Shown: in pieces, positions 1-64,000 of the stretch
How positions within the stretch are numbered: position 1 is the first letter of the stretch
Layout of the letters: each line of letters starts with the position of its first letter
IMG/VR virus record: IMGVR_UViG_3300030104_003872
Span: 11,291-75,290 of that record
Direction: 5' to 3' (one strand)
Source of the DNA: a virus
Length of the DNA: 64,000 nt
Made by a program: the position numbers and the translations under genes
The notes under the pieces: generated by a model
The model's input: the letters and a program-made list of their open reading frames with translations, nothing else
What the model was told of the DNA's origin: nothing
Databases searched by the model: none

Positions 1-6
1 TTTCCA

Positions 7-249
7 TCACATCAACCCATCTATGCCGTATATTGAGGCAATAGTTGCGAGTCCAATTTTCATAAACTTGAATCCTTCGGTTAATATTTGATTAGTAACT
101 GCTTGTGTCTCATAAAGAGCCGCCTGTTGAACATGAAGTGATGCTAGACCATCACCCATCTTCTCAATCAATTCATCATGCTTTTCAACACGTTTTTCTA
201 AGTTTTCAAGCCGTAAATCTTGTACTGCTGGACCTGACGCTCGGCTCAT
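7..249 (-). CDS. small coiled-coil protein with C-terminal hydrophobic helix (holin/XhlA-like membrane protein)
   Basis: Heptad LENLEKRVEKHDELIEKM followed by hydrophobic MKIGLATIASIYGI; last gene of the late block in this window. Confidence 0.4.
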   Translation of the reverse strand: MSRASGPAVQDLRLENLEKRVEKHDELIEKMGDGLASLHVQQAALYETQAVTNQILTEGFKFMKIGLATIASIYGIDGLM

Positions 250-282
250 TAGTGAACAAGAAGTCCAATCCCTGTATGAACC

Positions 283-852
283 TTATGTGTAGCGGGGTCC
301 ACGATACCAACCAACTAGGCTAGTCCTAGAACCATCTAGTATTGATTCAACACAATGCTCTTGATAAGAAAGAAATGCTATGATTGTACCTTTTTTCTTT
401 ACTGCTACCGGATTGGGATTTTCTATGTGCTTGAATCTAAAATCCCCACCTTCATATTCTGATGGGTCTGTTAGTTGTAAGACTAATGATATTTTTCTAT
501 GTGTTCCTGTTTGGTTTGAAAAATCGACATCGTGATGCCAACCGTACTTGTAACCTATATCTTTGTACTCGGTAAATTGTAATTCTGGAAGATAGGATAA
601 TTCCATACCAAAAACTACATTCGCTACCATTGCGTATTTTTCAAAAATCTCATTTATCCAATCGTGTTCATCATCTTTTGGGACCCATCTAATCTGTGTC
701 TTTCTGTTAGGGTCTTCGTATAGTGGGTCTTCACCTGCCCTAAATGTTGTTGCATTTTTACTAGGTAATTTTTCACACCATTCTACTATCTTATCACATA
801 ATTCACTAGGAAGTGCTTCTTCCCATAATAACCAGTCGGGGAATTGTTGCAT
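283..852 (-). CDS. 2OG-Fe(II) oxygenase (prolyl-hydroxylase/PKHD-type)
   Basis: YGWHHD (HxD), RKISLVLQL...YEGGDF, distal H in QEHCV, RTSLVGW; TATA-like CTTAAAAG about 24 nt upstream (leaderless). Confidence 0.9.
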   Translation of the reverse strand: MQQFPDWLLWEEALPSELCDKIVEWCEKLPSKNATTFRAGEDPLYEDPNRKTQIRWVPKDDEHDWINEIFEKYAMVANVVFGMELSYLPELQFTEYKDIGYKYGWHHDVDFSNQTGTHRKISLVLQLTDPSEYEGGDFRFKHIENPNPVAVKKKGTIIAFLSYQEHCVESILDGSRTSLVGWYRGPRYT

Positions 853-886
853 ACCTATCGCACCTAGCCATTACTTTTAAGGCTTT

Positions 887-1435
887 CTAACTAACACCCC
901 AAAACCCTATGTTTGTAGTGTAAGGTGAGTATTTATCACTTACTAATGTCTGATATTCATTAATTGTAATTGGGTTATCAGATAACCATGTATCAGCCCA
1001 TACAGTATCAAAAGAACTACCTTCGGGGGGATTCCATGTTTCAAAGTCTGCAACTATAAGATTAAACGTGTCGTCCTTTGCACAATGCTCCCATACTAAA
1101 TCGACCACATCTTGTTCTAATTCAATAATAGTAACGGCAGTTACATTTGGATTATCAACAAGTGCTTGGTTTATCATTCCTATACCAAGACCGCCCACTA
1201 AAACGTGTCCTGTTGCATTATCCCATAACCATTGATGTTCATTGTATTCTGCTTCTGAATCTTGCATTATAGGCATATCGCAACCTTTTTTCAATAAGAC
1301 TTTGTGAGAAGAATGTGATTCCCTTTTCATTTGTAAATAGACCTGCCACATATTATCTGTGGTTTCGGTAGTATATTCAGCAATTTCATAAATGCCCGAT
1401 ACTCCATTTGGAATATTAACTTGTATTCTGCTCAT
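887..1435 (-). CDS. class I SAM-dependent methyltransferase, spermidine-synthase-like
   Basis: VLVGGLGIG SAM motif, TIIE acidic residue, FDTVWADTW; start moved to ATG 1435, coupled to the upstream stop. Confidence 0.75.
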   Translation of the reverse strand: MSRIQVNIPNGVSGIYEIAEYTTETTDNMWQVYLQMKRESHSSHKVLLKKGCDMPIMQDSEAEYNEHQWLWDNATGHVLVGGLGIGMINQALVDNPNVTAVTIIELEQDVVDLVWEHCAKDDTFNLIVADFETWNPPEGSSFDTVWADTWLSDNPITINEYQTLVSDKYSPYTTNIGFWGVS

Positions 1436-1436
1436 A

Positions 1437-2342
1437 TTATGTCCACTCGTGAGTCCAATAAACGTAATCTGATTCAAATGTCTGGTCTGGATTTGGTGCA
1501 GTCCAAGTTTTAACTACCCTTATCTTGCAGGTAAATGTATCTCCAACAGAAGGTAAAATCACTCCTCCTCTGCCTCCTCCCCACACTTGCATAAAGGCTT
1601 CTCCAGTATGAATACCATTTCTATTTGAATTAGGAGTATAGCCGGAATTAGTCGCCGCTATGATAGTACCATCTTGAAACCAAGGGTCAGCAAGGTTTCC
1701 AGAGCCATATACCCCATTTCCATTACTCATAGACTGTGAATGAACTGACCTTTCCCATTTATAACTTGTGTTTGTTGTGGTTGTGCTTAAGTCTCTTGCG
1801 GCCGCTAAAATGTAAAATACTATTGCCCCTGTTGTACGACCACTCATCCATGAAGTAATGTCAGATACACTACAAGTAGTCCAAACTGTTCCCCCATTTT
1901 GAGGCCCTCTGCCCACGCCCCATAGAAGATTATCTTCGTCACCATCCAAGTCGTTAAGAGCCTTATAACCACCTCTATAATGACCCGAGCCACCATAAAA
2001 ACCATCTGTAACCCCCAATGCGAAACCAGACTGAGGGATTAGTGGGCTTGAACCAGATTGACAAGCATATACTTGAAATCCATTAATAGCACCATTGGCT
2101 ACATCTTTATGAGATTTATCCCATTCAGAAACTAATGCTGAACCTGCCGTACCGTGTAGTGGAGTAACTGTCGTACCGATAAACAACAATTTATTTCCCG
2201 AATGCGATTGTCCTCCAGTACCCGCACCATAAGGACCTGCACCTCCAGCACCATTATCCGGCCAATCCGAAGGCTCTAATAGAGTTTCATATCCTCCAGC
2301 CTCAACACAACCAAGTAGTGCCGTTACCATTCTATCAACCAC
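1437..2342 (-). CDS. Gly/Ser/Thr-rich putative virion (tail-tip) protein
   Basis: Overlaps the end of the fibre gene; beta-rich composition; no motif recognised. Confidence 0.45.
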
Positions 2343-5300
2343 CTAGATGAATCCATGTACTAGCACTACCATTATTAGCAATACAGATAAATGTCCTTGC
2401 CCCACTAGGAGCAATACTATGGGCTTGTCTCCAATTTGTTGAAATGCTACCACCATTAAGGGCAACAGTCTTATTAAAATTGGTATTGTTTAATACAGTA
2501 AATGATACTCCGACAGCACAATTTGACGGTAGAGTAAGATTGTTACCAGTCCAATTTATTACATAACCATCTTGCGTACTTGCGTTTAATGTGGTATTGC
2601 TTGCTACGCCTAGAACAGTCATTCCACCCGACCCAGATGGACCAGTAGGTCCTGTTGGACCGGTCGGTCCTGTGGGACCTGTTGGTCCTGCTGAACCATT
2701 TGACCCATCAGAGCCATCGCTACCGGCAGGTCCAGTAGGACCCGTAGGACCAGTCGGACCCGTAGGTCCCGTAGGTCCTGCTGAACCGTCTGAACCATCA
2801 TCACCGTCTGCTCCCGCAGGACCGGTTGGTCCGGCTGGACCTGTAGAACCTGTGGGTCCAGTTGGTCCTGTAGGACCTGTTGCACCCGCCGGAATACTAA
2901 ACGCAAAGACTTTAGCAGTTGCAGGTCCACTTGCACTCACACCAATAGGTCCTGTGCTTGCGGTCGGTGTTCCAAAACCAGCCGCCGTTCCGGTGGGTCC
3001 AGTTGGACCCGTAGGTCCTGTTCCTCCGTCCGAACCATCGTCTCCATCTGCTCCTGCCGGTCCCGTTGGACCAGTAGGTCCTGTTGGTCCAGTTGCTCCA
3101 TTTGACCCATCACTACCTGCTGGTCCCGAAGGTCCTGTCGGACCAGTAGGTCCCGTTGGACCCGTACTTCCAGTAGGTCCTGATGGTCCGGTTGAACCTG
3201 TTATGTCTGCAATTTCAGACCATGAGCCCGATGCTTTCTTGTAAATCTTATCGTTGCTTGTATTGAAATGAAAGTCTCCGTTTGAACCCCCGCTTGGTGT
3301 TGTATTGCTTGAAGTCCATGTGGCTCCATTAGTACCTGCACTTCCCGTACTTCCTGTCGGACCATTTGGTCCAGTTGGTCCAGTAGGTCCGGTGGGACCA
3401 CTAGGTCCTGTGCTTCCATCATTACCGTCATCTCCGTCTGCCCCTGCTGGACCCGTAGGACCCGCTGCTCCCGTTGGTCCTGTGGGACCGGCCGCTCCTG
3501 TGGGTCCTGTTGGACCAGTAGCACCATCTGACCCTGCACTTCCTTGTGGTCCTGCTGGACCTTGTGGACCCGTTGGACCTGGAGGCCCTGCTGAGCCATC
3601 ACTCCCGTCTGAACCCGAAGGTCCAGTTGGTCCGGTTGGACCGGCCGGTCCAGTAGGTCCTGTACTTCCTGTGTCTCCTTTATCACCTGTTCGGGCAAAG
3701 GTTACGCTTACATCTTCTCCATTTGAAAATGGTGCTGATGCAGAAGAATCTACTGTGCTTACTGTAATATCGAAATAACCACTTTCTTCTGTTAGTGAGG
3801 ATATAGTATGTAATGTAAATTGAGATGAATCGGTTAAGTTAGAAATCTTCACATGGCCTTTAATAGTCGAAGTGGAATCATCTATTGTACGAAGGAATGA
3901 TTGAATGTCTGTTCCATCAAGGTCGCTATCATCAATATAGATTCCAGTTGCTCCGCTTTGTGTTGCGTTATCTAATCTAATCTTTCCTGCTCCGGGGTCA
4001 GATTTTGAAGTGGTTGTGGAAAAATCATACTTAAAAGTTGCTCCACCAAAAGAACCTTGAGCTCCTGTTGGTCCTGTGGGACCTGTTGGTCCTGTATTTC
4101 CTTGACTTCCCGAAGGTCCGCTAGGTCCTGTGGGTCCTGTTGGACCAGTAGGACCTGTACTTCCGTCGCTTCCATCCGAGCCAGCGGCTCCTGTTGGACC
4201 TGGAGGCCCTGCACCCCCACTTGGTCCCGAAGGACCTGTTGGACCGGTAGGTCCTGTGGGTCCGGCACTTCCATCAGAACCGTCTGAACCTGCGGGTCCA
4301 CCCGGTCCAGTTGGACCTGTTGCTCCAGTTGGACCTGCTGGTCCAGTAGGACCAGTTGCTCCTGTACTTCCTGTAATATCTGCTATTTCGCCCCAAGAAC
4401 CGGAAGTCTTTTTGTATATTTTATCATTAGATGTGTTAAAGTGGAAATCACCATTAGAGCCACCCGAAGGTGTGGTGTTTGAAGAAGTCCATGTTGCTCC
4501 ATCACTTCCACTTGGTCCTGTTGGACCGGAAGGTCCCGTACTTCCCTGTGGTCCCGTTGGACCAGAACCTCCTGTTGGACCTGTTGGTCCAGTTGCTCCT
4601 TGAGGACCTGTCGGACCTGCTGGACCGGCCGCTCCTGCATCACCATCTGCTCCTGCTGGACCAGTAGAACCTGAGGGTCCGGTTGGTCCTGCTGAACCTG
4701 CGGGTCCTGTTGGACCTGTCGCTCCATCGTTACCATCTGAACCATCTGAACCACTTGGTCCTGTGGGACCTGGAGGACCTGCTGAGCCTGTACTGCCTGT
4801 GGGTCCGGATGGTCCTGCCGGACCAGTTGGACCACTTGGTCCTGCCGGACCTGTGGCTCCGGTATCACCCTTATCTCCAGTTCTTGCGAATGTAATATAA
4901 ACATCGTCATCATTTGCGAATGGGCTTGATGCAGATGAAGCAACATTGGCTACTGTAACTTTGAAGTAACCTGTTGCATCAACTAGGGAAGCGATAGTAA
5001 ATAATAAGAAATCAGATTGGTCGGACTTCTTACTAATCTTAATATGCCCTTTGATTGTTGAAGTTGAATCATCAATAGTTTGAAGGAAAGAGGATATATC
5101 GTCATTGTTTTTATCGTCATCGTCTATGTAGAGAATAGTAGCAGATGTTTGGGTGCTAAAGTTATTGAATCTGAAATATCCACTACCGGGAGCAGAATCA
5201 GTTGTGTGGCTAGATGTATCATAGTGGAATGTTGCCCCACTAAAAGCACCATCTGGTCCCGTTGGACCCGTTGGACCCGTAGGTCCTGTTGGACCAGTGC

Positions 5301-7770
5301 TTCCGGCAGGTCCACTTGGTCCGGTTGGTCCCGTACTTCCGGCGGCTCCATCGCTACCATCATTTCCCGCAGGTCCAGTTGGTCCAGCAGGACCAGTTGG
5401 TCCCGTTGCTCCTTGTGGACCTGTACTTCCGCTAGGTCCGGCTGGTCCCGAAGGTCCTGTACTTCCTTGTGGACCAGTTGCACCCGAAGGTCCTTGAGAA
5501 CCCGTTGCACCTGTTGGACCACTAGGTCCAGTTGGACCCGCTGGTCCTGTATCACCTTTAGATGCTAAAACATCCCAATAAGATGTGTTAGTTGGTAATA
5601 TCGAGCCGGATGAAGTGTGTGCTTGGTTACAGATATAAGATGTACCGGAATAGAAAACTCCATCATCAACAGAATATGTTGTTCCACTAGCCCACGCATC
5701 ACGCCATGTTATTCCTTCTGCCCCTTGTGCTCCTGCTGGTCCAGTTGGACCTGTGCTTCCTGTTGGTCCCGCCGGACCGGTCGGACCTGTGGGTCCTGTT
5801 GAACCATCTGAGCCGTCGCTTCCGTCTGAACCTGCCGGACCTGCTGGTCCCGTAGGTCCGCTTGGACCTGTCGGACCCGTTGGTCCTGTGGCTCCGTTTG
5901 AACCATTAGAACCTGCTGGTCCAGTTGCTCCCTGTGGACCAGTTGGTCCTGTTGCACCAGTAGCACCTGCTTGTACTAAAACATTCCAATATGCTCCTGT
6001 TGTTGGAAGAATAGACCCAGATGAAGTATGTGCTTGTATGCAAATGTAAGATTGTCCGTTACTTGTGTAATATACTGCGTCATCGACCGCATAAGCAGTT
6101 GAAGTAACCCAATTCCCATCCCAATTTATTCCATCCGGTCCTGTTGGACCTGTTGGACCCGATGGACCGTTTGGTCCTGTTGGACCAGTAGGTCCGGCTG
6201 GACCTTGTGTTCCTTGTGGTCCTGTTGCTCCCACAGGTCCTGTTGCACCAGTAGCACCAGTAGGTCCGACAGGACCTAACGCACCAGTAGAACCTGTTGG
6301 ACCTGCATCACCTTGCGGTCCACTAGGACCACTAGGACCAGTTGGTCCGGTATTACCTGCTGGACCAGTAGGTCCACTTGGTCCCGCAGGACCCGTTGGT
6401 CCAGTTGAACCTATATCACCTGTTCTAGTGAATGTGACCGCAAGGTCTTCACCATCAGAAAATGGGGAATTAGCGGATGAATCAATAGCGGTTACTGTTA
6501 TCTCGAAATAACCTATCTTTTCAGCAAGAGCCGTGATTTGCCATATAATAAAATCAGAGGAATCATCGTAATCACTTATTCTAACGTGTCCTTTTACTGT
6601 TGATGTGGAATCGTCAATAGTTCTCAAAAAAGATTGAATATCATTTGAATCCTTATCTGAATCGTCAATGTAAATACGGGATGCTCCATTTTGTGTTGAA
6701 TCATTAAACTTTACCTTTCCTGCTCCGGGGTCGCTATCTGCAATACTTCCTGTTTCCATTTCATACTTGAAAGATGCTCCACCAAAAACACCTGCTGGAC
6801 CTGTTGGACCCGTAGGACCAGATGCCCCAGTAGGACCCGCTGGTCCTGTGGCTCCGGTTGCACCTGCTGGTCCTGTAGGACCTGTGGGACCTGTTGCCCC
6901 ATCATCTCCATCTGCTCCTGATGGTCCGGCTGGACCTGTTGGTCCAGAGGGTCCTGTATTTCCTGTTGGTCCCGAAGGACCCGGAGGACCTGCCGCTCCA
7001 TCTGGTCCTGTTGCTCCGGCATTTCCGGTTGGACCCGCTGGACCTGTCGCCCCTTGTGGACCTGTTGGTCCTTGTGGTCCTGTTGCTCCATCTGAACCGG
7101 AAGGTCCTGCTGGACCGGATGGACCTGCTGCTCCTGCTGGACCAGTTGGACCAGTAGAACCGTCATTCCCATCTGAACCGGAAGGTCCCGAAGGTCCTGT
7201 CGGACCTGTTGCTCCTTGAGGACCTGTCGGACCTGATGGTCCAGTCGCACCGTCGCTTCCATCAGAACCCGCTGGTCCTGTGGGTCCTGCTGGACCTGTT
7301 GCTCCAGTTGGTCCATCTGCACCTGCTCTTGCTAATAATACAAGCCATGTGTTAGTATCTGTTTTAATTAGTTCTCCACCTTCATATTGTGCTACCGAAT
7401 GTGAAGAAGGGTTTATTGTTACCCCTGTACCTGCACTAAATGTTAATGCACCTGCTCCTAGATTGATGAAAGGGATTCTTGTTAAGTCTGTTGGGAATGG
7501 AATAGATGAATTAGGGGGAATAGTAATTGCTACTGCTGAACCACTAGTAACATGAAGAATACGACCTTCATCAGTTCTTGTTAATGTTGTTGATGATGTT
7601 ATGTTATTAAATGGCCTTGTATCAACTGCTCGCCCACCTGCGGTTGAACCATCACCAACGAATAGTGCTCCTGATGTGGTGTCTTTTATTAATTGTTCAG
7701 TTGCAGGGGTAACTGATAATCTATTACCTTGTGTATCGGAAATAAGGTTCTTATTGCTTGTGATACTCAT
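2335..7770 (-). CDS. collagen-like tail fibre/adhesin (1811 aa) with repeated globular domains
   Basis: Long (G-P-T/S/A)n tracts interrupted by three ~120-aa [19 protein letters not shown] domains, two W..W...Y.V.D.V.Y...YIC..AHTS (CBM5/12-like) modules and two [22 protein letters not shown] modules. Confidence 0.85.
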
Positions 7771-8123
7771 TTACGCTTACCCCCGTAGTATTCTTGAGCA
7801 AGCCCCGACGCTATTAAATGTTCGCCTACGTTCTTTTTTTCGCCATTTTTCTCGATAAAGATTTCACCTAAGCATCGACCGAACTTACCAACACCATGCG
7901 ATTTCATAATAACTTCGTCTGCTTCGTTTAGAAGTTTTGTTAAAACTGCTTTGGCCGCTAAACCTCGTTTCTTTTCTTCTAAGTCCCTAGTCCTTGTTTC
8001 GGGTGTGTTTATCCCGTACATTCTCACACGAATATTCCTATGTGTGAAAAAACCTAAATCAACACTAACGTCGATAGTGTCACCATCAATTATTCTTAAT
8101 ACTTTAACTCTATATTCCCACAT
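7767..8123 (-). CDS. thermonuclease (SNase-like)
   Basis: [18 protein letters not shown] and GKFGRCLG motifs. Confidence 0.9.
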
Positions 8124-8197
8124 CTAAACCACTATGCCTATAAACTTCATGACCTTAAGCATGATAGCGGGTGCGTCTAATTCCACTCCATCATCAG

Positions 8198-8893
8198 TCA
8201 TCTTCTTACCTCTACTGCGTACCAATCAGTACCTCTAGTATATTTGCCACTTAAACCGAAAGTGGAATGAATATCGTAAATCCCATGTGTTATATTCCCT
8301 AATGTGATATTAACATAATCCCATGAAGAACCTTGTGTTTCATATGTAAGATAATCTTGTGAAGTAAAGTTACCTGTTGCATTCTCATACACAGTCCAAT
8401 ATACAGTAAGATTGAATACTTCATCTTCGCAAGATATATCCGCATCCCAACTAATAGTCAAGTTTGTTCCGTTATAATCTAAAATATATGCGTCATACAT
8501 CATAGCCATACAGTCATGCTCTACTGTTTCGTTATCAGTATTATTAGCGGGTGGATTGACAATTACAGTAGTATTATTAGTAGGTTGAATTACATTAGGT
8601 TCATCCGGTTCATCCGAACCATCACGACAATTCTTGTAACCGTCATTTACTAAAGAGGCTTCTATAATCGAACCATCTCCACATTCAAAATCGTCGCCCA
8701 TTTCCCAATCATCGTCAGTAACCCATTCGTCATCACCTTCACCATAAGGTGTAAGGTCAAGAACACCAACTGCTTCTAGACCGGGCATTACTAAGGCAAT
8801 AATAGATGCTAATGTTATGATTAAAGAGCGTATCTCTTGAGCCCTTTCATTAACAGTATCAATAATGGAATCTGCTTCTTCTTGACTCAACAC
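8198..8893 (-). CDS. membrane-anchored surface glycoprotein with an LDL-receptor class A-like repeat
   Basis: N-terminal hydrophobic helix; FECGDGSII...VNDGYKNCRDGSDE; about 11 N-x-T sequons. Confidence 0.7.
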   Translation of the reverse strand: MLSQEEADSIIDTVNERAQEIRSLIITLASIIALVMPGLEAVGVLDLTPYGEGDDEWVTDDDWEMGDDFECGDGSIIEASLVNDGYKNCRDGSDEPDEPNVIQPTNNTTVIVNPPANNTDNETVEHDCMAMMYDAYILDYNGTNLTISWDADISCEDEVFNLTVYWTVYENATGNFTSQDYLTYETQGSSWDYVNITLGNITHGIYDIHSTFGLSGKYTRGTDWYAVEVRR

Positions 8894-8901
8894 AATTCAC
8901 C

Positions 8902-11490
8902 TCACACAACAAGCGACCCAAAAGTTATCACACTCTGAGTACCACTTACGACCAACGGACCCATATCAAGGCTTCCCTTACCTTCTGCTGAAAGCGTCCC
9001 TTGTGGTCCAGTAGGACCGGAAGGTCCGGCCGCTCCAGTCGCACCTGTGGGACCGGTAGGACCAGTTGCTCCTGTTGGTCCTGTGGGACCAGCAACACCT
9101 TGTATTCCTTGCGGACCTGCACTTCCAGTAGGTCCTAAATTACCTGTTGGACCAGAGGGTCCCGTTGGACCAGTAGGTCCAGTTCCTCCGGTTGCCCCAG
9201 TTGCTCCAGTTGCCCCTGCGGGTCCAGTGGCTCCAGAAGGACCAGAAGGTCCGCTAGAACCACTAGGTCCGGTATTACCTGTGGGTCCGCTAGGTCCGGT
9301 TGGACCATTAGCCCCCGTTGGACCGGCGGGTCCCGCAACTGTTGAATCTGCTCCGGCAGGACCGGTAGGACCAGATGGTCCCGAAGGTCCAGTAGGTCCC
9401 GAAGGTCCAGTAGGTCCTGTATTTCCAGTAGGACCAGCAGGTCCTGTTGGACCAGCATCTCCATCATCACCTTTCACTCCTGTTGCACCCGTTGGACCTG
9501 TCGCTCCTGTATTTCCGGCAGGTCCACTAGGACCTGTGGGTCCTGTAGGTCCGGTTGCCCCAGTAGGTCCGGAAGCACCATCTGAACCATCCGCTCCTGC
9601 TGGACCTGTCGCTCCTGTACTTCCTGTGGGACCAGCGGGTCCGGTGGGACCTGTGGGTCCGTCATCACCCTTAGCACCTGTGACTCCTGTTGGACCAGTT
9701 AATCCAGTAGGACCAGCGGGTCCACTAGGTCCGGCAGGTCCAGTTGCACCATCCGACCCATCGTTACCGTCTGCTCCAGCAGGTCCAGTCGCCCCAGTCG
9801 CTCCAGTCGCTCCAGTTGGACCCGCTGCTCCGGCTGGTCCCGAAGGTCCTGAGGGTCCCGCAATACCTTGTAATCCTTGTGCTCCAGTAGCACCTGTGGG
9901 TCCTGTATCTCCTTTATCACCATCTGCTCCAGTCGGACCTGTTGGACCCGTAGCACCTGTCGCACCCGCAGGACCAGTAGGACCAGTAGGTCCAGTCGAA
10001 CCATCTGCTCCGTCATTACCACTAGGTCCCGTTGCCCCTGTGGCTCCGGTCGCACCAGTAACCCCTGTGGGTCCAGCAGGACCAGTAGGTCCAGTAGAGC
10101 CATCTGCTCCAGCGGCTCCTGTTGCTCCTTGAGGACCTGTTGGTCCAACTGCACCTGTTGTTCCGGTACTTCCTGTGGCTCCTGTGGGACCTGCGGGTCC
10201 AGTTGGTCCGTCAGGACCTTCGGGTCCGGTGGGACCAGTTGGTCCTGCACTTCCAGATGGACCTTGTGCTCCCGCCGAACCATCTTGACCGGCTGGTCCT
10301 GTAGGACCGGTGGGTCCAGCAGGTCCTGTTGAGCCAGTTGGACCGCCACTTGTTACTGTCGCCCATTCTAAGCCTGTTGCGGTTGAATTAACACGAAGGA
10401 CTTGATTAGATGTACCTATTGTTGTTACACCTGTTCCACCTTGAAAAATAGGGGTTAGTTCCTGTTCTAAAGGTCCTGTCCCATCAACTGCTCGGTAAAG
10501 ACCATCACTAACCTGTACGAAGTTACCTATACTTCCATTTACTTTAGGTAAAGAGGAAACTTCTATTTCTGCTTTACTATTTCCATAAAGCATACAACCC
10601 GCATCTATTTCTAATTTATGCACGCTTAGGCGGGAATCACCCACCAACTTAGCAAAAAGCCCTACGTTTGCTTTGTAGGTTGCAGGAGTAGGATTATAGA
10701 TATGAAGCCCATACATCTTAGCAACAAACTGCCCCGAACTGCCTCCGTAAGCCCGACCAGAAGAATGATTATTGCTAGTTGGTACTGTTCTAAAACCACT
10801 TGCAGTTCCGGGTAGAGATAATGTAGCATATCCTAAGTTAAGTGTGTTTATAGAAACGGTAAAGGCATTAGCATCAACATTTGTTATTCTAATTTTGACT
10901 TCTCTATCTCTTCTTCCTGAGCCGGATGGGGATATACTAGAGAATGTTGACTGAACATCTAACTTTTCAATATCTATTGTTTCGTTATCTGAATAATATG
11001 GTTGCACATACTGAGGTCTAAATGTTCCTGTATGAAAAATCACAATAGGATGAACTCCCCTATCCATGTGGAATATTCCACCGGAAAACTTAAAAGTAAG
11101 GTTAGAAATATGTGAGCCGTATTCTAAGTTAGCCCCGTTCTTAACATATCTGCCGTCATAGGGGGGTGTTCCGCTAAAAGTTAAGGTTTTTCCGACCGGA
11201 CACTTGACTATACCATCTGCTATAAATCCATTTAATGCAACATTCACATCAAACTTTAAGTACCCTTGAAATCTTCTTTCTGTATTATCTGATGTATCAA
11301 CATCCATTTCTATTTTACTTACGCTCGCAATATCCCAATCACAATTCTCTTCTGAATAATAACCAAAATGTGCGGTATCAGATGCTCCGGGAGCGGCGAG
11401 GGCATTTGCACCTGTTGGAGAACCTGCGTGCCAATTAGATGCCGTAGAGGCATCGGTATCTGTATCTCCTATCCAATATAAATCAGCCAT
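8902..11490 (-). CDS. collagen-like fibre protein with an N-terminal beta-helix-like domain
   Basis: LYWIG...ASNW...P..SDTAHF N-terminus, GGTG...[14 protein letters not shown] linker, then about 450 aa of G-X-Y. Confidence 0.8.
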
Positions 11491-11496
11491 AAGTCA

Positions 11497-11901
11497 TCAA
11501 ACCGTATTGTCTCCGGACAATCGGCTCGTTGTGCTCTTTGTGCTAAACGCAGTACCACCTACTTCTCTAACTTGTGCATACAAGTCATCGGCTCTTTTAC
11601 TCATTTCTTTCAACTGCTCACGGAATCTTTGTTCCGCGTACCGACCATCTTCTTCTGTATAGTATGAGGGGATTGTGTCAATTAAGACTAATAAACAATC
11701 TACCGCAACTCTTGTTTTGATTACTGCTTCTTTTAAGTCTGTTGAAACTGCGTTTTCTGCGGTAACTCCAAAAAGAGTACTGCTTCTAGCCGTCTTGTTT
11801 ATTTCTAGTGTACGAATGCTAATATATTCGTTAATAGTACCTTCCAAAAGACCTCTAGGACGATTTAACAAGTCTCTGACGTTATCAGTTGTTACTGCCA
11901 T
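11497..11901 (-). CDS. putative head-tail adaptor
   Basis: Position just downstream of MCP; helical MAVTTDNVRDLL N-terminus; GGAGTGG RBS before ATG 11901. Confidence 0.5.
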   Translation of the reverse strand: MAVTTDNVRDLLNRPRGLLEGTINEYISIRTLEINKTARSSTLFGVTAENAVSTDLKEAVIKTRVAVDCLLVLIDTIPSYYTEEDGRYAEQRFREQLKEMSKRADDLYAQVREVGGTAFSTKSTTSRLSGDNTV

Positions 11902-12229
11902 ACCACTCCTCCGGTACATCCATGACCCGCATGGTATTTGGGACTTGTGCTTCGTTAAGCCTCCCAACAACCGTAACAATGTGTGGTTTTGAATCAACTA
12001 TTGCTCTAGCATAAGCACTAGATGGGACCCAAACGCTTTCGTTGTTTGGAAAGTCCCTTGCAGGACCTGTTCCTCTAGATGTTGGCTTAATAGACCTAAG
12101 CACATACCCTTTACCGCTTTCGCGGGTCGCTAGTATAGTTTCTAATTCAGTGACCGTTGCTTTGCTAGGGAAGTCGATGCCTTTGTCTTTTAATTTCTTA
12201 ATCAGACTTGCTCGGTTGCTTTTCGCCAT
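11885..12229 (-). CDS. hypothetical head-module protein with a HeH/LEM-like N-terminus
   Basis: LIKKLKDKGIDFPSKATVTEL; AGGTGA RBS. Confidence 0.5.
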   Translation of the reverse strand: MAKSNRASLIKKLKDKGIDFPSKATVTELETILATRESGKGYVLRSIKPTSRGTGPARDFPNNESVWVPSSAYARAIVDSKPHIVTVVGRLNEAQVPNTMRVMDVPEEWYGSNN

Positions 12230-12332
12230 CTTTCTTCACCTTCTTTGCTTTAGCCTTTGGTTTCACTTCGGGTTCGGCAGGTGGAGCCGTTTCTGACTCC
12301 ACCCACTGATTTCCGATGCGTATTCTCGCCAA
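12198..12332 (-). CDS. small Lys/Pro-rich protein (44 aa, not in ORF track)
   Basis: TTG start after AGGTGG RBS; MARIRIGNQWVESETAPPAEPEVKPKAKAKKVKK...; fills the gap after MCP. Confidence 0.45.
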   Translation of the reverse strand: MARIRIGNQWVESETAPPAEPEVKPKAKAKKVKKDGEKQPSKSD

Positions 12333-12342
12333 TCTAACCACC

Positions 12343-13296
12343 TTAAGCGATTAGGTCAGTCATCTTAACTATGCGGTTGTTAACACCGCTACCGGCCGCG
12401 TTTCCTGTGTCTTGGTGCTCGTGGATAACCATACCGAAGTATGATGTTAGCAACCAATCGTAACCTAGACCTGGAATCCTTGTTAATTCGGTTTCCATAA
12501 AGCCCGGTCCGTTGTACTGGAAGAACTCTGCGGTTGTTGCTCCGGGGACCAAAAGAAGTCCATCGTTCTGCAATGCACCGCTTGTACCTGCCGCACCTGC
12601 TCCGTTTCCGAAGTCACGGGTGTAGTAGACTGCAATGTTAGCAATGTCAGCCATGTGCTCTTGTAGTGATAGGATTACGTTACCAAACAGTTGTGTGTTT
12701 AGCATAGTGCTTCTGCACAGTGTTGGTAGAACCAAAGCAAGTCCTTCGTCACCACTAACTCTAGCGTTAGTGAAGATTAAGTCCATAGCGTCAAGCATAT
12801 TCTGCTCTGGGTCTGCCGCATTTCCACCGTTCCACTTTGCAGTTCCTCCACCGATAGCAAGGGTTTGTCCTGCTCCAGCACGAAGGTTTGTTAGAATTAG
12901 GTTATCAATAACTGATGCCCTGTTAGTAATGATAGCAAGTTGTTGCCTGTCAAGGGTTTCCCAAGTCTCGCCACGTAGTCTTACTGAATCTAGGAAGGTT
13001 GTTCGACCTTGTCCTTTCTTCAATACAACACTGTAGGATTTGGTTAATTCTTTGGTTGCGTCAACGATTGCGTTATCATCTAGTGGGTAGGTGAATGTTC
13101 CTTCAACACCTGTGTACCACTTGAATGTTAGCCAAGGTACTGTTCGTACTCCAACTAATTTTGTACCTACCGAAATGGTTAGTGACTGCAATTGGATAAA
13201 GTCTCTTAGAGTCTGCTCCAATACAGAATCGCCCTTTCCAAAAGGACCATCTTTCGCTTCTACTTGCAATATTTCTTCTAGTGTTCTACCTGCCAT
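12343..13296 (-). CDS. major capsid protein (HK97-fold, encapsulin-like)
   Basis: 317 aa; order portal-protease-decoration-MCP-adaptor; typical MCP composition. Confidence 0.75.
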   Translation of the reverse strand: MAGRTLEEILQVEAKDGPFGKGDSVLEQTLRDFIQLQSLTISVGTKLVGVRTVPWLTFKWYTGVEGTFTYPLDDNAIVDATKELTKSYSVVLKKGQGRTTFLDSVRLRGETWETLDRQQLAIITNRASVIDNLILTNLRAGAGQTLAIGGGTAKWNGGNAADPEQNMLDAMDLIFTNARVSGDEGLALVLPTLCRSTMLNTQLFGNVILSLQEHMADIANIAVYYTRDFGNGAGAAGTSGALQNDGLLLVPGATTAEFFQYNGPGFMETELTRIPGLGYDWLLTSYFGMVIHEHQDTGNAAGSGVNNRIVKMTDLIA

Positions 13297-13302
13297 ACTT
13301 AA

Positions 13303-13728
13303 TCACCATCCTGAGTTGTTAGTATTGATAGGCACTAACTCGCCCGCCACAACAACTTTTGCGTGGTCTCCAACGTACATCCCAACTGCGGTTGCACCTG
13401 AGGACTGTGTAGCGTCAACATGACCTGCGGCCGTGTCTGAAAGATAAACTGTTGCACCTAGATTGTAAGTACCTGCGTCTGCTCGCATCCATAGTACTCC
13501 ACCGGAAGGACAGTATGTTACTGTACCTGCCGCAACTAATGCTCCATCCACATCTCGGGATGATTCATCAAGTGAAACTGCAAATGGTGTATCTGCATCA
13601 GCAGAAGTTGTTCCACCTGCAACTGTAAGAGCTCCGCTTGCTACCTTTAGTATGTAACCGCTTGATGCTACTGTCTGTCCGCTCGCTAGTGTTCCTGTTC
13701 TTGTATTACTGTTACCAATGCTACTCAT
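13303..13728 (-). CDS. capsid decoration/cement protein (DUF2190-like)
   Basis: Small G/A/T-rich beta protein just upstream of MCP; GATVYLSDTAAG. Confidence 0.6.
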   Translation of the reverse strand: MSSIGNSNTRTGTLASGQTVASSGYILKVASGALTVAGGTTSADADTPFAVSLDESSRDVDGALVAAGTVTYCPSGGVLWMRADAGTYNLGATVYLSDTAAGHVDATQSSGATAVGMYVGDHAKVVVAGELVPINTNNSGW

Positions 13729-13729
13729 A

Positions 13730-15466
13730 TTATCTTTCCTCCGTGAAGTTTAGAATGTCTTTTTGTCCTTGTGATAGGTCTTCGTATCGTGTTGCCCTAT
13801 CATCAGCGGCTCCAAGACCTCTGTTGTATGCACTAACCCATGAATTGAATGCTCTAGCGTAAATGCTTTCAGCAGTCTTTAGGTGTGTACCGTTGAAGTA
13901 GTTAGCCACGAATACGCCGTCATCAGATGCGATAGGGGCTGATGCCTCTACCATTTTTTCTGTTGCCGCCTCAACTGGCTTCATTTCAACAACCTCGGGT
14001 TCGGGGTTAGAAGCCTTCCATGAAGCAATAAGGTTAGTTATTACATCAGCAGACAAAGTTTCGTGTCCCTTTAGTCCGAGGGCAGTCGCGTCCGCAACCA
14101 AAGATTCGCGTACTGCTTCCGCTTTTTCCGCTTCTCTGGCCTCGAACTGCTCAATGGTTGCTTTGCTAAGAATTAACTCTGCTTTCAACGCATCGAGCTC
14201 ATCGTTATTTATTTCAGATACTATTGTCTCGTCTGTCATGTTCAATGCCTCGTTGGCTTGCACTTGAGCCGAACCATACTTAAAGTTAGCGACAGTTGCA
14301 GTTGGTTTTGCCCGCTCTTTAACAGAAACAACCCTCGCCTCGTCGATAGAGGCATCGGGATAAGCAGGGTGATGAACGATAGCCAAATGGTCTAAAGTAA
14401 AGTCACTAGCGAAGAAAGCATATCCTGTTTTCTCCTCATACTTAGTAGGTACTCCGTACCCACCGATAGATACTCCGTACTCTGGTCTTAGCCATAGGCC
14501 GGATTCAAGTGCTTCAAAGAGTTCTTTTCTATGGACTTCTGCTTCATAGGTTACTTTCCAGTACTCTTCTTCTTCTGTTAATTCCGCTCCTGTAACAACA
14601 CCAACAACGGCTTCATCTACGCCACCGTCCATATTCCTTCCGAAACCACCTGCGGTCGCTTTGGGATGATTTAGTGTTAAGTCTATACCTTTTAGTTGCT
14701 CGACAACATTTCTACCTGCTTCTAATCCTAATTCCCAATTGTTTTTGTTTTTACCACTATGGAATGCAATACCTTTAATCATAACAACAGTCTTACCTGT
14801 GGATGCGTTAAGATACAATTTAGATTCGTCAACTGTTAGTTGTATAGCCACATTTACCATTTCATCTTCTGCACAACCACACCCACACGGTCCTTTTGCT
14901 TCTTGGGTTAGTTTATTGACAGGGGTTTTAGACCACATCTTACATGACCAGTAACCTGCTTTAGTTTTATCTTTCTTTTCGGCACAATTATGCCTATCAC
15001 GGAATGCCTTTCTTCTTTTAGGGTCATCACGCTTGATTTCCATGTTTGGGTCACCGAATCGTACTATTACAACACGACCGGACTTGTTCTTGACATATAC
15101 GGCAAACTTTTTATTACCACCCTTTGTTCTGAACGGTTTGTTAAGGGAAACTTTTTTTCCACCATACTCGGCCGCAATATCTTCAAAATATGTTGCTTCT
15201 TCTGATTCTTCCCCCCAATCTTCATATGCAATTGCTTTTTCTTTGCAGTTATCTAATTCTTGACATTCTGCTTCACAACCGCAGTCTGCACTTGCTTTGT
15301 GGTCAGCAGGGGAATGGGCTTTGTCTTGGTCCATAAAGGTGTGTCCTTCATGTGCAACCATGCAAGCATCTTCTGAATGACCTGCAAGTGTGCATCTAGC
15401 CATATATTCATCATGCGTCTCATTATCTACAGGAGTTGGTGGGTTGACACCTTCAGCAGATTTCAT
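13730..15466 (-). CDS. prohead protease-scaffold fusion with an N-terminal basic insert
   Basis: Catalytic-type LTLNHP and GVSIGG, DHLAIVHHPAYPDA; C-terminal coiled coil. Confidence 0.85.
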   Translation of the reverse strand: MKSAEGVNPPTPVDNETHDEYMARCTLAGHSEDACMVAHEGHTFMDQDKAHSPADHKASADCGCEAECQELDNCKEKAIAYEDWGEESEEATYFEDIAAEYGGKKVSLNKPFRTKGGNKKFAVYVKNKSGRVVIVRFGDPNMEIKRDDPKRRKAFRDRHNCAEKKDKTKAGYWSCKMWSKTPVNKLTQEAKGPCGCGCAEDEMVNVAIQLTVDESKLYLNASTGKTVVMIKGIAFHSGKNKNNWELGLEAGRNVVEQLKGIDLTLNHPKATAGGFGRNMDGGVDEAVVGVVTGAELTEEEEYWKVTYEAEVHRKELFEALESGLWLRPEYGVSIGGYGVPTKYEEKTGYAFFASDFTLDHLAIVHHPAYPDASIDEARVVSVKERAKPTATVANFKYGSAQVQANEALNMTDETIVSEINNDELDALKAELILSKATIEQFEAREAEKAEAVRESLVADATALGLKGHETLSADVITNLIASWKASNPEPEVVEMKPVEAATEKMVEASAPIASDDGVFVANYFNGTHLKTAESIYARAFNSWVSAYNRGLGAADDRATRYEDLSQGQKDILNFTEER

Positions 15467-15518
15467 GCTTAGTACCCCTTTTTCTTCTTCTTACTTATTT
15501 TTTTCTTTTTGTATGCCA

Positions 15519-16934
15519 TTATTCAGTCACCTCTTTATCTTGTTTGAGTGTATTATCACGAGGGTTGCGACCTTGCGGTGCAGTCTCTGGCTCAGGCTTA
15601 AAGTCCTCGCCTCCTTTAACCTTTTCCATGTGTACTATGTCTCTCGCCTCATTCTTCGTCATTAAGCCCATAGTATATCCGGTAGTTGCCCTTTTCATTG
15701 ATTCACCCCTAGATTCTTCTTCTATTGGTTTGAAAGTCATTAGAGGTAAATCTTCTTTGGTTGCCTGTATTCCTAGTAATTCTAGGTGTTTCAAAAAGAG
15801 GTGACAACATGATTCTATCGCTACCGCTTGAAGCCTTCTGATAGCATTTATACTCCACATAGAAGCAGAGTAGGTAGCCGCAAACGTCGAACCCCTTTCT
15901 TGACCTGCCGCGACCCTTGGTACTTGTAAAACTGCTGATATATCCCCATTTACTATGTCTAAGAAAGCAGTTGGGTCGGGGATAGTGTTTTTCAAATCAA
16001 CGTGGTGCATTTCAACATAGGAAGGAAGTATGGGTATCTGGTCACCCCTTAGTCCTTCTAGCAATTCTGCAACCTGCGTCATTATGTATGCTAGTCTTTG
16101 TTGTTGTTCGTCTGGGTCTGTGATATGTTCAACAGATTGTGCATCAATAGTAATGTATTGCTTAGTTAGTGCTTCTTCTAAGGCAATTCTGTTATTTATC
16201 ATGTTGTATTTTGCTCGGATGGGTTGCTTTAGGCTTGAGAACCTAGAAGCACCCCAAACGCCGTAACTCCAGCGTCCGAGCCTATCTTGAAACCAATTGC
16301 TTCTGTAATCTATACGGGTGTGCCATATTTCGTCAGTAGGAAACTCTTGTGGATAAGTACCTTGCTCTTGTAGCATATAGAGCGTAGGCTTCATAATAGG
16401 TGACTCGCGTGTAACCGAAGGTGGTTGAATACCTCTGCTATCCTTTATAGTTATTTGATGAACAGGAAGAGATTGTACTTCTGTTACCCCAACCCCTGTC
16501 TTACCAACTAACTTATTGATGTCGTTGCCATAAACCATTAGGTTACGAAGCATATTAATAAGAATATCATCAAAGTCAATTGCATACACAAATTGTTCGA
16601 TAGCATTTCTAATTTTCCTATTCCTTCCTTTTGAATAGTCTATTTCCCAATTGTTAGCGGTCAGGCTTACTGAACGGACCGCACCATTCAACTCAGGGTC
16701 TAATTTTAACATTTCATCGTACAAATCGAACTCGTCATCATATTTTGTCCTTCCAAAAGACCTCTTGTGGTCACGAAGATGCTTTGTGTCCTCAAAAACA
16801 TCAGATAAGCCCGCCACTTGTGCAAAACTCATAGGTCTATTTACTGCTACACGCTCGACACGCTTTTCTCCATCAATTTGACCGTCTTTTGGTGTAGAAC
16901 GACGGAAGAAATCAAATATTGACCGCTCAGCCAT
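15519..16934 (-). CDS. portal protein
   Basis: 471 aa; LMVYGN, ISAVLQVP...G.ERGSTFAA, GLMTKNEARD; first gene of the head operon. Confidence 0.85.
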   Translation of the reverse strand: MAERSIFDFFRRSTPKDGQIDGEKRVERVAVNRPMSFAQVAGLSDVFEDTKHLRDHKRSFGRTKYDDEFDLYDEMLKLDPELNGAVRSVSLTANNWEIDYSKGRNRKIRNAIEQFVYAIDFDDILINMLRNLMVYGNDINKLVGKTGVGVTEVQSLPVHQITIKDSRGIQPPSVTRESPIMKPTLYMLQEQGTYPQEFPTDEIWHTRIDYRSNWFQDRLGRWSYGVWGASRFSSLKQPIRAKYNMINNRIALEEALTKQYITIDAQSVEHITDPDEQQQRLAYIMTQVAELLEGLRGDQIPILPSYVEMHHVDLKNTIPDPTAFLDIVNGDISAVLQVPRVAAGQERGSTFAATYSASMWSINAIRRLQAVAIESCCHLFLKHLELLGIQATKEDLPLMTFKPIEEESRGESMKRATTGYTMGLMTKNEARDIVHMEKVKGGEDFKPEPETAPQGRNPRDNTLKQDKEVTE

Positions 16935-17014
16935 GACACTACCGAAAAGCCTTAACTGTTAAAAGGGTTCTGTTAAACCAAATCCTTAAATATGGATATA
17001 CTTTCGGATATACC

Positions 17015-18517
17015 ATGAGCGGCGAAAGAAGGATAGCACTAAGGGAAAAAACATTAAATTACATACGACCACATTTAGAGCATTGGACTGGAACTGATGC
17101 TCAGTTCGCTGATTTTCTTTACGAAGTTAATTATCTTCAGAAAGGCGAAGGACCTGCAAAACCTCTTTCTTGGAGAAACACAGTATCAAGATTTAGAAAA
17201 CTATACCCTAGAGAAGCACCTATAAATGACATTTTCACTAATGGAAAAGAAATGTCTTTAGATGAAGCAGATGCAACATGGATTTCTGATGAACCTTACT
17301 ATTACAATTCTGAAACCGATGTTTATGTTACTTTCATAAGGTCAGCAGGTAATAAGCCTGTTACAGTTAGTGGGGATGTTCATAGGGCAATGAAATCTGC
17401 TTATAGCAACATGGTCAACAAACCTTCAAGTATGAATCAAATATCTAGGGATTTTCAGATTCCCCGTGCATGGTTTGACGAATATAGACGAGTTCATGGT
17501 TGGACTCACGATATGGACCCATTTACTAATGAAGAATTGAAAGATGCTGATTCAGTCGAAGACCTTGTTGATGAATTAGTGTTACGCCGAAGGCGTTCTC
17601 TACATATAACTTATGAAAAGAAAAAGTGGGATGAAATACAAAAAGACGCTGAAAAATGGAGAGAATTTGAAGATACCTTTATCGAGCACCTAAAGATTCA
17701 TAAACCGGAACATAGAGAAGTACAAATGATTACTTTACAAGAAACTGACCCCTATGCACTTGTTATATCCCCCACAGACCTCCATTATGGAAAATACGGA
17801 TGGGAAGATGAAGTAGGGGAAAGATATGACTTTGACGAAGCACGAAAAAGACTTCACGAAGCGACTAGTGCATTAATTTCAAGATTAGGCGGAACACCGG
17901 AAAAAATTATAGTCGCGGCTGGCTCAGATTGGTTTCATGTGGATAATGACGGTGGCACAACAACTGCGGGTACTGCACAAGACAGATACGGTAGTCCGGC
18001 ACAGATTTTGATGCAGGGTTGTGAATTAGCAAAAGAGCACATAGATATGCTTAGAAGTGTTGCACCTGTTGAAGTTGTTTTCATGGCGGGTAATCATGAC
18101 CGTCATTCAACCTTAGCATTAGGGCTATTTTTGAAAGCAACTTACGAATCTTGTGATGACTGTACCGTTATTCTTGATGCAAACATGAGCAGACAGTATA
18201 TTACCTATGGAAATACACTTTTAGGCTTTACACATGGAGATGGTGTGCGATTTAATCAATTACCTTCAACTATGGCTAAAGAACAATGGGAGAATTGGGG
18301 TAAGTGCCGATATAAGGTATGGTTTTCCGGTCATCTTCATCATCAAGCCCTAAAAGAGCATGGTGGTGCGTTTTGTGTTCAATTACCTAGTCTTGCCGGA
18401 CATGACCGTTGGCATCATAGAAAAGGATTTGTGAGCCAAGCCGGAATGTCTGCACATTTAATTGACCGCGAAGAAGGTATGATAGGAAGTATGTTTAAGC
18501 CCGTAGTCGATGAGTGA
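17015..18517 (+). CDS. calcineurin-like metallophosphoesterase
   Basis: DLHYG, GSDWFH, GNHD, THGD and GHLH motifs; leaderless after CCTTAAATA. Confidence 0.85.
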   Translation: MSGERRIALREKTLNYIRPHLEHWTGTDAQFADFLYEVNYLQKGEGPAKPLSWRNTVSRFRKLYPREAPINDIFTNGKEMSLDEADATWISDEPYYYNSETDVYVTFIRSAGNKPVTVSGDVHRAMKSAYSNMVNKPSSMNQISRDFQIPRAWFDEYRRVHGWTHDMDPFTNEELKDADSVEDLVDELVLRRRRSLHITYEKKKWDEIQKDAEKWREFEDTFIEHLKIHKPEHREVQMITLQETDPYALVISPTDLHYGKYGWEDEVGERYDFDEARKRLHEATSALISRLGGTPEKIIVAAGSDWFHVDNDGGTTTAGTAQDRYGSPAQILMQGCELAKEHIDMLRSVAPVEVVFMAGNHDRHSTLALGLFLKATYESCDDCTVILDANMSRQYITYGNTLLGFTHGDGVRFNQLPSTMAKEQWENWGKCRYKVWFSGHLHHQALKEHGGAFCVQLPSLAGHDRWHHRKGFVSQAGMSAHLIDREEGMIGSMFKPVVDE

Positions 18518-18523
18518 TTTACG

Positions 18524-18649
18524 GTGCTAGTGTGCGACTACTGTCAAGAAACGTCTATCTCCGCTCCTTATATGACTCATGACATTTACTTAAAGACATT
18601 GGGACTATGCCCCGTATGTGGGAAAAACGGAAGTGTAAGAAATGTCTGA
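18524..18649 (+). CDS. small Zn-ribbon protein (41 aa, not in ORF track)
   Basis: GTG start; CDYC...CPVC; overlaps the terL start. Confidence 0.5.
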   Translation: MLVCDYCQETSISAPYMTHDIYLKTLGLCPVCGKNGSVRNV

Positions 18650-20144
18650 TATACTAAGAGGATTTAATTTAGAGCGTTCAAGAACAGATTTTAAGCATTT
18701 TTATGAATGGGTTGGTTATGTTTGGGGCGACCACATAGGCGAATGGGATAAATTGTATCGTGATAGGCAAGAAGCCAATGTTCACCGTGTTTGTATCATT
18801 GCTCCGCGTGACCACAGTAAGTCAACAACCTTAAGAATGGTAATGTTGCATCAATGCCTATTCAATACATGGCGAGACAAGCCTTTTACTATATGGTTGT
18901 TCTCTGCGTCTAAAGAATTGGCCGCTAACAGGCTCGAAGAAATACGAGGCGATATGATGCGTCATAGAGAACTTAGAAAGTTTATTGATATGCGAAGGGG
19001 TGGAAAACTTAACTTAAGATTCACAAATGGGGCATGGATTAAGGCTACCGGTATAGGTTCTGCTATTCGTGGTGAACATCCGGCTTGTATTGCTATGGAT
19101 GACGTACTCGATGATACAGGAGACATTACCCCCGAATCCACTAGGCATTGGTTTAGAAAAAAGATAACACCGATGCTTTCTCCCGGAACTTGGATGTATT
19201 GTGTCGGCACACCAATGGGAATGACTGATTTATACCACACCGAAATGCTAGAGAACCCTGCTTGGAAAACATGGCTCGGTTCTGCTTTCCCCAATTGGGA
19301 TGAATGGAAGTCTGACCCCGATGGTGTGGATTTAGAATGCCTATGGCCGGAACATCGGTCACTAGACTTCTTGATGGAACAAAAACAGGCTATGGGGGAT
19401 TTAGCATTCGTACAAGAATATCTTTGTAAGGTTGTGGATGAAGATGCTCAAGTTTTTACTAGGTACGATACGCGAGCACACTTAGAATCAACCGATATAA
19501 TGATGACAGGTAAAGAATTAGATGGAAAATACGCCATAGGCTTTGACCCTGCACATGGATTGGGAAGAGACTATTCTGTAATGGTTGTTGTTAGGCAAGA
19601 TAAGGATGGTGACCTTCATGTTGTTGATTTATGGAGACGTAATGATTTTCCCCCTGCGAAGCAGGTCGATGAGATTTTGTCTATGTGTAAAAAATATGAT
19701 AATCCGGCTTTTGCTTGCGAAGATGCGGGATTCCAAAGGCTCTATGAACAATTATTGTTAGAAAGGGGGGCAATGGTGGACTTTAGACCTTCTAAGGTAA
19801 GTAATAAGACACTAAAACAGGCACTATTGAATAGGTTGCGTGTTTGGTTTGAACAACAGAGGATTCACTTTCCATTTGGGGATGATAAAACTAGAAGAAA
19901 CATGAACATCATCTTAGAAGAATTAGACCACCATGTATGGAAGCAAGGCGAGATTATGGACGTTGGGAGACACAACGATACAGTAATGGCTCTTGCACAC
20001 GCAGTTGACCAGTTTTATTCGTGGGATAGGGGAGCACCTGTTGCTACCGGAAAGATTGAATCAAGTGGTTGGCTTCGACCGGATGGTGAATCTAAAGCAC
20101 CAAGATATAGCAGACCGCAGACAGGACGCTACCGCATACTTTAG
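18642..20144 (+). CDS. terL: terminase large subunit
   Basis: APRDHSKST Walker A, IAMDD Walker B, VGTP, QEY, nuclease GFDPA and HNDTVMALA. Confidence 0.95.
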   Translation: MSDILRGFNLERSRTDFKHFYEWVGYVWGDHIGEWDKLYRDRQEANVHRVCIIAPRDHSKSTTLRMVMLHQCLFNTWRDKPFTIWLFSASKELAANRLEEIRGDMMRHRELRKFIDMRRGGKLNLRFTNGAWIKATGIGSAIRGEHPACIAMDDVLDDTGDITPESTRHWFRKKITPMLSPGTWMYCVGTPMGMTDLYHTEMLENPAWKTWLGSAFPNWDEWKSDPDGVDLECLWPEHRSLDFLMEQKQAMGDLAFVQEYLCKVVDEDAQVFTRYDTRAHLESTDIMMTGKELDGKYAIGFDPAHGLGRDYSVMVVVRQDKDGDLHVVDLWRRNDFPPAKQVDEILSMCKKYDNPAFACEDAGFQRLYEQLLLERGAMVDFRPSKVSNKTLKQALLNRLRVWFEQQRIHFPFGDDKTRRNMNIILEELDHHVWKQGEIMDVGRHNDTVMALAHAVDQFYSWDRGAPVATGKIESSGWLRPDGESKAPRYSRPQTGRYRIL

Positions 20145-20263
20145 AATATGTACCATATTAGTAAAAACATACAGTCAAACCAAATGAAAAGCCAAATTAG
20201 GTCGTCTATCCAATCATTTTCCCCCATGTCAATGAATCTGAGGAACCACTTAGGTATTTTCAT
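20141..20263 (-). CDS. small membrane protein
   Basis: MKIPKWFLRF...WLFIWFDCMFLLIWYIF; TATA-like sequence upstream; converges on terL. Confidence 0.4.
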   Translation of the reverse strand: MKIPKWFLRFIDMGENDWIDDLIWLFIWFDCMFLLIWYIF

Positions 20264-20586
20264 CAAACAATGATGCGTCCATAGAGCATATAGACTTATC
20301 TTTATAATGTCACTCCGAAAAAAATTAGAGAAAACTCTCGTAGGCACTAGGCGGAGATATATGGGCTAAATGCGTGATTTATGGCCTTCTATTATATACT
20401 AAGGCCGTATTTCACCATTTGCTGATATCGGATATTGGTGTTGTCCTTCGGGGCTTCGGACGAAAGCATCTGAACATAACAGGCTAGAATTAGCCTTCCG
20501 AATGCTTTGCCGGACACAAGATGGAAGGCGAATGGAATAAACAAACCAATCGGGCAAATAATCAACATCTGAAAGGTGAAGAAGCA

Positions 20587-21024
20587 ATGGCTAAGGCTAA
20601 GGCTAAGGCACTATATCAGATGGATGCGGAAGAAGCGATTGCTTCGTTCAATAGTACCCGTGCTGACAACAGTAAGGGATTGGGCAAAGCAATAGTGCAT
20701 AAGCCCCGAATGCGTAAGGCATCCGGCAGTCATGTTATGATTGTTGATTTGTCTAAACTGCCTAAGGGAAGCACGGTTGAACACCATCTAGGCTTGGCAA
20801 CAAGTAAGGTGAATGGGAAACCTGCTAAATATGCTTGCGTGTGTCTAACACACAATAGAAGCGTACTATGCACAACACGCCATCAGGCAACCTTCGGGGC
20901 AGTCTTTACTGCCCTTAAGGACGCTAGGACACCGAAGCAACTGATTCAGTCTAAGGGATTTACCCTAACTGATGGAATCGGTTGGTGTGATGGTTGTGTG
21001 AAGGCTTCATTAGCATCTGTCTGA
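20587..21024 (+). CDS. C/H-W family protein, copy 1 (putative pre-early Zn-binding protein)
   Basis: AAAGGTGA RBS then ATG 20587; ACVCLTH...TTRHQA...WCDGC; TATA ATTATATACT at 20391. Confidence 0.75.
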   Translation: MAKAKAKALYQMDAEEAIASFNSTRADNSKGLGKAIVHKPRMRKASGSHVMIVDLSKLPKGSTVEHHLGLATSKVNGKPAKYACVCLTHNRSVLCTTRHQATFGAVFTALKDARTPKQLIQSKGFTLTDGIGWCDGCVKASLASV

Positions 21025-21208
21025 AATGTGTCTTGCCACTATTAGGTGAAGTGGGCTTCCGTAATATGCTAGATATGTATGCGTCAATGAACAGTCAATC
21101 AGACTAACCAAACGATACCCAAGATTAGCACCTGTACAGGATGGATTTCAATGGCTATATCCCGCCGTTAAATCCTGTATAGTTTGAAGCCCCTTCCCAC
21201 ACGAAACC

Positions 21209-21361
21209 ATGATTTTGAAAAGGTATTTTATTGAATGGCGTGATGGAACAATAACCGAAATTAGCATTGATGAATTGAAGCGATTAGATGAATCAGGATT
21301 CCCGAAATCCATGCTTAATTTCATGGAATATCGGGCGTTTAGGAAGTGGTTGAAGGATTAG
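21209..21361 (+). CDS. hypothetical protein (50 aa, not in ORF track)
   Basis: MILKRYFIEWRDGTITEISIDELKRL...WLKD*; ends at the terminator hairpin; all Glu codons are GAA. Confidence 0.45.
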   Translation: MILKRYFIEWRDGTITEISIDELKRLDESGFPKSMLNFMEYRAFRKWLKD

Positions 21362-21410
21362 GCCGAAAGGCCACCTTCTTCCCTTTTTTTTGTGTTTTTT
21401 CAGATTTTTT
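21360..21410 (+). terminator. hairpin plus oligo-T terminator
   Basis: GGCC-GAAA-GGCC followed by three T-tracts (T8, T6, T6). Confidence 0.75.
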
Positions 21411-21448
21411 GAATCTACCGCATAAAAGATGGTTAAAGCCTTCGGTCC

Positions 21449-21545
21449 GCCCCTGTGAGAGAACAAAGGTCCGGAGAAAAAAGGTCAGGAGAAAAAGGTC
21501 TGGAGAAAAAGGTCACGCTGACAAAGGTCAGCCCCTGTGAGAGAA
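21449..21545 (+). repeat. iteron-like array: five AAAGGTC between 15-bp direct repeats
   Basis: AAAGGTC at 21465, 21480, 21494, 21508 and 21523; GCCCCTGTGAGAGAA at 21449 and 21531. Confidence 0.85.
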
Positions 21546-21600
21546 AACACGAGACGCCACCCATGATGACGCCTCGCTTACGTTAGTCCTCTGTCTCGAT

Positions 21601-21789
21601 TCAATTCATCTCAACAAGTGTCTGAATTAAGCATTGCTCCAGTTGTTGCGGGGTCATCTCTGCGTTTATGCCGAGGTCTATTGGTGTTCTCACTAGAGTT
21701 GTTATTACACCTTCCTGACGCCCGTCGTCTCCAACGACTGCGTGTTGCACGATTTTCGCGGTCACTTCTCCTATCTTTATTTTTCTCAT
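21601..21789 (-). CDS. hypothetical early protein
   Basis: AGGAGG RBS; TATA at 21838-47. Confidence 0.6.
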   Translation of the reverse strand: MRKIKIGEVTAKIVQHAVVGDDGRQEGVITTLVRTPIDLGINAEMTPQQLEQCLIQTLVEMN

Positions 21790-22047
21790 TTCATTTCCTC
21801 CTATGGGCTTTCCGCCCTACCTCCTCATGGAAGCCATAGTATATATACTTTGTGTATTTACGACCTCCACCTGAGAACTCTTTCTCGGCTCGGGGTGAGG
21901 CCCCCAAAAAGTAGTGTCGGGGAGAGAGAGGCTCGGGGAGAGGCCCTAAAAGACGCTCTCTCGCCCGGTCCGCCCCCGAGTAGGCGTTTGAGTGCGAGTC
22001 GTGATGCCAGACCGCCCCTCCGAGATGTCGTGGCTGAGTCGTACGTT

Positions 22048-22075
22048 TCTCCGGAGACCGCAATGTTTATAACCC
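22048..22075 (+). promoter_or_regulatory. early promoter: TCTC-CG-GAGA palindrome, 8-nt spacer, TTTATAA
   Basis: Same geometry as ten other early promoters. Confidence 0.7.
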
Positions 22076-22112
22076 CCTACCCCTACAGCGAGGTAGGCCA
22101 AGAGGCCGGGAG

Positions 22113-22460
22113 GTGAAAAATCTGGAAACTGAGAATTACTGGGAGAACTGCGAGAGAAAGACAGGAGCGGCGCTCGGAAAGTTGGGAGTCAAGACCGCCA
22201 AGAGTATTGGCGTAAAAGGAGCATGGACTCTAAAATACCGAGGCAAGGCAAAAATACTCGTTGGTTGCATGAGGAGAGTTGAATCCGAGTGGGCTGACAA
22301 GAGTATTCTGAACGAGAAAAAGGACAGAGTTGCTGAGCACGTTACAGTCTGTGAGCACGGAGTGGCAGTTGGAGCATCCACGAGAAAGGTTGCGATAGAG
22401 CTGGCTAAGAAATCCGAGCACTGGTGCGAGAAGTGTGCCGCGAGAACCGCCGTCCTTTGA
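22113..22460 (+). CDS. C/H-W family protein, copy 2
   Basis: GAWTLK.R.KA...VGC and VCEHG...GASTRKVAIELAK..EHWCEKC; start uncertain (GTG 22113 or CTG 22122). Confidence 0.75.
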   Translation: MKNLETENYWENCERKTGAALGKLGVKTAKSIGVKGAWTLKYRGKAKILVGCMRRVESEWADKSILNEKKDRVAEHVTVCEHGVAVGASTRKVAIELAKKSEHWCEKCAARTAVL

Positions 22461-22970
22461 GACGCGACGTAAATCCAATGACCCCCGAAAGGGGCGAGGA
22501 TGTACTCTCTGGGGTCACGACTCTCTAGTATTGAGGCTCGACCCTATTTGCACAAAGGTCGGGGGGTCACGACTCCGCCCCTTCTCGACCCTAAACGCAC
22601 AAAGGTCAGAAGCCTCCGGGTCCGCCCCAGAGAGAGAAGGCTCGATTCTCACTCATCTTAACCCCTAACCCGAGAACTCGAGCGTTTCTCCGTGTGCGGG
22701 CGGGCGAGCGAGTACTCAAATGTATGACATAAAAGGACCCTGAGCCGACGGGTCACGCCCCACGACTCACTGCTCATCACGACACGCATCTCAGGAGAGG
22801 AGCACGTTTTTTTAGTGGGAGCACAGGTCACCAGAGCCCCCCTACTCTACACGAGCGGACCCTAGAAGGCTTGAGCCCCTCAGGAATCTCGTGGGTGATG
22901 AGCTCCGGCAGGTATTTCTCCCACCAGAGCCTTTACGTCATCTCGAATAACTATCTCGGGGATAGAATAC

Positions 22971-23378
22971 TCAGACGCTCGCATCCTTGATGCTCTGTCT
23001 TGATTTCTCACACCAGATGTGAGCCAGTTTGCATAGCTCGATTGCTTTCTTTCTCGATGATGCTCCCATCACTGACCCATAGTCTGTGACCGCAACATGA
23101 GTTGGTGCAACCATCTCGCCATTTACGAGAATGGTCATGCCTTTGGTCGCTTCGGTAACTTGCTCATCCGCGTTCTCCACGAAAATGCAACCGACCCGAC
23201 ATCCAGCCTTCCTTCTCATCTTCAAAGTCCATGCTCCGGCTCTTCCGATGGTTCTCGCAGTCTTGGCTCCGTCCTTGCCGAGATGTGCTCCAGTTGAAAC
23301 TGTTGCTCCATCCCAATACATGGTCGGGGTTTTCTCTGCTTTACTGCTCTTCTTAGTGCTCTTACTAGTTTTGCTCAT
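22971..23378 (-). CDS. C/H-W family protein, copy 3
   Basis: GAWTLKMRRKAGCRVGC and GASSRKKAIELCK..HIWCEKS; clearly paralogous to 22113. Confidence 0.8.
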   Translation of the reverse strand: MSKTSKSTKKSSKAEKTPTMYWDGATVSTGAHLGKDGAKTARTIGRAGAWTLKMRRKAGCRVGCIFVENADEQVTEATKGMTILVNGEMVAPTHVAVTDYGSVMGASSRKKAIELCKLAHIWCEKSRQSIKDASV

Positions 23379-23480
23379 AAAGTTCTCCTCCTTGTCTCCA
23401 ATACGTGTCTCCGAGTCACGGTAAGGTTCTCATTCAATGTCATTCTCATCGTCCGCCCTACATGACCAGATAGAAGTTAT

Positions 23481-23608
23481 AGGATATAAAGTTTTCGGAC
23501 TCTTGAGTTAGACCGCCCTCACCGTGAGAGTAGTGGAGAAGTCGTAATGTTTTCACTCGAGTTGTCGATGCCTACGTAAAAGAGAACAGGGAGGCAATTC
23601 TCCGCCCC
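23481..23608. promoter_or_regulatory. composite intergenic module 1
   Basis: Minus-strand TATA 23481-90, ACTCTTGAGT 23499, ACTCGAGTTGTCGATG 23555, AAAAG 23578, TCCGCCCC 23601. Confidence 0.8.
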
Positions 23609-23612
23609 TGTC

Positions 23613-24041
23613 TCAATCTCTTCTAGTTTGACCATATAGCCGAGATTCAAATGCTTGCTCGGCTTGTTTCTCTAGTCTCTGTACTTCTGCGTGCTCGTCA
23701 ATTTTCTCTAGTACCTCTGCCACATCTTTCTCGGCCTGTCTCTTATTGTATATCTCCCAAACTTTGTCGGTTACGTTTCTCTTAACCATTTCTCCGAAGT
23801 GTCTCCATTGTCCCTCGTTTATGATATCTCTAGTCTTGTCATCAGTCAATGACCCAAGACCCATGTGTGATAATTTCTCCATTAGAGAATCTATTACGAC
23901 CGGACTGTCATGGAGTTTATCGTACTCTATTGAGTATATTTTGTCTATCTCATTTATTGTGAGTACGTCATCGGTATTTCTCCGGAGGTCTAATCTCCAA
24001 CCTCTGCTGAAATAGGTCCATTTTATCTCAGAGTATGACAC
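23613..24041 (-). CDS. hypothetical early protein
   Basis: Lies between modules 1 and 2; GTG start next to the upstream stop. Confidence 0.6.
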   Translation of the reverse strand: MSYSEIKWTYFSRGWRLDLRRNTDDVLTINEIDKIYSIEYDKLHDSPVVIDSLMEKLSHMGLGSLTDDKTRDIINEGQWRHFGEMVKRNVTDKVWEIYNKRQAEKDVAEVLEKIDEHAEVQRLEKQAEQAFESRLYGQTRRD

Positions 24042-24188
24042 CTATCTCCACCAACAGTCGAAATGTTCAGGCTCAATCGTTTCCTTCTCGGACTTGGTGG
24101 CTCCTTTCTTAACGAGAACCACTCGCCCCTTAAAGAGTTTATTAGCCAACTCTTTTGTTATCTCATATTCATTACTTCTCAATTTCAT
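24042..24188 (-). CDS. hypothetical protein (48 aa, not in ORF track)
   Basis: AAAGGTGA RBS; MKLRSNEYEITKELANK...CWWR*; first gene after the module 2 promoter. Confidence 0.5.
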   Translation of the reverse strand: MKLRSNEYEITKELANKLFKGRVVLVKKGATKSEKETIEPEHFDCWWR

Positions 24189-24242
24189 TTCTCTATTTCA
24201 CCTTTCCTCGGCCTTCCGGCCTACTCTGAGGATGGAAGTCAT

Positions 24243-24346
24243 AGGATATAAACATTTCTGACTCTTGAGTTGTCGCGTGTAGCGTAATAATTTACTCGAG
24301 TTGTCGATGACTACACAAAAGGTCTTGCTCTTGACGACTCCGCCCC
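24243..24346. promoter_or_regulatory. composite intergenic module 2
   Basis: TATA 24243-52, ACTCTTGAGT 24261, ACTCGAGTTGTCGATG 24294, AAAAG 24317, TCCGCCCC 24339. Confidence 0.8.
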
Positions 24347-24382
24347 AACTCTACCGCGTGAGGCAAAGGGGGTATCTCGCAA

Positions 24383-25195
24383 TCACTCGTAATGCGGAGA
24401 ATCCGCGTACTCGTAAAGACCAGTTATAGGTTCGACCTTATAGAAGTGCTCTTTTGCACAGACCCATCCGGTCGGTGTATATCCCTCGGGATAAGTCGAA
24501 CTAACTGTCTCGTCACCGCCTAGAGATTCCCAATCCGGCTCCCATTGTGCTCCATTCGCTCGCCTGTCTTTTATCTCTTGTAACCATTGTATTCTCTTAA
24601 GTTCTCTGAGAACGGCATAGGCTTCTCGGAATGTATTAAGTGGTCCGAGGAAAGCATCGTGGCTCACAATAGAGCGATACCATCCGCCCTCCTCTGGTCC
24701 GCCGTATGCTCTTACTTTCTCGTACCTGCTCACATATATTTGGTCGCCGTGATTCTTCTCCCAATAACCTTCCTCGGGGAAGAAATCGTACTCACCTTCT
24801 TTGAGCAGATATAGTTTCTCCATACCTGAGCCAGCGTAATGCCATCTCTGATAGTCCCACTGCTCTTTGCGGTACTCGTAAAGTGTAACGAGCCAGTCGC
24901 CGTTGATACTCTGATATTTATCTCCTATTCGCTCAGGAAGACCATTTTCGTCTTGTTCTCTGCAATATTGCTCAAACGCCTGTTGCTCAGTCTGATGTCG
25001 AATTCTCTTCTGCTTGTGCTCACGCCTTGACTCGCTATGCTTTAGGTCATAGACCCAAGCACGAGTGGATAGCAATGTTCTCGCTAAACCGGTCAGTTCT
25101 GCATTCTCTTCAAAACTTCTCTTTTCGTCGTATAATTCTTTCTCTTTCTCGTAATCTGTCATATTTTTCTCACCTCCCTTATGGTCTGACTCCAT
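24383..25195 (-). CDS. hypothetical early protein (YGGPEEGGW motif)
   Basis: Long ORF; GGAGGTGA precedes an internal Met (about 25162), which is the likely true start. Confidence 0.65.
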   Translation of the reverse strand: MESDHKGGEKNMTDYEKEKELYDEKRSFEENAELTGLARTLLSTRAWVYDLKHSESRREHKQKRIRHQTEQQAFEQYCREQDENGLPERIGDKYQSINGDWLVTLYEYRKEQWDYQRWHYAGSGMEKLYLLKEGEYDFFPEEGYWEKNHGDQIYVSRYEKVRAYGGPEEGGWYRSIVSHDAFLGPLNTFREAYAVLRELKRIQWLQEIKDRRANGAQWEPDWESLGGDETVSSTYPEGYTPTGWVCAKEHFYKVEPITGLYEYADSPHYE

Positions 25196-25213
25196 TTCAT
25201 TGTATTCTCTTGA

Positions 25214-25570
25214 TTATAACTCATTAACTGCATCTCTTAATTCGACTTCATTGGCTATTCGAGTTGCTTCTCGATGTGCCTTTAATCTCCGGATGTAACT
25301 CCTATCTTCTTTCTCTAATGTATCGAACTCTTCACCTGCGAATCTCGCATAGTTGGTCAATAATGCGTGGAGATTAATACGATGCACTCCGCAACTATAT
25401 CTCATTAGTTTTAACGAGTGCCTATCTCCCTTCATGGGAGATGATTGCATCTCTAATAGTTCGACCTGTAAGTCAAACTCTTTCATTTTCTCTAGTAACT
25501 CTTTCTGTAACTCAACTGCTCTAATCATAGAGTTTATGAGTTCCATTTCTTCATCCTCCGTTTCCGCCAT
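25214..25570 (-). CDS. hypothetical helical protein (leaderless)
   Basis: ATG about 20 nt downstream of the module 3 TATA. Confidence 0.65.
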   Translation of the reverse strand: MAETEDEEMELINSMIRAVELQKELLEKMKEFDLQVELLEMQSSPMKGDRHSLKLMRYSCGVHRINLHALLTNYARFAGEEFDTLEKEDRSYIRRLKAHREATRIANEVELRDAVNEL

Positions 25571-25589
25571 GTAGAGGTATAGGGGTTCT

Positions 25590-25693
25590 AGGTATTAAAC
25601 CTTTCTAACTCCTGAGTATCCTCAGAGAATGATAGATTTACTCGAGTTGTCGATGGGTTGGTAAAAGAGAATAGGATTGTGAATCTCCGCCCC
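25590..25693. promoter_or_regulatory. composite intergenic module 3
   Basis: TATA 25590-99, ACTCCTGAGT 25608, ACTCGAGTTGTCGATG 25640, AAAAG 25663, TCCGCCCC 25686. Confidence 0.8.
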
Positions 25694-25699
25694 ACACGA

Positions 25700-26176
25700 C
25701 TAGTAATTAAAATCGGTCAGGGGAAAGTCATTCTCTTCGACTATCCTTTCGTTGTTCTCAAAGAACTTCCTCACATGCTCAAGACCTATCAGATGGGCTC
25801 TACCGGACTTACTTCTATTGTCGATAACTGATGGGTCATCTGCAAACTGCTCGTTCAGTATGCTCAGATATAATCTCTTAGCCACATCATACTCTTGAGG
25901 TTTCCATAATAAGACCTCTTCTGTCTCGACATATCTTTGCTCAGTTCTAAATCGAGTGTTGATTCGCTCTAATTGCTCATCATCCATGATTTCTCTGCTT
26001 CTGAGCAGAATAAAACCATGCTCATGATGACCTAGTTCCTCGTCATAACTCTTATTCACAGACCATATTAAATCTCTTAATTCAGATTTCTCTTCACCAG
26101 TTCTGCTCATCCATGAACGAGCAAGTGATTGTGGTGTCGTGTGTCGCCACTCTGTACGTGACCTGACCAAAATCAT
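25700..26176 (-). CDS. hypothetical early protein
   Basis: ORF in the minus-strand operon; true start may lie further upstream, near GGAGGTGA at about 26225. Confidence 0.55.
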   Translation of the reverse strand: MILVRSRTEWRHTTPQSLARSWMSRTGEEKSELRDLIWSVNKSYDEELGHHEHGFILLRSREIMDDEQLERINTRFRTEQRYVETEEVLLWKPQEYDVAKRLYLSILNEQFADDPSVIDNRSKSGRAHLIGLEHVRKFFENNERIVEENDFPLTDFNY

Positions 26177-26256
26177 CCTGTCCTCTGATATTTTATACTC
26201 GTATTCGTCTATCTCTATTCACCTCCTTTAGACTCCAAATCTCCCATCTATGAATC

Positions 26257-26595
26257 TCATTGCAGAGAACTTTCCTTCTCTTGCTTTTGCATCTCGTACA
26301 TCATCTTTCTCCCTTCTATACGAGCCTTCCACATAGAGATACCAAAACTCATTGCTTGTTGTCTCTTTTCCATATCCTCATCAAACGGGTCCATACCCAT
26401 TCTCGCGGGTAAGACCATAGTGGCGTCGCATAAGTCGCAACATCTCGAATCGAAATCTTTTGGGTCAGCAAGGAGTGGGTAGGGATTATTACCCATGTAT
26501 TCTCCGGTCTTGAATAATAACTCGTTGGTATGAGGGTGTCTTGGTCCCTTAATCTCTTTCTTACAGAGACAACACTTAAGATTACTCTTCCTCAT
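26257..26595 (-). CDS. Zn-finger protein
   Basis: CCLC...GNNPYP...RCCDLCD..V.PAR. Confidence 0.65.
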   Translation of the reverse strand: MRKSNLKCCLCKKEIKGPRHPHTNELLFKTGEYMGNNPYPLLADPKDFDSRCCDLCDATMVLPARMGMDPFDEDMEKRQQAMSFGISMWKARIEGRKMMYEMQKQEKESSLQ

Positions 26596-26779
26596 CGTTG
26601 ATTGCTCCTTCTAATAGTCGTCGAATGACACTAGGGTCAATAGCAGACTCTTTGATAAGAGCCATAAACTCTTCGGCCGTTTGACCTGTTGCTACCGTTT
26701 CGCCTGTCTCTTTGCTTACAACTCTGAATAAAGGAGCATCCGCACCCGCATTCTCTGTCTCTACATCAATTACGGTCAT
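26582..26779 (-). CDS. hypothetical protein
   Basis: AGGAGTG RBS; coupled to the next gene. Confidence 0.55.
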   Translation of the reverse strand: MTVIDVETENAGADAPLFRVVSKETGETVATGQTAEEFMALIKESAIDPSVIRRLLEGAINDEEE

Positions 26780-26939
26780 ACTTATGCACTCCTAGCCTCA
26801 TACTGTTTTTTGGTCAGTCCATACCTTCTCAGGTAATATTTGTCGTTCATCTCTTCAATCATATTTCTCATCTTGTTGCTCATCTTCTATTCGCTCCTGT
26901 TTCATGTGGGCTCGCCACGCTAATATCTCTATATGTATT

Positions 26940-27104
26940 TTACTCATCTACTTTCCTCCTTATCCTTAAATACTCATGGCAGGGCTCGCAAAGAGTTGCA
27001 CTCTCACCTGCCCGACCTGAATGGAAATCAGTCGGCATATTACCGACAACCCACCATGACTCGGCATGGAATAAGTCGTCACCACATTGGTCGCAATAGG
27101 TCAT
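26940..27104 (-). CDS. small Zn-ribbon protein (not in ORF track)
   Basis: MTYCDQC...LCEPCHE; ATGA overlap with a small leaderless ORF at 27101-27232. Confidence 0.45.
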   Translation of the reverse strand: MTYCDQCGDDLFHAESWWVVGNMPTDFHSGRAGESATLCEPCHEYLRIRRKVDE

Positions 27105-27251
27105 TCTAAATCATACTCCTCATATACCCACTCTGGGGTTTCTAGTCGAAACTTGAATCTGGTCACCAAGAGTTTATTCCGTAGTCGGGAATACTTAACT
27201 CGGGTGATGTTTCCATCGTCGCCGTCCGCCATATCTACCAATTATCGTCTT

Positions 27252-27376
27252 AGGATATAAAGGTTTTGGACTCTTGAGTTATGGTGTATTTTAACTCGAG
27301 TTGTAGGTTATAGTAGTAAAAGGTTCGGTAGAGCACTACTCCGCCCCAACTCAAGAGTTGGAAAGGTTTATATTCT
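27252..27376. promoter_or_regulatory. composite intergenic module 4 (divergent promoters)
   Basis: Minus TATA 27252-61 with ACTCTTGAGT 27270; ACTCGAGTTGT 27294; AAAAG 27318; TCCGCCCC 27340; ACTCAAGAGT 27349 with plus TATA 27367. Confidence 0.8.
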
Positions 27377-27425
27377 AGTTAGATGATTCCCTCATGTAGC
27401 GGAAGCACAGGAGACATCAGATAAA

Positions 27426-28127
27426 ATGAGTGAAAATGAAAACAGAGTAATTGAACAAGAGACAGAGCGTGAAGCAGGTAAGAGTATAACCCTGACCTTC
27501 ACACCTATCGGAGCAATCATAGATTCCGAGAAAGAAAGCAAAGTACAAGAGCAAGATGAAAATGCAGACCTGTTCTTTATGAGAAGTATCAACACGACCT
27601 TCGGGTTCAAGATGTTGAGAAACTCATGGGATAGTGAGCACGACATCAAAGCAGGAGCAACTGAGACTAATACCAAGAGTACAAATGGACTAAGAATCGG
27701 AGATACAACCGTGACGAGTTTCATAACATCAGAGTTGGAGTGGTTCAAAGAGGCACTAATGCCTCTGCTTATCGACCAAAGTGATGTGGAGATAATCCAG
27801 ACCACTAAGGAAGAGATAGTAATAGTTGAGCCACTAGGCAGATACGAGCACTTCGGTTGGGACGAGACACCAGAGTGGGCTGATGAAAGAGTAACCCTCG
27901 AATACATCGACCTTCGTAATGGTAAGGCCTCTATTCTCGTACAAGGCGAGACAGGTTCTGACCTTCAAGGGGATGAGGTGAACGAGGCAGTTAAGGGCTA
28001 CCACGATATGCTTATGAGTACCATCAGAAGTATGACCTGCACAGACGAGAATGAATATAGCAGAGATTGTAAGAGTTTGCTTAAAGTGGAGTCTCATAGA
28101 GTTTGCGACACATCCTTCTTGAATTGA
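27426..28127 (+). CDS. hypothetical acidic protein
   Basis: Follows the module 4 plus-strand promoter; AGGAG RBS. Confidence 0.7.
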   Translation: MSENENRVIEQETEREAGKSITLTFTPIGAIIDSEKESKVQEQDENADLFFMRSINTTFGFKMLRNSWDSEHDIKAGATETNTKSTNGLRIGDTTVTSFITSELEWFKEALMPLLIDQSDVEIIQTTKEEIVIVEPLGRYEHFGWDETPEWADERVTLEYIDLRNGKASILVQGETGSDLQGDEVNEAVKGYHDMLMSTIRSMTCTDENEYSRDCKSLLKVESHRVCDTSFLN

Positions 28128-28245
28128 GTTCTTTGGGGGAGAGAACTTCGTAAGCCTCGGCGTGGGTAAATCTCACGCTGAGGTGAAACATCTTATGCTC
28201 TCAGTAGGAGGAACGATAGGATGACAGACCTGAAACTTCGAGGGG

Positions 28246-29445
28246 GTGATGAGAATGTCAGATGAAAGAGGATTAATACCTTACTCTAACAAAGAAGAGA
28301 TGATTCTCGCTATGCAAGATTTGTCGGATGAAATGCTTAAGGTAGGTCACGATAATGTGGAAGAGTTCCTAGCACTCGTAAAACAAGAGATGTGGGATAG
28401 AGAACACGCTATGGTGGTCACATACAATGAAGAGTTCAAAGAAAAGTGGGCTCATGTATTCGACTTATTTAACGAAGGTTGGTCTATATTAAGAGAACTA
28501 TACCAAATATGCGAGGACTATGATGGAGATAATAATTTTATCACAGAGAAGAATGAGCATCCGAATTATCCTCATTGCGAGTTAGAAAAGGCTTGGGTCG
28601 TAAGATACGAGTCATTTTTAGCAAGAGCAAAAGATATGCCTAGTCGTGGTTATACACATGAGGGACCATATGGAACTCTAGTATTCAGAGAAGAATATCT
28701 AAAAGAGTTGGATTTAGAGTCTTATTGGGCGACTACATATTCAACGGAGATAGCAAGGAGATTGGAGCCTAAAGAGAAGGACTTAAAGTATGGTCTTACT
28801 TTTGCTCATTATCCTACAGACCCTTTCAAAGAGGAAGAGGAATACATCGAAGATTGGAGCAGATACAAATATGTTAGAGATACTAAGATAGAGGCCTTTG
28901 ATAAAGTCGTATATTTCTTGAGAAATGTTATGGTTAAGTCGGAGACAAAGGATATAAGACCTTCACAAAACGACGATTGGAAAACCAATGAGCTCAAACA
29001 CTATAATCTCGAAACACATCAGTTAGAGAGACCTTTAGAGTGGAAGATAATAGAGGATGAGCAGATAGTGGGTGCTATTTACGGTAGAGGTAGGAGCGAT
29101 AATAAATATGCGACTTGTTTCGACTGTGATGAAAATGGTCGAAATAGATTAGCCGTGAGAACATATTACGAGCGTGGGTATCAAGAGATGCCAGGAGCTC
29201 CTGTTCATGCTACATGCGAGTACTTTACTTGTATGAGATGTGGAAGTGAGCGTAAAGGTGGAGAACATGGAGATTTCCCTGTTGGTGGAGTTGACTTAAT
29301 AGGTCAGCCACTCTTTGCAGGTATGAGCACAGAAGAAGTATGTCGTCAATGCTCATGTTATACTACCAAACAGTACGGTGGTAGCGGAGAACGAGGAAGC
29401 GATAGGGAGTGTTGGGCTTGCTATGGAGAACCCGGTCATTACTAG
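28246..29445 (+). CDS. hypothetical protein with C-terminal CxxC pairs
   Basis: CFDC, CMRC, CRQC and CWAC; GGGGGTGA RBS. Confidence 0.7.
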   Translation: MMRMSDERGLIPYSNKEEMILAMQDLSDEMLKVGHDNVEEFLALVKQEMWDREHAMVVTYNEEFKEKWAHVFDLFNEGWSILRELYQICEDYDGDNNFITEKNEHPNYPHCELEKAWVVRYESFLARAKDMPSRGYTHEGPYGTLVFREEYLKELDLESYWATTYSTEIARRLEPKEKDLKYGLTFAHYPTDPFKEEEEYIEDWSRYKYVRDTKIEAFDKVVYFLRNVMVKSETKDIRPSQNDDWKTNELKHYNLETHQLERPLEWKIIEDEQIVGAIYGRGRSDNKYATCFDCDENGRNRLAVRTYYERGYQEMPGAPVHATCEYFTCMRCGSERKGGEHGDFPVGGVDLIGQPLFAGMSTEEVCRQCSCYTTKQYGGSGERGSDRECWACYGEPGHY

Positions 29446-29519
29446 ACAGGTCTGGTGGTAGAGATACCGCCATTCCTCTCACTCTAAGATAAAAGAAAAG
29501 AGCGCTCCTCTCTCCGCCC

Positions 29520-29820
29520 CTTGAGAGAAGAAGGTGGTGGGTCTAGATTGCAGTATGCCTACCCAGCAATGTCTCCCCGACCCACCGAAAGGAGTATTAG
29601 GTGGAGGCTTATCCGACTTGTTACCGCCTGTTTTAGACTCACTTCCTCGTTGCATTTCTGCCTCTTTCGAGATAAGGGTAGTGTGCGGCTCGGTTACGGT
29701 TTGGTCTACCACCTGTTTATGTAGACTCGCCCCCTTTTTGTATGCTCCGTCATGTACCCGTTCTCATGGTGGACGGAGCCACACCATGTGGTCGTTTCGT
29801 GCGGAAGAACGCTCGAATTG
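29520..29820. ncRNA. candidate multi-hairpin structured RNA or long 3' UTR
   Basis: Stems GGTGGGTC/GACCCACC, GTCTAC/GTAGAC and GCTCCGTC/GACGGAGC, CTC-GAAA-GAG (minus); U-tract at the minus-strand 3' end. Confidence 0.4.
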
Positions 29821-29821
29821 T

Positions 29822-30301
29822 CTAAGCAGTCGCTTTAACTTCTGTCTCTGTGACTTCTGTCTCAGCCTCTGCCGTTGCTTTAGCCTCTTCCTCGGCTTTC
29901 GCCTTAGCCTCGGCTAATTTCTCCACTATCTTTTGAGCCTTGTTGCTCCATGTGGCCGGATGTCTCGCTAGTTCGAGTGCCTTTTTCCTTGAAGTTGCTC
30001 CGTGCTTCTGGAGAATCTTCATTTTTAGGTCTTTTGCTCCCTTTTCGTGAGTTCCTGTGATAACGACTGTATGCTTGTCTGGTCTGTTACAGATAGGCTC
30101 GTCAGATGCCTCGGTTAAGTAAATTCTCACTTGCATACCTCCAATCTCCTGACAACCCTTCTCACGCCACAATCCTCTGATGCCGTAAAGGTCAACATTA
30201 GAGTGTCCGTGTGTTTCTGTATCTCCCTTAGACCACTTTGGGATAGGTTTCTCATCTTCTGTGGTCTTTGATTCTGATTTAGTCTCTTTCTTTGTGCTCA
30301 T
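29822..30301 (-). CDS. C/H-W family protein, copy 4 (Cys-degenerate)
   Basis: HTVVI...HGATSRKKALELARHPATWSNKA; GGAGGTGA RBS. Confidence 0.7.
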   Translation of the reverse strand: MSTKKETKSESKTTEDEKPIPKWSKGDTETHGHSNVDLYGIRGLWREKGCQEIGGMQVRIYLTEASDEPICNRPDKHTVVITGTHEKGAKDLKMKILQKHGATSRKKALELARHPATWSNKAQKIVEKLAEAKAKAEEEAKATAEAETEVTETEVKATA

Positions 30302-30365
30302 AACATTTCACCTCCTCGGGGTTTCGCAGTCCTCCCGCTTCGCATATCTACAACTACATTTATCT

Positions 30366-30533
30366 AGTATATATAATGTTCTAACTCTTGAGTTGTGCTT
30401 GAGTTGTAGCCTACTGCCTTACTACTAGAGTAGATACTACGCGTGTAGTGAGTGAGTGCTCTTATTATTGGTAAAAGATTCGGTAGAGGTATTCTCCCGC
30501 CCGTAACTCGTGAGATGGAAACATTTATGTGCC
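30366..30533. promoter_or_regulatory. composite intergenic module 5 (divergent promoters)
   Basis: Minus TATA 30366-75 with ACTCTTGAGT 30384; AAAAG 30473 and TCCCGCCC 30495; ACTCGTGAGA 30506 with TTTATGT 30524. Confidence 0.75.
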
Positions 30534-30594
30534 GTCAAGATATATTAGTAGATATGTACGGTACGACGATAAGTTTTACACAGGAGGCTGAATA

Positions 30595-31023
30595 ATGAAA
30601 TGCGAGGCAATGGGGTGCGACAGCGAGGCTACGCTTATGTGTCACCAGAGTTACTTATGCGAGGGTTGTGGTGTTGAGATGGCGAAGGCGACAGGCCACG
30701 ATACTCAACCTATTATACTGTCGTCTGTACTCAAAACTATGAGTGAAGAAGAAAAGGAGTTTCTTGACCCACTTACTGTTCTTGTCGATGACGAAGAGCA
30801 TGACCACCGCACATTTGATTTACAAGATGTCGGTACAATTGACCACATAGTACCTACTAATGGTTTGACCATATTCCATGAGCCTATTGTCATGGCGAGG
30901 TGCGTTCATTGTGAGGCATACGCTATCGGTCATATCAACAAGGTAGGAGGTTGGTTCGCGAGACACCAACACTACCACACGCACGCAGAGGCAAATGATG
31001 ACGACTTTGCCATGCCGTCGTGA
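30595..31023 (+). CDS. Zn-finger protein
   Basis: CEAMGC...C...LCEGC and RCVHC...WF..H..YH; AGGAGG RBS. Confidence 0.65.
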   Translation: MKCEAMGCDSEATLMCHQSYLCEGCGVEMAKATGHDTQPIILSSVLKTMSEEEKEFLDPLTVLVDDEEHDHRTFDLQDVGTIDHIVPTNGLTIFHEPIVMARCVHCEAYAIGHINKVGGWFARHQHYHTHAEANDDDFAMPS

Positions 31024-31043
31024 GTTCAAAAACTTTATATCCT
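31016..31043 (+). promoter_or_regulatory. early promoter (degenerate palindrome CGTCGTGAGT, 8 nt, TTTATATCCT)
   Basis: Same spacing as the other early promoters. Confidence 0.65.
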
Positions 31044-31086
31044 AGAATTAATTATTGGTAGTATAGCGGAAGCGGAGGAAAGTATA

Positions 31087-31653
31087 ATGAGCAAATCAGC
31101 CGAAGAAGAGTTAATAGAAGAGTGGAAAGAACCAGAGCAACCAATGGATTATCTGATTCGACAACAAGAGAATGCTATCACGCAGACCAAGTATCTATTC
31201 TACAAACTCTATGATAAGAGTGACAAAGGATGGAGTGACGAGCAGAAAGAAGAGTGGGGTAATCATATCGACGAAAACGGTTTCCGCAAGTCGGAGTTAT
31301 TCCAAGAAGTACCTGCTCAACACAGATATGTGGTCGCTATACCAGAGACAGGCGAGTGGAAATCATTTAAGACTCGTTCCGAGGTAACACAAGACCGGCA
31401 AGGTGGAGCAATGTACCCCTATGCTAAGTGGTCTAAGCACGAGTCAGCCCGAATGGAGGCCTATGGTGCTATGAAACTCATGAGTTTAGCGTGTTCTAAG
31501 GTCTTACCTGAGAACTGTGATGACGAGCAAGCGTATTTACGACCTTCCGACATTGAAAGAGTTGCACTTATCCTATTAGAGATTGACGCAGAGCGAAGGG
31601 AATTATCAGAGTATTACGATGAGTTAGCCCAAGAATTAGAGGTTTCAGCATGA
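31087..31653 (+). CDS. hypothetical protein
   Basis: GGAGG RBS; ATGA overlap with the helicase gene. Confidence 0.65.
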   Translation: MSKSAEEELIEEWKEPEQPMDYLIRQQENAITQTKYLFYKLYDKSDKGWSDEQKEEWGNHIDENGFRKSELFQEVPAQHRYVVAIPETGEWKSFKTRSEVTQDRQGGAMYPYAKWSKHESARMEAYGAMKLMSLACSKVLPENCDDEQAYLRPSDIERVALILLEIDAERRELSEYYDELAQELEVSA

Positions 31654-33281
31654 GTATTGAAGAAGAGAACCTTCCAGTTAGAGTTTCAGAAAGACTCAAG
31701 GAATTGAGTGACACGAAAAGAAGTGAAATGAGCCTATATCTCTGGCAAGAAGGAGCAATACAGGCTTGGTCAGGCAACGGAGTTGCACGTGACCCTATTT
31801 CTGATAAACCTCTAGATGGTGATAAAGAGTTCTTTGGTATTGTCTCAGCCGTGACCGGTTCTGGAAAGACCTATGTTGCATCAGAGTGTGCGTGGGTCTG
31901 GTTACAGAAGAACCCAACCGGTAGAGTAACCGTATTGGTCCCGTCAAGAGCATTACAGAATAAGTGGAGAAAAGACATGGCCGGAGCGTTCCCCCACATG
32001 AGAATAGGTATGATGGGTGGTGGTAGAAGAGATTTCCGACAAATATCAATAGTGACCATGAATACGGCCGCTAAAGGTCTTCCAGAGACAGACGGTGAGC
32101 ATCTTATCATTGTAGATGAGTGCCATAATATCGGTTCAGAGTTTCGACAATATGCTATTCGTAATAATTCTCATACTGCGGTATTAGGTCTTAGTGCAAC
32201 TCCAGCGAGGGAAGATAGCGGTTTGACCGTTGTATCACACCTATGCGGTCCGGTCGTTTATCAATACAAGTATGACCAAGCACTCAACGACGATGTTATT
32301 ATCCCGTTTAGAGTTAGGGCGGTTGCAGTTCCTCTAACCCATATGGAGCGTTCAGAATATGAAGAGATTACAAATCAGATTAGGAAAATCTCTTTCATCC
32401 TCCGTAAGCGATATGGAGCAGGTACAAATTGGTTTGCACTCAAACAAGACCCATCAGACCCCGATACTGCTTTGACCACGTTCAAAGACCTATGTATGAA
32501 GCGTAAGAGACTTGTAAATGAGTGTCATCTAAGATTCGAGTGCGTTGATGATATATTGAGGTTACACGAGAACAGTAAGACCATGATATTTCACGAGCGT
32601 ATCAAACAAATAGAGTGGATGCACGATAAATACCGAGGCCTATGTCCAGAGACAATACCAAATTGCGAGGACACATGGGAAGAAGTCGCTTTGACCCCAC
32701 CGGACTGTTCCGAGTGGTTAGGCATGAATCCAGAGTTATATCACGGTGATATGACCAAAGGGGAAAATGATAGAGCGTTTGAGGCATTTGCCGAGGGCGA
32801 TGCTAGTATTCTCTTGTCATGTAAGGCTCTTCGTGAAGGAGTTGATGTACCCTCGTGCGACTTAGGTATTATGGTGAGTGGTACTAATTCCGCTCGTGCT
32901 AGAGTTCAGACACTTGGTCGTTGCTTGAGACGTGGAGAAGGTAAAACAGGAGCGATTGTATATTTACTCTATGTCCCAAATACGACTGATGCGAAAGGAC
33001 TCGCTAATCTCAAATATGGTGGAAAACTACCCGACGGTACTATCGAATGGTGGAGATACACCCCCAACAAAGGTCTAGTTAAGTATGGTGAGGAAGAGCA
33101 ACCCGAAATACCTAAGAGGAAACCAAAAGCCGAGAAGAAGAAACATATATGTGACTCGTGTCATAAGGTCTTTCATACGGAGTCAGCATCGTTGTCAGAG
33201 AACCACCATTGCTATCCTCGATTAACCAAGACAGGTCGAAAGCCTATTGACCTTTGGGGTGATATGATTGGTCGAAAGTGA
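31650..33281 (+). CDS. superfamily 2 DEAD/DEAH helicase (XPB/Rad25-like)
   Basis: TGSGKT, IVDECH, GLSATP, EGVDVP and QTLGRCLR; C-terminal C2H2-like CDSC...HH. Confidence 0.92.
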   Translation: MSIEEENLPVRVSERLKELSDTKRSEMSLYLWQEGAIQAWSGNGVARDPISDKPLDGDKEFFGIVSAVTGSGKTYVASECAWVWLQKNPTGRVTVLVPSRALQNKWRKDMAGAFPHMRIGMMGGGRRDFRQISIVTMNTAAKGLPETDGEHLIIVDECHNIGSEFRQYAIRNNSHTAVLGLSATPAREDSGLTVVSHLCGPVVYQYKYDQALNDDVIIPFRVRAVAVPLTHMERSEYEEITNQIRKISFILRKRYGAGTNWFALKQDPSDPDTALTTFKDLCMKRKRLVNECHLRFECVDDILRLHENSKTMIFHERIKQIEWMHDKYRGLCPETIPNCEDTWEEVALTPPDCSEWLGMNPELYHGDMTKGENDRAFEAFAEGDASILLSCKALREGVDVPSCDLGIMVSGTNSARARVQTLGRCLRRGEGKTGAIVYLLYVPNTTDAKGLANLKYGGKLPDGTIEWWRYTPNKGLVKYGEEEQPEIPKRKPKAEKKKHICDSCHKVFHTESASLSENHHCYPRLTKTGRKPIDLWGDMIGRK

Positions 33282-33464
33282 GAAAATACATAGATGCGAC
33301 TTAGAGATTATTGGTTTTGATTATGACCAAAAGAAATGGGAGGTCACAGAACACCTCCGATGTAAAGAGTGCGGTGCTAGAGCAACAAAGATAGTAAAAG
33401 AGGTATATGTTCTTGACTCTTACTCAAAAAATATTAAGACATAGCCGGTAGCGACGTCTACTTG

Positions 33465-33492
33465 ACTCAAGAGTCAGCAATGTTTATATCCT
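33465..33492 (+). promoter_or_regulatory. early promoter (TGACTCAAGAGTCA palindrome, TTTATATCCT)
   Basis: Palindrome core 33465-74, 8-nt spacer; drives leaderless ardC. Confidence 0.8.
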
Positions 33493-33511
33493 AGTTTGAT
33501 ATTTTGGTAGT

Positions 33512-34744
33512 ATGGCGAAAGACGGAGGCTTCGGAAGAAGCATGAGCAAGGAAAAGCGTAAAGAGTTTGAGCGTCAACTTGCTGATGAGTTCATTGAGAA
33601 AATAAAAAGTGGCGATGTCGGTGCTTGGAGTTCAGGTTGGACCAACTTAGGAGGCAATACTATGCCTCATAATACAAAAGGTCGCCCATATAGAGGTATA
33701 AACACAATAATTCTCTGGCTTAGAGGTTCAGATTATAACTCTAATACATGGGGTACTTATCACTCTTGGAAAGAGGTTGCGAGGAAACACGCAATAAAAG
33801 AGGGTAAGTTTGAGTTAAAAATCGGTAGAGATGGAAAACCATACAAGCATACGACTGAGTGGTATGGAGTAAAGCAAGGAGAAAGCGGTACAAGCATTAT
33901 TCTCTGGAAACCACTCACATACAAGAACGAGAAAACCAATAAAAAGACAGGTGAGATAGAAGAGTCTATCGGTATGACCATGTTAATGCGAGTATTTACA
34001 GTATTCAATCGTGACCAGACAGGATTACCTGAGATTATTACAGAAACAGAGTTAGAAGAAGCAGAAGAGTTCAACAGTAGAGAAAAACAATTAGAAAACT
34101 GCCTCAATTGGTACATTGAGAACCCAAATCGTAAGGTGGTCAAGACTGGTGAGATGCTAGTACATCCTCATCCGAAGGCAGGTGAGAAACATACAGGTGA
34201 AGACCCTATATGGGTCGTAAAAGATGGTGATATTATTCTCAAACACGGCGGAGATAGAGCGTTCTATACATCTAGCAGAGATAGGATAGCACTTCCTCTT
34301 CGTGAGCAATTCAAAGAAAATGCGAGATACCTATCTACTAAAGGGCATGAGATTATCCATAGTACAGGTCACCCACTTCGACTTAATCGTGCTCTTGGTA
34401 ATAGATTCGGGAGCGAAGATTATGCTAAGGAGGAATTGATTGCCGAGTTCGGTACTGCCTTTCTCATAGGCTCATTCGGCATACAGGGAGAACTTCGTAA
34501 TGTTGAGTATATCAATAATTGGGCTTCGGTCTTGAGTAAAGAACCTAGATTCCTCATTACTGCGGCTCAAAGAGCACAAAAAGCAGTTAATTATGTACTC
34601 GAACCTTGGGTAGAACACGAGGCATGGCGTGACCAAGAAATAAATGACTTAAGAGAATATCTTGAGGGCAAAGAAATACAAATTACTCCTATGGGTCTTA
34701 ACAGATTACACGGAGATTTATCAGTTATGGAGGAAGAAGAATGA
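33512..34744 (+). CDS. ardC: ArdC-like ssDNA-binding antirestriction protein with a zincin-like domain
   Basis: PYRGIN...W.TY..W, V..GE.GT, FTVFN.DQ; AFY....D.I.LP, HEIIHSTGH, YAKEELIAE, YINNW. Confidence 0.9.
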   Translation: MAKDGGFGRSMSKEKRKEFERQLADEFIEKIKSGDVGAWSSGWTNLGGNTMPHNTKGRPYRGINTIILWLRGSDYNSNTWGTYHSWKEVARKHAIKEGKFELKIGRDGKPYKHTTEWYGVKQGESGTSIILWKPLTYKNEKTNKKTGEIEESIGMTMLMRVFTVFNRDQTGLPEIITETELEEAEEFNSREKQLENCLNWYIENPNRKVVKTGEMLVHPHPKAGEKHTGEDPIWVVKDGDIILKHGGDRAFYTSSRDRIALPLREQFKENARYLSTKGHEIIHSTGHPLRLNRALGNRFGSEDYAKEELIAEFGTAFLIGSFGIQGELRNVEYINNWASVLSKEPRFLITAAQRAQKAVNYVLEPWVEHEAWRDQEINDLREYLEGKEIQITPMGLNRLHGDLSVMEEEE

Positions 34745-34814
34745 GTAAAAAGAAATTGAGTAAAGATGGGTTAGAGATATTTGAGTTCAAACTACCATCA
34801 AAGGAGGAAGAAGA

Positions 34815-34958
34815 ATGAGTTATAAGATATTGAGATTTAGATTTGAAGGAAAAACAAGAGTAATAAAAAGAGGATTGACACTCGAAGAAGCCCAAGAGCA
34901 TTGCCGTGACCCAAAAACAAGTGGAGATGGTTGGTTCGACGGTTATACGGAGGAATAA
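34815..34958 (+). CDS. small conserved-looking phage protein (not in ORF track)
   Basis: MSYKILRF...RGLTLEEAQEHCRDPKTS..GWFDGY; AGGAGG RBS. Confidence 0.6.
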   Translation: MSYKILRFRFEGKTRVIKRGLTLEEAQEHCRDPKTSGDGWFDGYTEE

Positions 34959-34960
34959 AT

Positions 34961-35116
34961 ATGGCTATGAGCAGAAAACATTATAGAGTAATAGCAGAGG
35001 CAATAAGAACAAACGACGATAAGAGGAAAATGATACTAGAACTCAGTATGTTTTTCAAGGAGGATAATCCTAATTTTAACTTGAGTAAGTTTTTGGAGGC
35101 GTGTCATTTTGAGTGA
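34961..35116 (+). CDS. small phage protein
   Basis: MSRKHYRVIA...DNPNFNLSKFLEAC; GGAGG RBS. Confidence 0.6.
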   Translation: MAMSRKHYRVIAEAIRTNDDKRKMILELSMFFKEDNPNFNLSKFLEACHFE

Positions 35117-35294
35117 ATACAAGAAGTGCAACGAGACACAACACGAATGGACTCGACAAGACATGGATGATAGCGAGTTCGATAAATTATCATTGACCTA
35201 CCATTGTTTGCATTGCGGAGCAACGTGCGAGATGGAGGGTGATGTAAGGACAGATGATGGTAGGTTCATAGAGTGGGTGCTGACCGATGAGTAA
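35109..35294 (+). CDS. small Zn-ribbon protein
   Basis: C....HEW...CLHCG; coupled overlaps. Confidence 0.5.
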   Translation: MSEYKKCNETQHEWTRQDMDDSEFDKLSLTYHCLHCGATCEMEGDVRTDDGRFIEWVLTDE

Positions 35295-35778
35295 TTGGTA
35301 CTGTGGCGACCCTTGTTATGTTATACACGACGAAAGATGGGGAGAGTTTTGTAATAAACTCTTTGCACACCCTAGTTATGAGAAAAACAACTACCCAATT
35401 GGTATAGAGTGGGAAGTCGATGGGAAAAAATACGAATTAGAGATATGGGGTTCTCCCGGAGGCGACGGGGTCTGGCGTTTTAGTGCAGGAGAACTTGGAG
35501 TTGATGCGGGATTACTTTCTATCATTCCGGTAGAGTGCCTTGACCCTCAAGAGGCACCATTCGACAGACTAGGTATTATGTTCGAGGAAAAGCCAGTACT
35601 CGATGCCGACTATAATGAGGGTAAAGTATGGTTAAATGGAGAACTAGATAATGATTGGGTCATGTGCGATTGTGGAGAAATGCAAAGGACAGAGCAGATT
35701 TGGGATTGTGAGCATTGTTTTAGTGCAGAGTGCGACAACTGTTACCCATGTTGCGACGGAAATGGTGAAGAGGAATGA
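35287..35778 (+). CDS. hypothetical protein with a C-terminal Cys cluster
   Basis: YCGDPCYV, GGDG and GVDAG motifs. Confidence 0.6.
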   Translation: MSNWYCGDPCYVIHDERWGEFCNKLFAHPSYEKNNYPIGIEWEVDGKKYELEIWGSPGGDGVWRFSAGELGVDAGLLSIIPVECLDPQEAPFDRLGIMFEEKPVLDADYNEGKVWLNGELDNDWVMCDCGEMQRTEQIWDCEHCFSAECDNCYPCCDGNGEEE

Positions 35779-35944
35779 GTAAGATGAATTGTGGATGCGA
35801 GTTTGATGAAGTAGAGTTGGATGAGCGTGTGTTAGGCGAGGCTTGTGGTTGCTCATCATGTCTGGACTGTGGACTCATCAACACACAAGACCCTAATCCT
35901 CAGAATTGGAAATGCTACCCCGACCACCCATGTTCCTGTGACTA

Positions 35945-35972
35945 ACTCAAGAGTTACAAATGTTTATGTACT
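35945..35972 (+). promoter_or_regulatory. early promoter (TAACTCAAGAGTTA palindrome, TTTATGTACT)
   Basis: Core 35945-54, 8-nt spacer. Confidence 0.75.
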
Positions 35973-36117
35973 AGTTAGCGTTAGGTGTAGATGTAGGGGG
36001 TTGTGAGGTGATTACGGTTTTTCCAGACTCGTGTCTTTCATTCAAACGAGTCATCACATTTCATTGTAATTCTCTGGCTGTTGTTGTCTCCACCTCCTGC
36101 AATCAAGGAGATTTAAT

Positions 36118-36468
36118 ATGAGAACAGATAGTTGGTCGGTACATGGAGATGAAATTGACGCAAAAGAGTATAAGAGCCTTGTTGAAGAGGCAGTTGTCAA
36201 AAACATGACCGAAAACAGAGATGTGGAATTAGAATTACTCATCCATGATGGCGAGTTTATGTCTGATGAAGAGATAATAGACAACCTTAGAGGTATGTTA
36301 GATGAGCACGTTTGGTATAGAGTTCTTTTAGACAAATATAGAGCACGCATAAGAACGGCCGAGACACTAATCAAAATGGTCCGTGACCATAATGGCTCTT
36401 TCGCGAGTGAAATTGCTATACAGACCAATGTTGACCTATTCCTAAGACACGGAGGCGAAGAAGAGTGA
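36118..36468 (+). CDS. hypothetical protein
   Basis: AAGGAG RBS after a structured leader. Confidence 0.6.
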   Translation: MRTDSWSVHGDEIDAKEYKSLVEEAVVKNMTENRDVELELLIHDGEFMSDEEIIDNLRGMLDEHVWYRVLLDKYRARIRTAETLIKMVRDHNGSFASEIAIQTNVDLFLRHGGEEE

Positions 36469-36583
36469 CGACAACATATAGACTAGAGATAATAATGGAT
36501 GCAGACGACAAAGACGACTTTATTGATGTGGTTATGAGTCTGAATAGAAGAGAGTTAAGAGAACACGTTAAGGAGATGGATTA

Positions 36584-37162
36584 ATGGCGATAGAGATACT
36601 ACAACAACCTTCTGTTGTGTGGCCGGTAGACCTTGATGCAGAGGATGATGACAGTTTCGGACGGACCTATGCAGAACAGGCTCAAGCATATTTTGAGCGT
36701 CTAAAAGAAAGCCCAGAGTACGGCGTGAGCACAGGTAAATTAGAAGCGACTTACGAAGATTGTCTCATATATGTATTGGCTAACTTCGGTCATGTCGATA
36801 TGAAGCAACTAACACCCTCGGTTGTTAGAGATGCTTATGGAGATAACTGTTGGTACATACATACTCATAAAACTCCACAAAAGACTTTGAGATTATACAT
36901 GAAAGTCGGAAATCCATTATCCGAGTTTGGGAGGCAGAATCAAGATTTGCTCCCAGATAACTACACTACTAGAAGAGTTGTATGTGAATGGTATGGTAGG
37001 GATGGAGGTATAGTTATACTCTATGGTCCAACTCCGGAAGATACAAGATTATGGTCTTTCGGGTGTAATCACTCGATGGCGACTAGGAAGCGGATAGGTA
37101 GTTGTTATAACGAGTATTCGTGCGAATGTGGAGCGAAATGGACGGTGGATTCGAGTGGTTAA
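36584..37162 (+). CDS. hypothetical protein
   Basis: AAGGAG RBS; C-terminal GC.H...C...CECG...VDS. Confidence 0.6.
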   Translation: MAIEILQQPSVVWPVDLDAEDDDSFGRTYAEQAQAYFERLKESPEYGVSTGKLEATYEDCLIYVLANFGHVDMKQLTPSVVRDAYGDNCWYIHTHKTPQKTLRLYMKVGNPLSEFGRQNQDLLPDNYTTRRVVCEWYGRDGGIVILYGPTPEDTRLWSFGCNHSMATRKRIGSCYNEYSCECGAKWTVDSSG

Positions 37163-37430
37163 ATTATTGAGATGGACAGGTAAAGTTGAGGACTTAGGTT
37201 CTGAGAAAGATATATCAATGGAGCGTTATCAGCAGTTAGTCGGTGGTTACTTCGAGTCAATAGTCCTCAAGACAGGCGAAAGAGCGTATGTCAATGAGGA
37301 TGCTTCTTACTCTAACTTACCCCTCAATCCACTATGTTTTCTCCATCATATATACACGCAAGGTAGAGATATTCACCCAAGAGGAAATGTAATAGTTTTC
37401 TCTGATAAAGAATGGAGACAAATGACATGA
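37128..37430 (+). CDS. DUF3846-like protein
   Basis: YQQLVGGYFE...YVNED...PLNP...RGNV; start may be slightly downstream. Confidence 0.6.
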   Translation: MERNGRWIRVVKLLRWTGKVEDLGSEKDISMERYQQLVGGYFESIVLKTGERAYVNEDASYSNLPLNPLCFLHHIYTQGRDIHPRGNVIVFSDKEWRQMT

Positions 37431-37663
37431 GAATTAATGAATTATACGACAAAATATATTGGAACGACAAGAATAGCATAGTAATACTCTGGCACACAGA
37501 CGACGTGAAGTCGATAAGACCGGATTTAGATGATGACCAGTGTATGAAAGTTCTCAATAAGGTTTCTCGCAACCATGACGCTCAGATTGGAGTAAATTGG
37601 GATGTTTTAGAGTTTTGGGCTGACGAGTTATATGGTGTAATGAGGTCAGAGGAAGAAGAATGA
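37412..37663 (+). CDS. hypothetical phage protein
   Basis: W...DV...RPDL.DDQC..VL...HDA..G.NW. Confidence 0.55.
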   Translation: METNDMRINELYDKIYWNDKNSIVILWHTDDVKSIRPDLDDDQCMKVLNKVSRNHDAQIGVNWDVLEFWADELYGVMRSEEEE

Positions 37664-38129
37664 TTCGACCTATGGGACCTTGGTTTAATGAGCCATGCAA
37701 AAATTGTGGCGAGAAAGCAGACAAACAGGTCATTCTAGACCAAGATATTGTCTATCTCTGCGAAAAATGTTACTCTAAAATATGAGTCTTTTTTTGTAGT
37801 TTATTTCCGGTAGAGTTAAAGAGAAAATGCTTCTGCGAGATGTAGCACTCCGACAAAACTATTATAGGGAGAAGGGACAAAAAGGACCACTTGGGGCTTT
37901 CTCACGAGTAGGTTTAACACCGAAGAAATTGACGAAGAGATTCCTGTTACTCTATGGGAATGCGTCTTTTGTGATTCTCAATTTTACATTATCACAGACT
38001 GTAGACCAGATTATTGCCCCGAATGCCTTAAAAGAGGCACATTGGTCTTTCTCGACGACATAGAAAATGATTCTTGGAGACCTAGGGACTATGAATAAGT
38101 TTATATCAAAATACGCCTAGCATCCATTA

Positions 38130-38591
38130 ATGACGTTACAGGCACGAAGAAGAGGACCACTACACGCAGTTGAAGCGTTCTCAGAAAATAAAAATACTGT
38201 TCTTGATACTAGGAAAATGGAAGCGAAGCAATTATACTTTGGTTGGTGGCAGAGATACAATAAAACTCGAATAGATGAACCATGTCTTGTTCTTTGGTCG
38301 AAACAACTTAAGAGAAATATTCTTATTAGGGGGAATAAGATGGTAGGAAAATTATTCGGACAGATATTGTATGGAGAGGACATGGATGAAGATTTTGTAT
38401 TAGAATCAATGTTAGGAGAAGATTCTTTGGAATGGTTTTTGGCTAATCTCAAAACAATGTTAGAGGATAATGAAGATACTTATGATTATGAACCAAACTT
38501 TACATTAACTGGTGGCGGTCCACATCCTACAACACCTTCCCTTTGGTTTAACGGGTACGAGTTAGCAGATATATTATCAACAGGTGAATAA
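38130..38591 (+). CDS. hypothetical protein
   Basis: ATG about 25 nt after TTTATA at 38100; ORF may hide two smaller genes. Confidence 0.4.
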   Translation: MTLQARRRGPLHAVEAFSENKNTVLDTRKMEAKQLYFGWWQRYNKTRIDEPCLVLWSKQLKRNILIRGNKMVGKLFGQILYGEDMDEDFVLESMLGEDSLEWFLANLKTMLEDNEDTYDYEPNFTLTGGGPHPTTPSLWFNGYELADILSTGE

Positions 38592-38964
38592 AATGGTAAG
38601 AGTAAAAACAAGAGAACAGATAAATGAAGATATGCCTAAGAGAAACAACGCAATTAGGGTTCAACATAGAATACACGCCCGACATTGTTGGGGTTGTGAT
38701 AGTGTGATAGCAAGAGGAAACAAAAGACAGAAAAATCACGTAGGTTTGTGTAGACCTTGTATGACAAATCCAGACATAAGGCCAAAATGCTTAGGTAAAA
38801 CGGTCAAAGGAAAACCATGCAGGGCAATGGCGACTAAACAACTTGATTATTCATACCCACAACCGGTAGGTTATTGTATAAGACATGACCCGCAAGGAGA
38901 TTGGGATTACTACAAGGATAGAATCACTAGAGGACCCAATAGTAAAGATAGAAAGAGGAATTGA
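38584..38964 (+). CDS. basic Zn-finger protein
   Basis: CWGC, CRPC and C.G.T.KG.PC...YC..H. Confidence 0.55.
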   Translation: MNKMVRVKTREQINEDMPKRNNAIRVQHRIHARHCWGCDSVIARGNKRQKNHVGLCRPCMTNPDIRPKCLGKTVKGKPCRAMATKQLDYSYPQPVGYCIRHDPQGDWDYYKDRITRGPNSKDRKRN

Positions 38965-39161
38965 AAATGAGTCAGAATACTAATTGTGTGGTTTGTGATG
39001 CAGACCTTAGCGAGTATATTGGTCATGCAAGTTATGGTGACCTGTATTTAACTTGTACTGAATGTGGTAGAGTTGTATGTACTTACCACGATGAAATAGA
39101 TTGGGAGATTGGTGCTTGTCCCAAGTGTGCGAATGGGAAAGGACGAAAAGGAAACCTTTAA
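38961..39161 (+). CDS. Cys-rich Zn-finger protein
   Basis: CVVC, CTEC, C..H, CPKC. Confidence 0.55.
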   Translation: MKMSQNTNCVVCDADLSEYIGHASYGDLYLTCTECGRVVCTYHDEIDWEIGACPKCANGKGRKGNL

Positions 39162-39185
39162 TATCTAGTTCGTGTAGGGTACTTT

Positions 39186-39683
39186 ATGAACATATTTATC
39201 CTAGATGAAGACCCAATAATGTCTGCAAAGTTTTACTGCGACAAGCACATACCTAAGATGGTTGTTGAGTTATACCAACAACTAGGTAGTGCAGTTATCC
39301 GACACGGTGCAACGCCCGACATGATGCCACTTACTAAAAAAGGTACGCCCCTACGCGGAGGTTACCACAACCACCCTTGTACCCGTTGGGTAGGAGATTC
39401 ACGGGCTAACTTTCTATGGGCTTCTTATCACGCCGCTATGCTCTGCGAAGAATATACAAAGCGATTCGACAAAACACATTTCTGCGAACATGGGATAGAA
39501 AAATTATACGAGTTACACAAACTTATTCCCGATGGCGAATTGACACCGTTTGCTCAGGCTATGCCCGATGAGTACCGTGATGAAGATGCGGTGGTAGCAT
39601 ATCGCAACTACTATATGTACGACAAGTCAAGATTTGCACAATGGAATCGTGGTCGTGACGCACCTTATTGGTGGGTAGTTTAA
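39186..39683 (+). CDS. pyrimidine-dimer DNA glycosylase / endonuclease V-like protein
   Basis: MNIFILD.DP...CDKH..KM..E..Q, HNHPCTRW, EY..R..K.H, FAQAMPDEY, AYRNYY. Confidence 0.8.
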   Translation: MNIFILDEDPIMSAKFYCDKHIPKMVVELYQQLGSAVIRHGATPDMMPLTKKGTPLRGGYHNHPCTRWVGDSRANFLWASYHAAMLCEEYTKRFDKTHFCEHGIEKLYELHKLIPDGELTPFAQAMPDEYRDEDAVVAYRNYYMYDKSRFAQWNRGRDAPYWWVV

Positions 39684-39900
39684 TTCTTTTTATTCTTTCA
39701 ATCCCCTACTGAAATAATAACAAGGGCGTAGTACAACGGTTTTAGGTATATATTTTATTTCGTGTAGGGTGTAGATATATACTACTAAGGCCAGTAGTTA
39801 TCATATACCTACATAGGGAAATAAAAGAATTAGTACAACAGGGGCGTAGTATAGCGTTTTATTCTTTTTGTAGGCTACAGAAATAATAAAAAGAATTAAT
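39680..39900. repeat. AT-rich intergenic region with nested inverted and direct repeats (putative replication origin)
   Basis: 15-bp inverted repeat TTAATTCTTTTTATT 39680 / AATAAAAAGAATTAA 39885; GGGCGTAGTA at 39724 and 39842; two CTACnGAAATAATAA; directly upstream of the MCM-like gene. Confidence 0.6.
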
Positions 39901-40033
39901 TCCATGCAAAGGTTTAATACTAAATGGGTTATGTCAAGGCTATAAGCCGAACAATGCGATAAGAGCAATAACAATTAAAGAGATTAATAAGGATGAAAAA
40001 TAAAATATGTGAGGCTTACCAAAAGGTGAGCAA

Positions 40034-41359
40034 ATGGATGTATTCAAATCAACACAAAATTACTGCGACTTAAATTATCTAATTGATTTAGAGGATAAGA
40101 TACCTATATTCCTAGCGTCAGTTGGCTCGCATATATTCAATTCTATGAACAAGTGTGCTACCTGTGACTTTACAGAAGGCGAAGAGTTTGTAATCGAACC
40201 ATGCCCTATGAGACACCCTAATGCCCCATTCTATACACCCGGAGCAAGAGCGGCCGACACACGCCTACATATATTAATGAGAGGCATGAAGGGTTCGGGT
40301 AAGTCAATCCTAATCGACACATTTTTAGCACAAGGCACAGGTCTGCTTTGGAATCCAAAAGGGTTTAAGGGAGAAGGCTTCCGAACCATGATAGGACCTA
40401 ATAGCGTAACAGAAGCAGGTATGTTTGGGTCAGTAAATGAAGATGGTATTATAGTGGGGCGACCACTTGCACGTGAGATGTGTGGTGGGTTCTTAGGTTT
40501 TGAAGAGTTTAGTACATTAGTTGATGCAGGGAATAAAGACCATAGTACCGATATGATGAATCAAATGCTTACATCAACAGATAATGGTCGTGTGAATAAA
40601 TCTATGCGAAGTGGATGGGTGAGATACACAACCCGATATACTGTATGGGGTGGAACACAACCCGGTCGTTTTGAATTAGAATCCGGTATGGATAGGAGAT
40701 TCTTTATCATAGATATAGACATGAACCCCGAAAAGGAATTAGCATTCAAAAGAGCAAATCAACAACAGGCAAATATGCCCCACGAAAGAAGGCTCAAGAT
40801 ACACAACTTAAGAGAAGCAATAAGAAAGTTTTTGATGCACAGGCAATTAGAGGCTATTTTGAATCCCCCTGTTCAAGTACGATTCGGTAGTGATGTTCAA
40901 GATTGGTTAGAGAATAAAGATGTTCGTTCATGGGAAGCGGATTTGTTTAGGAGATTAATGATAGGGTATTGGATGATGCAACCTGAGTATAAACCAATGC
41001 CTATATTTGAGATTTCGATAAACCCTCAACTAAGAAAGTATCTTGATGATGCTTTGAGAATGCGAAGAACTGTAATGGACGCAGACATGGAGTTAATCAA
41101 ATCAACTTTCTGGGGTCAAGACTTGCCTAAATCAACACTAGTGAAAGAGGTTGCTAGAATGGTTACTAACGGGGATTATCAGTCATCGAAGAGATGGATT
41201 GAAGAATCATTACAAGGTAATTCTTGGTACAGAGAGTTCAAAGCAACTAAAGAAGGTAGGGGCAGAAAGGGGGTTATGTGCCGAATAGGTTATGAACCCT
41301 CGCCTGTTCGGAAGAAACCAGAGTTGAACTGGGGCGAATGGAAGGAGGCATCGGCATGA
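40034..41359 (+). CDS. MCM-like AAA+ replicative helicase (N-terminally truncated)
   Basis: LHILMRGMKGSGKS, SVTEAGMFG, GGFLGFEEF, MDRRF arginine finger. Confidence 0.75.
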   Translation: MDVFKSTQNYCDLNYLIDLEDKIPIFLASVGSHIFNSMNKCATCDFTEGEEFVIEPCPMRHPNAPFYTPGARAADTRLHILMRGMKGSGKSILIDTFLAQGTGLLWNPKGFKGEGFRTMIGPNSVTEAGMFGSVNEDGIIVGRPLAREMCGGFLGFEEFSTLVDAGNKDHSTDMMNQMLTSTDNGRVNKSMRSGWVRYTTRYTVWGGTQPGRFELESGMDRRFFIIDIDMNPEKELAFKRANQQQANMPHERRLKIHNLREAIRKFLMHRQLEAILNPPVQVRFGSDVQDWLENKDVRSWEADLFRRLMIGYWMMQPEYKPMPIFEISINPQLRKYLDDALRMRRTVMDADMELIKSTFWGQDLPKSTLVKEVARMVTNGDYQSSKRWIEESLQGNSWYREFKATKEGRGRKGVMCRIGYEPSPVRKKPELNWGEWKEASA

Positions 41360-41997
41360 AAACAAGAAAATTGGTAGAAGAAAAATTAATGAAGTTGGGT
41401 TCTAAAGGAGATTGGGCTGACGCTCTTAGATGGGTTCTTACACCGCCCGACTGTCCTTTGTGTGAATCACCTAATAGAGTTGAATTAGAAATGAAGTTAT
41501 ACAGGGGCGAGACTACCGCATCATTCTTAGAACAAAAGTATGGTTGGCTACCCGGCTCAGTAAATGTTCATTTATCAGACCACGAAGATTACGACCCACT
41601 AAAAGCAGGGCTTATAGAAGCAATGCGACAAGATACAATAAACACAGTTAATCTAGCAGAAAATATGGCTCAAAGACTAACAACTTGGATTGATGAATTA
41701 GAAGCACAACGGTCTGCGGATTTCATAGATAGCGACTTTATTGCTGACGCAACTAGACTTACTTCTCAACTAGGTGGTTATCTAAAATTAGCAGGGCAAC
41801 TAAAGAAGGAGATTGGTGTTGATAATCAACTACTATTAGCACAACGTCAATTAGATGATATTATGTATGTTCTTGTCGATACTTTGAAGGAACATCCTAA
41901 ATTACTAGACCAAGTGGAATTAAGAGTATCAACAATGAAAGCACCTGCAATAGATGTGAGTTATACAGTTGAGGATGTTGAAGATAAAGATGACTAA
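41356..41997 (+). CDS. Zn/HTH plus helical protein, possible terminase small subunit
   Basis: CPLC.SPNR..LE..L..G...HL..H then a coiled coil; ATGA overlap at 41356. Confidence 0.4.
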   Translation: MKTRKLVEEKLMKLGSKGDWADALRWVLTPPDCPLCESPNRVELEMKLYRGETTASFLEQKYGWLPGSVNVHLSDHEDYDPLKAGLIEAMRQDTINTVNLAENMAQRLTTWIDELEAQRSADFIDSDFIADATRLTSQLGGYLKLAGQLKKEIGVDNQLLLAQRQLDDIMYVLVDTLKEHPKLLDQVELRVSTMKAPAIDVSYTVEDVEDKDD

Positions 41998-42319
41998 GTT
42001 CAAGTTTCTCGATACTGATTACATTCCCGATAAAGAGGAAATTGAAGTAATAGCAGATATGATTCCGAAAAGCGGAAGGGAAAAGTGGAGGAAAAGAAAT
42101 AGACACATAGCGACTAAACCTATACCAACAGAATTATTTCCCACGCTCGCTAATCTAATGATAGAAGATAATGTGAGATTTGTTTTGAATGACGAAGGTT
42201 ATCAATGGTTTCATGGAGAATACAAGGTTACAACTACCGCTATCCGTGAAGTATGGGGTTTGACAGAACATCAATGGAGACGGTTTATGCGGTGGTGTTA
42301 TAAGGGGTGGCCTTGCTGA
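41969..42319 (+). CDS. hypothetical protein
   Basis: Operon position; start probably 41990. Confidence 0.5.
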   Translation: MRMLKIKMTKFKFLDTDYIPDKEEIEVIADMIPKSGREKWRKRNRHIATKPIPTELFPTLANLMIEDNVRFVLNDEGYQWFHGEYKVTTTAIREVWGLTEHQWRRFMRWCYKGWPC

Positions 42320-42325
42320 CTTAAT

Positions 42326-42895
42326 ATGGATGAATGGGCGGAATATGAACTTTATCAGATTGAGCTCAATGATTACATGAATAAATTGGAGGAACAATAT
42401 ATGGAACAAGAAAAAGAATACGACAGCATAGAATGGAATCACGAAGCATGGGCTGAAAGGGACGAAGGAGCCTACAGCATCGTGGCGGTGATGGCCGGAG
42501 CAATAATGGAAAAAGGACAAGAACATCACTTTGTAGAGATGGTTCGTAACTTAGGTGCAAAGCATGAGCCACTATTGATAGGACAATCAGTTACACTTCC
42601 TGACCTAGAAGATAGAGACCACCCACTTCCAGAGACAGGTGGAAGGCATGATTTGTTTTTCGCATTTCATAACCTAGATATTGCTAGAGTTGCAGTACCT
42701 AGACTTATGTATGGTATTAGGTGGTGGTCAGATGTTGTGGATAATGAATGGAATCATATGTCCCTAGAGAATAAAGCAAACTACCGCGAACACACTATAT
42801 ATCCCGAATATGTATTTGAGACTTGCGGGTTTGGTGAAAATGAAGTTGCTGAGTTTTGGAATAATCCTTCACCTGTAAGGAGTGAAGAAGAGTGA
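42326..42895 (+). CDS. hypothetical phage protein
   Basis: TGGRHDLFF...RL.YGIRWW.DV. Confidence 0.55.
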   Translation: MDEWAEYELYQIELNDYMNKLEEQYMEQEKEYDSIEWNHEAWAERDEGAYSIVAVMAGAIMEKGQEHHFVEMVRNLGAKHEPLLIGQSVTLPDLEDRDHPLPETGGRHDLFFAFHNLDIARVAVPRLMYGIRWWSDVVDNEWNHMSLENKANYREHTIYPEYVFETCGFGENEVAEFWNNPSPVRSEEE

Positions 42896-43176
42896 AGAAG
42901 TATGATAGGAGAATGGCTTTACTAAAGGCAGTTGAGAATTGGTCTGGTTTGACTAATAATCATCACTTTACTACCATAGACATAATTAACTCGGGTGTTC
43001 TTGATAATGCTAGAGGTGCAAGTGGTAGGAAAATACCAAGAGGCTTTGGAATCAGTTTTTTCACCGTAAATGGTGGTCTATGTGAATTAGAGCGAATGGG
43101 TTTTATTAAACAAATTACAGACCAAGAACAAGGACAGATGAGATTATGGCGGTTCAATGGAGAGGCTACTGTATAG
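42892..43176 (+). CDS. putative winged-helix DNA-binding protein
   Basis: FTTIDI...L.ELERMGFIKQ...RLWR. Confidence 0.5.
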   Translation: MKKYDRRMALLKAVENWSGLTNNHHFTTIDIINSGVLDNARGASGRKIPRGFGISFFTVNGGLCELERMGFIKQITDQEQGQMRLWRFNGEATV

Positions 43177-43384
43177 AATGTTGTAAATGGCGACATTCCA
43201 AACACGTTATAGAAAATATTAGGTCAGGTGAAATGAGATGCAAGATATGTATTACACGACTTCTGATGATATGCAAGGCTTGTAAAGGAGATGGTAAATT
43301 GAAACATAAAGAAGGAGTTGAATTATGTTCCGCTTGTGCTGGTCATAGAGTTATACCACAACAACCTGTGAAGGAGATGATATA

Positions 43385-44050
43385 ATGGGAGTAATAATTT
43401 ATGCGGGTGATGATAAGGATTTCAAGAACGGAGACCATATAGTAATGTATGGTGAAATGACTTCTCCCCCTACTGCACCTAACACAACATATATTCTTCA
43501 TTGTGAATCATTCCCCCTATCTATGGCTAAAGAATGGGCTAATTTAGTAACATATAGGCTAGTTGTGATACCTAGAAAGGGTATTAGGGGCATTCGTGAA
43601 GGGGATAATATTCTAATCCACAAATCGGCTAAAACGGCTAAAAATAACTATAATTCACCAATCAATGCTATGATGAAGTGGTCAGACCGCAACAGGGCAT
43701 GGAAGGCTATGAAACCTGTCCCATTTGCTTTAGCAGAGGCATTTCATAAAGTAAATAGACCGAATGGTATAGAAGAGCAAAGGATAATCAGCAAAGCCCG
43801 CTATCAGATGGAAGAAGAATATGCAAAGGCGGCTCTTGTATTCGGAACAGAAGCGATTCACAGTCATGTCTCATGGCCTAAGAAGAAAGCAGACGAAAAT
43901 GATACAATCCCCTTTGGGTTCAGGTCTACTGATGTGTATGCTGATATGATAGTACAACACGCCCCCGAAGTACGAAATAAACTTAGAGCGATTGACCAAG
44001 CACCTTCTAGTATCAAGAAAACAAAGGAGTCATTGTTAGAATGGCTTTGA
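43385..44050 (+). CDS. putative clamp-loader accessory (degenerate RFC large subunit-like) with a C-terminal PIP-like motif
   Basis: Ends KTKESLLEWL*; lies near RFC small; AAGGAG RBS. Confidence 0.4.
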   Translation: MGVIIYAGDDKDFKNGDHIVMYGEMTSPPTAPNTTYILHCESFPLSMAKEWANLVTYRLVVIPRKGIRGIREGDNILIHKSAKTAKNNYNSPINAMMKWSDRNRAWKAMKPVPFALAEAFHKVNRPNGIEEQRIISKARYQMEEEYAKAALVFGTEAIHSHVSWPKKKADENDTIPFGFRSTDVYADMIVQHAPEVRNKLRAIDQAPSSIKKTKESLLEWL

Positions 44051-44211
44051 TTTGGGTTTTCCTTGCCTGTGTGGTATTTTACGCTCTCTTTCTAGTATTT
44101 TATGTATGTTTTATAAACCTCTTTCCAAAATATTCACCAGAAAAATTCTCCGGCCGAACTACCGATGATGATATAGATTTGTTGCTATCATCACTCTTCT
44201 TAGAACAGTAA
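44041..44211 (+). CDS. small membrane protein (not in ORF track)
   Basis: MALIWVFLACVVFYALFLVFYVCFINLF... Confidence 0.4.
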   Translation: MALIWVFLACVVFYALFLVFYVCFINLFPKYSPEKFSGRTTDDDIDLLLSSLFLEQ

Positions 44212-44248
44212 CCCTTTTAAGCAATGACAGGTCCGACAAAGTGGTAGT

Positions 44249-44773
44249 GTGGTTGGGCGAAGAAAGTCTTGGGGTTCGCGTGGGGATGAACATGAAGCCT
44301 TTGACCGAACACTAAGAAAAGGCCAATCATTATACTACATGGGAAGAAGAACGAAGGGAAATAGGATGACGGCACATAACGCAAGAATAAGAAGGGAATT
44401 AATCTATATCCTATGGGATGTCGATGAACCTTTGACCAAACAAGAGATTACAACACACTTAGAAAAAAGAATGAAACTAATTAACGCTCCTAGTGCTATA
44501 TCTTTAGGTACTATACTATCCCGAAACCCTCAAGTTAATTCTGAAAAGACCGTTATTATTACAACGGGTGATGGTAGAAGAAGGCGTGTTCCGCAGTACG
44601 AAATAAATAGCGAATTGATATATGAGATAGAAGATATAATCTTTACCTTGCCTTACAATGCACTAACTAAGAAAGAGCAAGAATCGGCAGTATTGTGTAA
44701 GGGATGCGGTAGGAGAAGATACTTCGATAATGATATGGATTTATGCCTTCAATGTACTAGGCTTCCAAAATGA
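44249..44773 (+). CDS. winged-helix plus Zn-ribbon protein (putative transcription factor)
   Basis: EPLTKQEI...SLGTILSRN; CKGC...CLQC. Confidence 0.55.
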   Translation: MVGRRKSWGSRGDEHEAFDRTLRKGQSLYYMGRRTKGNRMTAHNARIRRELIYILWDVDEPLTKQEITTHLEKRMKLINAPSAISLGTILSRNPQVNSEKTVIITTGDGRRRRVPQYEINSELIYEIEDIIFTLPYNALTKKEQESAVLCKGCGRRRYFDNDMDLCLQCTRLPK

Positions 44774-44947
44774 TTATAACCCCTGTCCTTTAGGGTTAGT
44801 TATGTCTGTACGTCCCGTAACTATGTCAGTACCTCAAAACGAAGAACTCAACTGTTATTTCTGTAATCTGAAATTAAATAATGAAGAAATAATATTTTAC
44901 AGAGTCTGTATGAATAATAAGTGGGGTACAGGTAGTGTATGTGAGAT

Positions 44948-45889
44948 GTGTTGGCGTGTAGCAGAAGAAGTAAGGGGATGGTACTCGTGAAAGTAATTTG
45001 GGCTGAAAAGTATCGACCTAAGATTTTGGATGAAGTATTATCACAGGATTCGGTAGTATCTGAAATGCGAGCGATTGTTAGCGGGGATGCACCCATGCAA
45101 CATTTCTTATTCCACAGTCCTGAGCCGGGTAGTGGTAAAACAACTATGGCGAGGGTTATGGCTGATGAATTAGGTTATCAACTACATGAGTTTAATGCTT
45201 CCACTAAGAAACAAAGAGGAATAGATTTTGTCGAAGATGATATTGCCCCTATGTCTAGGATTGGTCAGTTTGAAACTATATTCCTTCTTGACGAGGCAGA
45301 TAGAATTACACCGACTGCACAAGACGCATTGAAAGGTGTTATTGAGAACGCACAGGGATATTTCATTCTAACCTGCAACGACTTGAACAAAGTATCTCCT
45401 TGGCTCAAATCTAGGTGTCAAGTTAGGACCTTCAAACCTATACCCGATGACTTAGTAATGGAGCGTCTAAAACATATATGTGTTCAAGAAGCGGTAGAGA
45501 TGACCGAAGATGATTTGTTAATAATTATTAAGAAACATGGTGGTGATATGAGAAACGCTATTGGTGCATTACAGGCGGCCTCTTATCTATCCCCCATAGA
45601 TAGACAACAATTTATTGCATCCATAAGCACTCCGACCATAGATGCAGGTTCGGTTTTGACTATTTGCTTCAAAATGGGTAATGTTCCCGAAGCGGTCAAG
45701 ATATTGAGCCAAGCACCTGCACGTGAGGCTATTCATCAAGTATTCCTTAAAGCAATAGAGGCAAACATAACAGACCATGAAAAGAAGATGTTGGTTGTTG
45801 AAGCATCCATTCAAGCACGCAGAGACCTAATAAATGGTGTTCCCGAAGTGTATGTTATTTGGGAGTTTTGCCGATTTATAAGCCAATAA
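44948..45889 (+). CDS. rfcS: replication factor C small subunit (clamp loader)
   Basis: WAEKYRP, PGSGKTT, EFNAS, LLDEAD, AQDAL, SRC and GDMR; true start probably near 44978-44987. Confidence 0.95.
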   Translation: MLACSRRSKGMVLVKVIWAEKYRPKILDEVLSQDSVVSEMRAIVSGDAPMQHFLFHSPEPGSGKTTMARVMADELGYQLHEFNASTKKQRGIDFVEDDIAPMSRIGQFETIFLLDEADRITPTAQDALKGVIENAQGYFILTCNDLNKVSPWLKSRCQVRTFKPIPDDLVMERLKHICVQEAVEMTEDDLLIIIKKHGGDMRNAIGALQAASYLSPIDRQQFIASISTPTIDAGSVLTICFKMGNVPEAVKILSQAPAREAIHQVFLKAIEANITDHEKKMLVVEASIQARRDLINGVPEVYVIWEFCRFISQ

Positions 45890-45948
45890 AAGCAAATCCT
45901 TATAAGGGGTGGCTTGCGTGGGATAAGTAGGAGTAAAATGGTGATTAT

Positions 45949-47196
45949 ATGACCGATATTAATACAGAACAAATAGTAAAAGACCTTGCAAGCAACTTAG
46001 GTGTTGCTGAGGATAGGTTAAGACAGAAGATGAGTGAGGTGCTTGCAGAAAACGGAGCATCTTGGGCTAATGCAGGTAAAGACGAAACGACTTGCACTAT
46101 CCTTTCAGCCCGCGTTGCGGGTCGCCAACTAAAAATGATTGGTGAAAGACTGAAAAAGAGTGGACTAGAACAATTCGAGGGAATGTTCATTCGTGTACCA
46201 CCTTACAAGGATTGGGCTCAGATTGCTTACAGAAAGGCAGAACGCGAGTTGTCAGCAAGAGGTAACGTAAGTGACCCTGCAACACAGGCACAACTTAGAA
46301 ATGGTGCTTTAGTATATTACGAGGCTAGTGGAACAGGATATACCCGATATGCAAATGCCGGTCTAATGAACAAAACAGGTTTGAATGATGAGATTAGCGA
46401 AGCAACAGTTGATTCTCTTCCAAAGAATCATCACGAGTTACCTAACGGAGATGCTTTCTATCTGATTTGGAATAACACAACACCGACTTTCCCAAGCGGT
46501 GATGCTAACTTCAAATACGGAGCACCACGCCCCGCATCTGAAAAGGAGCGAACCTGCGTATTTTTGGGGAGAAAGGTTGGTTCAACTAGTGAGCCAGCAT
46601 TAATTAATGTTAGAGCAAACGGTAAGACTGCTGATACTCAGCACGCAACATTCCTACCCGGAACAATCGGACTTAGACCCGGACGAGATGGGAAAGTTGC
46701 TTATGCTAAAGAACTAAGCGACCTTGTACCTAACGATGAAGTGGCGGGAATATTCTCATCACCACCATTCGCTATCGGTGAAGCGGGTCCAGAAGGTATT
46801 GTACCGGATATGCTAGGCGGTCTTTACCCTAACGGAGGTATTCTGCCTTCATTCGCAACACTAGAACAATACCACACCGACCACAAAGATGATTCAGATT
46901 GGTGGGACCAGTGGGTAGGTATCGTTGGTGAAGTGGTACATATAGACCCGCGTGAGCGTGGTGGATATACAGTAACCCTCGGGGATATTGACATTACAAG
47001 TGTTGCACCCGGTCAGGATTTGGTTATTCCAAAGGCACAAGAGCACCTAGTTAATTTCGGTATCGGTTCGCAAATACTAATTGTCGGACAGACATACAAA
47101 TCTAGGGATGATGAAATGAGATTTACAACACATGGTTGGTGGTGCGTCGATTCAGTTGAGGCAGTATCGGTTGATGCAGAATCTTGGGAGGACTAA
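45949..47196 (+). CDS. ssDNA-binding protein (RPA/OB-fold)
   Basis: C-terminal OB-like VGIVGEVVHID...TVTLGD; acidic tail; next to the recombinase. Confidence 0.6.
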   Translation: MTDINTEQIVKDLASNLGVAEDRLRQKMSEVLAENGASWANAGKDETTCTILSARVAGRQLKMIGERLKKSGLEQFEGMFIRVPPYKDWAQIAYRKAERELSARGNVSDPATQAQLRNGALVYYEASGTGYTRYANAGLMNKTGLNDEISEATVDSLPKNHHELPNGDAFYLIWNNTTPTFPSGDANFKYGAPRPASEKERTCVFLGRKVGSTSEPALINVRANGKTADTQHATFLPGTIGLRPGRDGKVAYAKELSDLVPNDEVAGIFSSPPFAIGEAGPEGIVPDMLGGLYPNGGILPSFATLEQYHTDHKDDSDWWDQWVGIVGEVVHIDPRERGGYTVTLGDIDITSVAPGQDLVIPKAQEHLVNFGIGSQILIVGQTYKSRDDEMRFTTHGWWCVDSVEAVSVDAESWED

Positions 47197-47198
47197 GT

Positions 47199-48143
47199 AT
47201 GGCATGGGCTCAGAATACCAAGCCGAAGGCGTCGACCAAACCTGCATACACGGTTGACCATTATAGGGATTTATTCAATAAGAATGCCGACCGGAAATTG
47301 GGGGCAACCCCTGTCCGTATGGCTCTTGTTGGTAAAGAGAATACTGCTAAGACAGGACTCGCATTATCCCTATCAAGAACACCGGAAGAGGTTAAAGAAG
47401 GTAAAAAAGTTATTATCTTTGACTTCGACAATTCAGCAGAAGCAACCGTAAGGTTTGTTTATCCTAACGACCCTAATGTAATAATATTGAAACTGTTTGA
47501 CGAGATGGATGATTCTATCTTTGAAGAGGATGGTGTAACAGTATTGTGGCATGGTCTAGTAAAGAAAGTAAAGGCATTCGTGACCATAGCAGGGGATTTA
47601 GTCAACGAGGGTAATGTTGCTTCGATTATATTCGATGGCGGTAGTACCTTTTCCAAGTGGTGCGAGTTTAGTATGCGTGAATCACTATTAGAAAGAGGTG
47701 TAACAGAACACGAAGGCGATTCATTCAATCAGAAAGAGTGGCAGGAGAGAAACAGACTTTTCCGTGATACACTATATCGAGTACAGGCTTTACCTGTTGA
47801 TAGAGTATTCTTTACCTTCCATCTGAAAGACCACAAACAATATCTAGGTGATGGTGGAGGCAAAAAGGTTCTCATGAAAGTTGGTGAAAAGCCCGACTGG
47901 ATTGACGGTACTCAAAGAAATATGAGTCAACAGATATTCCTAGCGAGATACACCAAGAAAGGAGACGACGCGGCAGGGGTCAAATCTGATAAAACTCTTA
48001 AAGAAGGCGAGTTTGTTGTCCGTGCAACTGTTGAGGAAATGAAAGGGACAGGAAGTGAGTTTGTGGGAACAACTCACGATGTTCTCTTAATCAAGAATAA
48101 CAAAGTAACGTGGAACGGTCTACCTGACATGGGGTTGATATGA
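47199..48143 (+). CDS. RecA/RadA-superfamily ATPase (Sak4/AAA_24-like)
   Basis: ALVGKENTAKT, IFDFD, IIFDG, FTFH; GGAGG RBS before ATG 47199. Confidence 0.75.
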   Translation: MAWAQNTKPKASTKPAYTVDHYRDLFNKNADRKLGATPVRMALVGKENTAKTGLALSLSRTPEEVKEGKKVIIFDFDNSAEATVRFVYPNDPNVIILKLFDEMDDSIFEEDGVTVLWHGLVKKVKAFVTIAGDLVNEGNVASIIFDGGSTFSKWCEFSMRESLLERGVTEHEGDSFNQKEWQERNRLFRDTLYRVQALPVDRVFFTFHLKDHKQYLGDGGGKKVLMKVGEKPDWIDGTQRNMSQQIFLARYTKKGDDAAGVKSDKTLKEGEFVVRATVEEMKGTGSEFVGTTHDVLLIKNNKVTWNGLPDMGLI

Positions 48144-48342
48144 TGGATGATATGAAACAAACTCTTCAATACTTAAGGTCAGACATAGACACTTTGATGC
48201 TAGAAATGCGTACATTAAAAGAGGAAAATAGACAATTAAAATCAAGCCTAGAAATTATGGCTCAAAGATTGGCTAATGAAAGGAACGAACCTCTGATAAA
48301 ATGGACATAATCCTTATAAGTGGGTGCTAGGTGGAATAGAAT

Positions 48343-49170
48343 ATGTTAGTCAAGGCAAGCAACATGAAAAAGTTACTAGAAGTAACTGCGAGAAAACAAT
48401 TTGTAAATGGAAAACCTCAACAACAGGTAATAGGTTGTGTATTAAGAGGAACTCAGATGGATGAAGTAAGCACAACGAGTTTAGTTCGTGATGGTAAAAC
48501 ATCTATCGCACAGTTCTCAACTGTATGCGACTGGAAAGATGATGAACAGGCTATTGTTATCCCCGACATTGATAGAACACTAGGAGTTCTTTCAGCACAC
48601 AACGGAGATATAACTATGACGCAAGATGGTGGCTCATTAAGAATAAAGAGCAAAGGCAAGCAAACAACCATTGTTGCAGAGCCCGGTAGTTTAGCATTTC
48701 CTCACACACAAGAAACTATTGCTGAGTGGGAAAGTAAATCACTAACCCTTTCTGAGCAAGTCAATGAAGATGCAGGTTCTTACAAAATGCGAGATGGTTC
48801 TGACAGAAAAGCATTCTTTATGGCTGAGACTTCTGCGTCTATACTTCACGAGGCTTTGAAGGCTGATAACATGAACTCGCAGAAACTTAACCAATACACA
48901 TTCAGATATGACGGTCAAAATGTTCTATATGTTCAGACTGGTACTGACCTAAAAGGACAGACAGAAACAATACTGAACGACGATTGTCAGCAACAGGTTG
49001 AATCTTTCGAGGCAACTTATGAAGGTGGGCTTGAGCAAATACTATCACACTATGACGGTATGGTCAAACTATACTTCTTAGACTTCCGACCAGAAGGACA
49101 GGGTATCAGACTAATTGTTAGTTTTGATAACGGAGATTGGGTTTTCCAAGCGTGCGTTCTAAAGAGGTGA
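48343..49170 (+). CDS. DNA sliding clamp (PCNA-like)
   Basis: 275 aa with a two-domain alpha/beta pattern; same module as RFC and PolB; leaderless after CTTATAAG. Confidence 0.65.
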   Translation: MLVKASNMKKLLEVTARKQFVNGKPQQQVIGCVLRGTQMDEVSTTSLVRDGKTSIAQFSTVCDWKDDEQAIVIPDIDRTLGVLSAHNGDITMTQDGGSLRIKSKGKQTTIVAEPGSLAFPHTQETIAEWESKSLTLSEQVNEDAGSYKMRDGSDRKAFFMAETSASILHEALKADNMNSQKLNQYTFRYDGQNVLYVQTGTDLKGQTETILNDDCQQQVESFEATYEGGLEQILSHYDGMVKLYFLDFRPEGQGIRLIVSFDNGDWVFQACVLKR

Positions 49171-49175
49171 TTTGA

Positions 49176-49373
49176 ATGATAAGAAAAATTCTCCGGACTA
49201 CCTTTAATACTTCTTACGGAACGACGCATATTAACGTGTCTGATATTTCCGCTATCACAGAAACTAGAGATAGATTTGAAATCCATATGACTTCCGGTAC
49301 TATATTTACTACCGTTGATAAAGAAGGACCATATGTGTTTGTTACTAAATGGATGGAGGGGCGAATTGAATGA
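49176..49373 (+). CDS. small hypothetical protein (FlbD-like beta fold)
   Basis: HINVSDISAI...EIHMTSG; GAGGTGA RBS. Confidence 0.5.
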   Translation: MIRKILRTTFNTSYGTTHINVSDISAITETRDRFEIHMTSGTIFTTVDKEGPYVFVTKWMEGRIE

Positions 49374-50548
49374 GTATCGAAAGACATATCATTAGAACCC
49401 CATTAAGGGAGCGTTATGGTGCTCCACCTTTCAGCATCCTAGATGCACGACAAGGTTATTGGCAAGACAGAAAGCGTTGGTGGACTCGTAAAGGCATCCG
49501 GTCAGAATTAGGAAGGGGTGAGGCACTTATCGCTATGTCTAAATCGAACATGAAGTATATGTTTGGTAAAAAAGAGTACGATGTTGACCAGTTACAGAAA
49601 GAGGGAATCCTTCTAACTGATGAAGAAGTTGAAGTTGGTGGAGATTCTAAAGGTAACGCTAAGACATTCGCTATTGGAGATAAAGCAACGTGGAATGAAA
49701 CTAAGAGCGATACTAGAGCAATTCCAGGAGGAGGGACAGGTAAAAATAGTGTTTGGCTTCATAAGAAAGAAGATGGGAGCATGGGTGCTTCCCTAAAGGA
49801 AGAAGATGCTTTCAAGAATAGAGCAACAGGTACTTCTATATTCGACCCAGTCCTAACAGAATTAATGTACGATTGGTTTTGTCCGAAAGACGGTAGTATT
49901 CTTGACCCTTTCTGTGGTGGTTCTGTTAGAGGGATTGTCGCGGCTCATGGTAATCATCAGTATGCGGGTATGGAATTACGTTCCGACCAAGTACAAGCAA
50001 ATAGGATTCAAGGATTAGAGATACTAGGCGATACTGATTATCCTATGCCTAATTGGGTTGTTGGAGATGCACTAGACATACAAGATAAGATAGGTGGTCA
50101 ATGGGACATGGTATTTTCATGCCCCCCTTATGGTGACCTTGAAGTCTATTCAGAAGATGATAGGGATTTATCCACTATGGAACACCACGAGTTTTTAGAT
50201 TCATATAGAAATATTATTCAGCGTTCTGTTGATATGCTCAAGGATAATAGATTTGCAGTATTTGTTGTTGGGGATTTTAGAAACGAAAAAGGATTCTATC
50301 GTAACTTCGTTAGCGACACTATTGACGCATTCCAATCAGCAGGTGCTACCTTATACAATGAATGTATCTTAATTACAGTTGCAGGTAGCCTTCCTATAAG
50401 AGTACATAAGCAATTCGCTAACAATAGAAAGTTAGGTAAAACTCATCAGAATGTTTTAATCTTCTTCAAGGGTGACCCCAAGACTATACAGGATGAGTTC
50501 CATTATCTTGATGTTGAAGATAAGACAGAGGACGTGGAATGGCTTTAG
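49370..50548 (+). CDS. amino (N6-A/N4-C) DNA methyltransferase-fold protein with a C-terminal PIP-like motif
   Basis: PPFSILD, SIFDPVL.E, ILDPFCGGSVRG (motif I), FSCPPY (motif IV variant), LEVYS, HQNVLIF; ends VEWL*. Confidence 0.85.
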   Translation: MSIERHIIRTPLRERYGAPPFSILDARQGYWQDRKRWWTRKGIRSELGRGEALIAMSKSNMKYMFGKKEYDVDQLQKEGILLTDEEVEVGGDSKGNAKTFAIGDKATWNETKSDTRAIPGGGTGKNSVWLHKKEDGSMGASLKEEDAFKNRATGTSIFDPVLTELMYDWFCPKDGSILDPFCGGSVRGIVAAHGNHQYAGMELRSDQVQANRIQGLEILGDTDYPMPNWVVGDALDIQDKIGGQWDMVFSCPPYGDLEVYSEDDRDLSTMEHHEFLDSYRNIIQRSVDMLKDNRFAVFVVGDFRNEKGFYRNFVSDTIDAFQSAGATLYNECILITVAGSLPIRVHKQFANNRKLGKTHQNVLIFFKGDPKTIQDEFHYLDVEDKTEDVEWL

Positions 50549-51501
50549 ACTTTAGCGAGTTTGTACCATTAACATTTGATAATTACAGAGCCTTTAGGAA
50601 TGGATTGTTCCGTGCCTACCGTCATCCACGATATTATCAATCACCTATGAGGCTTCTTCACCAACCCCATGTATTCAAGTTAGGGTATGTTGATGATGAC
50701 TTGGTCGTTCTAAAAGACAGGCAAATAATGGGAACACAGGTTCTCTATTCTATATTGCCCCCGAATAATTGGGAGGTAATACATAAACTAACAGAAGGAG
50801 GTGTCCCTTGTTTTCTAAGTGACGAAGATGTGTTTAATGCTCCTGATAAGCATGGGGTTGTTCCTGTAAAGGACAACATAGAGTATGTGTATCATCTATC
50901 AGCATTTTCGGATAGATATGGGGTGAATAAGAACCAACTTAGAAGGCCATGTAACAAGGCTGAGTCGCTTTGTGAGTCGGGTGAAATAACTATTGAAGCA
51001 CATTGGGGTAATGTTCCCTATGAAACGCTTAATTCATGCAATGTTTTGACCGCTAAGTGGTTAGCCCAAAGGGATAAGAAAGCATGGAAACCTAACTTCT
51101 TTATTGACTCTTTCAATAAGTATTCTAAACTAGAACACGCTCTTCTTTTGACTGTTATGCAGGGGGATAGATGTTTAGGCTACCACCTATCACATAGGGT
51201 ATGTAATGGTTTAATTTACGATGTGGCCTGTAAGGATTATGAGAACACACCTATTAAGAATATGACTCCTGTCCTTCTTCACTATGCTTCTAAAGCGTGG
51301 GCGGAGAAGTTCCCTTCACAGTTAGAATACACAAGGGTTAATAGAGGAGCGGCAGTTAGGGGTGCGTCTAGCCGGATAGCCAAAGACAAACTAAGACCGC
51401 TATTAAAGAATCAGATATACAAGACAGTTCCCCCTATCAAGATGACTAAAGAATTAAAATCATCATACTTTGAAGTAAAACAGAATGTCGAATGGTTATA
51501 A
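50539..51501 (+). CDS. DUF2156 / MprF-C-like tandem-GNAT transferase with a C-terminal PIP-like motif
   Basis: EYVY...G...LRR..NK and VNRG...G...R.AK.KL.P resemble the DUF2156 dYiY..G..kRn..N and iNre.DlG..gLr.aK..y.P patterns; ends VEWL*. Confidence 0.55.
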   Translation: MALDFSEFVPLTFDNYRAFRNGLFRAYRHPRYYQSPMRLLHQPHVFKLGYVDDDLVVLKDRQIMGTQVLYSILPPNNWEVIHKLTEGGVPCFLSDEDVFNAPDKHGVVPVKDNIEYVYHLSAFSDRYGVNKNQLRRPCNKAESLCESGEITIEAHWGNVPYETLNSCNVLTAKWLAQRDKKAWKPNFFIDSFNKYSKLEHALLLTVMQGDRCLGYHLSHRVCNGLIYDVACKDYENTPIKNMTPVLLHYASKAWAEKFPSQLEYTRVNRGAAVRGASSRIAKDKLRPLLKNQIYKTVPPIKMTKELKSSYFEVKQNVEWL

Positions 51502-51569
51502 TACGAAGCCTTATAAGTAACCGCCTCTTCGGATATAGTAGAAAGCCCATAGGCAGAAGGCCATAACAA

Positions 51570-51854
51570 ATGAAGTACAGTTTAGTAATAGAAGATGAAG
51601 ATAGCACAAGAACAATTCCGATTGACCCTAATGAACGATTAGTAGTTGATAATGTATGGTACTCACTTGAACTAGGTCAAGCAAAAACAGATAGACCATA
51701 TAGAAGTGAAGAATGGCTAACTGCCGTATATCATGGTGAAGGTAAGACTCTTAAAGAAATAGGAGATATGTGTGGCGTAAGTCCGATGACCATAAATCAA
51801 TGGTTAGTAAAGCACGGAATCACTAGCAGACCTCGTGGGAGGAGAAGAGAGTGA
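51570..51854 (+). CDS. HTH DNA-binding protein
   Basis: EEWL...Y..EGKTLKEIGDMCGVSPMTINQWL.KHGI. Confidence 0.8.
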   Translation: MKYSLVIEDEDSTRTIPIDPNERLVVDNVWYSLELGQAKTDRPYRSEEWLTAVYHGEGKTLKEIGDMCGVSPMTINQWLVKHGITSRPRGRRRE

Positions 51855-52354
51855 ATGTTACTTTCTATCTTTGCGGACCGATACTTAGTGAAAATGAAAG
51901 ATGGCGTTCATTAGAGTGGCGTGAAATCGCTTTTGATATTCTCGATTCTAATGGCTTCAATGTTTTCAATCCTATGGTAAGTGAGGACTATGGGAATGTT
52001 CATTATGATGAGCAATTTAAGGAATTGATTGTTCCACGAGATAAACTAATGATAGACCGTTCAGATGTTATAATAGTGAATTGGATTCCTAAAGAAATGA
52101 GTATAGGGACTTGCATGGAAGTCATGTATGCTCATCAGCAGGGGAAGAAGGTAATATGGTTCGCAGAAGACCAATCACTTGCTCTTGAACTCGAAGAAAA
52201 CCCTTGGGTCATAGCACACAACGATTGGGAGTTTGTTAGACCGTTTAGTTCCGATAACATAAGGGATATAGCAGAATGGTTTGGTTGCTTCAAAAAGACT
52301 AAGAGAATGGTCAAGTTTTTGAACAGTAACGAAAGGCCAAATGACTTTTGCTAA
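51851..52354 (+). CDS. nucleoside 2-deoxyribosyltransferase / dNMP N-glycosidase (Rcl/MilB-like)
   Basis: YLCGPI, D..MIDRSDVII, SIGTCMEVMYA...GKKV. Confidence 0.85.
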   Translation: MNVTFYLCGPILSENERWRSLEWREIAFDILDSNGFNVFNPMVSEDYGNVHYDEQFKELIVPRDKLMIDRSDVIIVNWIPKEMSIGTCMEVMYAHQQGKKVIWFAEDQSLALELEENPWVIAHNDWEFVRPFSSDNIRDIAEWFGCFKKTKRMVKFLNSNERPNDFC

Positions 52355-52385
52355 GTGTTATAAGTAAATACGCATCCGCAAGTAT

Positions 52386-54587
52386 ATGATAGTGGATGGC
52401 TTAGGTGGAAGAAGGGTTGCAGTCAGGTATCGTGACCCAGTTACACTTGACCGGAAGCAAGATATTATTAATGATATTTACCCATACGCATTTATTAGTG
52501 ATGTTGATGCTGACCTTATTCCGGCAGTAAAGAAAGAAAGTGGATTCACTGGTCTGTATGGTGAAAATATTACCAAGATTACACTTGCTGACCCTTACGA
52601 AACTTCACAACTAAAGAATACATTTTCTCAGACATGGGAATGTAATATCCCCTTCACTAACAGAGTACTTATTGACAATGGTAAGCATTATGATTTCTAT
52701 AAGCATCGTGTGTGGTACGTTGACCTTGAATGGAATGAAAGGGAAGAAGTAACAGTTGCGACTGTCTATGATAATTACATGGGGAAGTATCTAACGTGGT
52801 TTGTATCACCGCCCGGTCAAACTCACCCACCATTGGTAAATAAATTAGGAGATAAAACATTCAATCCCCCACTAAAAGCATTCAAGACCGAAAAGGAATT
52901 ACTCGATGACTTCTTCCATGTGATGATGAAGAAGGACCCCGATGTATTGACAGGTTGGTTCTTCATGGGTGCTGATATGCGAGTCCTGTTTGATGCTTGT
53001 AAGAGACATGGTTGGAATGCAGGTAAGCGTATGAGCCCGCATGGTTCTGTTCGTTATCAGTTTGACGACTATTCACAATGTATCAAGGGCAGAATTACTA
53101 TTGACCTTATGACTGTATTTTGCAGACTATGGCGTGTAAAGAACGGACAACTACCAGGTCAAAGCCTAAAAGATGTATCGCAGTTTGTTCTTGATAATGA
53201 AGAAAAGATGGACCTAGCAGACGGGCATGATACATACTATACCGACTTAGGGACATATATTGACTATAACATACAAGACGTTGCTTTGCTACCTAAATTG
53301 GATAAGATGCTTAACTGTATCGACCACTTCCTTAACCTTCAACATATTGTTCAATGTGATTTCATTACCACTCCTTGGGTCACAAGATTAGCAACCATTC
53401 TTCTTCTAAGGGATGAGAAGTTTGATAGAAGGATTCCAAGTAAGCCACAGTTTGCTTATGAGGATTATCAAGGGGCAGATATACAGGAAGCGGTAGCAGG
53501 TTTGTATGAAAGAGTTGCTATCATGGATATAAGAGCAATGTATCATAGTAACATTCTGAAATACAATATCTCATGGGAAACTATACTTGATGAAAAGAAT
53601 GGAGTGTTTGATACTGACGCACCAACAGGGGCATTAGGCCGTGCTATGGACCTACTTACAAATCTAAGGAATGAGTACAAGGCTAATATGAAGGCTTCGA
53701 CAACCAAAGAAGAAAAGACTAAATGGGATTCGGCTCAATACGCCACGAAGTCGCTAGTGGCTTCCCTGTATGGAGTCTGTGGTGATAGCCGATTCGGTAT
53801 GTATCACCCTGCGGTAGCGGCGGCTATTACTCGCACATCAAGAAATACGCTTGGTGAATTACGAGACAAGTGTATAGAATGGGGTTGTGATGTTATCTAT
53901 GGTCATACTGATTCTGTTTTCGTTACCGTTGAATCCCCCGAAGCAGGTATGGAGATGGTTGATTGGATTAATAAAGAAATGGCTCCAATAGAAACTGAGT
54001 TTGAAAAGTATTGTGAGCGTATGTTGCTTAAGGCTAAGAATAGGTACGCAGGTAAGGTCACATGGACTGATGGTGAATATCACGAACCCGACTATTATGT
54101 CAAGGGGATAGAATCTAAACAGGCTAGAATGCCTCAGGTAATGAAGGATGCTATGAATACTACAATAAACTCTATGCTTGATGGTAAATCTGAACAATGG
54201 GTCAATGATAAAGTGTGCAGTATTATTCACGATATGGTAGATGGTAATATCCCACTTGACGAGTTGAAGCAGAAAGGAAAACTAAAGAAGGACCTAAAAG
54301 ATTATAGAACAATAGGAGGTTCGGCCGCAGGAGCATTGTGGGCTAATACAAACTTGGGGAAGGAATATAGAAAGGGAAGTTATTTCTGGGTCTTACTTGA
54401 TTCAAGCGGAAGGTTTATAGCGTTTGACTCAGTGGAAGAACTACCAAGTAACATTGCGATAGGCTATGAGGTGATGATTCAACGATACATAATAGAAAAG
54501 GTCAAACCTTTTTATGAAATAGCATCGTGGGAAATGAGCCAATTACATGACGCAAAGAAAGGAAGAAAAGCAGTAGAGTGGTTATAA
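52386..54587 (+). CDS. polB: family B DNA polymerase
   Basis: Exonuclease VDLE and YNIQD; polymerase DIRAMYHS, KSLVASLYG, YGHTDS, KNRY and VKGIE; ends VEWL*. Confidence 0.95.
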   Translation: MIVDGLGGRRVAVRYRDPVTLDRKQDIINDIYPYAFISDVDADLIPAVKKESGFTGLYGENITKITLADPYETSQLKNTFSQTWECNIPFTNRVLIDNGKHYDFYKHRVWYVDLEWNEREEVTVATVYDNYMGKYLTWFVSPPGQTHPPLVNKLGDKTFNPPLKAFKTEKELLDDFFHVMMKKDPDVLTGWFFMGADMRVLFDACKRHGWNAGKRMSPHGSVRYQFDDYSQCIKGRITIDLMTVFCRLWRVKNGQLPGQSLKDVSQFVLDNEEKMDLADGHDTYYTDLGTYIDYNIQDVALLPKLDKMLNCIDHFLNLQHIVQCDFITTPWVTRLATILLLRDEKFDRRIPSKPQFAYEDYQGADIQEAVAGLYERVAIMDIRAMYHSNILKYNISWETILDEKNGVFDTDAPTGALGRAMDLLTNLRNEYKANMKASTTKEEKTKWDSAQYATKSLVASLYGVCGDSRFGMYHPAVAAAITRTSRNTLGELRDKCIEWGCDVIYGHTDSVFVTVESPEAGMEMVDWINKEMAPIETEFEKYCERMLLKAKNRYAGKVTWTDGEYHEPDYYVKGIESKQARMPQVMKDAMNTTINSMLDGKSEQWVNDKVCSIIHDMVDGNIPLDELKQKGKLKKDLKDYRTIGGSAAGALWANTNLGKEYRKGSYFWVLLDSSGRFIAFDSVEELPSNIAIGYEVMIQRYIIEKVKPFYEIASWEMSQLHDAKKGRKAVEWL

Positions 54588-54958
54588 TGAAAGGGCAAAG
54601 AACACAAAGAAAACAGACCGTAAAGCAAATAATGAAACAAGACCTAATTGCTATGCAAGAAAAAGTCGATTTGATAGAATCTAAACACAATCAATTGGTG
54701 AGCGTATTTATTGATTTCAGCAGACACGCTGAGAACATGACAACACTTCTTCATCTGCATCTATTAGATGCTGGTCTAGCAAGTAAAGAACAATGTTCGG
54801 GTTGTGGAATGGCCGTAATATACCCTCATAAGTTTGAGGAAATACAGGCTATGCCGGTCTGTCCTAACAGAATAGATAAGGATGGTAAAGAGGTTAAAGA
54901 ATGTTTGGATGGGTTTAATCATATTGATAATCCTTTTGCTTCCTCAGAAGAAGAATAG
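54578..54958 (+). CDS. coiled-coil plus Zn-ribbon protein
   Basis: CSGC...CP...C; overlaps the polB stop. Confidence 0.55.
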   Translation: MVIMKGQRTQRKQTVKQIMKQDLIAMQEKVDLIESKHNQLVSVFIDFSRHAENMTTLLHLHLLDAGLASKEQCSGCGMAVIYPHKFEEIQAMPVCPNRIDKDGKEVKECLDGFNHIDNPFASSEEE

Positions 54959-54992
54959 TAATGCTTATAAGTAATGGCTTACCTGCATTATC

Positions 54993-55862
54993 ATGGAATA
55001 CAAGTCGTCTTACAATCCTTACGAGGCGATTGGTGATGTTAAACTCAGAGTAAGCAAGTCATCCTTTATGTCTGCTCGTCAATGTCTTAGAAGGTATTGG
55101 TGGAATAAGATAGCCCTACCGGATGTTCGTATGCCGGAAACTGAGTTTATGATTAAGGGAACAATAGTCCATAAGGGTGTCGAAGATTTGTATAACCTAG
55201 AATCAATAGAAACAGATATACGAGCCTTGTTACCCGTAGCAACAGAGTATGACGACACCTTTGACGAAATCGCAGTTATGGAGACACAACGTCTTGAAGC
55301 ATGGGGTTACGAGTTCTTCCTTCCCATTGAGGCAGAAATGAAAAAGTCAGTATATGACCCCGAACATGATGTTGTTATGGTTGGTATGTGGGATGGTCTT
55401 ATGAAACACCCCGATGGTGGTCTTTGTATTATGGAATTGAAAACAGGCGACCTAAGTACAGGTAAATTAAGCAGGGTACGCAGGGAATTATGCTTCTATA
55501 CTCGAATGCTTAGACTACTAGGCTATGAAGAAAAATATGGTCCTGTAACACACATGATGTTAATTTCCTCTGACTGTGTAAATCCTAAGACCGCAACCAC
55601 ATTAATGTCTAGTAAGAGGAAAGAAGTTTTCTTAGGTGATGAAAAGGGAATTACTGTAATAGAGAAACTAGGTAAGAGAAGTCATACTGCATTTGAGAAA
55701 GACTATGCAGAAACAGTAAAAAAACTAAAGGCCTCAACATGGGAGCCAAACTGGAGTGAATATTTCTGTGCTAACTATTGTGATTTCTATATGTCATGCG
55801 ACGATGAAATACATGGTGGTGGAGATAACCCAACGCTTTCTAAGGAGTTCGGAATAGTATGA
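54993..55862 (+). CDS. Cas4/AddB-like PD-(D/E)XK exonuclease
   Basis: QC.RRY, GT.VH, G.WD...ELKTG, EL.FY and C-terminal C..YC....C (4-Cys Fe-S pattern). Confidence 0.85.
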   Translation: MEYKSSYNPYEAIGDVKLRVSKSSFMSARQCLRRYWWNKIALPDVRMPETEFMIKGTIVHKGVEDLYNLESIETDIRALLPVATEYDDTFDEIAVMETQRLEAWGYEFFLPIEAEMKKSVYDPEHDVVMVGMWDGLMKHPDGGLCIMELKTGDLSTGKLSRVRRELCFYTRMLRLLGYEEKYGPVTHMMLISSDCVNPKTATTLMSSKRKEVFLGDEKGITVIEKLGKRSHTAFEKDYAETVKKLKASTWEPNWSEYFCANYCDFYMSCDDEIHGGGDNPTLSKEFGIV

Positions 55863-56053
55863 AGCGACCAAATCTAACAACAATAGAAATATGCGAAGAA
55901 TGCGGTACTATGCAGATGTGGAATATATCACAAACATTTTCGGTAGCAATGCAAGAAGGAAAACCTTTATCCCCTTCTTACGTTAGGACTTGTCAAGGGT
56001 GCGGTGCGGTTGAAGGTTATGATGACGGAGAAACTTCTAACCTTTCCACGTGA
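55859..56053 (+). CDS. small Zn-ribbon protein
   Basis: CEECG...CQGCG. Confidence 0.55.
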   Translation: MKRPNLTTIEICEECGTMQMWNISQTFSVAMQEGKPLSPSYVRTCQGCGAVEGYDDGETSNLST

Positions 56054-57038
56054 GATTGGTTTGAAAAGACAGGTATGTGAATCGAGATACCAATTCAAAA
56101 ACTATATTGATAAACTAAATGGAAAGGCTGATATATACACGAGCCTATATGGGTTCAAGGATATTAATGATAAAGATAATACCGCTATCATGGATAGAGC
56201 ATGGTGGGATTTCGATTCTAATGAACGATACACAATAGAGCAAGTTAAGGAAGATGTTGCTAAATTGCTTGAAAGACTAGAAGGTGATGTAAGACTTGTC
56301 GCAACAGGAAGAGGATTTCATGTTCATCAGTTATTTATTCGTGCTTTAGATTCAAGAAGATGGAGACATACCATTGACCGTTATCAAAGAAAGATGGCGG
56401 AAGGGCTCCTAACACTAGATGGTGTGGGTTATCCCCGAAAACTATGCAGAATACCTCATACCTACAACGCTAAAAGAAAGCGTTTTGCGGTAATGGTGGA
56501 TGCAAATACTTTCAAGACGACTCCACAGACGACTCCTATACCAAATAGGCCGAAAGAATCACCTGTTGCACACCTTCACCCTTATTGGGGGGATGAAAGG
56601 AATGATACTGGGTTTGACCTAGAATTATGGGCTATGGAAAACCCTGTTGATTTAATGGGAGATTGGAATGTTCAGCAAGTAACCGTAATTGAAGGAACAC
56701 AAGAGGCTATTCCTATGATACCATGCCTTCAAAATGAAATCACAGTATCTAATCCCCCACACCACATAAGGGTAGCATTAGCACAACATTTATTTGAGCA
56801 TCTTCGTAACTTCGCAGAACCAACTGCCCTGACCGCTGAACAGAAAGAAAAAATGATTGATGTTTCAGTTGCATTCATACAGAATCTTGAGTGGCAAGAC
56901 TACAATGAACAGGTCACAAGGAAAGCACTAAATACTCTTGTATCTTATGGAAGGTCTACTTCGTGTGCGTGGTTCTGCAAGCGTGGCCTTTGTCCGGCTC
57001 CGTGTTGGAGAGATGATGGAACTAGGCGTGAGTATTGA
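56019..57038 (+). CDS. archaeo-eukaryotic primase, PriS-PriL fusion
   Basis: WDFD, TGRGFH, R.CRIP.TYN; C-terminal PCL...HH.R...SC...GLC...C. Confidence 0.85.
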   Translation: MMTEKLLTFPREIGLKRQVCESRYQFKNYIDKLNGKADIYTSLYGFKDINDKDNTAIMDRAWWDFDSNERYTIEQVKEDVAKLLERLEGDVRLVATGRGFHVHQLFIRALDSRRWRHTIDRYQRKMAEGLLTLDGVGYPRKLCRIPHTYNAKRKRFAVMVDANTFKTTPQTTPIPNRPKESPVAHLHPYWGDERNDTGFDLELWAMENPVDLMGDWNVQQVTVIEGTQEAIPMIPCLQNEITVSNPPHHIRVALAQHLFEHLRNFAEPTALTAEQKEKMIDVSVAFIQNLEWQDYNEQVTRKALNTLVSYGRSTSCAWFCKRGLCPAPCWRDDGTRREY

Positions 57039-57226
57039 AAAAGTTTTTATAAGTCGTGTTCTCCTATATAGTATTGTGCATATAGAACCTTGTGTTCGGT
57101 GTGGGTCAATCCTAATTATGCCTTTACATGGTGCTAGGAAGTGCTTTTCGTGCTTCATTAGCGTAGACTCATGTTCGGAAGGACACCCAAACTGAAAGTA
57201 AATCTTATAAGTGATAGGCCAGTCGT

Positions 57227-57748
57227 ATGGTCATGTCCGAACTTCCCCGTGAATATCTCATAGTGGATGATAGAGAAAATGATAAGATAATTCATAAGTT
57301 AATAATGAGTCTTGGTGATGCTAAAACAGACCCAGATGGTAAGGTATTTGTAACTCGTCTTAAGACAGGGGATTATATCATAGATGATTGGATTATAGAG
57401 GCCAAAGAAATAAAAGATTTGTCAGCGTCAATAATAGGACAGGGACGTTCAAGAACAATAGCGGCTCAATTAAGGGATATGAATACTTTTGCTTTACTAG
57501 AAGGAAAGATACCTTATCTCGTTGTGTATGGAGAAACAAAAGACCTTAAACCATTTTTCGCCAAAGGAACAAAGGGTGGTAAGCAAAATGCGGTCATCCA
57601 AAAGGCTAGAATGAAAAGTAGGATAGCAAGTTTCAAAAAGAGCTTTCTTTTCAGATTTCCCGCTACCAGATATTTTGAATTAGAAACATTACAGGATTAT
57701 GTCGATTGGTTAATAGAAGCATACAAACAAAAGATTGTGCTCAAGTAA
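57227..57748 (+). CDS. ERCC4/XPF-Mus81-type nuclease
   Basis: IVDDRE, LKTGDY, IEAK...DL..SI...R...QL..M. Confidence 0.85.
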   Translation: MVMSELPREYLIVDDRENDKIIHKLIMSLGDAKTDPDGKVFVTRLKTGDYIIDDWIIEAKEIKDLSASIIGQGRSRTIAAQLRDMNTFALLEGKIPYLVVYGETKDLKPFFAKGTKGGKQNAVIQKARMKSRIASFKKSFLFRFPATRYFELETLQDYVDWLIEAYKQKIVLK

Positions 57749-60700
57749 GTGAATCTTCTTCGTCTTTCTTTATCGCATTGCTACCGGACTTACCCCTTGA
57801 ATCATAACTTACATTACCGCTCGAATCAAAAGTTGCGTCAGAAGTCTTAGATTTCCAAGCATTATCTGTTCCGCTCATCCATCCTTTAGTTCTATCTTTA
57901 GACTCTAATTTTCTTGTTGTTGAAGTTTTTCCTAATTCTTTGTTTTGTGCTTGTTCGTTAAAAGAAACCTCTATACCCTTTATAGTAAGTGAAGAGTATG
58001 GTGCATTATCTGAACCATCAGCACTAGCCATTAACCCACCTCCGGGGACCCTTCCAATAGTTATTTTGATTCTGTTACCTAGAACACTAGAACCTTTTAC
58101 TTTTCTTATAGAAAACAAAGTTACTCTTTGTGCAGTATCGCTATAAGTTATATTTATTACCTTTGATTGTTTATGACCGCTTTCTATACATTCTAATGTT
58201 GCGAATAAAGTATAAGTGGTATTTCCACCTGTCAATGGAGCCTTAATATTCGCAGTAACTTTTATCCTTTCATTAACAACAGAAGGGGGAACAGTAATTG
58301 TAACTGAACCTTCGTGGTAATCTGATTGTACGGGAGCACCACTTTCTAATAGTGCTGAAACTCCAGGTAGGATAAACCCATCAGCACCTATTATCGCACT
58401 TCCACTACTAGTTGTCTTACTTTGACCTATTGCTTCCTTAGAAGTAGTTTTGATATTATTCTTAACAGAACCTCTATTTCTAGTGATTCCCAATAATCCG
58501 CCTTCTTCATTTTCACTTGAAAGGTCTGCTTTACCTTTCATGGTATTCATAGCACCACCACTCATTTTTGACAGGCTTACTTTTCCTCCAGTCATTCTTC
58601 CACCTAACGATTCTTGTGCGGGTGCTCCTGAAATATTACTTAGTCTGTTTTGCTTACTTGTTTTTTCGGTTACACTATGACCAGTACCTATACCACCTTT
58701 ACTTGGTGGCTTTAATCCACCCCAACCCGGAGCCCAACCTATATCATCTCCCGGTAGGTATGGTATATCACCTATTCCGCCTCCCGGTAGACCGCCACCG
58801 CCGTTATTAGGTGGATTACCAGTTGCAGGGGGTGTGTCTGAACCACCACCGCCACCACCTAATCCTCTAGGTAATCTAAATTGTGATTCGTCTTTCATTA
58901 AAGTCAATGAAACTTTATCACTATCTCTTTCTTTCAGAGTCCAACCAATCTCAACTAGTGTTAAGTCTTGATTTATGTTCAAATGGCTATCATTGTAACT
59001 AACAACAGTTCCGGGTCGCCAAACCATGTCATCAACAATTTCAACAGTAGGGGCGTAGTACAACGCTCTTGGTCTTAATTGCCATACAGGTCCTTGTCTG
59101 CCTCTTGCATCTTCTGAACCTGCTGGTCGATGGTAAAGGGATAGTCCTAGTGGGAATGCTGATGCTTCATTAACTGACGAGCCCGTTGTCAAATCAAGAA
59201 CCGATACATCAGTTGAAGGAATGGTTGTTACTCTATTTCCTTTATTTGACTTAGATGTATTGGTATTGTTACTTCTATACTTCAATAGGTCAACGCAGTA
59301 TTCTTTGTTAAAAGATACTATCATTTTTGCCCCGCTTGTTGCTCCGTATGATGTTGGGAATGGTACTTCGTGGAATCCATTCTTAGTTATGTCAAGATAT
59401 GAAATCTTAGAGGAAGTTAGGGGATTGTTACCTGTATATCCTTGCCTTCTTTGTGAATCAAAGTGAGAATCTACTAACCAAAGTCTGAAAACTGCATCAT
59501 TCGCAGTATTGGATTTATGAGTAATGAACATTCTTAATTTCTGTCCCGACCCAGAACTTACTTTCGGTGTATTTCTTGGGATATGTACTATCTGAACTGC
59601 CTTCTCTATACAATGAATACCGTATGGTGTGTATTGTCCGTACCATTGGGTTGCGTGTGTATCATATGTATTACAACCACCACCCCCATGATACCCATTC
59701 CCTGCTTGAATATATTCCATTCCTCTTTGTGCTCCTATTAGGTTAGCATTAGTAGCCATTAAGTTTCCATCCATAGCATTTTGCCTACCACCAATGATTT
59801 GTCCTGTCATGTTTCCGTGTGGGTCAAAAGCACCCCAATTCGCGGCTGACCCTAAATCTGATAAGCATTGTATCAATGGTGTAGAGATATACCCATAAAG
59901 ACCGCCGTCAAACATAGGGCTTCTGCTATCAGTACCCCCTATTAATTCTGCCTTTACTTGCACATTCTTATCTTTTGTACTTTCTAATTCTTTCAACGCT
60001 AATGCTTCTGCCGAGGCACTTGTTCTAGTGTTAGGGGAATTGACAATTCTAAACTTAATTTGTGAACCGTCTAGGATTGGTGTAGGGTAATCAACAAATG
60101 ATTCACCCGAATTATAGAATACTCTAACGTGTGTAAATTGTGCTCTTGCTTGTGTTTTAGTTTCTGATTCTCTTAGCAAGTTTCTATCTAATGCTTCGCC
60201 CGAATCATAAGATGGTCTAAACTCGAACTTACCGTTTCTTCCAACCATGTAATTAAAAGCATTATAGTTTCCATTTACTCCTTGACCAGACGCCTGTTGT
60301 ATTGACATAAGTGCCTTAAATGTTGTCGATGCTCTAACATCAACAACAGAACCGAAGGAATCAGTAGGCATATCATAAGTTATTGGTACGTTTTGAATAT
60401 CATAACTAGTGCATATATCACTACCTGCTAACCAAGATTTTACTCCGTGTGTTTGGAACAACAATCTAATTTTATCATGCTCATAAAATGAACCACATTC
60501 GGGTGATTTAACATAACCTTCCATTGATAACATAGCAGATAGGCTCATAAGTGATGACCAAGTACCGTGAATAGCGTGCTCTTTATTTGATGGGCTTTCT
60601 GATATATTGTTATTAAGAGTTGTTAAAGCCATAGATTCACCCATTGGGTCTTGAACACTTACGTTGCTATAATCCACTTTATTAGTCCCTAGATTTATAT

Positions 60701-63700
60701 AGAGCCTTACTGCGTTACTGCTAATTGATTCGTCATATTGAGATACAAAGCATCCACCCATTCTATATGTGAATATATCTAAATTATCACTATCTGCTTT
60801 GAACTCCATAATACCTGTACCTTTTAGGTCTGGGAAATAACTTCCTTCGTAATTCTTAGAAGAATCTAAAACCATAAGAGGTTTTTTGTCTAAATCTTCC
60901 ACTAATCTACTTTCATATCTAACATAGAATTGGAAATTAGGGTCATAAGGATGACGATACTTTGCAGTATATGGGTGAGGACCTGCTTGCCACCAATAAT
61001 TATCCATAAGTTTTGCTTCACCTGCTACACTAAAGTCATACTCGCCTATTGTTTTTACACCACCAGAGGATTGTCCTATACGACCGTTGTTAGTCATAGT
61101 ATTTAGATTGAAAAACTTACTAGCGTCAATAGCCATAGGTGCTCCTGCTTTTGATTCCCAATTATGCAGATAGGTCATGTTAGTCATAGTATTACTATAA
61201 TTACCTGACCAAGCAGAACCACTATAAGGGTCAAGATTAGTCAAATCCCACATATCTATGTCAGTTCCTATTGCGAGCTCTGCTATATCTTCTTGTGTTT
61301 CTGAAAATACTACCGATACCTTGTATTGTTCTTCTAGTGGATATAAAAGACCCCAGTTAGTTTGTCTCCCGCCACCATCTGCGTCTGCTGAACCATCGTT
61401 TCTCATATCAGCCCAATTAAGCCAAATGTGATTGAAATTATTTTTGATTTTTCTGAACCTTCCTTTTGCACCAATAGCATGACTATTCTTAAGAAACTTT
61501 ACTCCATTCATTTGAACATCACCTGCATATAGTTTGCATATAGTTGGTCCGTTTTGTGTTGCACCGCCAGTTAGACCCGGATTATCAACAGGACTACCAG
61601 TTCCCTTTACTAATTTCCACTTCCAACCTTGAAATCCTCCACTTACTGCATTTTCTGTTGTTTGACCCATAGCAACAGGATGCCTGTTACTTGTGATAGT
61701 GTGGTCGCAATAAGCATATTCGGCGGGGAATATAGTAATAGTTGAATGGTCGGCCGCTTTTTCAAGAACCCTGTACCACCTGTAAGATACTAAATCTCTA
61801 TCTTCACCGTAAGGATTTTCCACGTTATAGTGAGCATCAACACTAGTTGTTACGGGTTGCGATACTGACCCTTGTGTGTTTCCTAAGAATATAACATCAC
61901 CAACAGATATAGACTGGAACATTCTTGAACCGCTTACTGCTGAATCACTACCACTATGAAACCAATCTGGGTCTTTTCTCTTTACTGTGTCAAATCTTGT
62001 TTTGTTAGTTGTAAGATATTGTGAGGCATTTTGAGCCGCAGTTATAGTTATTGGACCCGGACTTATAGTGTTTGCTCCTTCACTACTCATTACCCATTCA
62101 CCAGTATTAGGGTCTATAATATTTAGTATTTCTGTTTGAGACATAGCAACAATTTCCCAATGTGTATAATCATCATCTGACTTATCTAAACAAGTATTCA
62201 TAACTGCTGAACGAGCAACCCCCACATCAACTGTCCCATCTTCATTATCAATTTCAAATATTAGACCACCATTGTTCATAAACCGCTTTGAAGAATGTGC
62301 GTTAGCCCTAGAAGGAATGCTTATTGTTGGGTCTGTTCCTATGTCATATTCCGTACTTCCCTTGTCTATATATCTCCTATCTTTGAAGTTTTCATCAATA
62401 AGCGGTACTGTTGCGTTTGATAAAGTTAAAGTAGTGCTAGTACCTACCGTGTATGGTGCTGTTAAGGTAAAGTACTCGCTATATTGTGTCGTGTAAGGGC
62501 TTATATCGTCATATTCAAAGTGTTGGAATCTCCACCCAACATCAGTAGAAGTTCCTGAACCATGTATCGTAGTTATTCTATTACCTTTTCTTGCTAATAC
62601 ATTTTTTCCGGGTCCATGAAGCCCGTGTGCGTCGGGTTCTATAATACCAAATACCATCCTAAACCATAATGACGAGGCTATATCGTGAATATAAGAAGCG
62701 TGTGCAACCCTATATCTTGAATCACTTTCTCTTCCCGAAGGTGGGGTAAATATTGCTTGACAATTACTAATGACGGGGAATAAGAATGTTCTGAATGAAT
62801 TACTAGACCCACCATTTATAAGTTGTTGTATTGTGCTTGTTCCTTCTTGTAAAATAGTACATCCTGTTAGTTTATCATTAGCCACATCCACGCCACGCCA
62901 TCTGATGAATCCCTGAGCAGAACCTCCTGGTCCAACAGTACCCCAACCAGTAGCAGGTAGTAAATCAACAATACCCCCTGTACCTATTGTCAATTCAATT
63001 TCATTACCTGTTCCGCTTAGTGCGGTTACTTTATACTCTACACTATTAGGCCTCATAAATGCTTTTGAAGCAGACTTCATGTGATGTACGCTAGTGCTCC
63101 AAGATTCATTTACATTTAGAAGTGGTAATTGACTAGGGTCTTGTTGGTCTATATCATTTCCTCTAACAACCATACTTAATTCTGTATCTTCGTTACCTAA
63201 CCAATAGTTTCCGCTAATAGAAGAAAAGCCAAACTCTGTTTTCCTAAACTTTTTCATGTAATCAACAATTGACAAAATCTGACTTCTATGTGTAGAGCCT
63301 ATTGTTCCTATGTATTCTAAGGCAAATCTGTAATTGTATTGGTCATCAGCACTAGGTAATTGTCTGCCGTCATAGAAATTAAACATAGGTCCTACCGTAA
63401 CTAAACCATGTGGGTCATTAATATATTTTATACTTGAGTTTTTCAAGGGGATTATTCCGGCAGGTTTGAATGAATACTGACTATAACCTCGCCAATCAGT
63501 TGCAGATTCAGTCCCGTGAGTATCTAATGCGGTGGAAAAGTCTTTACCCCATGTGTTATGAATAATAGAATCTGGACTCACACTATCTGTAAACTGGTCC
63601 CATGTAACGGCACTCGCGGCCTGTAAAGCACCTACCCCGTGGTCTTTTTCATAGAAATCATGTCTTGTATAATAAGCACTCCATTGCCTTCCGTCTATTG

Positions 63701-64000
63701 CAGTAATTTTTCCTAGTGTATCTGAATGATGTTGTCCTACCGGCATAAGTCCTCGTGCTGATGTTTCAACAAAGTTTCCTTGAGTCCAACCAGTATAAGC
63801 ATAAGGGCTTGAACTTCCAAAATTAAAACCTAAACCTAAATCGTCTGGATGCCTTGTTACAACAGAATAAAAATGACCTGTTTCATCTTTTAAATGTCCG
63901 AATATAGCACCAACAGTATTTTTGTATTCAAAACAGAAGTGGTGATTATCTATTATTTTCTTAACGACAATATCTAAACCATTCTTACCGTCACCTGTTA
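57741..64000 (-). CDS. very large virion/tail protein (5' end outside the window)
   Basis: Frame stays open from the track's ATG at 63746 to the window edge; contains tail-hub-like NGKFEFRP, FTHVRVFY and WRPGTVV; Gly/Pro-rich linker near the C-terminus. Confidence 0.7.
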   Translation of the reverse strand, partial: TGDGKNGLDIVVKKIIDNHHFCFEYKNTVGAIFGHLKDETGHFYSVVTRHPDDLGLGFNFGSSSPYAYTGWTQGNFVETSARGLMPVGQHHSDTLGKITAIDGRQWSAYYTRHDFYEKDHGVGALQAASAVTWDQFTDSVSPDSIIHNTWGKDFSTALDTHGTESATDWRGYSQYSFKPAGIIPLKNSSIKYINDPHGLVTVGPMFNFYDGRQLPSADDQYNYRFALEYIGTIGSTHRSQILSIVDYMKKFRKTEFGFSSISGNYWLGNEDTELSMVVRGNDIDQQDPSQLPLLNVNESWSTSVHHMKSASKAFMRPNSVEYKVTALSGTGNEIELTIGTGGIVDLLPATGWGTVGPGGSAQGFIRWRGVDVANDKLTGCTILQEGTSTIQQLINGGSSNSFRTFLFPVISNCQAIFTPPSGRESDSRYRVAHASYIHDIASSLWFRMVFGIIEPDAHGLHGPGKNVLARKGNRITTIHGSGTSTDVGWRFQHFEYDDISPYTTQYSEYFTLTAPYTVGTSTTLTLSNATVPLIDENFKDRRYIDKGSTEYDIGTDPTISIPSRANAHSSKRFMNNGGLIFEIDNEDGTVDVGVARSAVMNTCLDKSDDDYTHWEIVAMSQTEILNIIDPNTGEWVMSSEGANTISPGPITITAAQNASQYLTTNKTRFDTVKRKDPDWFHSGSDSAVSGSRMFQSISVGDVIFLGNTQGSVSQPVTTSVDAHYNVENPYGEDRDLVSYRWYRVLEKAADHSTITIFPAEYAYCDHTITSNRHPVAMGQTTENAVSGGFQGWKWKLVKGTGSPVDNPGLTGGATQNGPTICKLYAGDVQMNGVKFLKNSHAIGAKGRFRKIKNNFNHIWLNWADMRNDGSADADGGGRQTNWGLLYPLEEQYKVSVVFSETQEDIAELAIGTDIDMWDLTNLDPYSGSAWSGNYSNTMTNMTYLHNWESKAGAPMAIDASKFFNLNTMTNNGRIGQSSGGVKTIGEYDFSVAGEAKLMDNYWWQAGPHPYTAKYRHPYDPNFQFYVRYESRLVEDLDKKPLMVLDSSKNYEGSYFPDLKGTGIMEFKADSDNLDIFTYRMGGCFVSQYDESISSNAVRLYINLGTNKVDYSNVSVQDPMGESMALTTLNNNISESPSNKEHAIHGTWSSLMSLSAMLSMEGYVKSPECGSFYEHDKIRLLFQTHGVKSWLAGSDICTSYDIQNVPITYDMPTDSFGSVVDVRASTTFKALMSIQQASGQGVNGNYNAFNYMVGRNGKFEFRPSYDSGEALDRNLLRESETKTQARAQFTHVRVFYNSGESFVDYPTPILDGSQIKFRIVNSPNTRTSASAEALALKELESTKDKNVQVKAELIGGTDSRSPMFDGGLYGYISTPLIQCLSDLGSAANWGAFDPHGNMTGQIIGGRQNAMDGNLMATNANLIGAQRGMEYIQAGNGYHGGGGCNTYDTHATQWYGQYTPYGIHCIEKAVQIVHIPRNTPKVSSGSGQKLRMFITHKSNTANDAVFRLWLVDSHFDSQRRQGYTGNNPLTSSKISYLDITKNGFHEVPFPTSYGATSGAKMIVSFNKEYCVDLLKYRSNNTNTSKSNKGNRVTTIPSTDVSVLDLTTGSSVNEASAFPLGLSLYHRPAGSEDARGRQGPVWQLRPRALYYAPTVEIVDDMVWRPGTVVSYNDSHLNINQDLTLVEIGWTLKERDSDKVSLTLMKDESQFRLPRGLGGGGGGSDTPPATGNPPNNGGGGLPGGGIGDIPYLPGDDIGWAPGWGGLKPPSKGGIGTGHSVTEKTSKQNRLSNISGAPAQESLGGRMTGGKVSLSKMSGGAMNTMKGKADLSSENEEGGLLGITRNRGSVKNNIKTTSKEAIGQSKTTSSGSAIIGADGFILPGVSALLESGAPVQSDYHEGSVTITVPPSVVNERIKVTANIKAPLTGGNTTYTLFATLECIESGHKQSKVINITYSDTAQRVTLFSIRKVKGSSVLGNRIKITIGRVPGGGLMASADGSDNAPYSSLTIKGIEVSFNEQAQNKELGKTSTTRKLESKDRTKGWMSGTDNAWKSKTSDATFDSSGNVSYDSRGKSGSNAIKKDEEDSLT

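Follow-up and report, generated by a model that had tools for sequence, protein, structure and literature searches.

The window analysed here is a stretch of 64,000 nucleotides (IMG/VR record IMGVR_UViG_3300030104_003872, positions 11,291 to 75,290), and coordinates given without a genome name refer to it. The source genome comprises 75,290 bp with a terminal repeat and carries genes for terminase, portal, PolB, an RFC-like ATPase, and PD-(D/E)XK and ERCC4 nucleases. It was recovered from marine runs, has relatives in Tara data, and 543 PolB relatives are present in IMG/VR. Magroviruses are tailed viruses of Marine Group II / Poseidoniales and rank with the archaeal viruses that are most abundant in surface seawater. 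The genome combines what is expected of this group, i.e. marine origin, a length within 65-100 kb, and tailed-virus morphogenesis genes together with an archaeal-type replication set (PolB, RFC, nucleases). Its gene content thus points to an uncultured, magrovirus-type tailed virus of marine archaea. In the magrovirus literature searched, full-text search included, we found no mention of promoters or gene control.

Eleven promoters of the early-gene block share a box of 10 bases with the consensus (A/T)CTC-NN-GAG(T/A). The order of elements in each module is the box, an 8-nt A-rich BRE-like spacer, TATA, a GTAG/GCGGA start region, a Shine-Dalgarno sequence and ATG. The features are as follows:

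21457-38700, no strand: GAG/CTC-rich compositional domain, holding all 11 modules.
22048-22102 (+), module 1: box TCTCCGGAGA 22048-22057, TATA 22066-22073, GTAG start region near 22093; drives ORF 22113-22460, one of the basic paralogs; RNA contigs at 22148-22366.
23452-23508 (-), module 2: box ACTCAAGAGT 23499-23508, TATA 23483-23490, GTAGGGCGGA from 23461; drives ORF 22971-23378, a basic paralog; RNA contig at 23221-23442.
24215-24270 (-), module 3: box 24261-24270, TATA 24245-24252, GTAG from 24224; drives ORFs 24042-24188 and 23613-24041.
25565-25617 (-), module 4: box ACTCAGGAGT 25608-25617, TATA (TTTAATAC) 25592-25599, ATG at 25570 inside the start region; drives ORFs 25214-25570 and 24383-25195; RNA contig at 25033-25214.
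27229-27279 (-), module 5: box 27270-27279, TATA 27254-27261, GTAG from 27238; drives a leftward block of small ORFs from 27232 to about 25700; ortholog in G001 at 841(-).
27349-27405 (+), module 6, paired divergently with module 5: box 27349-27358, TATA 27367-27374, GTAGCGGAAG from 27396; drives ORF 27426-28127; RNA contig starts at 27401 and 27410, a contig end at 28133, depth 23.
30342-30393 (-), module 7: box 30384-30393, TATA (TATATATA) 30368-30375, GTAG from 30351; drives ORF 29822-30301, a basic paralog kept as far as relative L130; RNA contigs at 29687-29850 and 29868-30296.
30506-30560 (+), module 8: box ACTCGTGAGA 30506-30515, TATA (TTTATGTG) 30524-30531, GTAG from 30548; drives ORF 30595-31023.
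31016-31070 (+), module 9: degenerate box CGTCGTGAGT 31016-31025, TATA 31034-31041, GTAG from 31058; drives ORF 31087-31653 and the SF2 helicase 31650-33281.
33465-33520 (+), module 10: box 33465-33474, TATA 33483-33490, GTAGTATGGCGAA from 33507; drives an ArdC-N/zincin-like gene 33512-34744 and small ORFs to 35945; orthologs G001 6736(+) and L127 4578(+).
35945-36000 (+), module 11: box 35945-35954, TATA (TTTATGTA) 35963-35970, GTAG from 35987; drives ORFs from 36118 to about 38063; orthologs G001 9057(+) and L127 7499(+).

All 11 palindromes listed in the initial annotation were recovered, ten of them as exact WCTCNNGAGW and one, at 31016, in the degenerate form. As a palindrome the box is imperfect in this genome, its centre reading AA in promoter sense at 7 of the 11 sites. 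The window contains the exact motif 14 times, whereas dinucleotide shuffles gave 4.3 ± 2.0 and none of 100 reached 14. The copies at 1445, 22789, 31476 and 37900 have no TATA box 8 nt on, and their number equals the chance expectation. Within the GAG/CTC-rich region, the W-flanked 10-mer was counted 13 times against 2.4 ± 1.6 (shuffle maximum 9), and the bare CTCNNGAG 16 times against 6.3 ± 2.6 in local shuffles, with 1 of 300 shuffles reaching 16; the latter excess is only modest because the region is so rich in GAG/CTC. It is the fixed position before TATA, rather than the count, that provides the decisive evidence for the box. The gap between the 10-mer and TATA is exactly 8 nt at each of the 11 sites, just as originally described, and the same holds for 25 of 25 curated modules from three genomes, in all of which the box ends 2 nt before GAAA, i.e. 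immediately upstream of the BRE; the gap from TATA to GTAG ranges from 17 to 29 nt. When the whole 75-kb genome was scanned for ACTCAAGAGT-N8-TTTATRT with at most 2 mismatches, seven sites were obtained, all among the 11, while the reversed-pattern control gave none; the additional matches of looser composite scans all lacked a BRE-like spacer and a GTAG/GCGGA start region. The statement that other promoters lack the box is supported by box-less TATA modules at 20393(+), 21855(-), 39149(+) and 44765(+).

As for the core promoter, the spacer at the 11 sites reads nnGAAAnn and is followed by TTTATAT-like octamers, in agreement with an archaeal BRE/TATA arrangement. The TATA variants were TTTATAT (five sites), TTTATGT (two sites), and TTTATAA, TTTATATT, TATATAT and TTTAATA (one each), so that the proposed TWTAWRW formula after a BRE-like spacer describes ten promoters and fails at one, TTTAATA. 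A conserved GTAG/GCGGA element follows 24-32 nt (typically about 29 nt) after the TATA start. The box lies at around -47 to -38 and directly adjoins the BRE on its upstream side. Judged from sequence alone, GAAA plus TTTATAT is near the euryarchaeal consensus in most modules, and the weak BRE/TATA of activator-dependent archaeal promoters is not seen at the box promoters. Known archaeal upstream activators typically rescue weak BREs (PMC5512572); with near-consensus elements like the present ones, a repressor for early shut-off would fit nearly as well. In one marine metatranscriptome sample, contigs at least 99% identical to the genome covered 5 of the 11 box-driven units, all left of 30.3 kb. 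One of them starts at 27401, 2-5 nt past the predicted start element at 27396-27399, contigs being imprecise for 5' ends. No RNA contigs were found at 30.3-40 kb and 20-22.1 kb in this sample, which at its low depth is no evidence of silence. Since RNA was seen for only five units, the 11 promoters may behave as more than one class. The "early" timing of the box-driven genes is deduced only from gene content and the RNA contigs.

Comparison with relatives showed that the box is the best preserved part of the module. In five orthologous promoter pairs shared with G001, a relative of 75-80% identity, the box was identical at 50 of 50 positions, compared with 88% for TATA, 79% for the start region, 68% for the BRE spacer, 55-60% for other spacers and 28% for upstream sequence. 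In nine modules of L129 (helicase 69% identical), CTC was kept in 9/9 and GAG in 7/9, with GAC in the other 2/9, and the centres read GC, AC, CT, AA, CT, AA, CT, CA and TT. This retention of half-sites around a varying centre indicates that selection acts on the dyad. CTC and GAG are the most conserved bases of the box across the genomes compared, in line with the key role initially ascribed to them. More distant genomes differ. L130/G016 (helicase 52%, PolB 56%) carry another box, TCSGAGAGCC, fixed 6 nt before TTTATATA at 9 promoters. In 15 further relatives (PolB 46-52%; 7 of them at least 90% complete) the ACTC box at 8-nt spacing was absent, except for a lone match in G011 that is probably due to chance, and in the box-less relatives G004, G006, G008 and G012 no fixed-offset box precedes TTTAT[AG]. 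Such restriction to a narrow lineage is expected for a co-evolving factor-site pair. Near-identical DNA was not found in the phage collection. Searches for related loci with a single protein gave nothing for ORF 27426-28127 and only two close relatives for the helicase, alignment-based searches being needed for more. Use of the box by the host gained no support: a scan of 185,579 species genomes for ACTCWWGAGT-N3-RAA-N2-TTTATA, which covered one spacing only and would miss a host site at another, gave no match in Poseidoniales and 39 single matches in assorted, mostly bacterial genomes, below the about 50 that we estimate by chance.

These observations support a stereospecific cis-regulatory site just upstream of the BRE with a regulon apparently confined to one gene block, as the initial annotation had proposed. 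Very probably, the box is the operator of a sequence-specific protein. Provided that it is an operator, we lean slightly towards activation, because of the position of the box and its rigid 8-nt register with TATA. Taken as a whole, the reading that one sequence-specific, probably dimeric factor uses the dyad to drive the early block, most likely as an activator, is held tentatively, at a little below an even chance. One such factor would bind (A/T)CTC-NN-GAG(T/A) at the upstream edge of the BRE, contact TFB/TBP and raise their recruitment. It could in this way set the output of the whole pre-replicative block, i.e. small ORFans, the SF2 helicase and the ArdC-like protein. What we infer here is that a protein binds the box, whether it activates or represses, and which factor it is. 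The earlier proposal of a viral activator site is matched by the archaeal rule that sites upstream of the BRE activate (PMC5512572, PMC4706686), but its viral and activating parts are less secure, as no early ORF has a recognisable DNA-binding domain and the near-consensus BRE/TATA suit a repressor about as well.

The search for the factor covered about 40 ORFs, including the early ones, and no DNA-binding domain of Pfam or NCBIfam was detected in them. The first genes behind three box promoters (ORFs 22113+, 22971- and 29822-) form a family of basic paralogs, for which a word-based search gave 3 matches, 15 representatives exist among 1.84 billion proteins, and the protein atlas held no usable match. 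Their models (pLDDT 72 and 83) matched no known fold convincingly (Foldseek E >= 0.2; best Z in VIA 4.2), the first being matched only via its long C-terminal helix. One member of the family is fused to archaeal ribosomal protein uS3, pointing to RNA or ribosome instead of DNA binding. Genomes with the box also have the basic paralogs and ORFs 26257-26595 and 31087-31653, whereas four genomes without it have none of these; because this co-occurrence is confounded by phylogeny, we name no factor. An activator of the first-expressed genes would need to be host-encoded, virion-borne or produced from a box-less unit.

The dyad might instead be a repressor operator, which we consider rather unlikely: a viral early or middle protein, possibly made from these very promoters, would bind it and block TFB at the BRE, leading to early shut-off at replication by negative feedback. 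Early genes of phages and archaeal viruses are commonly shut off by their own products, as with SSV1 F55 and SIRV1 SvtR. Near-consensus core elements should moreover fire unaided, a dimer bound only 2 nt from the GAAA of the BRE would abut TFB, and the basic paralogs behind three of the promoters would be at hand. However, archaeal repressors usually bind across TATA/BRE or the start site and need no rigid register, while here the register is invariant in 25/25 modules and the 10-mer lies wholly upstream of the BRE-like GAAA; nor do the basic paralogs show a known DNA-binding fold, and their uS3-fused member speaks for RNA or ribosome. Only the footprint of a bound protein could extend from the box over the BRE. 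It is improbable that the basal machinery itself, as a host TFB/TBP variant or in virus-modified form, reads the box as an extended core-promoter element defining a promoter class. The fixed register and contiguity with the BRE would agree with this, and so would the asymmetric L130 box, which lies 6 nt before TATA over the BRE position, but a dyad with a free centre is typical of dimeric regulators rather than of TFB's single helix-turn-helix, box-less promoters of the same genome have the same TATA and start region, and no TFB- or TBP-like viral gene was found with Pfam/NCBIfam. Finally, the modules could be copies of one ancestral promoter cassette whose box has no function of its own. The 75-nt module is indeed similar across its 11 copies and at 7 of the 11 the AA centre has the same orientation as the promoter; nevertheless, we give such a passive relic hardly any credence, as the box outlasts TATA while the spacers fell to 55-60% identity, and in L129 half-sites and register persist although flanks and centre have drifted.

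A different question is posed by the composition of the block itself. GAG/CTC density amounts to 45-74 per kb over 21.7-36.7 kb and drops to 31 per kb in the final bin (observed/expected 1.14-1.47), while the rest of the genome has 14-26 per kb (observed/expected 0.5-0.9), so that the words are 2-3 times denser across the box-bearing 17-kb block and depleted elsewhere; a 1.1-kb stretch without GAG/CTC adjoins the rich block. The enrichment proceeds through synonymous codon choice, since GAG makes up 62% of Glu codons in the block vs 27% elsewhere and CTC 19% vs 4% of Leu codons, AAG/AAA being unchanged. Relatives G001, G002, L127, L129 and L130/G016 share this domain, which three box-less relatives lack. 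The genome thus treats GAG/CTC specially, which keeps alive, at low probability, the idea of a modification-sensing switch, in which a factor binding only the marked or only the unmarked GAG/CTC dyad would tell incoming from newly made genomes. It would be consistent with the CTC/GAG core of the box, the GAGAG included in the alternative L130 box, the coincidence of enrichment and boxes in this genome and its box-bearing relatives, and a viral gene for an N6/N4-type DNA methylase; the word bias could equally stem from weak binding to half-sites, early proteins rich in Glu, an effect at the RNA level or avoidance of restriction. By a broader and likewise improbable conjecture, the 17-kb block and its GAG/CTC-cored dyads are read as one unit by a lineage-specific factor or a viral methylase-type mark, the boxes serving as high-affinity nucleation sites of a domain-wide, possibly modification-dependent early/late switch. 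If true, such a switch would be one not described for any archaeal virus.

The analysis provides a promoter model for magrovirus-type viruses together with an 11-member regulon, and the 10-bp box offers a precise probe for finding the regulator. With the lineage-specific box variants, it should be possible to follow how factor and site co-vary across several hundred uncultured relatives, and the coincidence of the regulon with the GAG/CTC-rich domain gives a testable link between transcription control and a reader or marker of this word.

Among known systems, the modification reading resembles the Dam-dependent promoter switches known from bacterial and phage systems such as pap, IS10, P1 cre and Mu mom, in which a regulator site likewise contains a modifiable word telling old from new DNA. 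By contrast, GATC occurs nowhere in the present genome, and we know of no methylation-sensitive promoter switch in archaeal viruses. The operator sites of SSV1 F55 and SIRV1 SvtR are, like the box, repeated at several viral promoters, where they time expression, but they cover TATA/BRE or the start site and have a negative effect, while the box lies wholly upstream of the BRE. Further parallels are upstream activator sites, namely the EarA sites found at the fla promoter of Methanococcus maripaludis, the ara-box of Sulfolobus and the TGM of TrmBL1 (PMC5512572, PMC4706686), with which the box shares a short specific element right upstream of BRE/TATA and a regulon of several promoters. The TGM is also a palindrome, TATCAC-N5-GTGATA, in contrast to the half-sites of 3-4 bp with a 2-bp centre seen here. 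Unlike all three, the box combines an invariant register to TATA with core promoters that look strong by their sequence and with a viral regulon.

The early-block promoters share a module of about 75 nt, common to ten matches to WCTCNNGAGW and the degenerate site 31016(+). Its 5' half reads (A/T)CTC-NN-GAG(T/A), 2 nt, GAAA, 2 nt, TTTATAT(CCTAG), and its 3' half consists of a variable spacer, GTAG(nTAT)GCGGA, a few nucleotides, GGAGG and ATG. The initial annotation had placed the palindrome exactly 8 bp before TATA in 11 promoters, and this was borne out: the distance is 8 nt at all 11 sites without exception, 31016 being the degenerate one. From TATA to GTAG, the distance is 17-29 nt (mode 24). 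As GCGGA lies about 32 nt past the TATA start, the start site is predicted about 27-31 nt past the TATA start, so that the box would span roughly positions -47 to -38. WCTCNNGAGW occurs 14 times versus 4.3 expected; relative to local shuffles, the W-flanked 10-mer reaches 13 versus 2.4, and the bare octamer only about 2.5 times expectation, since the early region is very rich in GAG/CTC. The real signal of the box is its fixed register to TATA. The absence of the palindrome from other promoters was likewise supported: TATA modules that lack the box but share its downstream elements were found at 21855(-), 39149(+) and 44765(+), and a TATTATATACTAAGG box without the palindrome at 20393(+).

Five leftward promoters have a second element, ACAACTCGAGT, which corresponds to ACTC-GAGT minus the central 2 nt, at 3-46 nt upstream of their box:
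23555-23565, minus strand, ACAACTCGAGT element
24294-24304, minus strand, ACAACTCGAGT element
25640-25650, minus strand, ACAACTCGAGT element
27294-27304, minus strand, ACAACTCGAGT element
30397-30407, minus strand, ACAACTCGAGT element
With one mismatch allowed, it has 13 matches versus 3.6 expected, and it is also present in the related record G001, upstream of the 841(-) promoter. Just 5' of rightward boxes, AAAAG-N3-CGGTAGAG-N6-9-TCC(C)GCCC was observed (27310-27348 and 30470-30505; also 23509-23520). CCGCCC keeps a constant genome strand regardless of promoter direction; read on the opposite strand, it is the GGCGGA seen where leftward promoters have their start regions.

An exact-pattern scan of IMG/VR returned one record with four matches, G001 (51.7 kb, syntenic, 75-80% nucleotide identity), and helicase-based searches added three further relatives:
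L127, helicase identity 80%
L129, helicase identity 69%, 52% G+C
L130 (record G016; IMGVR_UViG_3300009705_000021), helicase identity 52%, PolB identity 56%
In five promoter pairs orthologous between this genome and G001, the box was identical at 50 of 50 positions, while identity was 88% for TATA, 79% for the start region, 68% for the BRE spacer, 55-60% for other spacers and 28% upstream. L129 contains nine modules, all nine at the 8-nt register; every one retains CTC and seven retain GAG, the other two having GAC, while the central dinucleotides are GC, AC, CT, AA, CT, AA, CT, CA and TT. This indicates that the conserved unit is a dyad with a free centre and that the co-oriented AA centre of this genome is peculiar to its lineage. 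In the sister lineage L130, nine promoters carry a different, asymmetric box, TCSGAGAGCC (for example 336(-), 377(+), 893(+) and 2533(+)), fixed 6 nt before TTTATATA, and the start region downstream, GTAG/ATGGCGAA, resembles that of this genome.

A whole-record search covered 21 longer relatives, and the ACTC box at the 8-nt register was present only in the nearest, G002 (PolB identity 86%) and the L129 record. It was not found at register in 15 genomes with PolB identity of 46-52%, of which seven reach a completeness of 90% or more, the sole exception being a lone match in G011 which probably arose by chance. There was no ACTC-box match in G016 or in the close but partial records G003 and G021, and no fixed-offset box of any kind in the four fully examined relatives G004, G006, G008 and G012. 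A distant helicase relative, L131 (IMGVR_UViG_2825974508_000009), has 18 copies of the palindromic word TCTAATAGA, which is the core of TTCTAATAGAA, within 19 kb and with no obvious tie to promoters.

Transcription was assessed from contigs (at least 99% identical) of two marine metatranscriptome runs, X1 and X2, belonging to one sample of one study:
22148-22366, RNA contigs
23221-23442, RNA contig
25033-25214, RNA contig
27401/27410-28133, RNA contigs, depth 23, spanning the ORF 27426-28127 nearly end to end
29687-29850 and 29868-30296, RNA contigs
Every contig falls within a box-promoter unit. The end at 27401 lies 2-5 nt past the predicted start element 27396-27399, which is consistent with the promoter model, contig ends as such mapping no start site. 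Within the 20001-40000 portion of the window, contigs from both runs are confined to 22.1-30.3 kb, and the four rightward box units at 30.5-38 kb have none in either run, for which low depth could account. The regulon may thus be expressed in two tiers, or the gap may simply reflect that depth.

Among the early ORFs, we found neither a known DNA-binding domain nor the box-binding factor. Three basic paralogs, all covered by RNA contigs, each come first in the unit of a box promoter:
22113-22460, plus strand, basic paralog
22971-23378, minus strand, basic paralog
29822-30301, minus strand, basic paralog
Their N-terminal tail is Lys-rich, and the short forms also show a Cys/His pattern; no known fold was matched by their models (pLDDT 83 for one model), and the family is very narrow, with 15 representatives among 1.84 billion proteins. 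Together with the ORFs 26257-26595 and 31087-31653, they occur, among the genomes compared, only in those bearing the box. The three paralogs are no more than candidates for the box factor. On a marine contig, a domain homologous to them makes up the C-terminal extension of a ribosomal protein uS3 of archaeal type, which speaks for a role connected with RNA or the ribosome.

The window covers bases 11291-75290 of an IMG/VR virus record of 75,290 bp, which has 42% G+C and a direct repeat of 50-99 nt at its termini, the first 50 nt of the record being found again 100 nt before its end. Its gene products include a large terminase, a portal and a collagen-repeat fibre protein; a family B DNA polymerase, an RFC-like AAA+ protein, and PD-(D/E)XK and ERCC4 nucleases; and an N6/N4 DNA methylase, an SF2 helicase and an ArdC-N/zincin-like protein. 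The 862-aa protein at 8902-11490 (minus strand), with five collagen triple-helix repeat stretches, is probably a tail fibre. When polymerase and terminase are compared with those of isolated viruses, haloarchaeal tailed viruses come nearest, with no more than 22-25% identity. Polymerase relatives at 45-89% identity form more than 120 clusters from 40-74-kb contigs (Tara and other metagenomes), and IMG/VR contains 543 PolB relatives, and the RNA runs containing virus sequence are marine only. Gene content, polymerase relatives and these runs fit a putative marine archaeal tailed virus of the magrovirus kind. The 75-kb genome contains no GATC at all, and GCGC and AGCT are nearly missing, a classic case of restriction-site avoidance.

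GAG/CTC is the most unevenly distributed word in the genome, with an observed/expected ratio of 1.14-1.47 over 21457-38700 versus 0.4-0.9 elsewhere; it is 2-3 times denser in the early block and depleted in the rest. Of the 13 tetramers most enriched in the block relative to the rest, eight contain GAG, and these are all the tetramers with GAG. Directly adjoining this domain is a gap of 1,103 nt without GAG or CTC (20354-21457), the longest for any strand-symmetric trinucleotide in the genome, which contains one unit with a TATA that lacks the box, at about 20393, and a basic ORF of 145-167 aa. Synonymous codon choice accounts for part of the shift (in the block and the rest, Glu is encoded by GAG in 62% versus 27% of cases and Leu by CTC in 19% versus 4%, with AAG/AAA at 0.47 versus 0.45), which is present in intergenic DNA as well. 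The domain recurs in G001, G002, L127, L129 and L130, is weak in G004, and is absent from G006, G008 and G012. From this distribution, the box core is the block-marking word in just those lineages whose boxes contain GAG. Such a match is compatible with the suggestion of the initial annotation that GAG/CTC modification might be sensed as an early-to-late switch, a proposal we regard as improbable; weak half-site binding by the predicted box factor, or unrelated pressures, could equally have produced the domain.

In the searched literature, we found neither this motif nor this regulon, nor any model of promoters in this virus group. A dyad of 3-4-bp half-sites conserved above the TATA box, its rigid core-promoter register, its confinement to one gene block and its replacement by another box in the sister lineage point to a predicted site for a dimeric sequence-specific protein. 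An element read by a basal factor is less likely, because the site has dyad symmetry, promoters with and without the box coexist, and no TFB or TBP of the virus was found. The operator of a shut-off repressor comes close behind an activator site, as BRE and TATA are near-consensus and early genes need to fire on arrival. In published archaeal cases, repressors cover the core promoter or bind downstream of it, and it is activators that sit directly upstream of BRE, as with EarA, the ara-box and TrmBL1 at upstream TGMs (PMC5512572, PMC4706686). Based on this position rule and the rigid register, we lean towards the predicted box factor being an activator.

What the first reader, a model, noticed from the sequence alone, without database searches (positions are those of the whole stretch)
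43385..54587. Shared C-terminal [VL]EWL* clamp-binding motif ties a methyltransferase and a GNAT-like enzyme to the replisome
Seen: four non-homologous proteins end almost identically: 43385 (KESLLEWL*), MTase 49370 (TEDVEWL*), GNAT-like 50539 (KQNVEWL*) and PolB (RKAVEWL*). They use different codons (GAA/GAG, CTT/TTA), which points to protein-level selection. Known: archaeal PolB and RFC-large bind PCNA through C-terminal PIP boxes ending in hydrophobic/aromatic pairs; DNMT1 is PCNA-tethered and phage Mu Mom (GNAT fold) modification is linked to the replication clamp. Inference: a virus-specific PIP variant recruits both modifying enzymes to the viral clamp, so DNA is modified as it is replicated and only viral DNA is marked.
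Basis: partly seen in the sequence, partly recalled or inferred. Interest (0 to 1): 0.9.

Follow-up and report, generated by a model that had tools for sequence, protein, structure and literature searches.

The report
Clamp-docking tails on viral DNA-modifying enzymes
In this uncultured marine archaeal virus (a magrovirus) and about a hundred relatives, the DNA polymerase, a clamp-loader-like protein and nearly every DNA-modifying enzyme end in the same tiny peptide (x-Glu-Trp-Leu/Ile/Val), which most likely hooks them onto the virus's own sliding clamp so that new viral DNA is modified as it is copied; binding has not been measured.

Summary
In the complete 75.3-kb virus record, exactly four ORFs end in EWL*: a 221-aa unknown protein, a ParB-N6/N4 methyltransferase, a DUF2156/LPG_synthase_C-like tandem-GNAT protein, and PolB. 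Chance does not explain this (0 of 20,000 simulations). Gene overlap does not explain it either.

ORF 48343 has a PCNA-like sliding-clamp fold. The virus is a magrovirus.

Across about 100 related contigs, W at -2 and L/I/V at -1 are invariant in all four families, down to about 30% identity. The same tail also ends other N6/N4 methyltransferases, C5 methyltransferases, DpdA, P-loop-GNAT fusions and a weak Mom-like protein. All of these sit in variable cassettes around the clamp and PolB genes. Bacterial-phage homologues of the methyltransferase, and distant DUF2156-like proteins, lack the tail.

Best reading (about 0.7): a truncated, virus-private PIP-like clamp-docking tail that couples DNA modification to replication. 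A complex prediction gave only weak support. The receptor and the claim that only viral DNA is marked remain inferred.

I found no publication describing this. Unpublished notes from this scan report analogous tails in other viruses. It is a new variant of a known kind (PIP and T4-type clamp clients).

The parts
43385..44050 (+). 221-aa protein of unknown family with the tail ...KKTKESLLEWL*. It is probably a degenerate AAA+-like, clamp-loader accessory (large-subunit or gp62-like) protein.
   Evidence: No Pfam, PHROG or PDB sequence hit. AF2 model has mean pLDDT 81 with a coil tail. The best VIA matches are CTF18, T4 gp62, RFC1, Rad24 and RAD17, but only at Z 6-7. All 31 distinct homologues end x[EDQSG]W[LIV]*.
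44039..44047 (+). E-W-L codons of the 43385 tail (GAA TGG CTT). The ATG of ORF 44041 lies inside them.
44948..45889 (+). RFC-small-subunit-like clamp-loader ATPase. It carries no tail.
   Evidence: PF00004, Rad17 and RFC lid domains; phrog_168 'clamp loader', E 1e-44. 65 homologues show no conserved C-terminus.
45949..47196 (+). Conserved 415-aa protein of unknown function with a different conserved tail, GW[DE]x* (here ...AESWED*).
48343..49170 (+). Virus-encoded sliding clamp with a two-domain PCNA/gp45-type fold. This is the proposed receptor of the tails.
   Evidence: AF2 pLDDT 92, pTM 0.90. Foldseek probability 1.00 to PCNA, 9-1-1 and beta clamps. No Pfam PCNA hit at sequence level. 96 homologues.
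49370..50548 (+). ParB-like N-domain plus N6/N4 DNA methyltransferase (CPPY motif at residue 251). Tail ...TEDVEWL*, with E-W-L at 50537-50545.
   Evidence: PF01555 39.8 bits; phrog_498/12517; phrog_15396 ParB-like. All 16 distinct homologues end EWL. Bacterial-phage homologues end in unrelated acidic tails. It is the only MTase in the genome.
50539..51501 (+). DUF2156/LPG_synthase_C-like (tandem GNAT) transferase. Tail ...KQNVEWL*, with E-W-L at 51490-51498. Its start codon lies inside the MTase tail codons.
   Evidence: PF09924 24.3 bits (below the 27.5 cut-off) here, found in 14 of 21 relatives, best E 1.8e-8; Atlas. All 20 database homologues down to 36% identity end xxW[LIV]* behind a variable linker. 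Only 3 of 144 more distant representatives end in W plus a hydrophobic residue: the two closest in EWL, and one in FWF.
51851..52354 (+). Nucleoside 2-deoxyribosyltransferase-like protein in the same gene string. No tail; listed as context only.
   Evidence: PF05014 E 1.8e-11; no conserved C-terminus
52386..54587 (+). Family B DNA polymerase. Tail ...GRKAVEWL*, with E-W-L at 54576-54584.
   Evidence: PF00136 E 2.7e-33, phrog_262. All 48 distinct C-terminus-bearing homologues (unsplit PolB or the C-terminal half of split PolB) end xW[LIVW]*. The PolB C-terminal part of split-PolB magroviruses ends KQKTLDEWW*.

Best explanation
x-E-W-[L/I/V]-COOH is a short C-terminal docking peptide: a truncated, lineage-private relative of the archaeal C-terminal PIP box. 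The peptide inserts its Trp/aliphatic pair into the hydrophobic pocket of the virus-encoded PCNA-like clamp (48343).

The polymerase and a clamp-loader-like protein use it for replication. The virus has placed the same peptide on whatever DNA-modifying enzymes it carries: here a ParB-N6/N4 methyltransferase and a DUF2156-like transferase; in relatives, C5 and other N6/N4 methyltransferases, DpdA, P-loop-GNAT and Mom-like proteins. These enzymes would then ride the clamps left on newly made viral DNA and modify it co-replicationally, before host nucleases see it.

Shown: the motif, its invariance, its restriction to PolB, the loader-like protein and the modifiers, and the clamp fold.

Inferred: that the clamp is the receptor, and that the purpose is replication-coupled (and possibly virus-restricted) modification.
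For: 1. Four EWL* tails in one replication module, beyond chance, with synonymous codon differences.

2. Invariance. W at -2 is present in every tail-bearing sequence tabulated (about 140). Position -1 is L>I>V(M), and -3 is E in about 70%. The residues upstream are family-specific. All homologues keep the tail: p43385 31/31, ParB-MTase 16/16, GNAT-like 11/11 in loci plus 20/20 database homologues, PolB 48/48.

3. The same tail on unrelated DNA-modifying enzymes in syntenic cassettes next to the clamp and PolB genes: other N6/N4 MTases 14 of 17 (2 more end WM), C5 MTases 6/7, DpdA 6/6 (PF23859, E 1e-74), P-loop-GNAT 4/4, and one weak Mom hit. Control families have no conserved tail (RFC-S, NDT, p56004, p44249). 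W[LIV] ends 147 of 1500 distinct ORFs, against an internal dipeptide frequency of 0.0044.

4. The tail is a lineage-specific add-on. Bacterial-phage homologues of the MTase end in unrelated acidic tails. Of 144 distant DUF2156-like representatives, only the two closest end in EWL; one other ends in FWF.

5. Link to the clamp:
- 48343 is a PCNA-fold clamp next to an RFC-like loader.
- B-family polymerases dock on clamps through short C-terminal motifs (PMC3201878), and archaeal PIP boxes sit at the extreme C-terminus (PMC3504372).
- Split-PolB magroviruses have a canonical Q-x-x-L-x-x-W-W* at the homologous PolB end.
- p43385 most resembles clamp-loader large subunits and gp62 (Z 6-7).
- Repair nucleases occasionally carry the tail: PD-(D/E)XK in 4 cases and ERCC4 in 1.

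6. Complex prediction of the clamp with the last 40 residues of the GNAT-like protein gave the verdict 'weak support'. ipSAE was 0.42, against 0.00 for the best of 3 controls. The mark was reached by 58 of 80 solved complexes and 2 of 110 mismatched pairs. At 0.60 or under, it was reached by only 7 of those 80 and by both mismatches. Runs agree in at least 41% of contacts, and partner pLDDT is at least 42.
Against: - No binding measurement exists. The complex prediction is only weak, and by the tool's own calibration such a pass is more often wrong than right without a good prior.
- The motif lacks the defining Gln and the position-4 hydrophobe of canonical PIP boxes in three of the four window proteins.
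- The clamp has no detectable sequence similarity to PCNA, so its pocket cannot be assumed.
- The clamp-loader assignment of p43385 rests on Z 6-7 matches only.
- In two of the four window cases the tail codons also encode the next gene's start, so part of the constraint there is dual.
- A few modifiers lack the tail: one C5-like protein (L042), four of five PALP proteins, and one N6/N4 MTase in a split-PolB virus.
Confidence: 0.7

Rival explanations
1. The tail is a docking peptide, but for a different hub than the viral clamp. Candidates are the host (Poseidoniales) PCNA, a viral SSB or helicase, the conserved 415-aa protein (45949), or the AAA_24/Sak4-like ATPase. The result would still be assembly of replication and modification enzymes in one place.
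For: - The receptor was never observed, and the clamp-tail prediction is only weak.
- Two neighbouring proteins carry their own, different conserved Trp tails: GW[DE]x* on p45949 and L[RK]W* on the AAA_24 protein in relatives. This hints at several peptide-hub contacts within this replisome.
- The haloarchaeal virus HRTV-27, which shows no clamp gene in the 20-kb stretch examined, has a canonical PIP on PolB, presumably for host PCNA.
Against: - Every contig with the tail set encodes the clamp and an RFC-like loader in the same gene string.
- In systems with a clamp, polymerase C-termini are described as clamp-binding (PMC3201878).
- The controls in the complex prediction scored 0.00, including an unrelated protein in place of the clamp.
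- The tail differs from canonical archaeal PIP boxes, as expected if it is tuned to the highly diverged viral clamp rather than to host PCNA.
Confidence: 0.17
2. The tail is not a replisome docking site but another kind of C-terminal signal, such as a degron for timed turnover, a localisation signal or a packaging signal.
For: Short C-terminal hydrophobic tags can serve as degrons or targeting signals in general (general knowledge, not tested here). The motif is very short.
Against: - In the window and loci, the tail is confined to the replication module. No structural-module ORF carries it.
- It sits on the essential polymerase in every genome.
- At the same PolB position, split-PolB magroviruses have a canonical PIP box.
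Confidence: 0.06
3. The shared ending is a by-product of nucleotide-level constraints, either overlap with the next gene's start codon inside GAATGG or translational coupling, or it is chance.
For: In the window, two tails contain the next ORF's ATG (43385 to 44041, and MTase to 50539). All GNAT-like homologues start with MAL for this reason.
Against: - The GNAT-like tail is 69 nt from the next gene.
- By a crude ORF call, the majority of the PolB and GNAT-like tails in relatives that have a downstream gene do not overlap it (PolB 28 of 43, GNAT-like 7 of 11).
- The tail codons are synonymously diverse: GAA/GAG, and TTA/TTG/CTT/CTA/ATA/GTA.
- Simulation gives 0 of 20,000 for four identical end-tripeptides.
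Confidence: 0.02

Closest known systems
Archaeal and eukaryotic C-terminal PIP-box clients of PCNA (PolB, RFC large subunit, Fen1, RNase HII, XPF; PMC3504372)
   Same: A short peptide at the extreme C-terminus on a flexible tail, ending in an aromatic/aliphatic pair. It is present on the B-family polymerase and on a clamp-loader-like protein. The genome encodes a PCNA-fold clamp and an RFC-like loader. Split-PolB magroviruses still have the canonical Q-x-x-L-x-x-W-W*.
   Different: The shared core is only x-E-W-[LIV]-COOH. There is no conserved Gln, no conserved position-4 hydrophobe and only one aromatic residue. The clamp is too diverged for any sequence match to PCNA. Most clients are DNA-modifying enzymes rather than replication or repair factors.
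Phage T4/RB69 gp45 clamp clients (C-terminal tails of gp43, gp33, gp55; PMC2988020, PMC3201878)
   Same: A virus with its own clamp, loader and PolB, which reuses the polymerase's C-terminal clamp-binding peptide on functionally unrelated proteins. This amounts to a virus-private peptide code.
   Different: The motif sequence is unrelated. The extra T4 clients are transcription factors (and ligase by another mode), not DNA-modification enzymes. The present virus has an archaeal host and an archaeal-type replisome.
PCNA-coupled DNA methyltransferases of eukaryotes (DNMT1; ciliate 6mA maintenance complexes, PMC11761967)
   Same: A methyltransferase is brought to nascent DNA by the sliding clamp, so methylation follows the fork.
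   Different: These are eukaryotic cellular enzymes with PIP motifs that are not C-terminal tails, and their role is epigenetic maintenance. Here the enzymes are viral and are presumed to act against restriction. They span at least three MTase classes plus a transglycosylase (DpdA) and acyl/aminoacyl-transferase-fold enzymes.
Unpublished notes of this scan on other DNA (e1-5945920, e1-5362773, e1-5741110, e1-5857821)
   Same: In other uncultured viruses, MTases or sugar transferases share the polymerase's C-terminal tail.
   Different: Those cases have other motif dialects (L-F-x-F, F-F/F-W, KFF) and other virus groups. They are unchecked AI notes, not evidence.

Membership tests
PIP-box clamp-binding motif (Q-x-x-[LIM]-x-x-[FYW]-[FYWL]) | Located at an extreme terminus on a flexible segment | tested here: met
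   All tails are the last residues before the stop. The p43385 tail is coil with low pLDDT. The linker before the GNAT-like tail varies in length and sequence.
PIP-box clamp-binding motif (Q-x-x-[LIM]-x-x-[FYW]-[FYWL]) | Conserved Gln at position 1 and an aliphatic residue at position 4 | tested here: not met
   Position-specific counts over the tail-bearing sequences show no conserved Q or position-4 hydrophobe in PolB, MTases, GNAT-like or DpdA. Only p43385 has Q/E at -7 and L/V at -5/-4.
PIP-box clamp-binding motif (Q-x-x-[LIM]-x-x-[FYW]-[FYWL]) | Aromatic pair, or aromatic plus hydrophobic residue, at positions 7-8 | tested here: met
   W is invariant at -2, and L/I/V (rarely M or W) is at -1.
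PIP-box clamp-binding motif (Q-x-x-[LIM]-x-x-[FYW]-[FYWL]) | Binds the hydrophobic pocket of the clamp under the interdomain connector | tested here: inconclusive
   Complex prediction gave weak support: ipSAE 0.42 against a best control of 0.00. The mark was reached by 58/80 solved and 2/110 mismatched pairs, but at 0.60 or under by only 7 of the 80 and both mismatches. No contacts were reported.
T4-type viral clamp-client tails | The polymerase's C-terminal peptide is reused on unrelated proteins of a virus that encodes its own clamp and loader | tested here: met
T4-type viral clamp-client tails | T4/RB69-like motif sequence (L-D-F-L-F/Y type) | tested here: not met
   The tails are x-E-W-[LIV].
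Sliding clamp (PCNA/gp45/beta fold), for ORF 48343 | Two tandem beta-alpha-beta-beta-beta domains per subunit that match solved clamps | tested here: met
   AF2 pLDDT 92. Foldseek probability 1.00, E about 1e-9, to archaeal PCNAs, 9-1-1 and beta clamps, TM 0.6-0.7.
Sliding clamp (PCNA/gp45/beta fold), for ORF 48343 | Sequence membership in Pfam PCNA_N/PCNA_C | tested here: not met
   No Pfam, PHROG or PDB sequence hit.
N6_N4 DNA methyltransferase (PF01555), for ORF 49370 | Pfam score above the gathering cut-off, and a (D/N/S)PPY-type catalytic motif | tested here: met
   39.8 bits against a 26.7 cut-off. The motif is CPPY at residue 251, an unusual first residue.
DUF2156 / LPG_synthase_C (PF09924), for ORF 50539 | Pfam score above the gathering cut-off | tested here: inconclusive
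   24.3 bits against a 27.5 cut-off for the window protein. 14 of 21 family members match at E<=0.01, best 1.8e-8. Atlas neighbours carry PF09924. No structure was predicted.
Clamp-loader large/accessory subunit (RFC1, gp62 type), for ORF 43385 | AAA+-like domain plus helical lid/collar that matches loader subunits | tested here: inconclusive
   The top VIA matches are CTF18, gp62 (Z 6.6, rmsd 2.6 over 73 residues), RFC1, Rad24 and RAD17, but Z is below 8. Foldseek found nothing at E<=0.001. There is no Walker A motif.

The most novel reading that the evidence does not exclude
Magroviruses use a private three-residue clamp code (x-E-W-[LIV]-COOH) as a plug-in socket. Any DNA-modifying enzyme acquired by the virus (MTases of three classes, DpdA, Mom-like, P-loop-GNAT, PALP, DUF2156-like) gains the tail and is thereby recruited to viral replication forks only. 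Hypermodification is then co-replicative and restricted to viral DNA.

By the same logic, the tail marks the DUF2156-like transferase as a DNA-acting enzyme that makes a so-far undescribed base modification, possibly aminoacyl- or acyl-derived, together with the adjacent MTase.
Probability: 0.3. Interest if true: 0.85.

Novelty: new variant of a known kind. Interest (0 to 1): 0.72.

Why it matters
If the tail binds the viral clamp, it explains how an archaeal virus gets its DNA fully modified in step with replication. It would also extend clamp-coupled DNA modification, known from eukaryotic DNMT1, to viruses of archaea and to enzymes never linked to clamps, such as DpdA and GNAT-fold or DUF2156-like transferases.

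In practice, the tail works as a sequence barcode. In these uncultivated viruses, any protein ending in E-W-[LIV] is a candidate DNA-acting enzyme. This singles out proteins of unknown chemistry (DUF2156-like, P-loop-GNAT, PALP) as candidates for new DNA modifications.

The hypothesis can be tested directly with one recombinant protein and a few synthetic peptides.

Tried and rejected
Relatives came from the search for related loci instead.
- **Sequence searches against PDB** found nothing for the clamp, p43385 or the GNAT-like protein, either as single sequences or as profiles.
- **p43385 identity:** Foldseek found no match at E<=0.001, and the Atlas gave no usable hit. Its identity therefore rests on VIA Z 6-7 only.
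- **Split-PolB clamp candidate:** a profile-profile comparison of the clamp family with the 252-aa ORF upstream of the split PolB (L009-L021) gave probability 0.4. That ORF is not shown to be a clamp, and the idea that 'the tail dialect follows the clamp type' could not be tested.
- **Context of distant DUF2156-like proteins:** scanning viral contigs with their alignment found nothing. The metagenome scan gave only short contigs without a polymerase.
- **Chance and gene overlap** were tested and rejected.
- **Generality to cultured haloarchaeal viruses** was rejected for HRTV-27. Its PolB ends in a canonical PIP (Q-x-x-L-x-x-Y-V*), but its two MTases do not share it.
- **Mom and the clamp:** the Mu paper found concerns MuC and late transcription, not tethering of the Mom enzyme.
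- **Literature searches** for clamp- or PIP-tethered viral MTases, or for DpdA linked to clamps, found nothing relevant. This is not proof of absence, because subscription journals are not covered.

Full report
**What the window is.** The window is bases 11291-75290 of a 75,290-bp virus record that CheckV rates as complete. The + strand from about 31 kb to 57.7 kb is a replication module; large structural genes lie on the other strand.

The module's genes, by Pfam and PHROGs:
- RFC-small-like clamp-loader ATPase (44948)
- AAA_24/Sak4-like ATPase (47184)
- ParB-N6/N4 methyltransferase (49370)
- protein with a weak LPG_synthase_C match (50539)
- nucleoside deoxyribosyltransferase-like protein (51851)
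- PolB (52386)
- PD-(D/E)XK nuclease (54993)
- ERCC4 nuclease (57227)
- SF2 helicase, an ArdC-like protein and a pyrimidine-dimer glycosylase-like protein

The closest cultured PolBs are from haloarchaeal tailed viruses, at about 23% identity. The gene set (clamp, RFC, PolB that is split in some relatives) matches the magroviruses of marine group II archaea (PMC5434244, PMC10768690).

**The observation.** Exactly four ORFs end in EWL*, at the coordinates given and with different codons. The rest of the genome adds none. Four identical end-tripeptides among 76 ORFs never arose in 20,000 simulations.

**The clamp.** ORF 48343 has no sequence-level family. An AlphaFold2 model built on 34 homologues has pLDDT 92, and it matches archaeal PCNAs, 9-1-1 and beta clamps with Foldseek probability 1.00. 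It is a two-domain clamp subunit. The trimeric state is inferred from the two-domain architecture.

**Conservation of the tails.**
- Eight close relatives (PolB 78-88% identical) keep all four tails.
- All 20 database homologues of the GNAT-like protein, down to 36% identity, end in xxW[LIV]* behind a linker that varies in length and sequence.
- Nearly all complete homologues of the 221-aa protein end ...K-K-x-K-[EQ]-x-x-x-[EQ]-W-L*; one of them ends ERL.
- A scan with the clamp alignment fetched 80 loci with clamps 36-82% identical. Across all loci, every homologue of the four families that reaches its C-terminus keeps W at -2 and L/I/V at -1, with E at -3 in about 70%. Upstream positions are family-specific.
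- RFC-small, the deoxyribosyltransferase-like protein and two other conserved families show no conserved ending.

**Extension beyond the finding.** Forty-two further ORFs in these loci carry the tail. By Pfam they are:
- N6/N4 methyltransferases of several architectures
- C5 cytosine methyltransferases
- DpdA, the 7-deazaguanine DNA transglycosylase (E about 1e-74)
- P-loop-GNAT fusions
- one weak Mom-family hit
- one PLP-dependent enzyme

Counted on distinct sequences, those with the tail are:

| Family | With tail |
|---|---|
| Other N6/N4 MTases | 14 of 17 (2 more end WM) |
| C5 MTases | 6/7 |
| DpdA | 6/6 |
| P-loop-GNAT | 4/4 |
| ParB-MTase | 16/16 |
| GNAT-like | 11/11 |
| PolB (sequences with the true C-terminus) | 48/48 |
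| p43385 | 31/31 |

Gene order is conserved: p43385, RFC-S, [DpdA], p45949, AAA_24, clamp, [modification cassette], PolB, [modification cassette], nuclease. The cassettes vary from virus to virus, but their members carry the tail. A few repair nucleases also carry it.

**The tail is an add-on.** Bacterial-phage homologues of the ParB-MTase (31-57% identity) end in unrelated acidic sequences. A whole-library profile search with the GNAT-like family found 148 proteins. Of the 144 representatives outside the query set, only the two closest end in EWL, and one other ends in FWF.

**Gene overlap.** In the window, two tails contain the next ORF's ATG. This explains why all GNAT-like proteins start with MAL. 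However, by a crude ORF call, the majority of the PolB and GNAT-like tails in relatives that have a downstream gene do not overlap it (PolB 28 of 43, GNAT-like 7 of 11), and codon use is synonymously diverse. Selection is therefore on the peptide.

**What the tail binds (inference).**
- B-family polymerases of clamp-using systems dock through short C-terminal motifs (PMC3201878).
- Archaeal PIP boxes usually sit at the extreme C-terminus (PMC3504372).
- In split-PolB magroviruses, the C-terminal PolB part ends in a canonical Q-x-x-L-x-x-W-W*. A nuclease, a P-loop ATPase and the p45949 homologue in those viruses also end in aromatic tails.
- The 221-aa protein folds into an AAA+-like domain without a Walker A motif, followed by a helical domain. 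Its best structural matches are large subunits of clamp loaders and T4 gp62, but only at Z 6-7.
- One complex prediction, using the clamp and the last 40 residues of the GNAT-like protein, returned 'weak support'. ipSAE was 0.42, against 0.00 for the best of three controls. The mark was reached by 58 of 80 solved and 2 of 110 mismatched pairs. At 0.60 or under, it was reached by only 7 of the 80 and by both mismatches. Runs agree in at least 41% of contacts, and partner pLDDT is at least 42.

Together these make the viral clamp the most likely receptor (about 0.7). Another hub, such as host PCNA, is the main rival.

**Comparison with the known.** The system works like PIP-box and T4-type clamp clients and like DNMT1-PCNA coupling. 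It fails two defining sequence features of the canonical PIP box, the Gln and the position-4 hydrophobe. It is therefore best described as a truncated, lineage-private variant.

The haloarchaeal virus HRTV-27 has a canonical PIP on PolB, but its MTases lack it. I found no paper describing clamp-tethered modification enzymes in viruses of bacteria or archaea. This scan's own unchecked notes report analogous tails in other uncultured viruses.

**Verdict.** It is a new variant of a known kind.

Noticed in passing
window 26582-26779(-), 33512-34744, 35287-35778, 37412-37663, 42326-42895, 54578-54958: Six ORFs end in EEE*, typically encoded GAAGAAGAATGA, and relatives show the same ending on several small ORFs. 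This could be a purine-rich ribosome-binding/ATGA start-stop overlap for the next gene, or a real acidic tail.
   Followed up: partly
window 45949-47196 and 47184-48143; homologues in L022-L100: The 415-aa protein family has its own conserved C-terminal motif, G/S-W-[DE]-x*, in 71 homologues. The AAA_24/Sak4-like ATPase ends L-[RK]-W* or similar in many relatives, but not in the window. These may be further peptide-hub contacts in this replisome.
   Followed up: no
L009-L021 (split-PolB magroviruses): The PolB C-terminal part ends KQKTLDEWW*, a canonical PIP. A 281-aa P-loop ATPase ends KQMNLGDF*. The p45949 homologue ends DLDWF*, the PD-(D/E)XK nuclease ends NTWL/DTWV*, and the ATP-dependent ligase ends L-[IM]-F-G*. 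The PolB N-terminal part and the ORFs after it share another ending, AKEMK[VI]*, which is unexplained.
   Followed up: partly
P0146-P0287; L110:1896-6160, L112:3252-11389: Distant DUF2156-like homologues often end in other short hydrophobic tails that resemble clamp-binding motifs: Q-L-x-L-x-h, L-D-L-F and G-F-G-F types. These patterns were chosen post hoc and are enriched over internal 12-mers. In two metagenomic contigs these homologues sit beside N6/N4 MTases, a SAM MTase, a PLP enzyme, a 5'-3' exonuclease, a DnaB-like helicase and UDG-PolA-exo. An MTase + DUF2156-like (+PLP enzyme) cassette may therefore be widespread in viruses.
   Followed up: partly
window 49370-50548: The MTase has CPPY instead of the usual D/N/S-PPY. 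Its two PF01555 matches are in permuted order: profile 176-217 lies upstream of profile 2-114.
   Followed up: no
window 50539-50548 and all GNAT-like homologues: Every GNAT-like homologue starts with M-A-L, because its ATG lies in the upstream MTase's E-W codons (GAATGGCTT). This is a 10-nt dual-coding overlap conserved down to 36% identity.
   Followed up: yes
window 33512-34744, 39186-39683, 51851-52354: The replication arm also encodes an ArdC-like anti-restriction/metallopeptidase protein, a pyrimidine-dimer-glycosylase-like protein, and a nucleoside deoxyribosyltransferase-like protein directly upstream of PolB. None carries the tail.
   Followed up: no

Follow-up and report, generated by a model that had tools for sequence, protein, structure and literature searches.

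Gene order between the sliding clamp and the DNA polymerase

Between the genes for a sliding clamp and a family B DNA polymerase (PolB), the virus studied here carries a small group of accessory genes, and the question that this locus raises is whether their products modify the viral DNA as it is replicated. The window, by which we mean the whole 64,000-nucleotide stretch that was analysed (positions 11,291 to 75,290 of IMG/VR record IMGVR_UViG_3300030104_003872), belongs to a marine archaeal tailed virus that is magrovirus-like and has its own PolB, clamp loader, and clamp. A sequence-only reading had proposed that positions 48343-52354 hold a DNA hypermodification operon made up of a PCNA, a methyltransferase, a DUF2156-like transferase, and a nucleoside deoxyribosyltransferase (NDT), and every gene that it described is present where it was placed. 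The genes of the locus, in order, and one tailed protein discussed below are:

43385..44050, + strand, o221, a 221-aa protein with the C-terminus LLEWL (tail present in 45 related loci)
44948..45889, + strand, RFC-like clamp loader (phrog_168, E 1e-44; PF00004 and RFC lid domain)
48343..49170, + strand, virus sliding clamp, PCNA fold, two domains, 275 aa (AlphaFold and Foldseek)
49176..49373, + strand, 65-aa ORF in a variable slot
49370..50548, + strand, CPPY-family amino-methyltransferase-like enzyme, 392 aa (PF01555, PHROG, motifs)
50539..51501, + strand, soluble DUF2156-type double GNAT, 320 aa (sub-threshold PF09924, fold, conserved columns)
51570..51854, + strand, helix-turn-helix (HTH) DNA-binding protein (Pfam and PHROG matches)
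51851..52354, + strand, NDT-superfamily protein (PF05014, 44.6 bits; cut-off 28.8)
52386..54587, + strand, PolB with the C-terminus AVEWL (Pfam and PHROG matches, tail comparison)

The 65-aa ORF and the HTH gene, which stands between the GNAT and NDT genes, were missing from the earlier description. In relatives, the slot of the 65-aa ORF is occupied by unrelated Cys-rich or acidic ORFs of 127-179 aa.

The clamp had been called a PCNA, and this call is borne out by its predicted fold and not by sequence families. Its AlphaFold model (pLDDT 93, pTM 0.90) has a two-domain sliding-clamp fold and matched PCNA of Haloferax, Sulfolobus, and Pyrococcus in Foldseek with E about 1e-10, as it did two of the three domains of bacterial beta clamps (also E about 1e-10). 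The PCNA chains matched were 3ifv, 2ijx, 1isq, and 3lx2 and, with the beta clamps, TM scores were 0.57-0.71. The clamp sequence had no match in Pfam or PHROG, a 40-sequence clamp profile retrieved no clamp from the PDB sequences, and none of the 96 homolog clusters has a Pfam match. The RFC-like gene lies 2.5 kb upstream of the clamp and PolB 3.2 kb downstream, an order kept in about 80 loci.

A methyltransferase-like enzyme and a double GNAT form a pair

The following elements were found in the methyltransferase:

49415-49483, + strand, N-terminal PPF/WW motif
49901-49924, + strand, motif I LDPFCGGS (residues 178-185), preceding FSCPPY
50114-50131, + strand, FSCPPY (residues 249-254)
50531-50545, + strand, C-terminal tail DVEWL

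This protein matched PF01555 with 39.8 bits (cut-off 26.7), phrog_12517 (E 3e-98), and phrog_498 (E 4e-80). It has the SAM-binding elements of such enzymes, LDPFCGGS as motif I and AGMELR (residues 199-204) with the acidic residue that follows strand 2, both of which are kept in the homolog P0275. Its FSCPPY motif had been described as non-canonical, and the Cys at the first position does depart from catalytic motif IV, (D/N/S)PP(Y/F/W). This is not peculiar to the gene, however: the Cys is invariant in all 120 of the best homologs listed from a family with more than 7,900 hits and CPPY is thus a family trait. More distant homologs that are linked to a GNAT have SPPY. Although many homologs contain a ParB_N core, the window methyltransferase had no match to ParB_N (PF02195); its region that aligns to residues 154-214 of P0275 comprises only the PPF/WW part, which is downstream of ParB_N.

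The second protein has these elements:

50920-50976, + strand, conserved basic inter-domain helix (residues 128-146)
51340-51363, + strand, invariant NRGAAVRG
51484-51498, + strand, C-terminal tail NVEWL

The product of 50539..51501 has the double GNAT fold of DUF2156 (PF09924) proteins and is of the MprF-C/FemX type. Its score against PF09924 was 24.3 bits (E 2e-5), which is under the gathering score of 27.5, and several of its homologs have a precomputed PF09924 match. In DUF2156 enzymes, a positively charged helix between GNAT I and GNAT II binds aminoacyl-tRNA (PMC7334510). A helix is predicted at residues 131-146 between the two halves of the viral protein, with K131 invariant and R135/R136 nearly so, and by its position it may be equivalent to the tRNA-binding helix. 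Across homologs down to 36% identity there are 42 invariant columns, including the basic inter-domain helix and NRGAAVRG, which is at the strand-helix junction of the second GNAT half and corresponds to the GNAT cofactor-binding loop. This conservation suggests a ligand-binding, catalytic site.

The methyltransferase and GNAT genes share 10 nt in all related viral contigs, at GNAT identities as low as 47%, and this translationally coupled pair would be the core of an accessory island between the clamp and PolB genes. Using a profile search of 1.84 billion proteins, we found homologs of the methyltransferase with a DUF2156-like domain inserted between motif I and CPPY (for example P0247, P0256, P0258, P0259, P0275, and L099:6-1985). 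The window methyltransferase is 58% identical to P0275 over three blocks that border a 600-aa insert. A PLP (PALP) domain often accompanies the GNAT insert. Adjacent genes are the form found in archaeal viruses and the inserted form is that of phage-type proteins. At other distant loci, an SPPY or CPPY homolog is encoded at most three genes from the GNAT, and an RFC-like clamp loader is encoded nearby. The overlapping adjacency, the insertion of the GNAT into homologs, and the polymerase-type tail that the two proteins have in common support the earlier proposal that they are a functional pair acting on DNA, in which DNA would also be the substrate of the GNAT.

The position of the insert allows for a different kind of partnership, in which the GNAT-like protein has no catalytic activity and replaces a target-recognition domain as a subunit for specificity, DNA binding, or regulation. 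In the fusions it sits between motifs I-III and motif IV, which in the classification of Malone and colleagues of 1995 is reportedly where alpha-class amino-methyltransferases have their target-recognition domain, and the window methyltransferase is without an obvious domain of this kind. The 42 invariant columns, with NRGAAVRG and the basic helix among them, point to a catalytic protein instead, and we consider a non-catalytic role quite improbable.

Another function is suggested by the experimentally characterised DUF2156 enzymes, which all act on lipids (aminoacyl-phosphatidylglycerol synthases and ergosteryl-amino-acid synthases): the GNAT might remodel host membrane lipids as MprF does, its adjacency to the methyltransferase being incidental. 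This is very hard to credit for a soluble protein of 320 aa in which we found no flippase or membrane domain, which has a polymerase-type tail, is encoded within a replication module, and is fused into DNA methyltransferases in distant homologs.

The pair has the C-terminal tail of the polymerase

Four ORFs of the genome end in EWL, compared to 0.03 expected. These encode the methyltransferase (EDVEWL), the GNAT (QNVEWL), PolB (KAVEWL), and o221 (SLLEWL), for which family searches returned no match. We surveyed ORFs of at least 100 aa in about 80 related loci and 11 whole records and found the xEWL tail to be essentially limited to PolB, o221, and DNA-modifying enzymes. The latter are DpdA, C5 and N6/N4 methyltransferases, P-loop+GNAT proteins, and a Mom-like protein (phrog_1384, E 1e-33). 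Outside these groups, the tail is found on one PDDEXK nuclease, on an unannotated ORF of 239 aa, and on a few short ORFs. The tail is absent from bacterial and phage homologs of the methyltransferase. Among distant GNAT homologs, 9 of 142 have an end like those that bind bacterial beta clamps (QLxL or xLDLF), compared to 0.25 expected.

Short C-terminal peptides attach several enzymes to sliding clamps, as in the PIP box of archaeal PolB, the tail of T4/RB69 gp43, and the interaction of eukaryotic DNMT1 with PCNA, and DNMT1 sets the precedent of a clamp that links DNA methylation to replication. The viral tail resembles these in being common to the polymerase and other DNA enzymes, and we read it as a peptide that docks on the viral clamp. 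It differs from them in its motif, phi-E-W-[LIV]-COOH as against Qxx[LIVM]xx[FY][FY], and in that it would serve a whole viral anti-restriction repertoire. Compared to the canonical PIP box Qxx[LIVM]xx[FYW][FYWL], it has one residue between the aliphatic and the aromatic positions and no conserved Gln. It is therefore non-canonical as a PIP box and could dock on a hub other than the clamp.

Alternatively, the methyltransferase could carry out plain methylation, giving m4C or m6A at GAGCTC or GAG, while an unrelated replisome-bound GNAT (amino)acylates a protein of the fork, be it the clamp, PolB, or a factor of the host; L/F-transferase and ATE1, which are fold relatives, act in this way on protein N-termini. 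We think this division of labour unlikely. Several independent fusions have the GNAT inserted in the methyltransferase catalytic domain beside the base-binding CPPY loop, which is hard to square with a protein substrate, and all other identifiable tailed accessory enzymes of this virus group act on DNA bases.

AGCT depletion and the distribution of GAG/CTC

We observed two unusual regions when words were counted across the genome:

20354..21457, no strand, GAG/CTC-free gap of 1103 bp containing the ORF 20521-21024 (word count)
21457..38000, no strand, GAG/CTC-rich block with 42-83 per kb compared to about 18 per kb elsewhere (word count)

The GAG statistics to which the sequence-only reading had drawn attention are real. 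The 75-kb genome contains 12 AGCT sites compared to about 240-280 expected, and all 12 are in GAGCT, 8 of them in GAGCTC. Overall, GAG is of ordinary frequency (observed/expected about 0.95-1.03). The rich block adjoins the gap, and the enrichment is seen in all three reading frames and in intergenic DNA; an equivalent gap of 1215 bp is found in the relative G003. In four genomes that bear the pair, AGCT is about 95% depleted (about 900 expected in total) and each of the 47 surviving sites is in GAGCT. Of these survivors, 36 are GAGCTC compared to 40 expected. The depletion of half-sites (GAGCTN) remains at about 95%, and it is within the palindrome GAGCTC that AGCT is fully exempt.

Four near-complete relatives without the island enzymes lack AGCT and GAGCTC altogether and show nothing unusual for GAG. 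After dereplication, GAGCTC occurs in 5 of 9 clusters with the methyltransferase and in none of the 24 that lack it. In a relative whose tailed enzyme is a different one, the same kind of signature is seen with another word, [CG]AG. The earlier prediction of GAG as the target thus holds in that GAG/CTC is special only in pair-bearing genomes, but it falls short in that full exemption needs GAGCTC. Because half-sites are depleted, recognition may be of GAGCTC as a whole and not of GAG, in which case the GAG-rich block needs a separate explanation. The signature is also confounded with phylogeny since the pair-bearing genomes form essentially one clade, and another clade-specific gene could be responsible for it.

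A model for replication-coupled modification

We consider it somewhat probable that the locus encodes a replication-coupled, two-enzyme modification of GAG/CTC by a clamp-docked methyltransferase-like enzyme and a GNAT. According to this model, both enzymes would ride the replisome by means of their PolB-like xEWL tails on the clamp and act on freshly synthesised viral DNA. GAG/CTC is the most likely target word, and the base that is modified would lie within the AGCT core of GAGCTC. The methyltransferase-like enzyme would flip this base and put a SAM-derived group on an exocyclic amine, more likely N4 of cytosine because sister enzymes have SPPY in place of CPPY. The GNAT would then acylate the base or the newly installed group, most likely with an aminoacyl residue donated by host aminoacyl-tRNA. 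Against the model, no tRNA genes were found in the virus, and it has no PLP domain. As a result, viral DNA may be shielded at GAGCTC from a host AGCT-directed nuclease and the GAG-rich block may be densely decorated. A clamp-adjacent pair with the polymerase's tail, probably marking GAG/CTC on viral DNA at replication, would be a new DNA modification chemistry.

More tentatively, and with less than even confidence, we propose a specific chemistry: that a DUF2156/Fem-type enzyme with host aminoacyl-tRNA as donor aminoacylates, at GAG/CTC, either the base itself or a handle that the CPPY enzyme has transferred to it from SAM, the reaction being coupled to replication through the clamp-docking tail. 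We know of no DUF2156 or Fem enzyme for which an exocyclic base amine is an acceptor. Related transferases (MprF C-domain, A-PGS, L-PGS, FemX, ErdS, and Sbb17) have lipids, peptidoglycan precursors, sterols, or small molecules as acceptors; none of the known enzymes acts on DNA, is fused to a DNA methyltransferase, or has a clamp-type tail. If the proposal is true, the superfamily would gain its first nucleic-acid substrate, and the product would represent a new class of hypermodified DNA base. Bacteriophages would have this chemistry in an elaborated form, as single methyltransferase + PLP-enzyme + DUF2156 polypeptides, and these marine archaeal viruses would tether their whole anti-restriction modification repertoire to the viral clamp.

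There is a close likeness to CmoA/CmoX/CmoY of Synechococcus phage S-B43, a pathway to 5-carboxymethylcytosine-glycine (PMC12783734). There, too, modification is post-replicative and in two steps, with a methyltransferase homolog installing a handle derived from a SAM analogue and a second enzyme adding an amino acid, and the gene neighbourhoods often include a ParB-domain protein (PMC12783734). However, CmoX is homologous to C5-cytosine methyltransferases and takes its carboxy-SAM from CmoA, whereas the window enzyme is of the PF01555 amino-methyltransferase type and CmoA was not found among the scanned ORFs. The amino acid in the Cmo pathway is added by an ATP-dependent amide ligase rather than by a DUF2156/Fem-type transferase.

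Mom of phage Mu is likewise a GNAT-superfamily protein that modifies bases after replication (N6-carbamoylmethyl-adenine) against restriction, and in a related virus the corresponding island encodes a Mom-like protein with an xEW[LIV] tail. Mom has a single GNAT domain and no methyltransferase partner, whereas the window protein is a double GNAT of the aminoacyl-tRNA-transferase clade. The window methyltransferase itself belongs to the family of ParB-methyltransferases of phage ParB-terminase loci, which have an unpermuted catalytic domain and, according to Iyer et al. 2013, cited in PMC4738411, are predicted modifiers of phage DNA. It differs from these in having no ParB_N core, in being in a replication module rather than next to a terminase, and in two gains, a GNAT partner and the xEWL tail.

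The HTH and NDT genes and candidate promoters

The earlier reading had included the NDT gene in the operon as an enzyme that sanitises modified nucleotides. The gene before polB does encode an NDT-superfamily protein, with this element:

52100-52120, + strand, conserved SIGTCME motif with the Glu nucleophile

E90 of this protein is aligned to Glu98 in 1f8x, and five homologs all have it. Where Lactobacillus NDT has Asp92, the residue that marks an NDT proper, there is an invariant Ser84 six residues before Glu90. Rcl/DNPH1 dNMP N-glycosidases also have a Ser at the Asp92 position, six residues before the Glu. As no DNPH1 chain reached E 10 when the profile was compared to the PDB, it is the position of Ser84 that points to an Rcl-like enzyme. 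The gene co-occurs with the pair within one clade only and not in distant loci. The HTH and NDT genes also probably form a transcription unit separate from the pair, and for both these reasons the link of the NDT gene to the pair is weak and a sanitising role is weakly supported. The HTH gene is directly upstream of PolB in nearly all relatives whether the island is present or absent, and we therefore count it with the replication core instead of the modification pair.

Two TATA-like boxes are located upstream of these units:

48313..48321, + strand, CTTATAAGT, 30 nt upstream of the clamp start
51510..51518, + strand, second CTTATAAGT, upstream of the HTH and NDT genes

The first is a candidate promoter for a unit of the clamp, 65-aa ORF, methyltransferase, and GNAT genes. 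There are 6 matches to this box compared to 1.7 expected, with the further copies upstream of HTH, PDDEXK, and ERCC4 genes.

The virus and its replication genes

The 75,290-bp IMG/VR record, of which the window covers bases 11291-75290, was rated complete by CheckV. The window encodes a terminase, a portal, a collagen-repeat protein, an RFC-like clamp loader, a Sak4-like ATPase, a family B polymerase (PolB), and PD-(D/E)XK and ERCC4 nucleases. The closest PolB proteins within the phage collection are from haloarchaeal tailed viruses (~23% identity), and homologs of its proteins are found in marine metagenomes (Tara) and in a 'Euryarchaeota archaeon' bin. Thus, this is a magrovirus-like marine archaeal tailed virus. 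Viruses of this kind are known to have their own replisome (ICTV profile PMC10768690). The window contains no tRNA genes, and among its scanned ORFs we found no thymidylate-synthase-like hydroxymethylase, PLP enzyme, or SAM-metabolizing gene. It also encodes a protein with ArdC-N and zincin metallopeptidase domains (33512-34744), a T4 endonuclease V-like pyrimidine-dimer glycosylase (39186-39683), and the 862-aa collagen-repeat protein (8902-11490 (-)), the repeats of which account for a local enrichment of CAG and GGA.

Checking the sequence confirmed the genes that a sequence-only reading had placed around the clamp gene, and their positions. The genes discussed here are:

43385-44050, 221-aa protein (o221)
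48343-49170, 275-aa clamp
49176-49373, orf65
49370-50548 (+), 392-aa CPPY-type methyltransferase
50539-51501 (+), 320-aa DUF2156-type double GNAT
51570-51854, HTH protein
51851-52354, 167-aa protein of the nucleoside deoxyribosyltransferase (NDT) superfamily
52386-54587, PolB

The 275-aa protein had no sequence-family matches. A model built with a 40-sequence alignment gave a two-domain clamp fold (pLDDT 93) that resembles archaeal PCNAs and two domains of bacterial beta clamps. The 392-aa protein belongs to the PF01555 amino-methyltransferases, with motif I (LDPFCGGS) ahead of FSCPPY; the Pfam model has the two in the opposite order. The GNAT start codon lies 10 nt ahead of the methyltransferase stop codon, and its 320-aa product is predicted to fold as a DUF2156 double GNAT (pLDDT 90). 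The 167-aa protein is a member of the NDT superfamily.

The methyltransferase and the GNAT are linked and, in other viruses, fused

Every related viral contig that holds the GNAT has the methyltransferase upstream with the same overlap, down to 47% GNAT identity. Searching 1.84 billion representative proteins with a profile recovered 148 GNAT relatives. Of the eight long ones, five have the DUF2156-like domain embedded in a CPPY methyltransferase and one more has SPPY; in these fusions the insertion point is between motif I and CPPY. Three fusions (P0256, P0275, and the SPPY protein P0279) also contain a PLP-dependent (PALP) domain. In P0275, three blocks with 46-58% identity to the window methyltransferase flank a 600-aa insert, a section of which aligns with the window GNAT. 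The same fusion is present on a phage contig (L099) as a single uninterrupted ORF adjoining terminase-like genes. At four more distant loci a stand-alone GNAT lies no more than three genes from an SPPY or CPPY methyltransferase homolog, with an RFC-like clamp loader nearby in three of the four. A tblastn search with the GNAT against 50,697 phage records gave no matches, and a profile of the distant GNAT homologs run on the genome contigs found nothing.

The methyltransferase thus occurs in four forms: alone, with a PLP domain, with a GNAT, and with both. Such modularity would be expected if elaborating steps were optional additions to a base-modifying core. The earlier interpretation is partly supported, and its central point, that a methyltransferase-like enzyme and a DUF2156-type transferase act jointly on DNA at GAG/CTC, is considerably strengthened.

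If such a system was predicted before, a key comparative-genomics paper (Iyer et al. 2013, NAR 41:7635) is where this most likely happened, and it may already describe it; the literature searched here describes neither a DUF2156 enzyme directed at DNA nor viral modification enzymes bearing a clamp tail. Relative to the searched literature, a DNA-directed member of the aminoacyl-tRNA-transferase superfamily would be new. New enzymology and DNA-labelling tools come from phage DNA hypermodifications, which also account for viral escape from restriction and CRISPR. The gene fusion ties the GNAT to a methyltransferase family with thousands of uncharacterized phage members and, if confirmed, the pathway would be a new one in both archaeal and bacterial viruses.

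CPPY is a family trait

The CPPY motif had been noted in this gene as non-canonical. We found more than 7,900 methyltransferase homologs at E values of 1e-10 or better, and the 120 best all have CPPY. It is therefore a trait of the family and not a local oddity. Many phages carry a family member, HCTV-2, Listeria B054, Enterococcus phiFL3A, and mycobacteriophages among them. This family matches the methyltransferases that PMC4738411 discusses at phage ParB-terminase loci; the ParB_N core is missing from the window methyltransferase. A full-text search found no paper that discusses CPPY.

Distant methyltransferase homologs that adjoin GNAT genes have SPPY instead of CPPY, a signature usually tied to N4-cytosine enzymes (PMC4738411). 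Because the GNAT-linked homologs have SPPY, we infer that cytosine N4 is somewhat more likely than adenine N6 to be the target. In homologs from cyanophage Pam4 (Pseudanabaena phage Pam4 gp70, L098:4482-6971) and Erythrobacter phages (matches H17 and H18), the alignment to the window protein falls into two separated blocks, thus implying an insert. The Pam4 homolog is annotated as a PLP-dependent enzyme. These cultured phages would be tractable systems for learning what the CPPY family makes.

Modification enzymes share a C-terminal tail with the polymerase

Four ORFs in the genome end in EWL, against 0.03 expected from 399 ORFs: o221, the methyltransferase, the GNAT, and PolB. The tail is kept in GNAT homologs down to 36% identity with its Trp invariant, and it is absent from bacterial and phage methyltransferase homologs. 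Among 4,883 ORFs from about 80 related loci, an xEW[LIV] tail was carried by 49 PolB, 45 o221, 21 CPPY methyltransferases, 8 GNATs, 1 PD-(D/E)XK nuclease, and 36 other proteins. All identifiable members of these 36 are DNA-modifying, comprising C5 methyltransferases, N6/N4 methyltransferases, DpdA, a Mom-like protein, and P-loop+GNAT proteins. Across 11 whole records the tail is all but limited to PolB, o221, and DNA-modifying enzymes, the exceptions being a PD-(D/E)XK nuclease (G004) and one short unannotated ORF (G000). The following ORFs in relatives, which encode DpdA (a 7-deazaguanine DNA transglycosylase), C5 and N6/N4 methyltransferases, and a Mom-like protein, have the same ending as PolB, x[EG]W[LIV]:

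L034:6268-7074
L033:15373-16932
L033:16923-18080
L061:13680-16592
L039:13518-14102

Viruses with C5 and N6/N4 methyltransferases or DpdA (for example, L032-L034 and L061) show no avoidance of GATC or AGCT.

Archaeal PolB, T4 gp43, and eukaryotic DNMT1 bind clamps through short peptides. The most parsimonious reading is that xEW[LIV], a motif that differs from the canonical PIP box, docks on the viral clamp and would so bring modification enzymes to the fork. DNMT1 couples modification to replication via the sliding clamp in eukaryotes and we propose a similar principle for the tailed viral enzymes; the tail shared with the polymerase suggests that replication-coupled modification through the sliding clamp may be a simple general principle. 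The o221 protein ends in the polymerase-type tail in all the related genomes that were examined and matched nothing in Pfam, PHROGs, a PDB profile search, or the ESM Atlas. It is likely to be a core replisome component or a clamp client.

Distant GNAT homologs, apparently from bacterial viruses, have endings that resemble bacterial beta-clamp-binding motifs: 9 of 142 end in QLxL or xLDLF, where internal windows of these proteins lead one to expect 0.25, with the pattern chosen after the tails had been seen. This narrower test with its internal-window control replaced a broad bacterial clamp-motif pattern, which we dropped because it was post hoc, too permissive, and picked up the conserved C-terminus of the clamp as well.

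Site avoidance points to GAG/CTC as the probable modified word

GATC is absent from the genome (about 234-279 sites expected), and GCGC is present at two sites (about 90-147 expected). CCAGG and GCAGC are depleted 9- to 16-fold, and many 6-mer palindromes are absent, among them CCATGG, CTATAG, ATGCAT, ACATGT, and GGTACC. AGCT occurs 12 times versus about 240-280 expected, always inside GAGCT and never in contexts without GAG. GAGCTC itself is present 8 times versus 12.3 expected, and 4 AGCT half-sites are left versus about 90 estimated from base composition. In this genome and three whole relatives with the methyltransferase and GNAT pair, all 47 AGCT sites lie inside GAGCT, and there are 36 GAGCTC versus 40 expected. 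Complete escape from AGCT avoidance requires the word on both strands (GAGCTC), as would be predicted from hemi- versus full modification.

Four near-complete relatives with no CPPY methyltransferase or visible tail-bearing modification enzyme are entirely free of AGCT. With dereplication at 90% clamp identity, GAGCTC was found in 5 of the 9 AGCT-avoiding clusters that have the methyltransferase versus 0 of the 24 that lack it (Fisher's exact p ~5e-4, calculated by hand, a statistic that ignores phylogeny). Coding constraint could have explained the survival of GAGCTC, and it was ruled out by the relatives that lack the methyltransferase, in which 0 GAGCTC were found versus 72 expected. GAG is also not a globally unusual trinucleotide, its overall observed/expected ratio being ~1.

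The distribution of GAG/CTC is uneven. A 1103-bp gap free of the word (20354-21457), which contains an ORF (20521-21024), abuts a 16-kb block (21457-38000) with three to four times the usual density, and the enrichment in this block extends to all three frames and intergenic sequence. Among relatives with the pair, G003 has the gap and block, the fragment G001 has the block, and G002 has a weaker block; neither feature occurs in any of the four relatives without such enzymes. In G005 the island of accessory genes between clamp and PolB holds a tail-bearing P-loop+GNAT enzyme in place of the pair. A 1.73-kb gap in this genome lacks CAG/CTG as well as GAG/CTC, and 15 of the genome's 15 AGCT sites lie inside [CG]AGCT. 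Therefore, the word signature tracks the enzyme content of the island across relatives, which supports the earlier inference that GAG/CTC is the modified word. The site-avoidance data thus provide a concrete predicted target (GAG/CTC, GAGCTC), and the related viruses a natural contrast between modifying DNA and purging sites.

The P-loop NTPase and GNAT acetyltransferase proteins (~380-396 aa, with an xEW[IV] tail) lie between clamp and PolB at:

L045:11045-12190 (G005)
L039:12364-13554 (G009)

Their architecture recalls the tRNA cytidine N4-acetyltransferase TmcA and, by this likeness, they may be candidate DNA acetyltransferases.

NDT probably belongs to a separate transcription unit

The NDT had been placed in a single operon with the clamp, methyltransferase, and GNAT. 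TATA-like CTTATAAGT boxes precede both the clamp gene and the HTH gene, none of this type occurs from clamp to GNAT, and ahead of PolB the sequence has a copy with one mismatch, GTTATAAGT. We correct the single operon to three likely transcription units: clamp-orf65-methyltransferase-GNAT, HTH-NDT, and PolB. The HTH gene is upstream of PolB in nearly all relatives, whatever the island holds.

The NDT gene is present in every locus with the pair that extends far enough and absent elsewhere, including the distant GNAT loci. The protein retains the Glu nucleophile and an equivalent of Asp72 and has an invariant Ser at the position of Asp92 in Lactobacillus NDT, a substitution characteristic of Rcl/DNPH1 dNMP N-glycosidases. 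NDT may clear modified dNMPs, the sanitizing role suggested earlier; the one line of support is its co-inheritance with the pair inside a single clade, and the link is weaker than was claimed, given its absence from the distant GNAT loci.

In the window, CTTATAAGT or TTTATAAGT boxes occur six times versus 1.7 expected, at:

48313
51510
54964
57046
57204
62815

Four of the CTTATAAGT/TTTATAAGT boxes lie 23-60 nt upstream of replication-module gene starts and are candidate archaeal-type TATA promoters.
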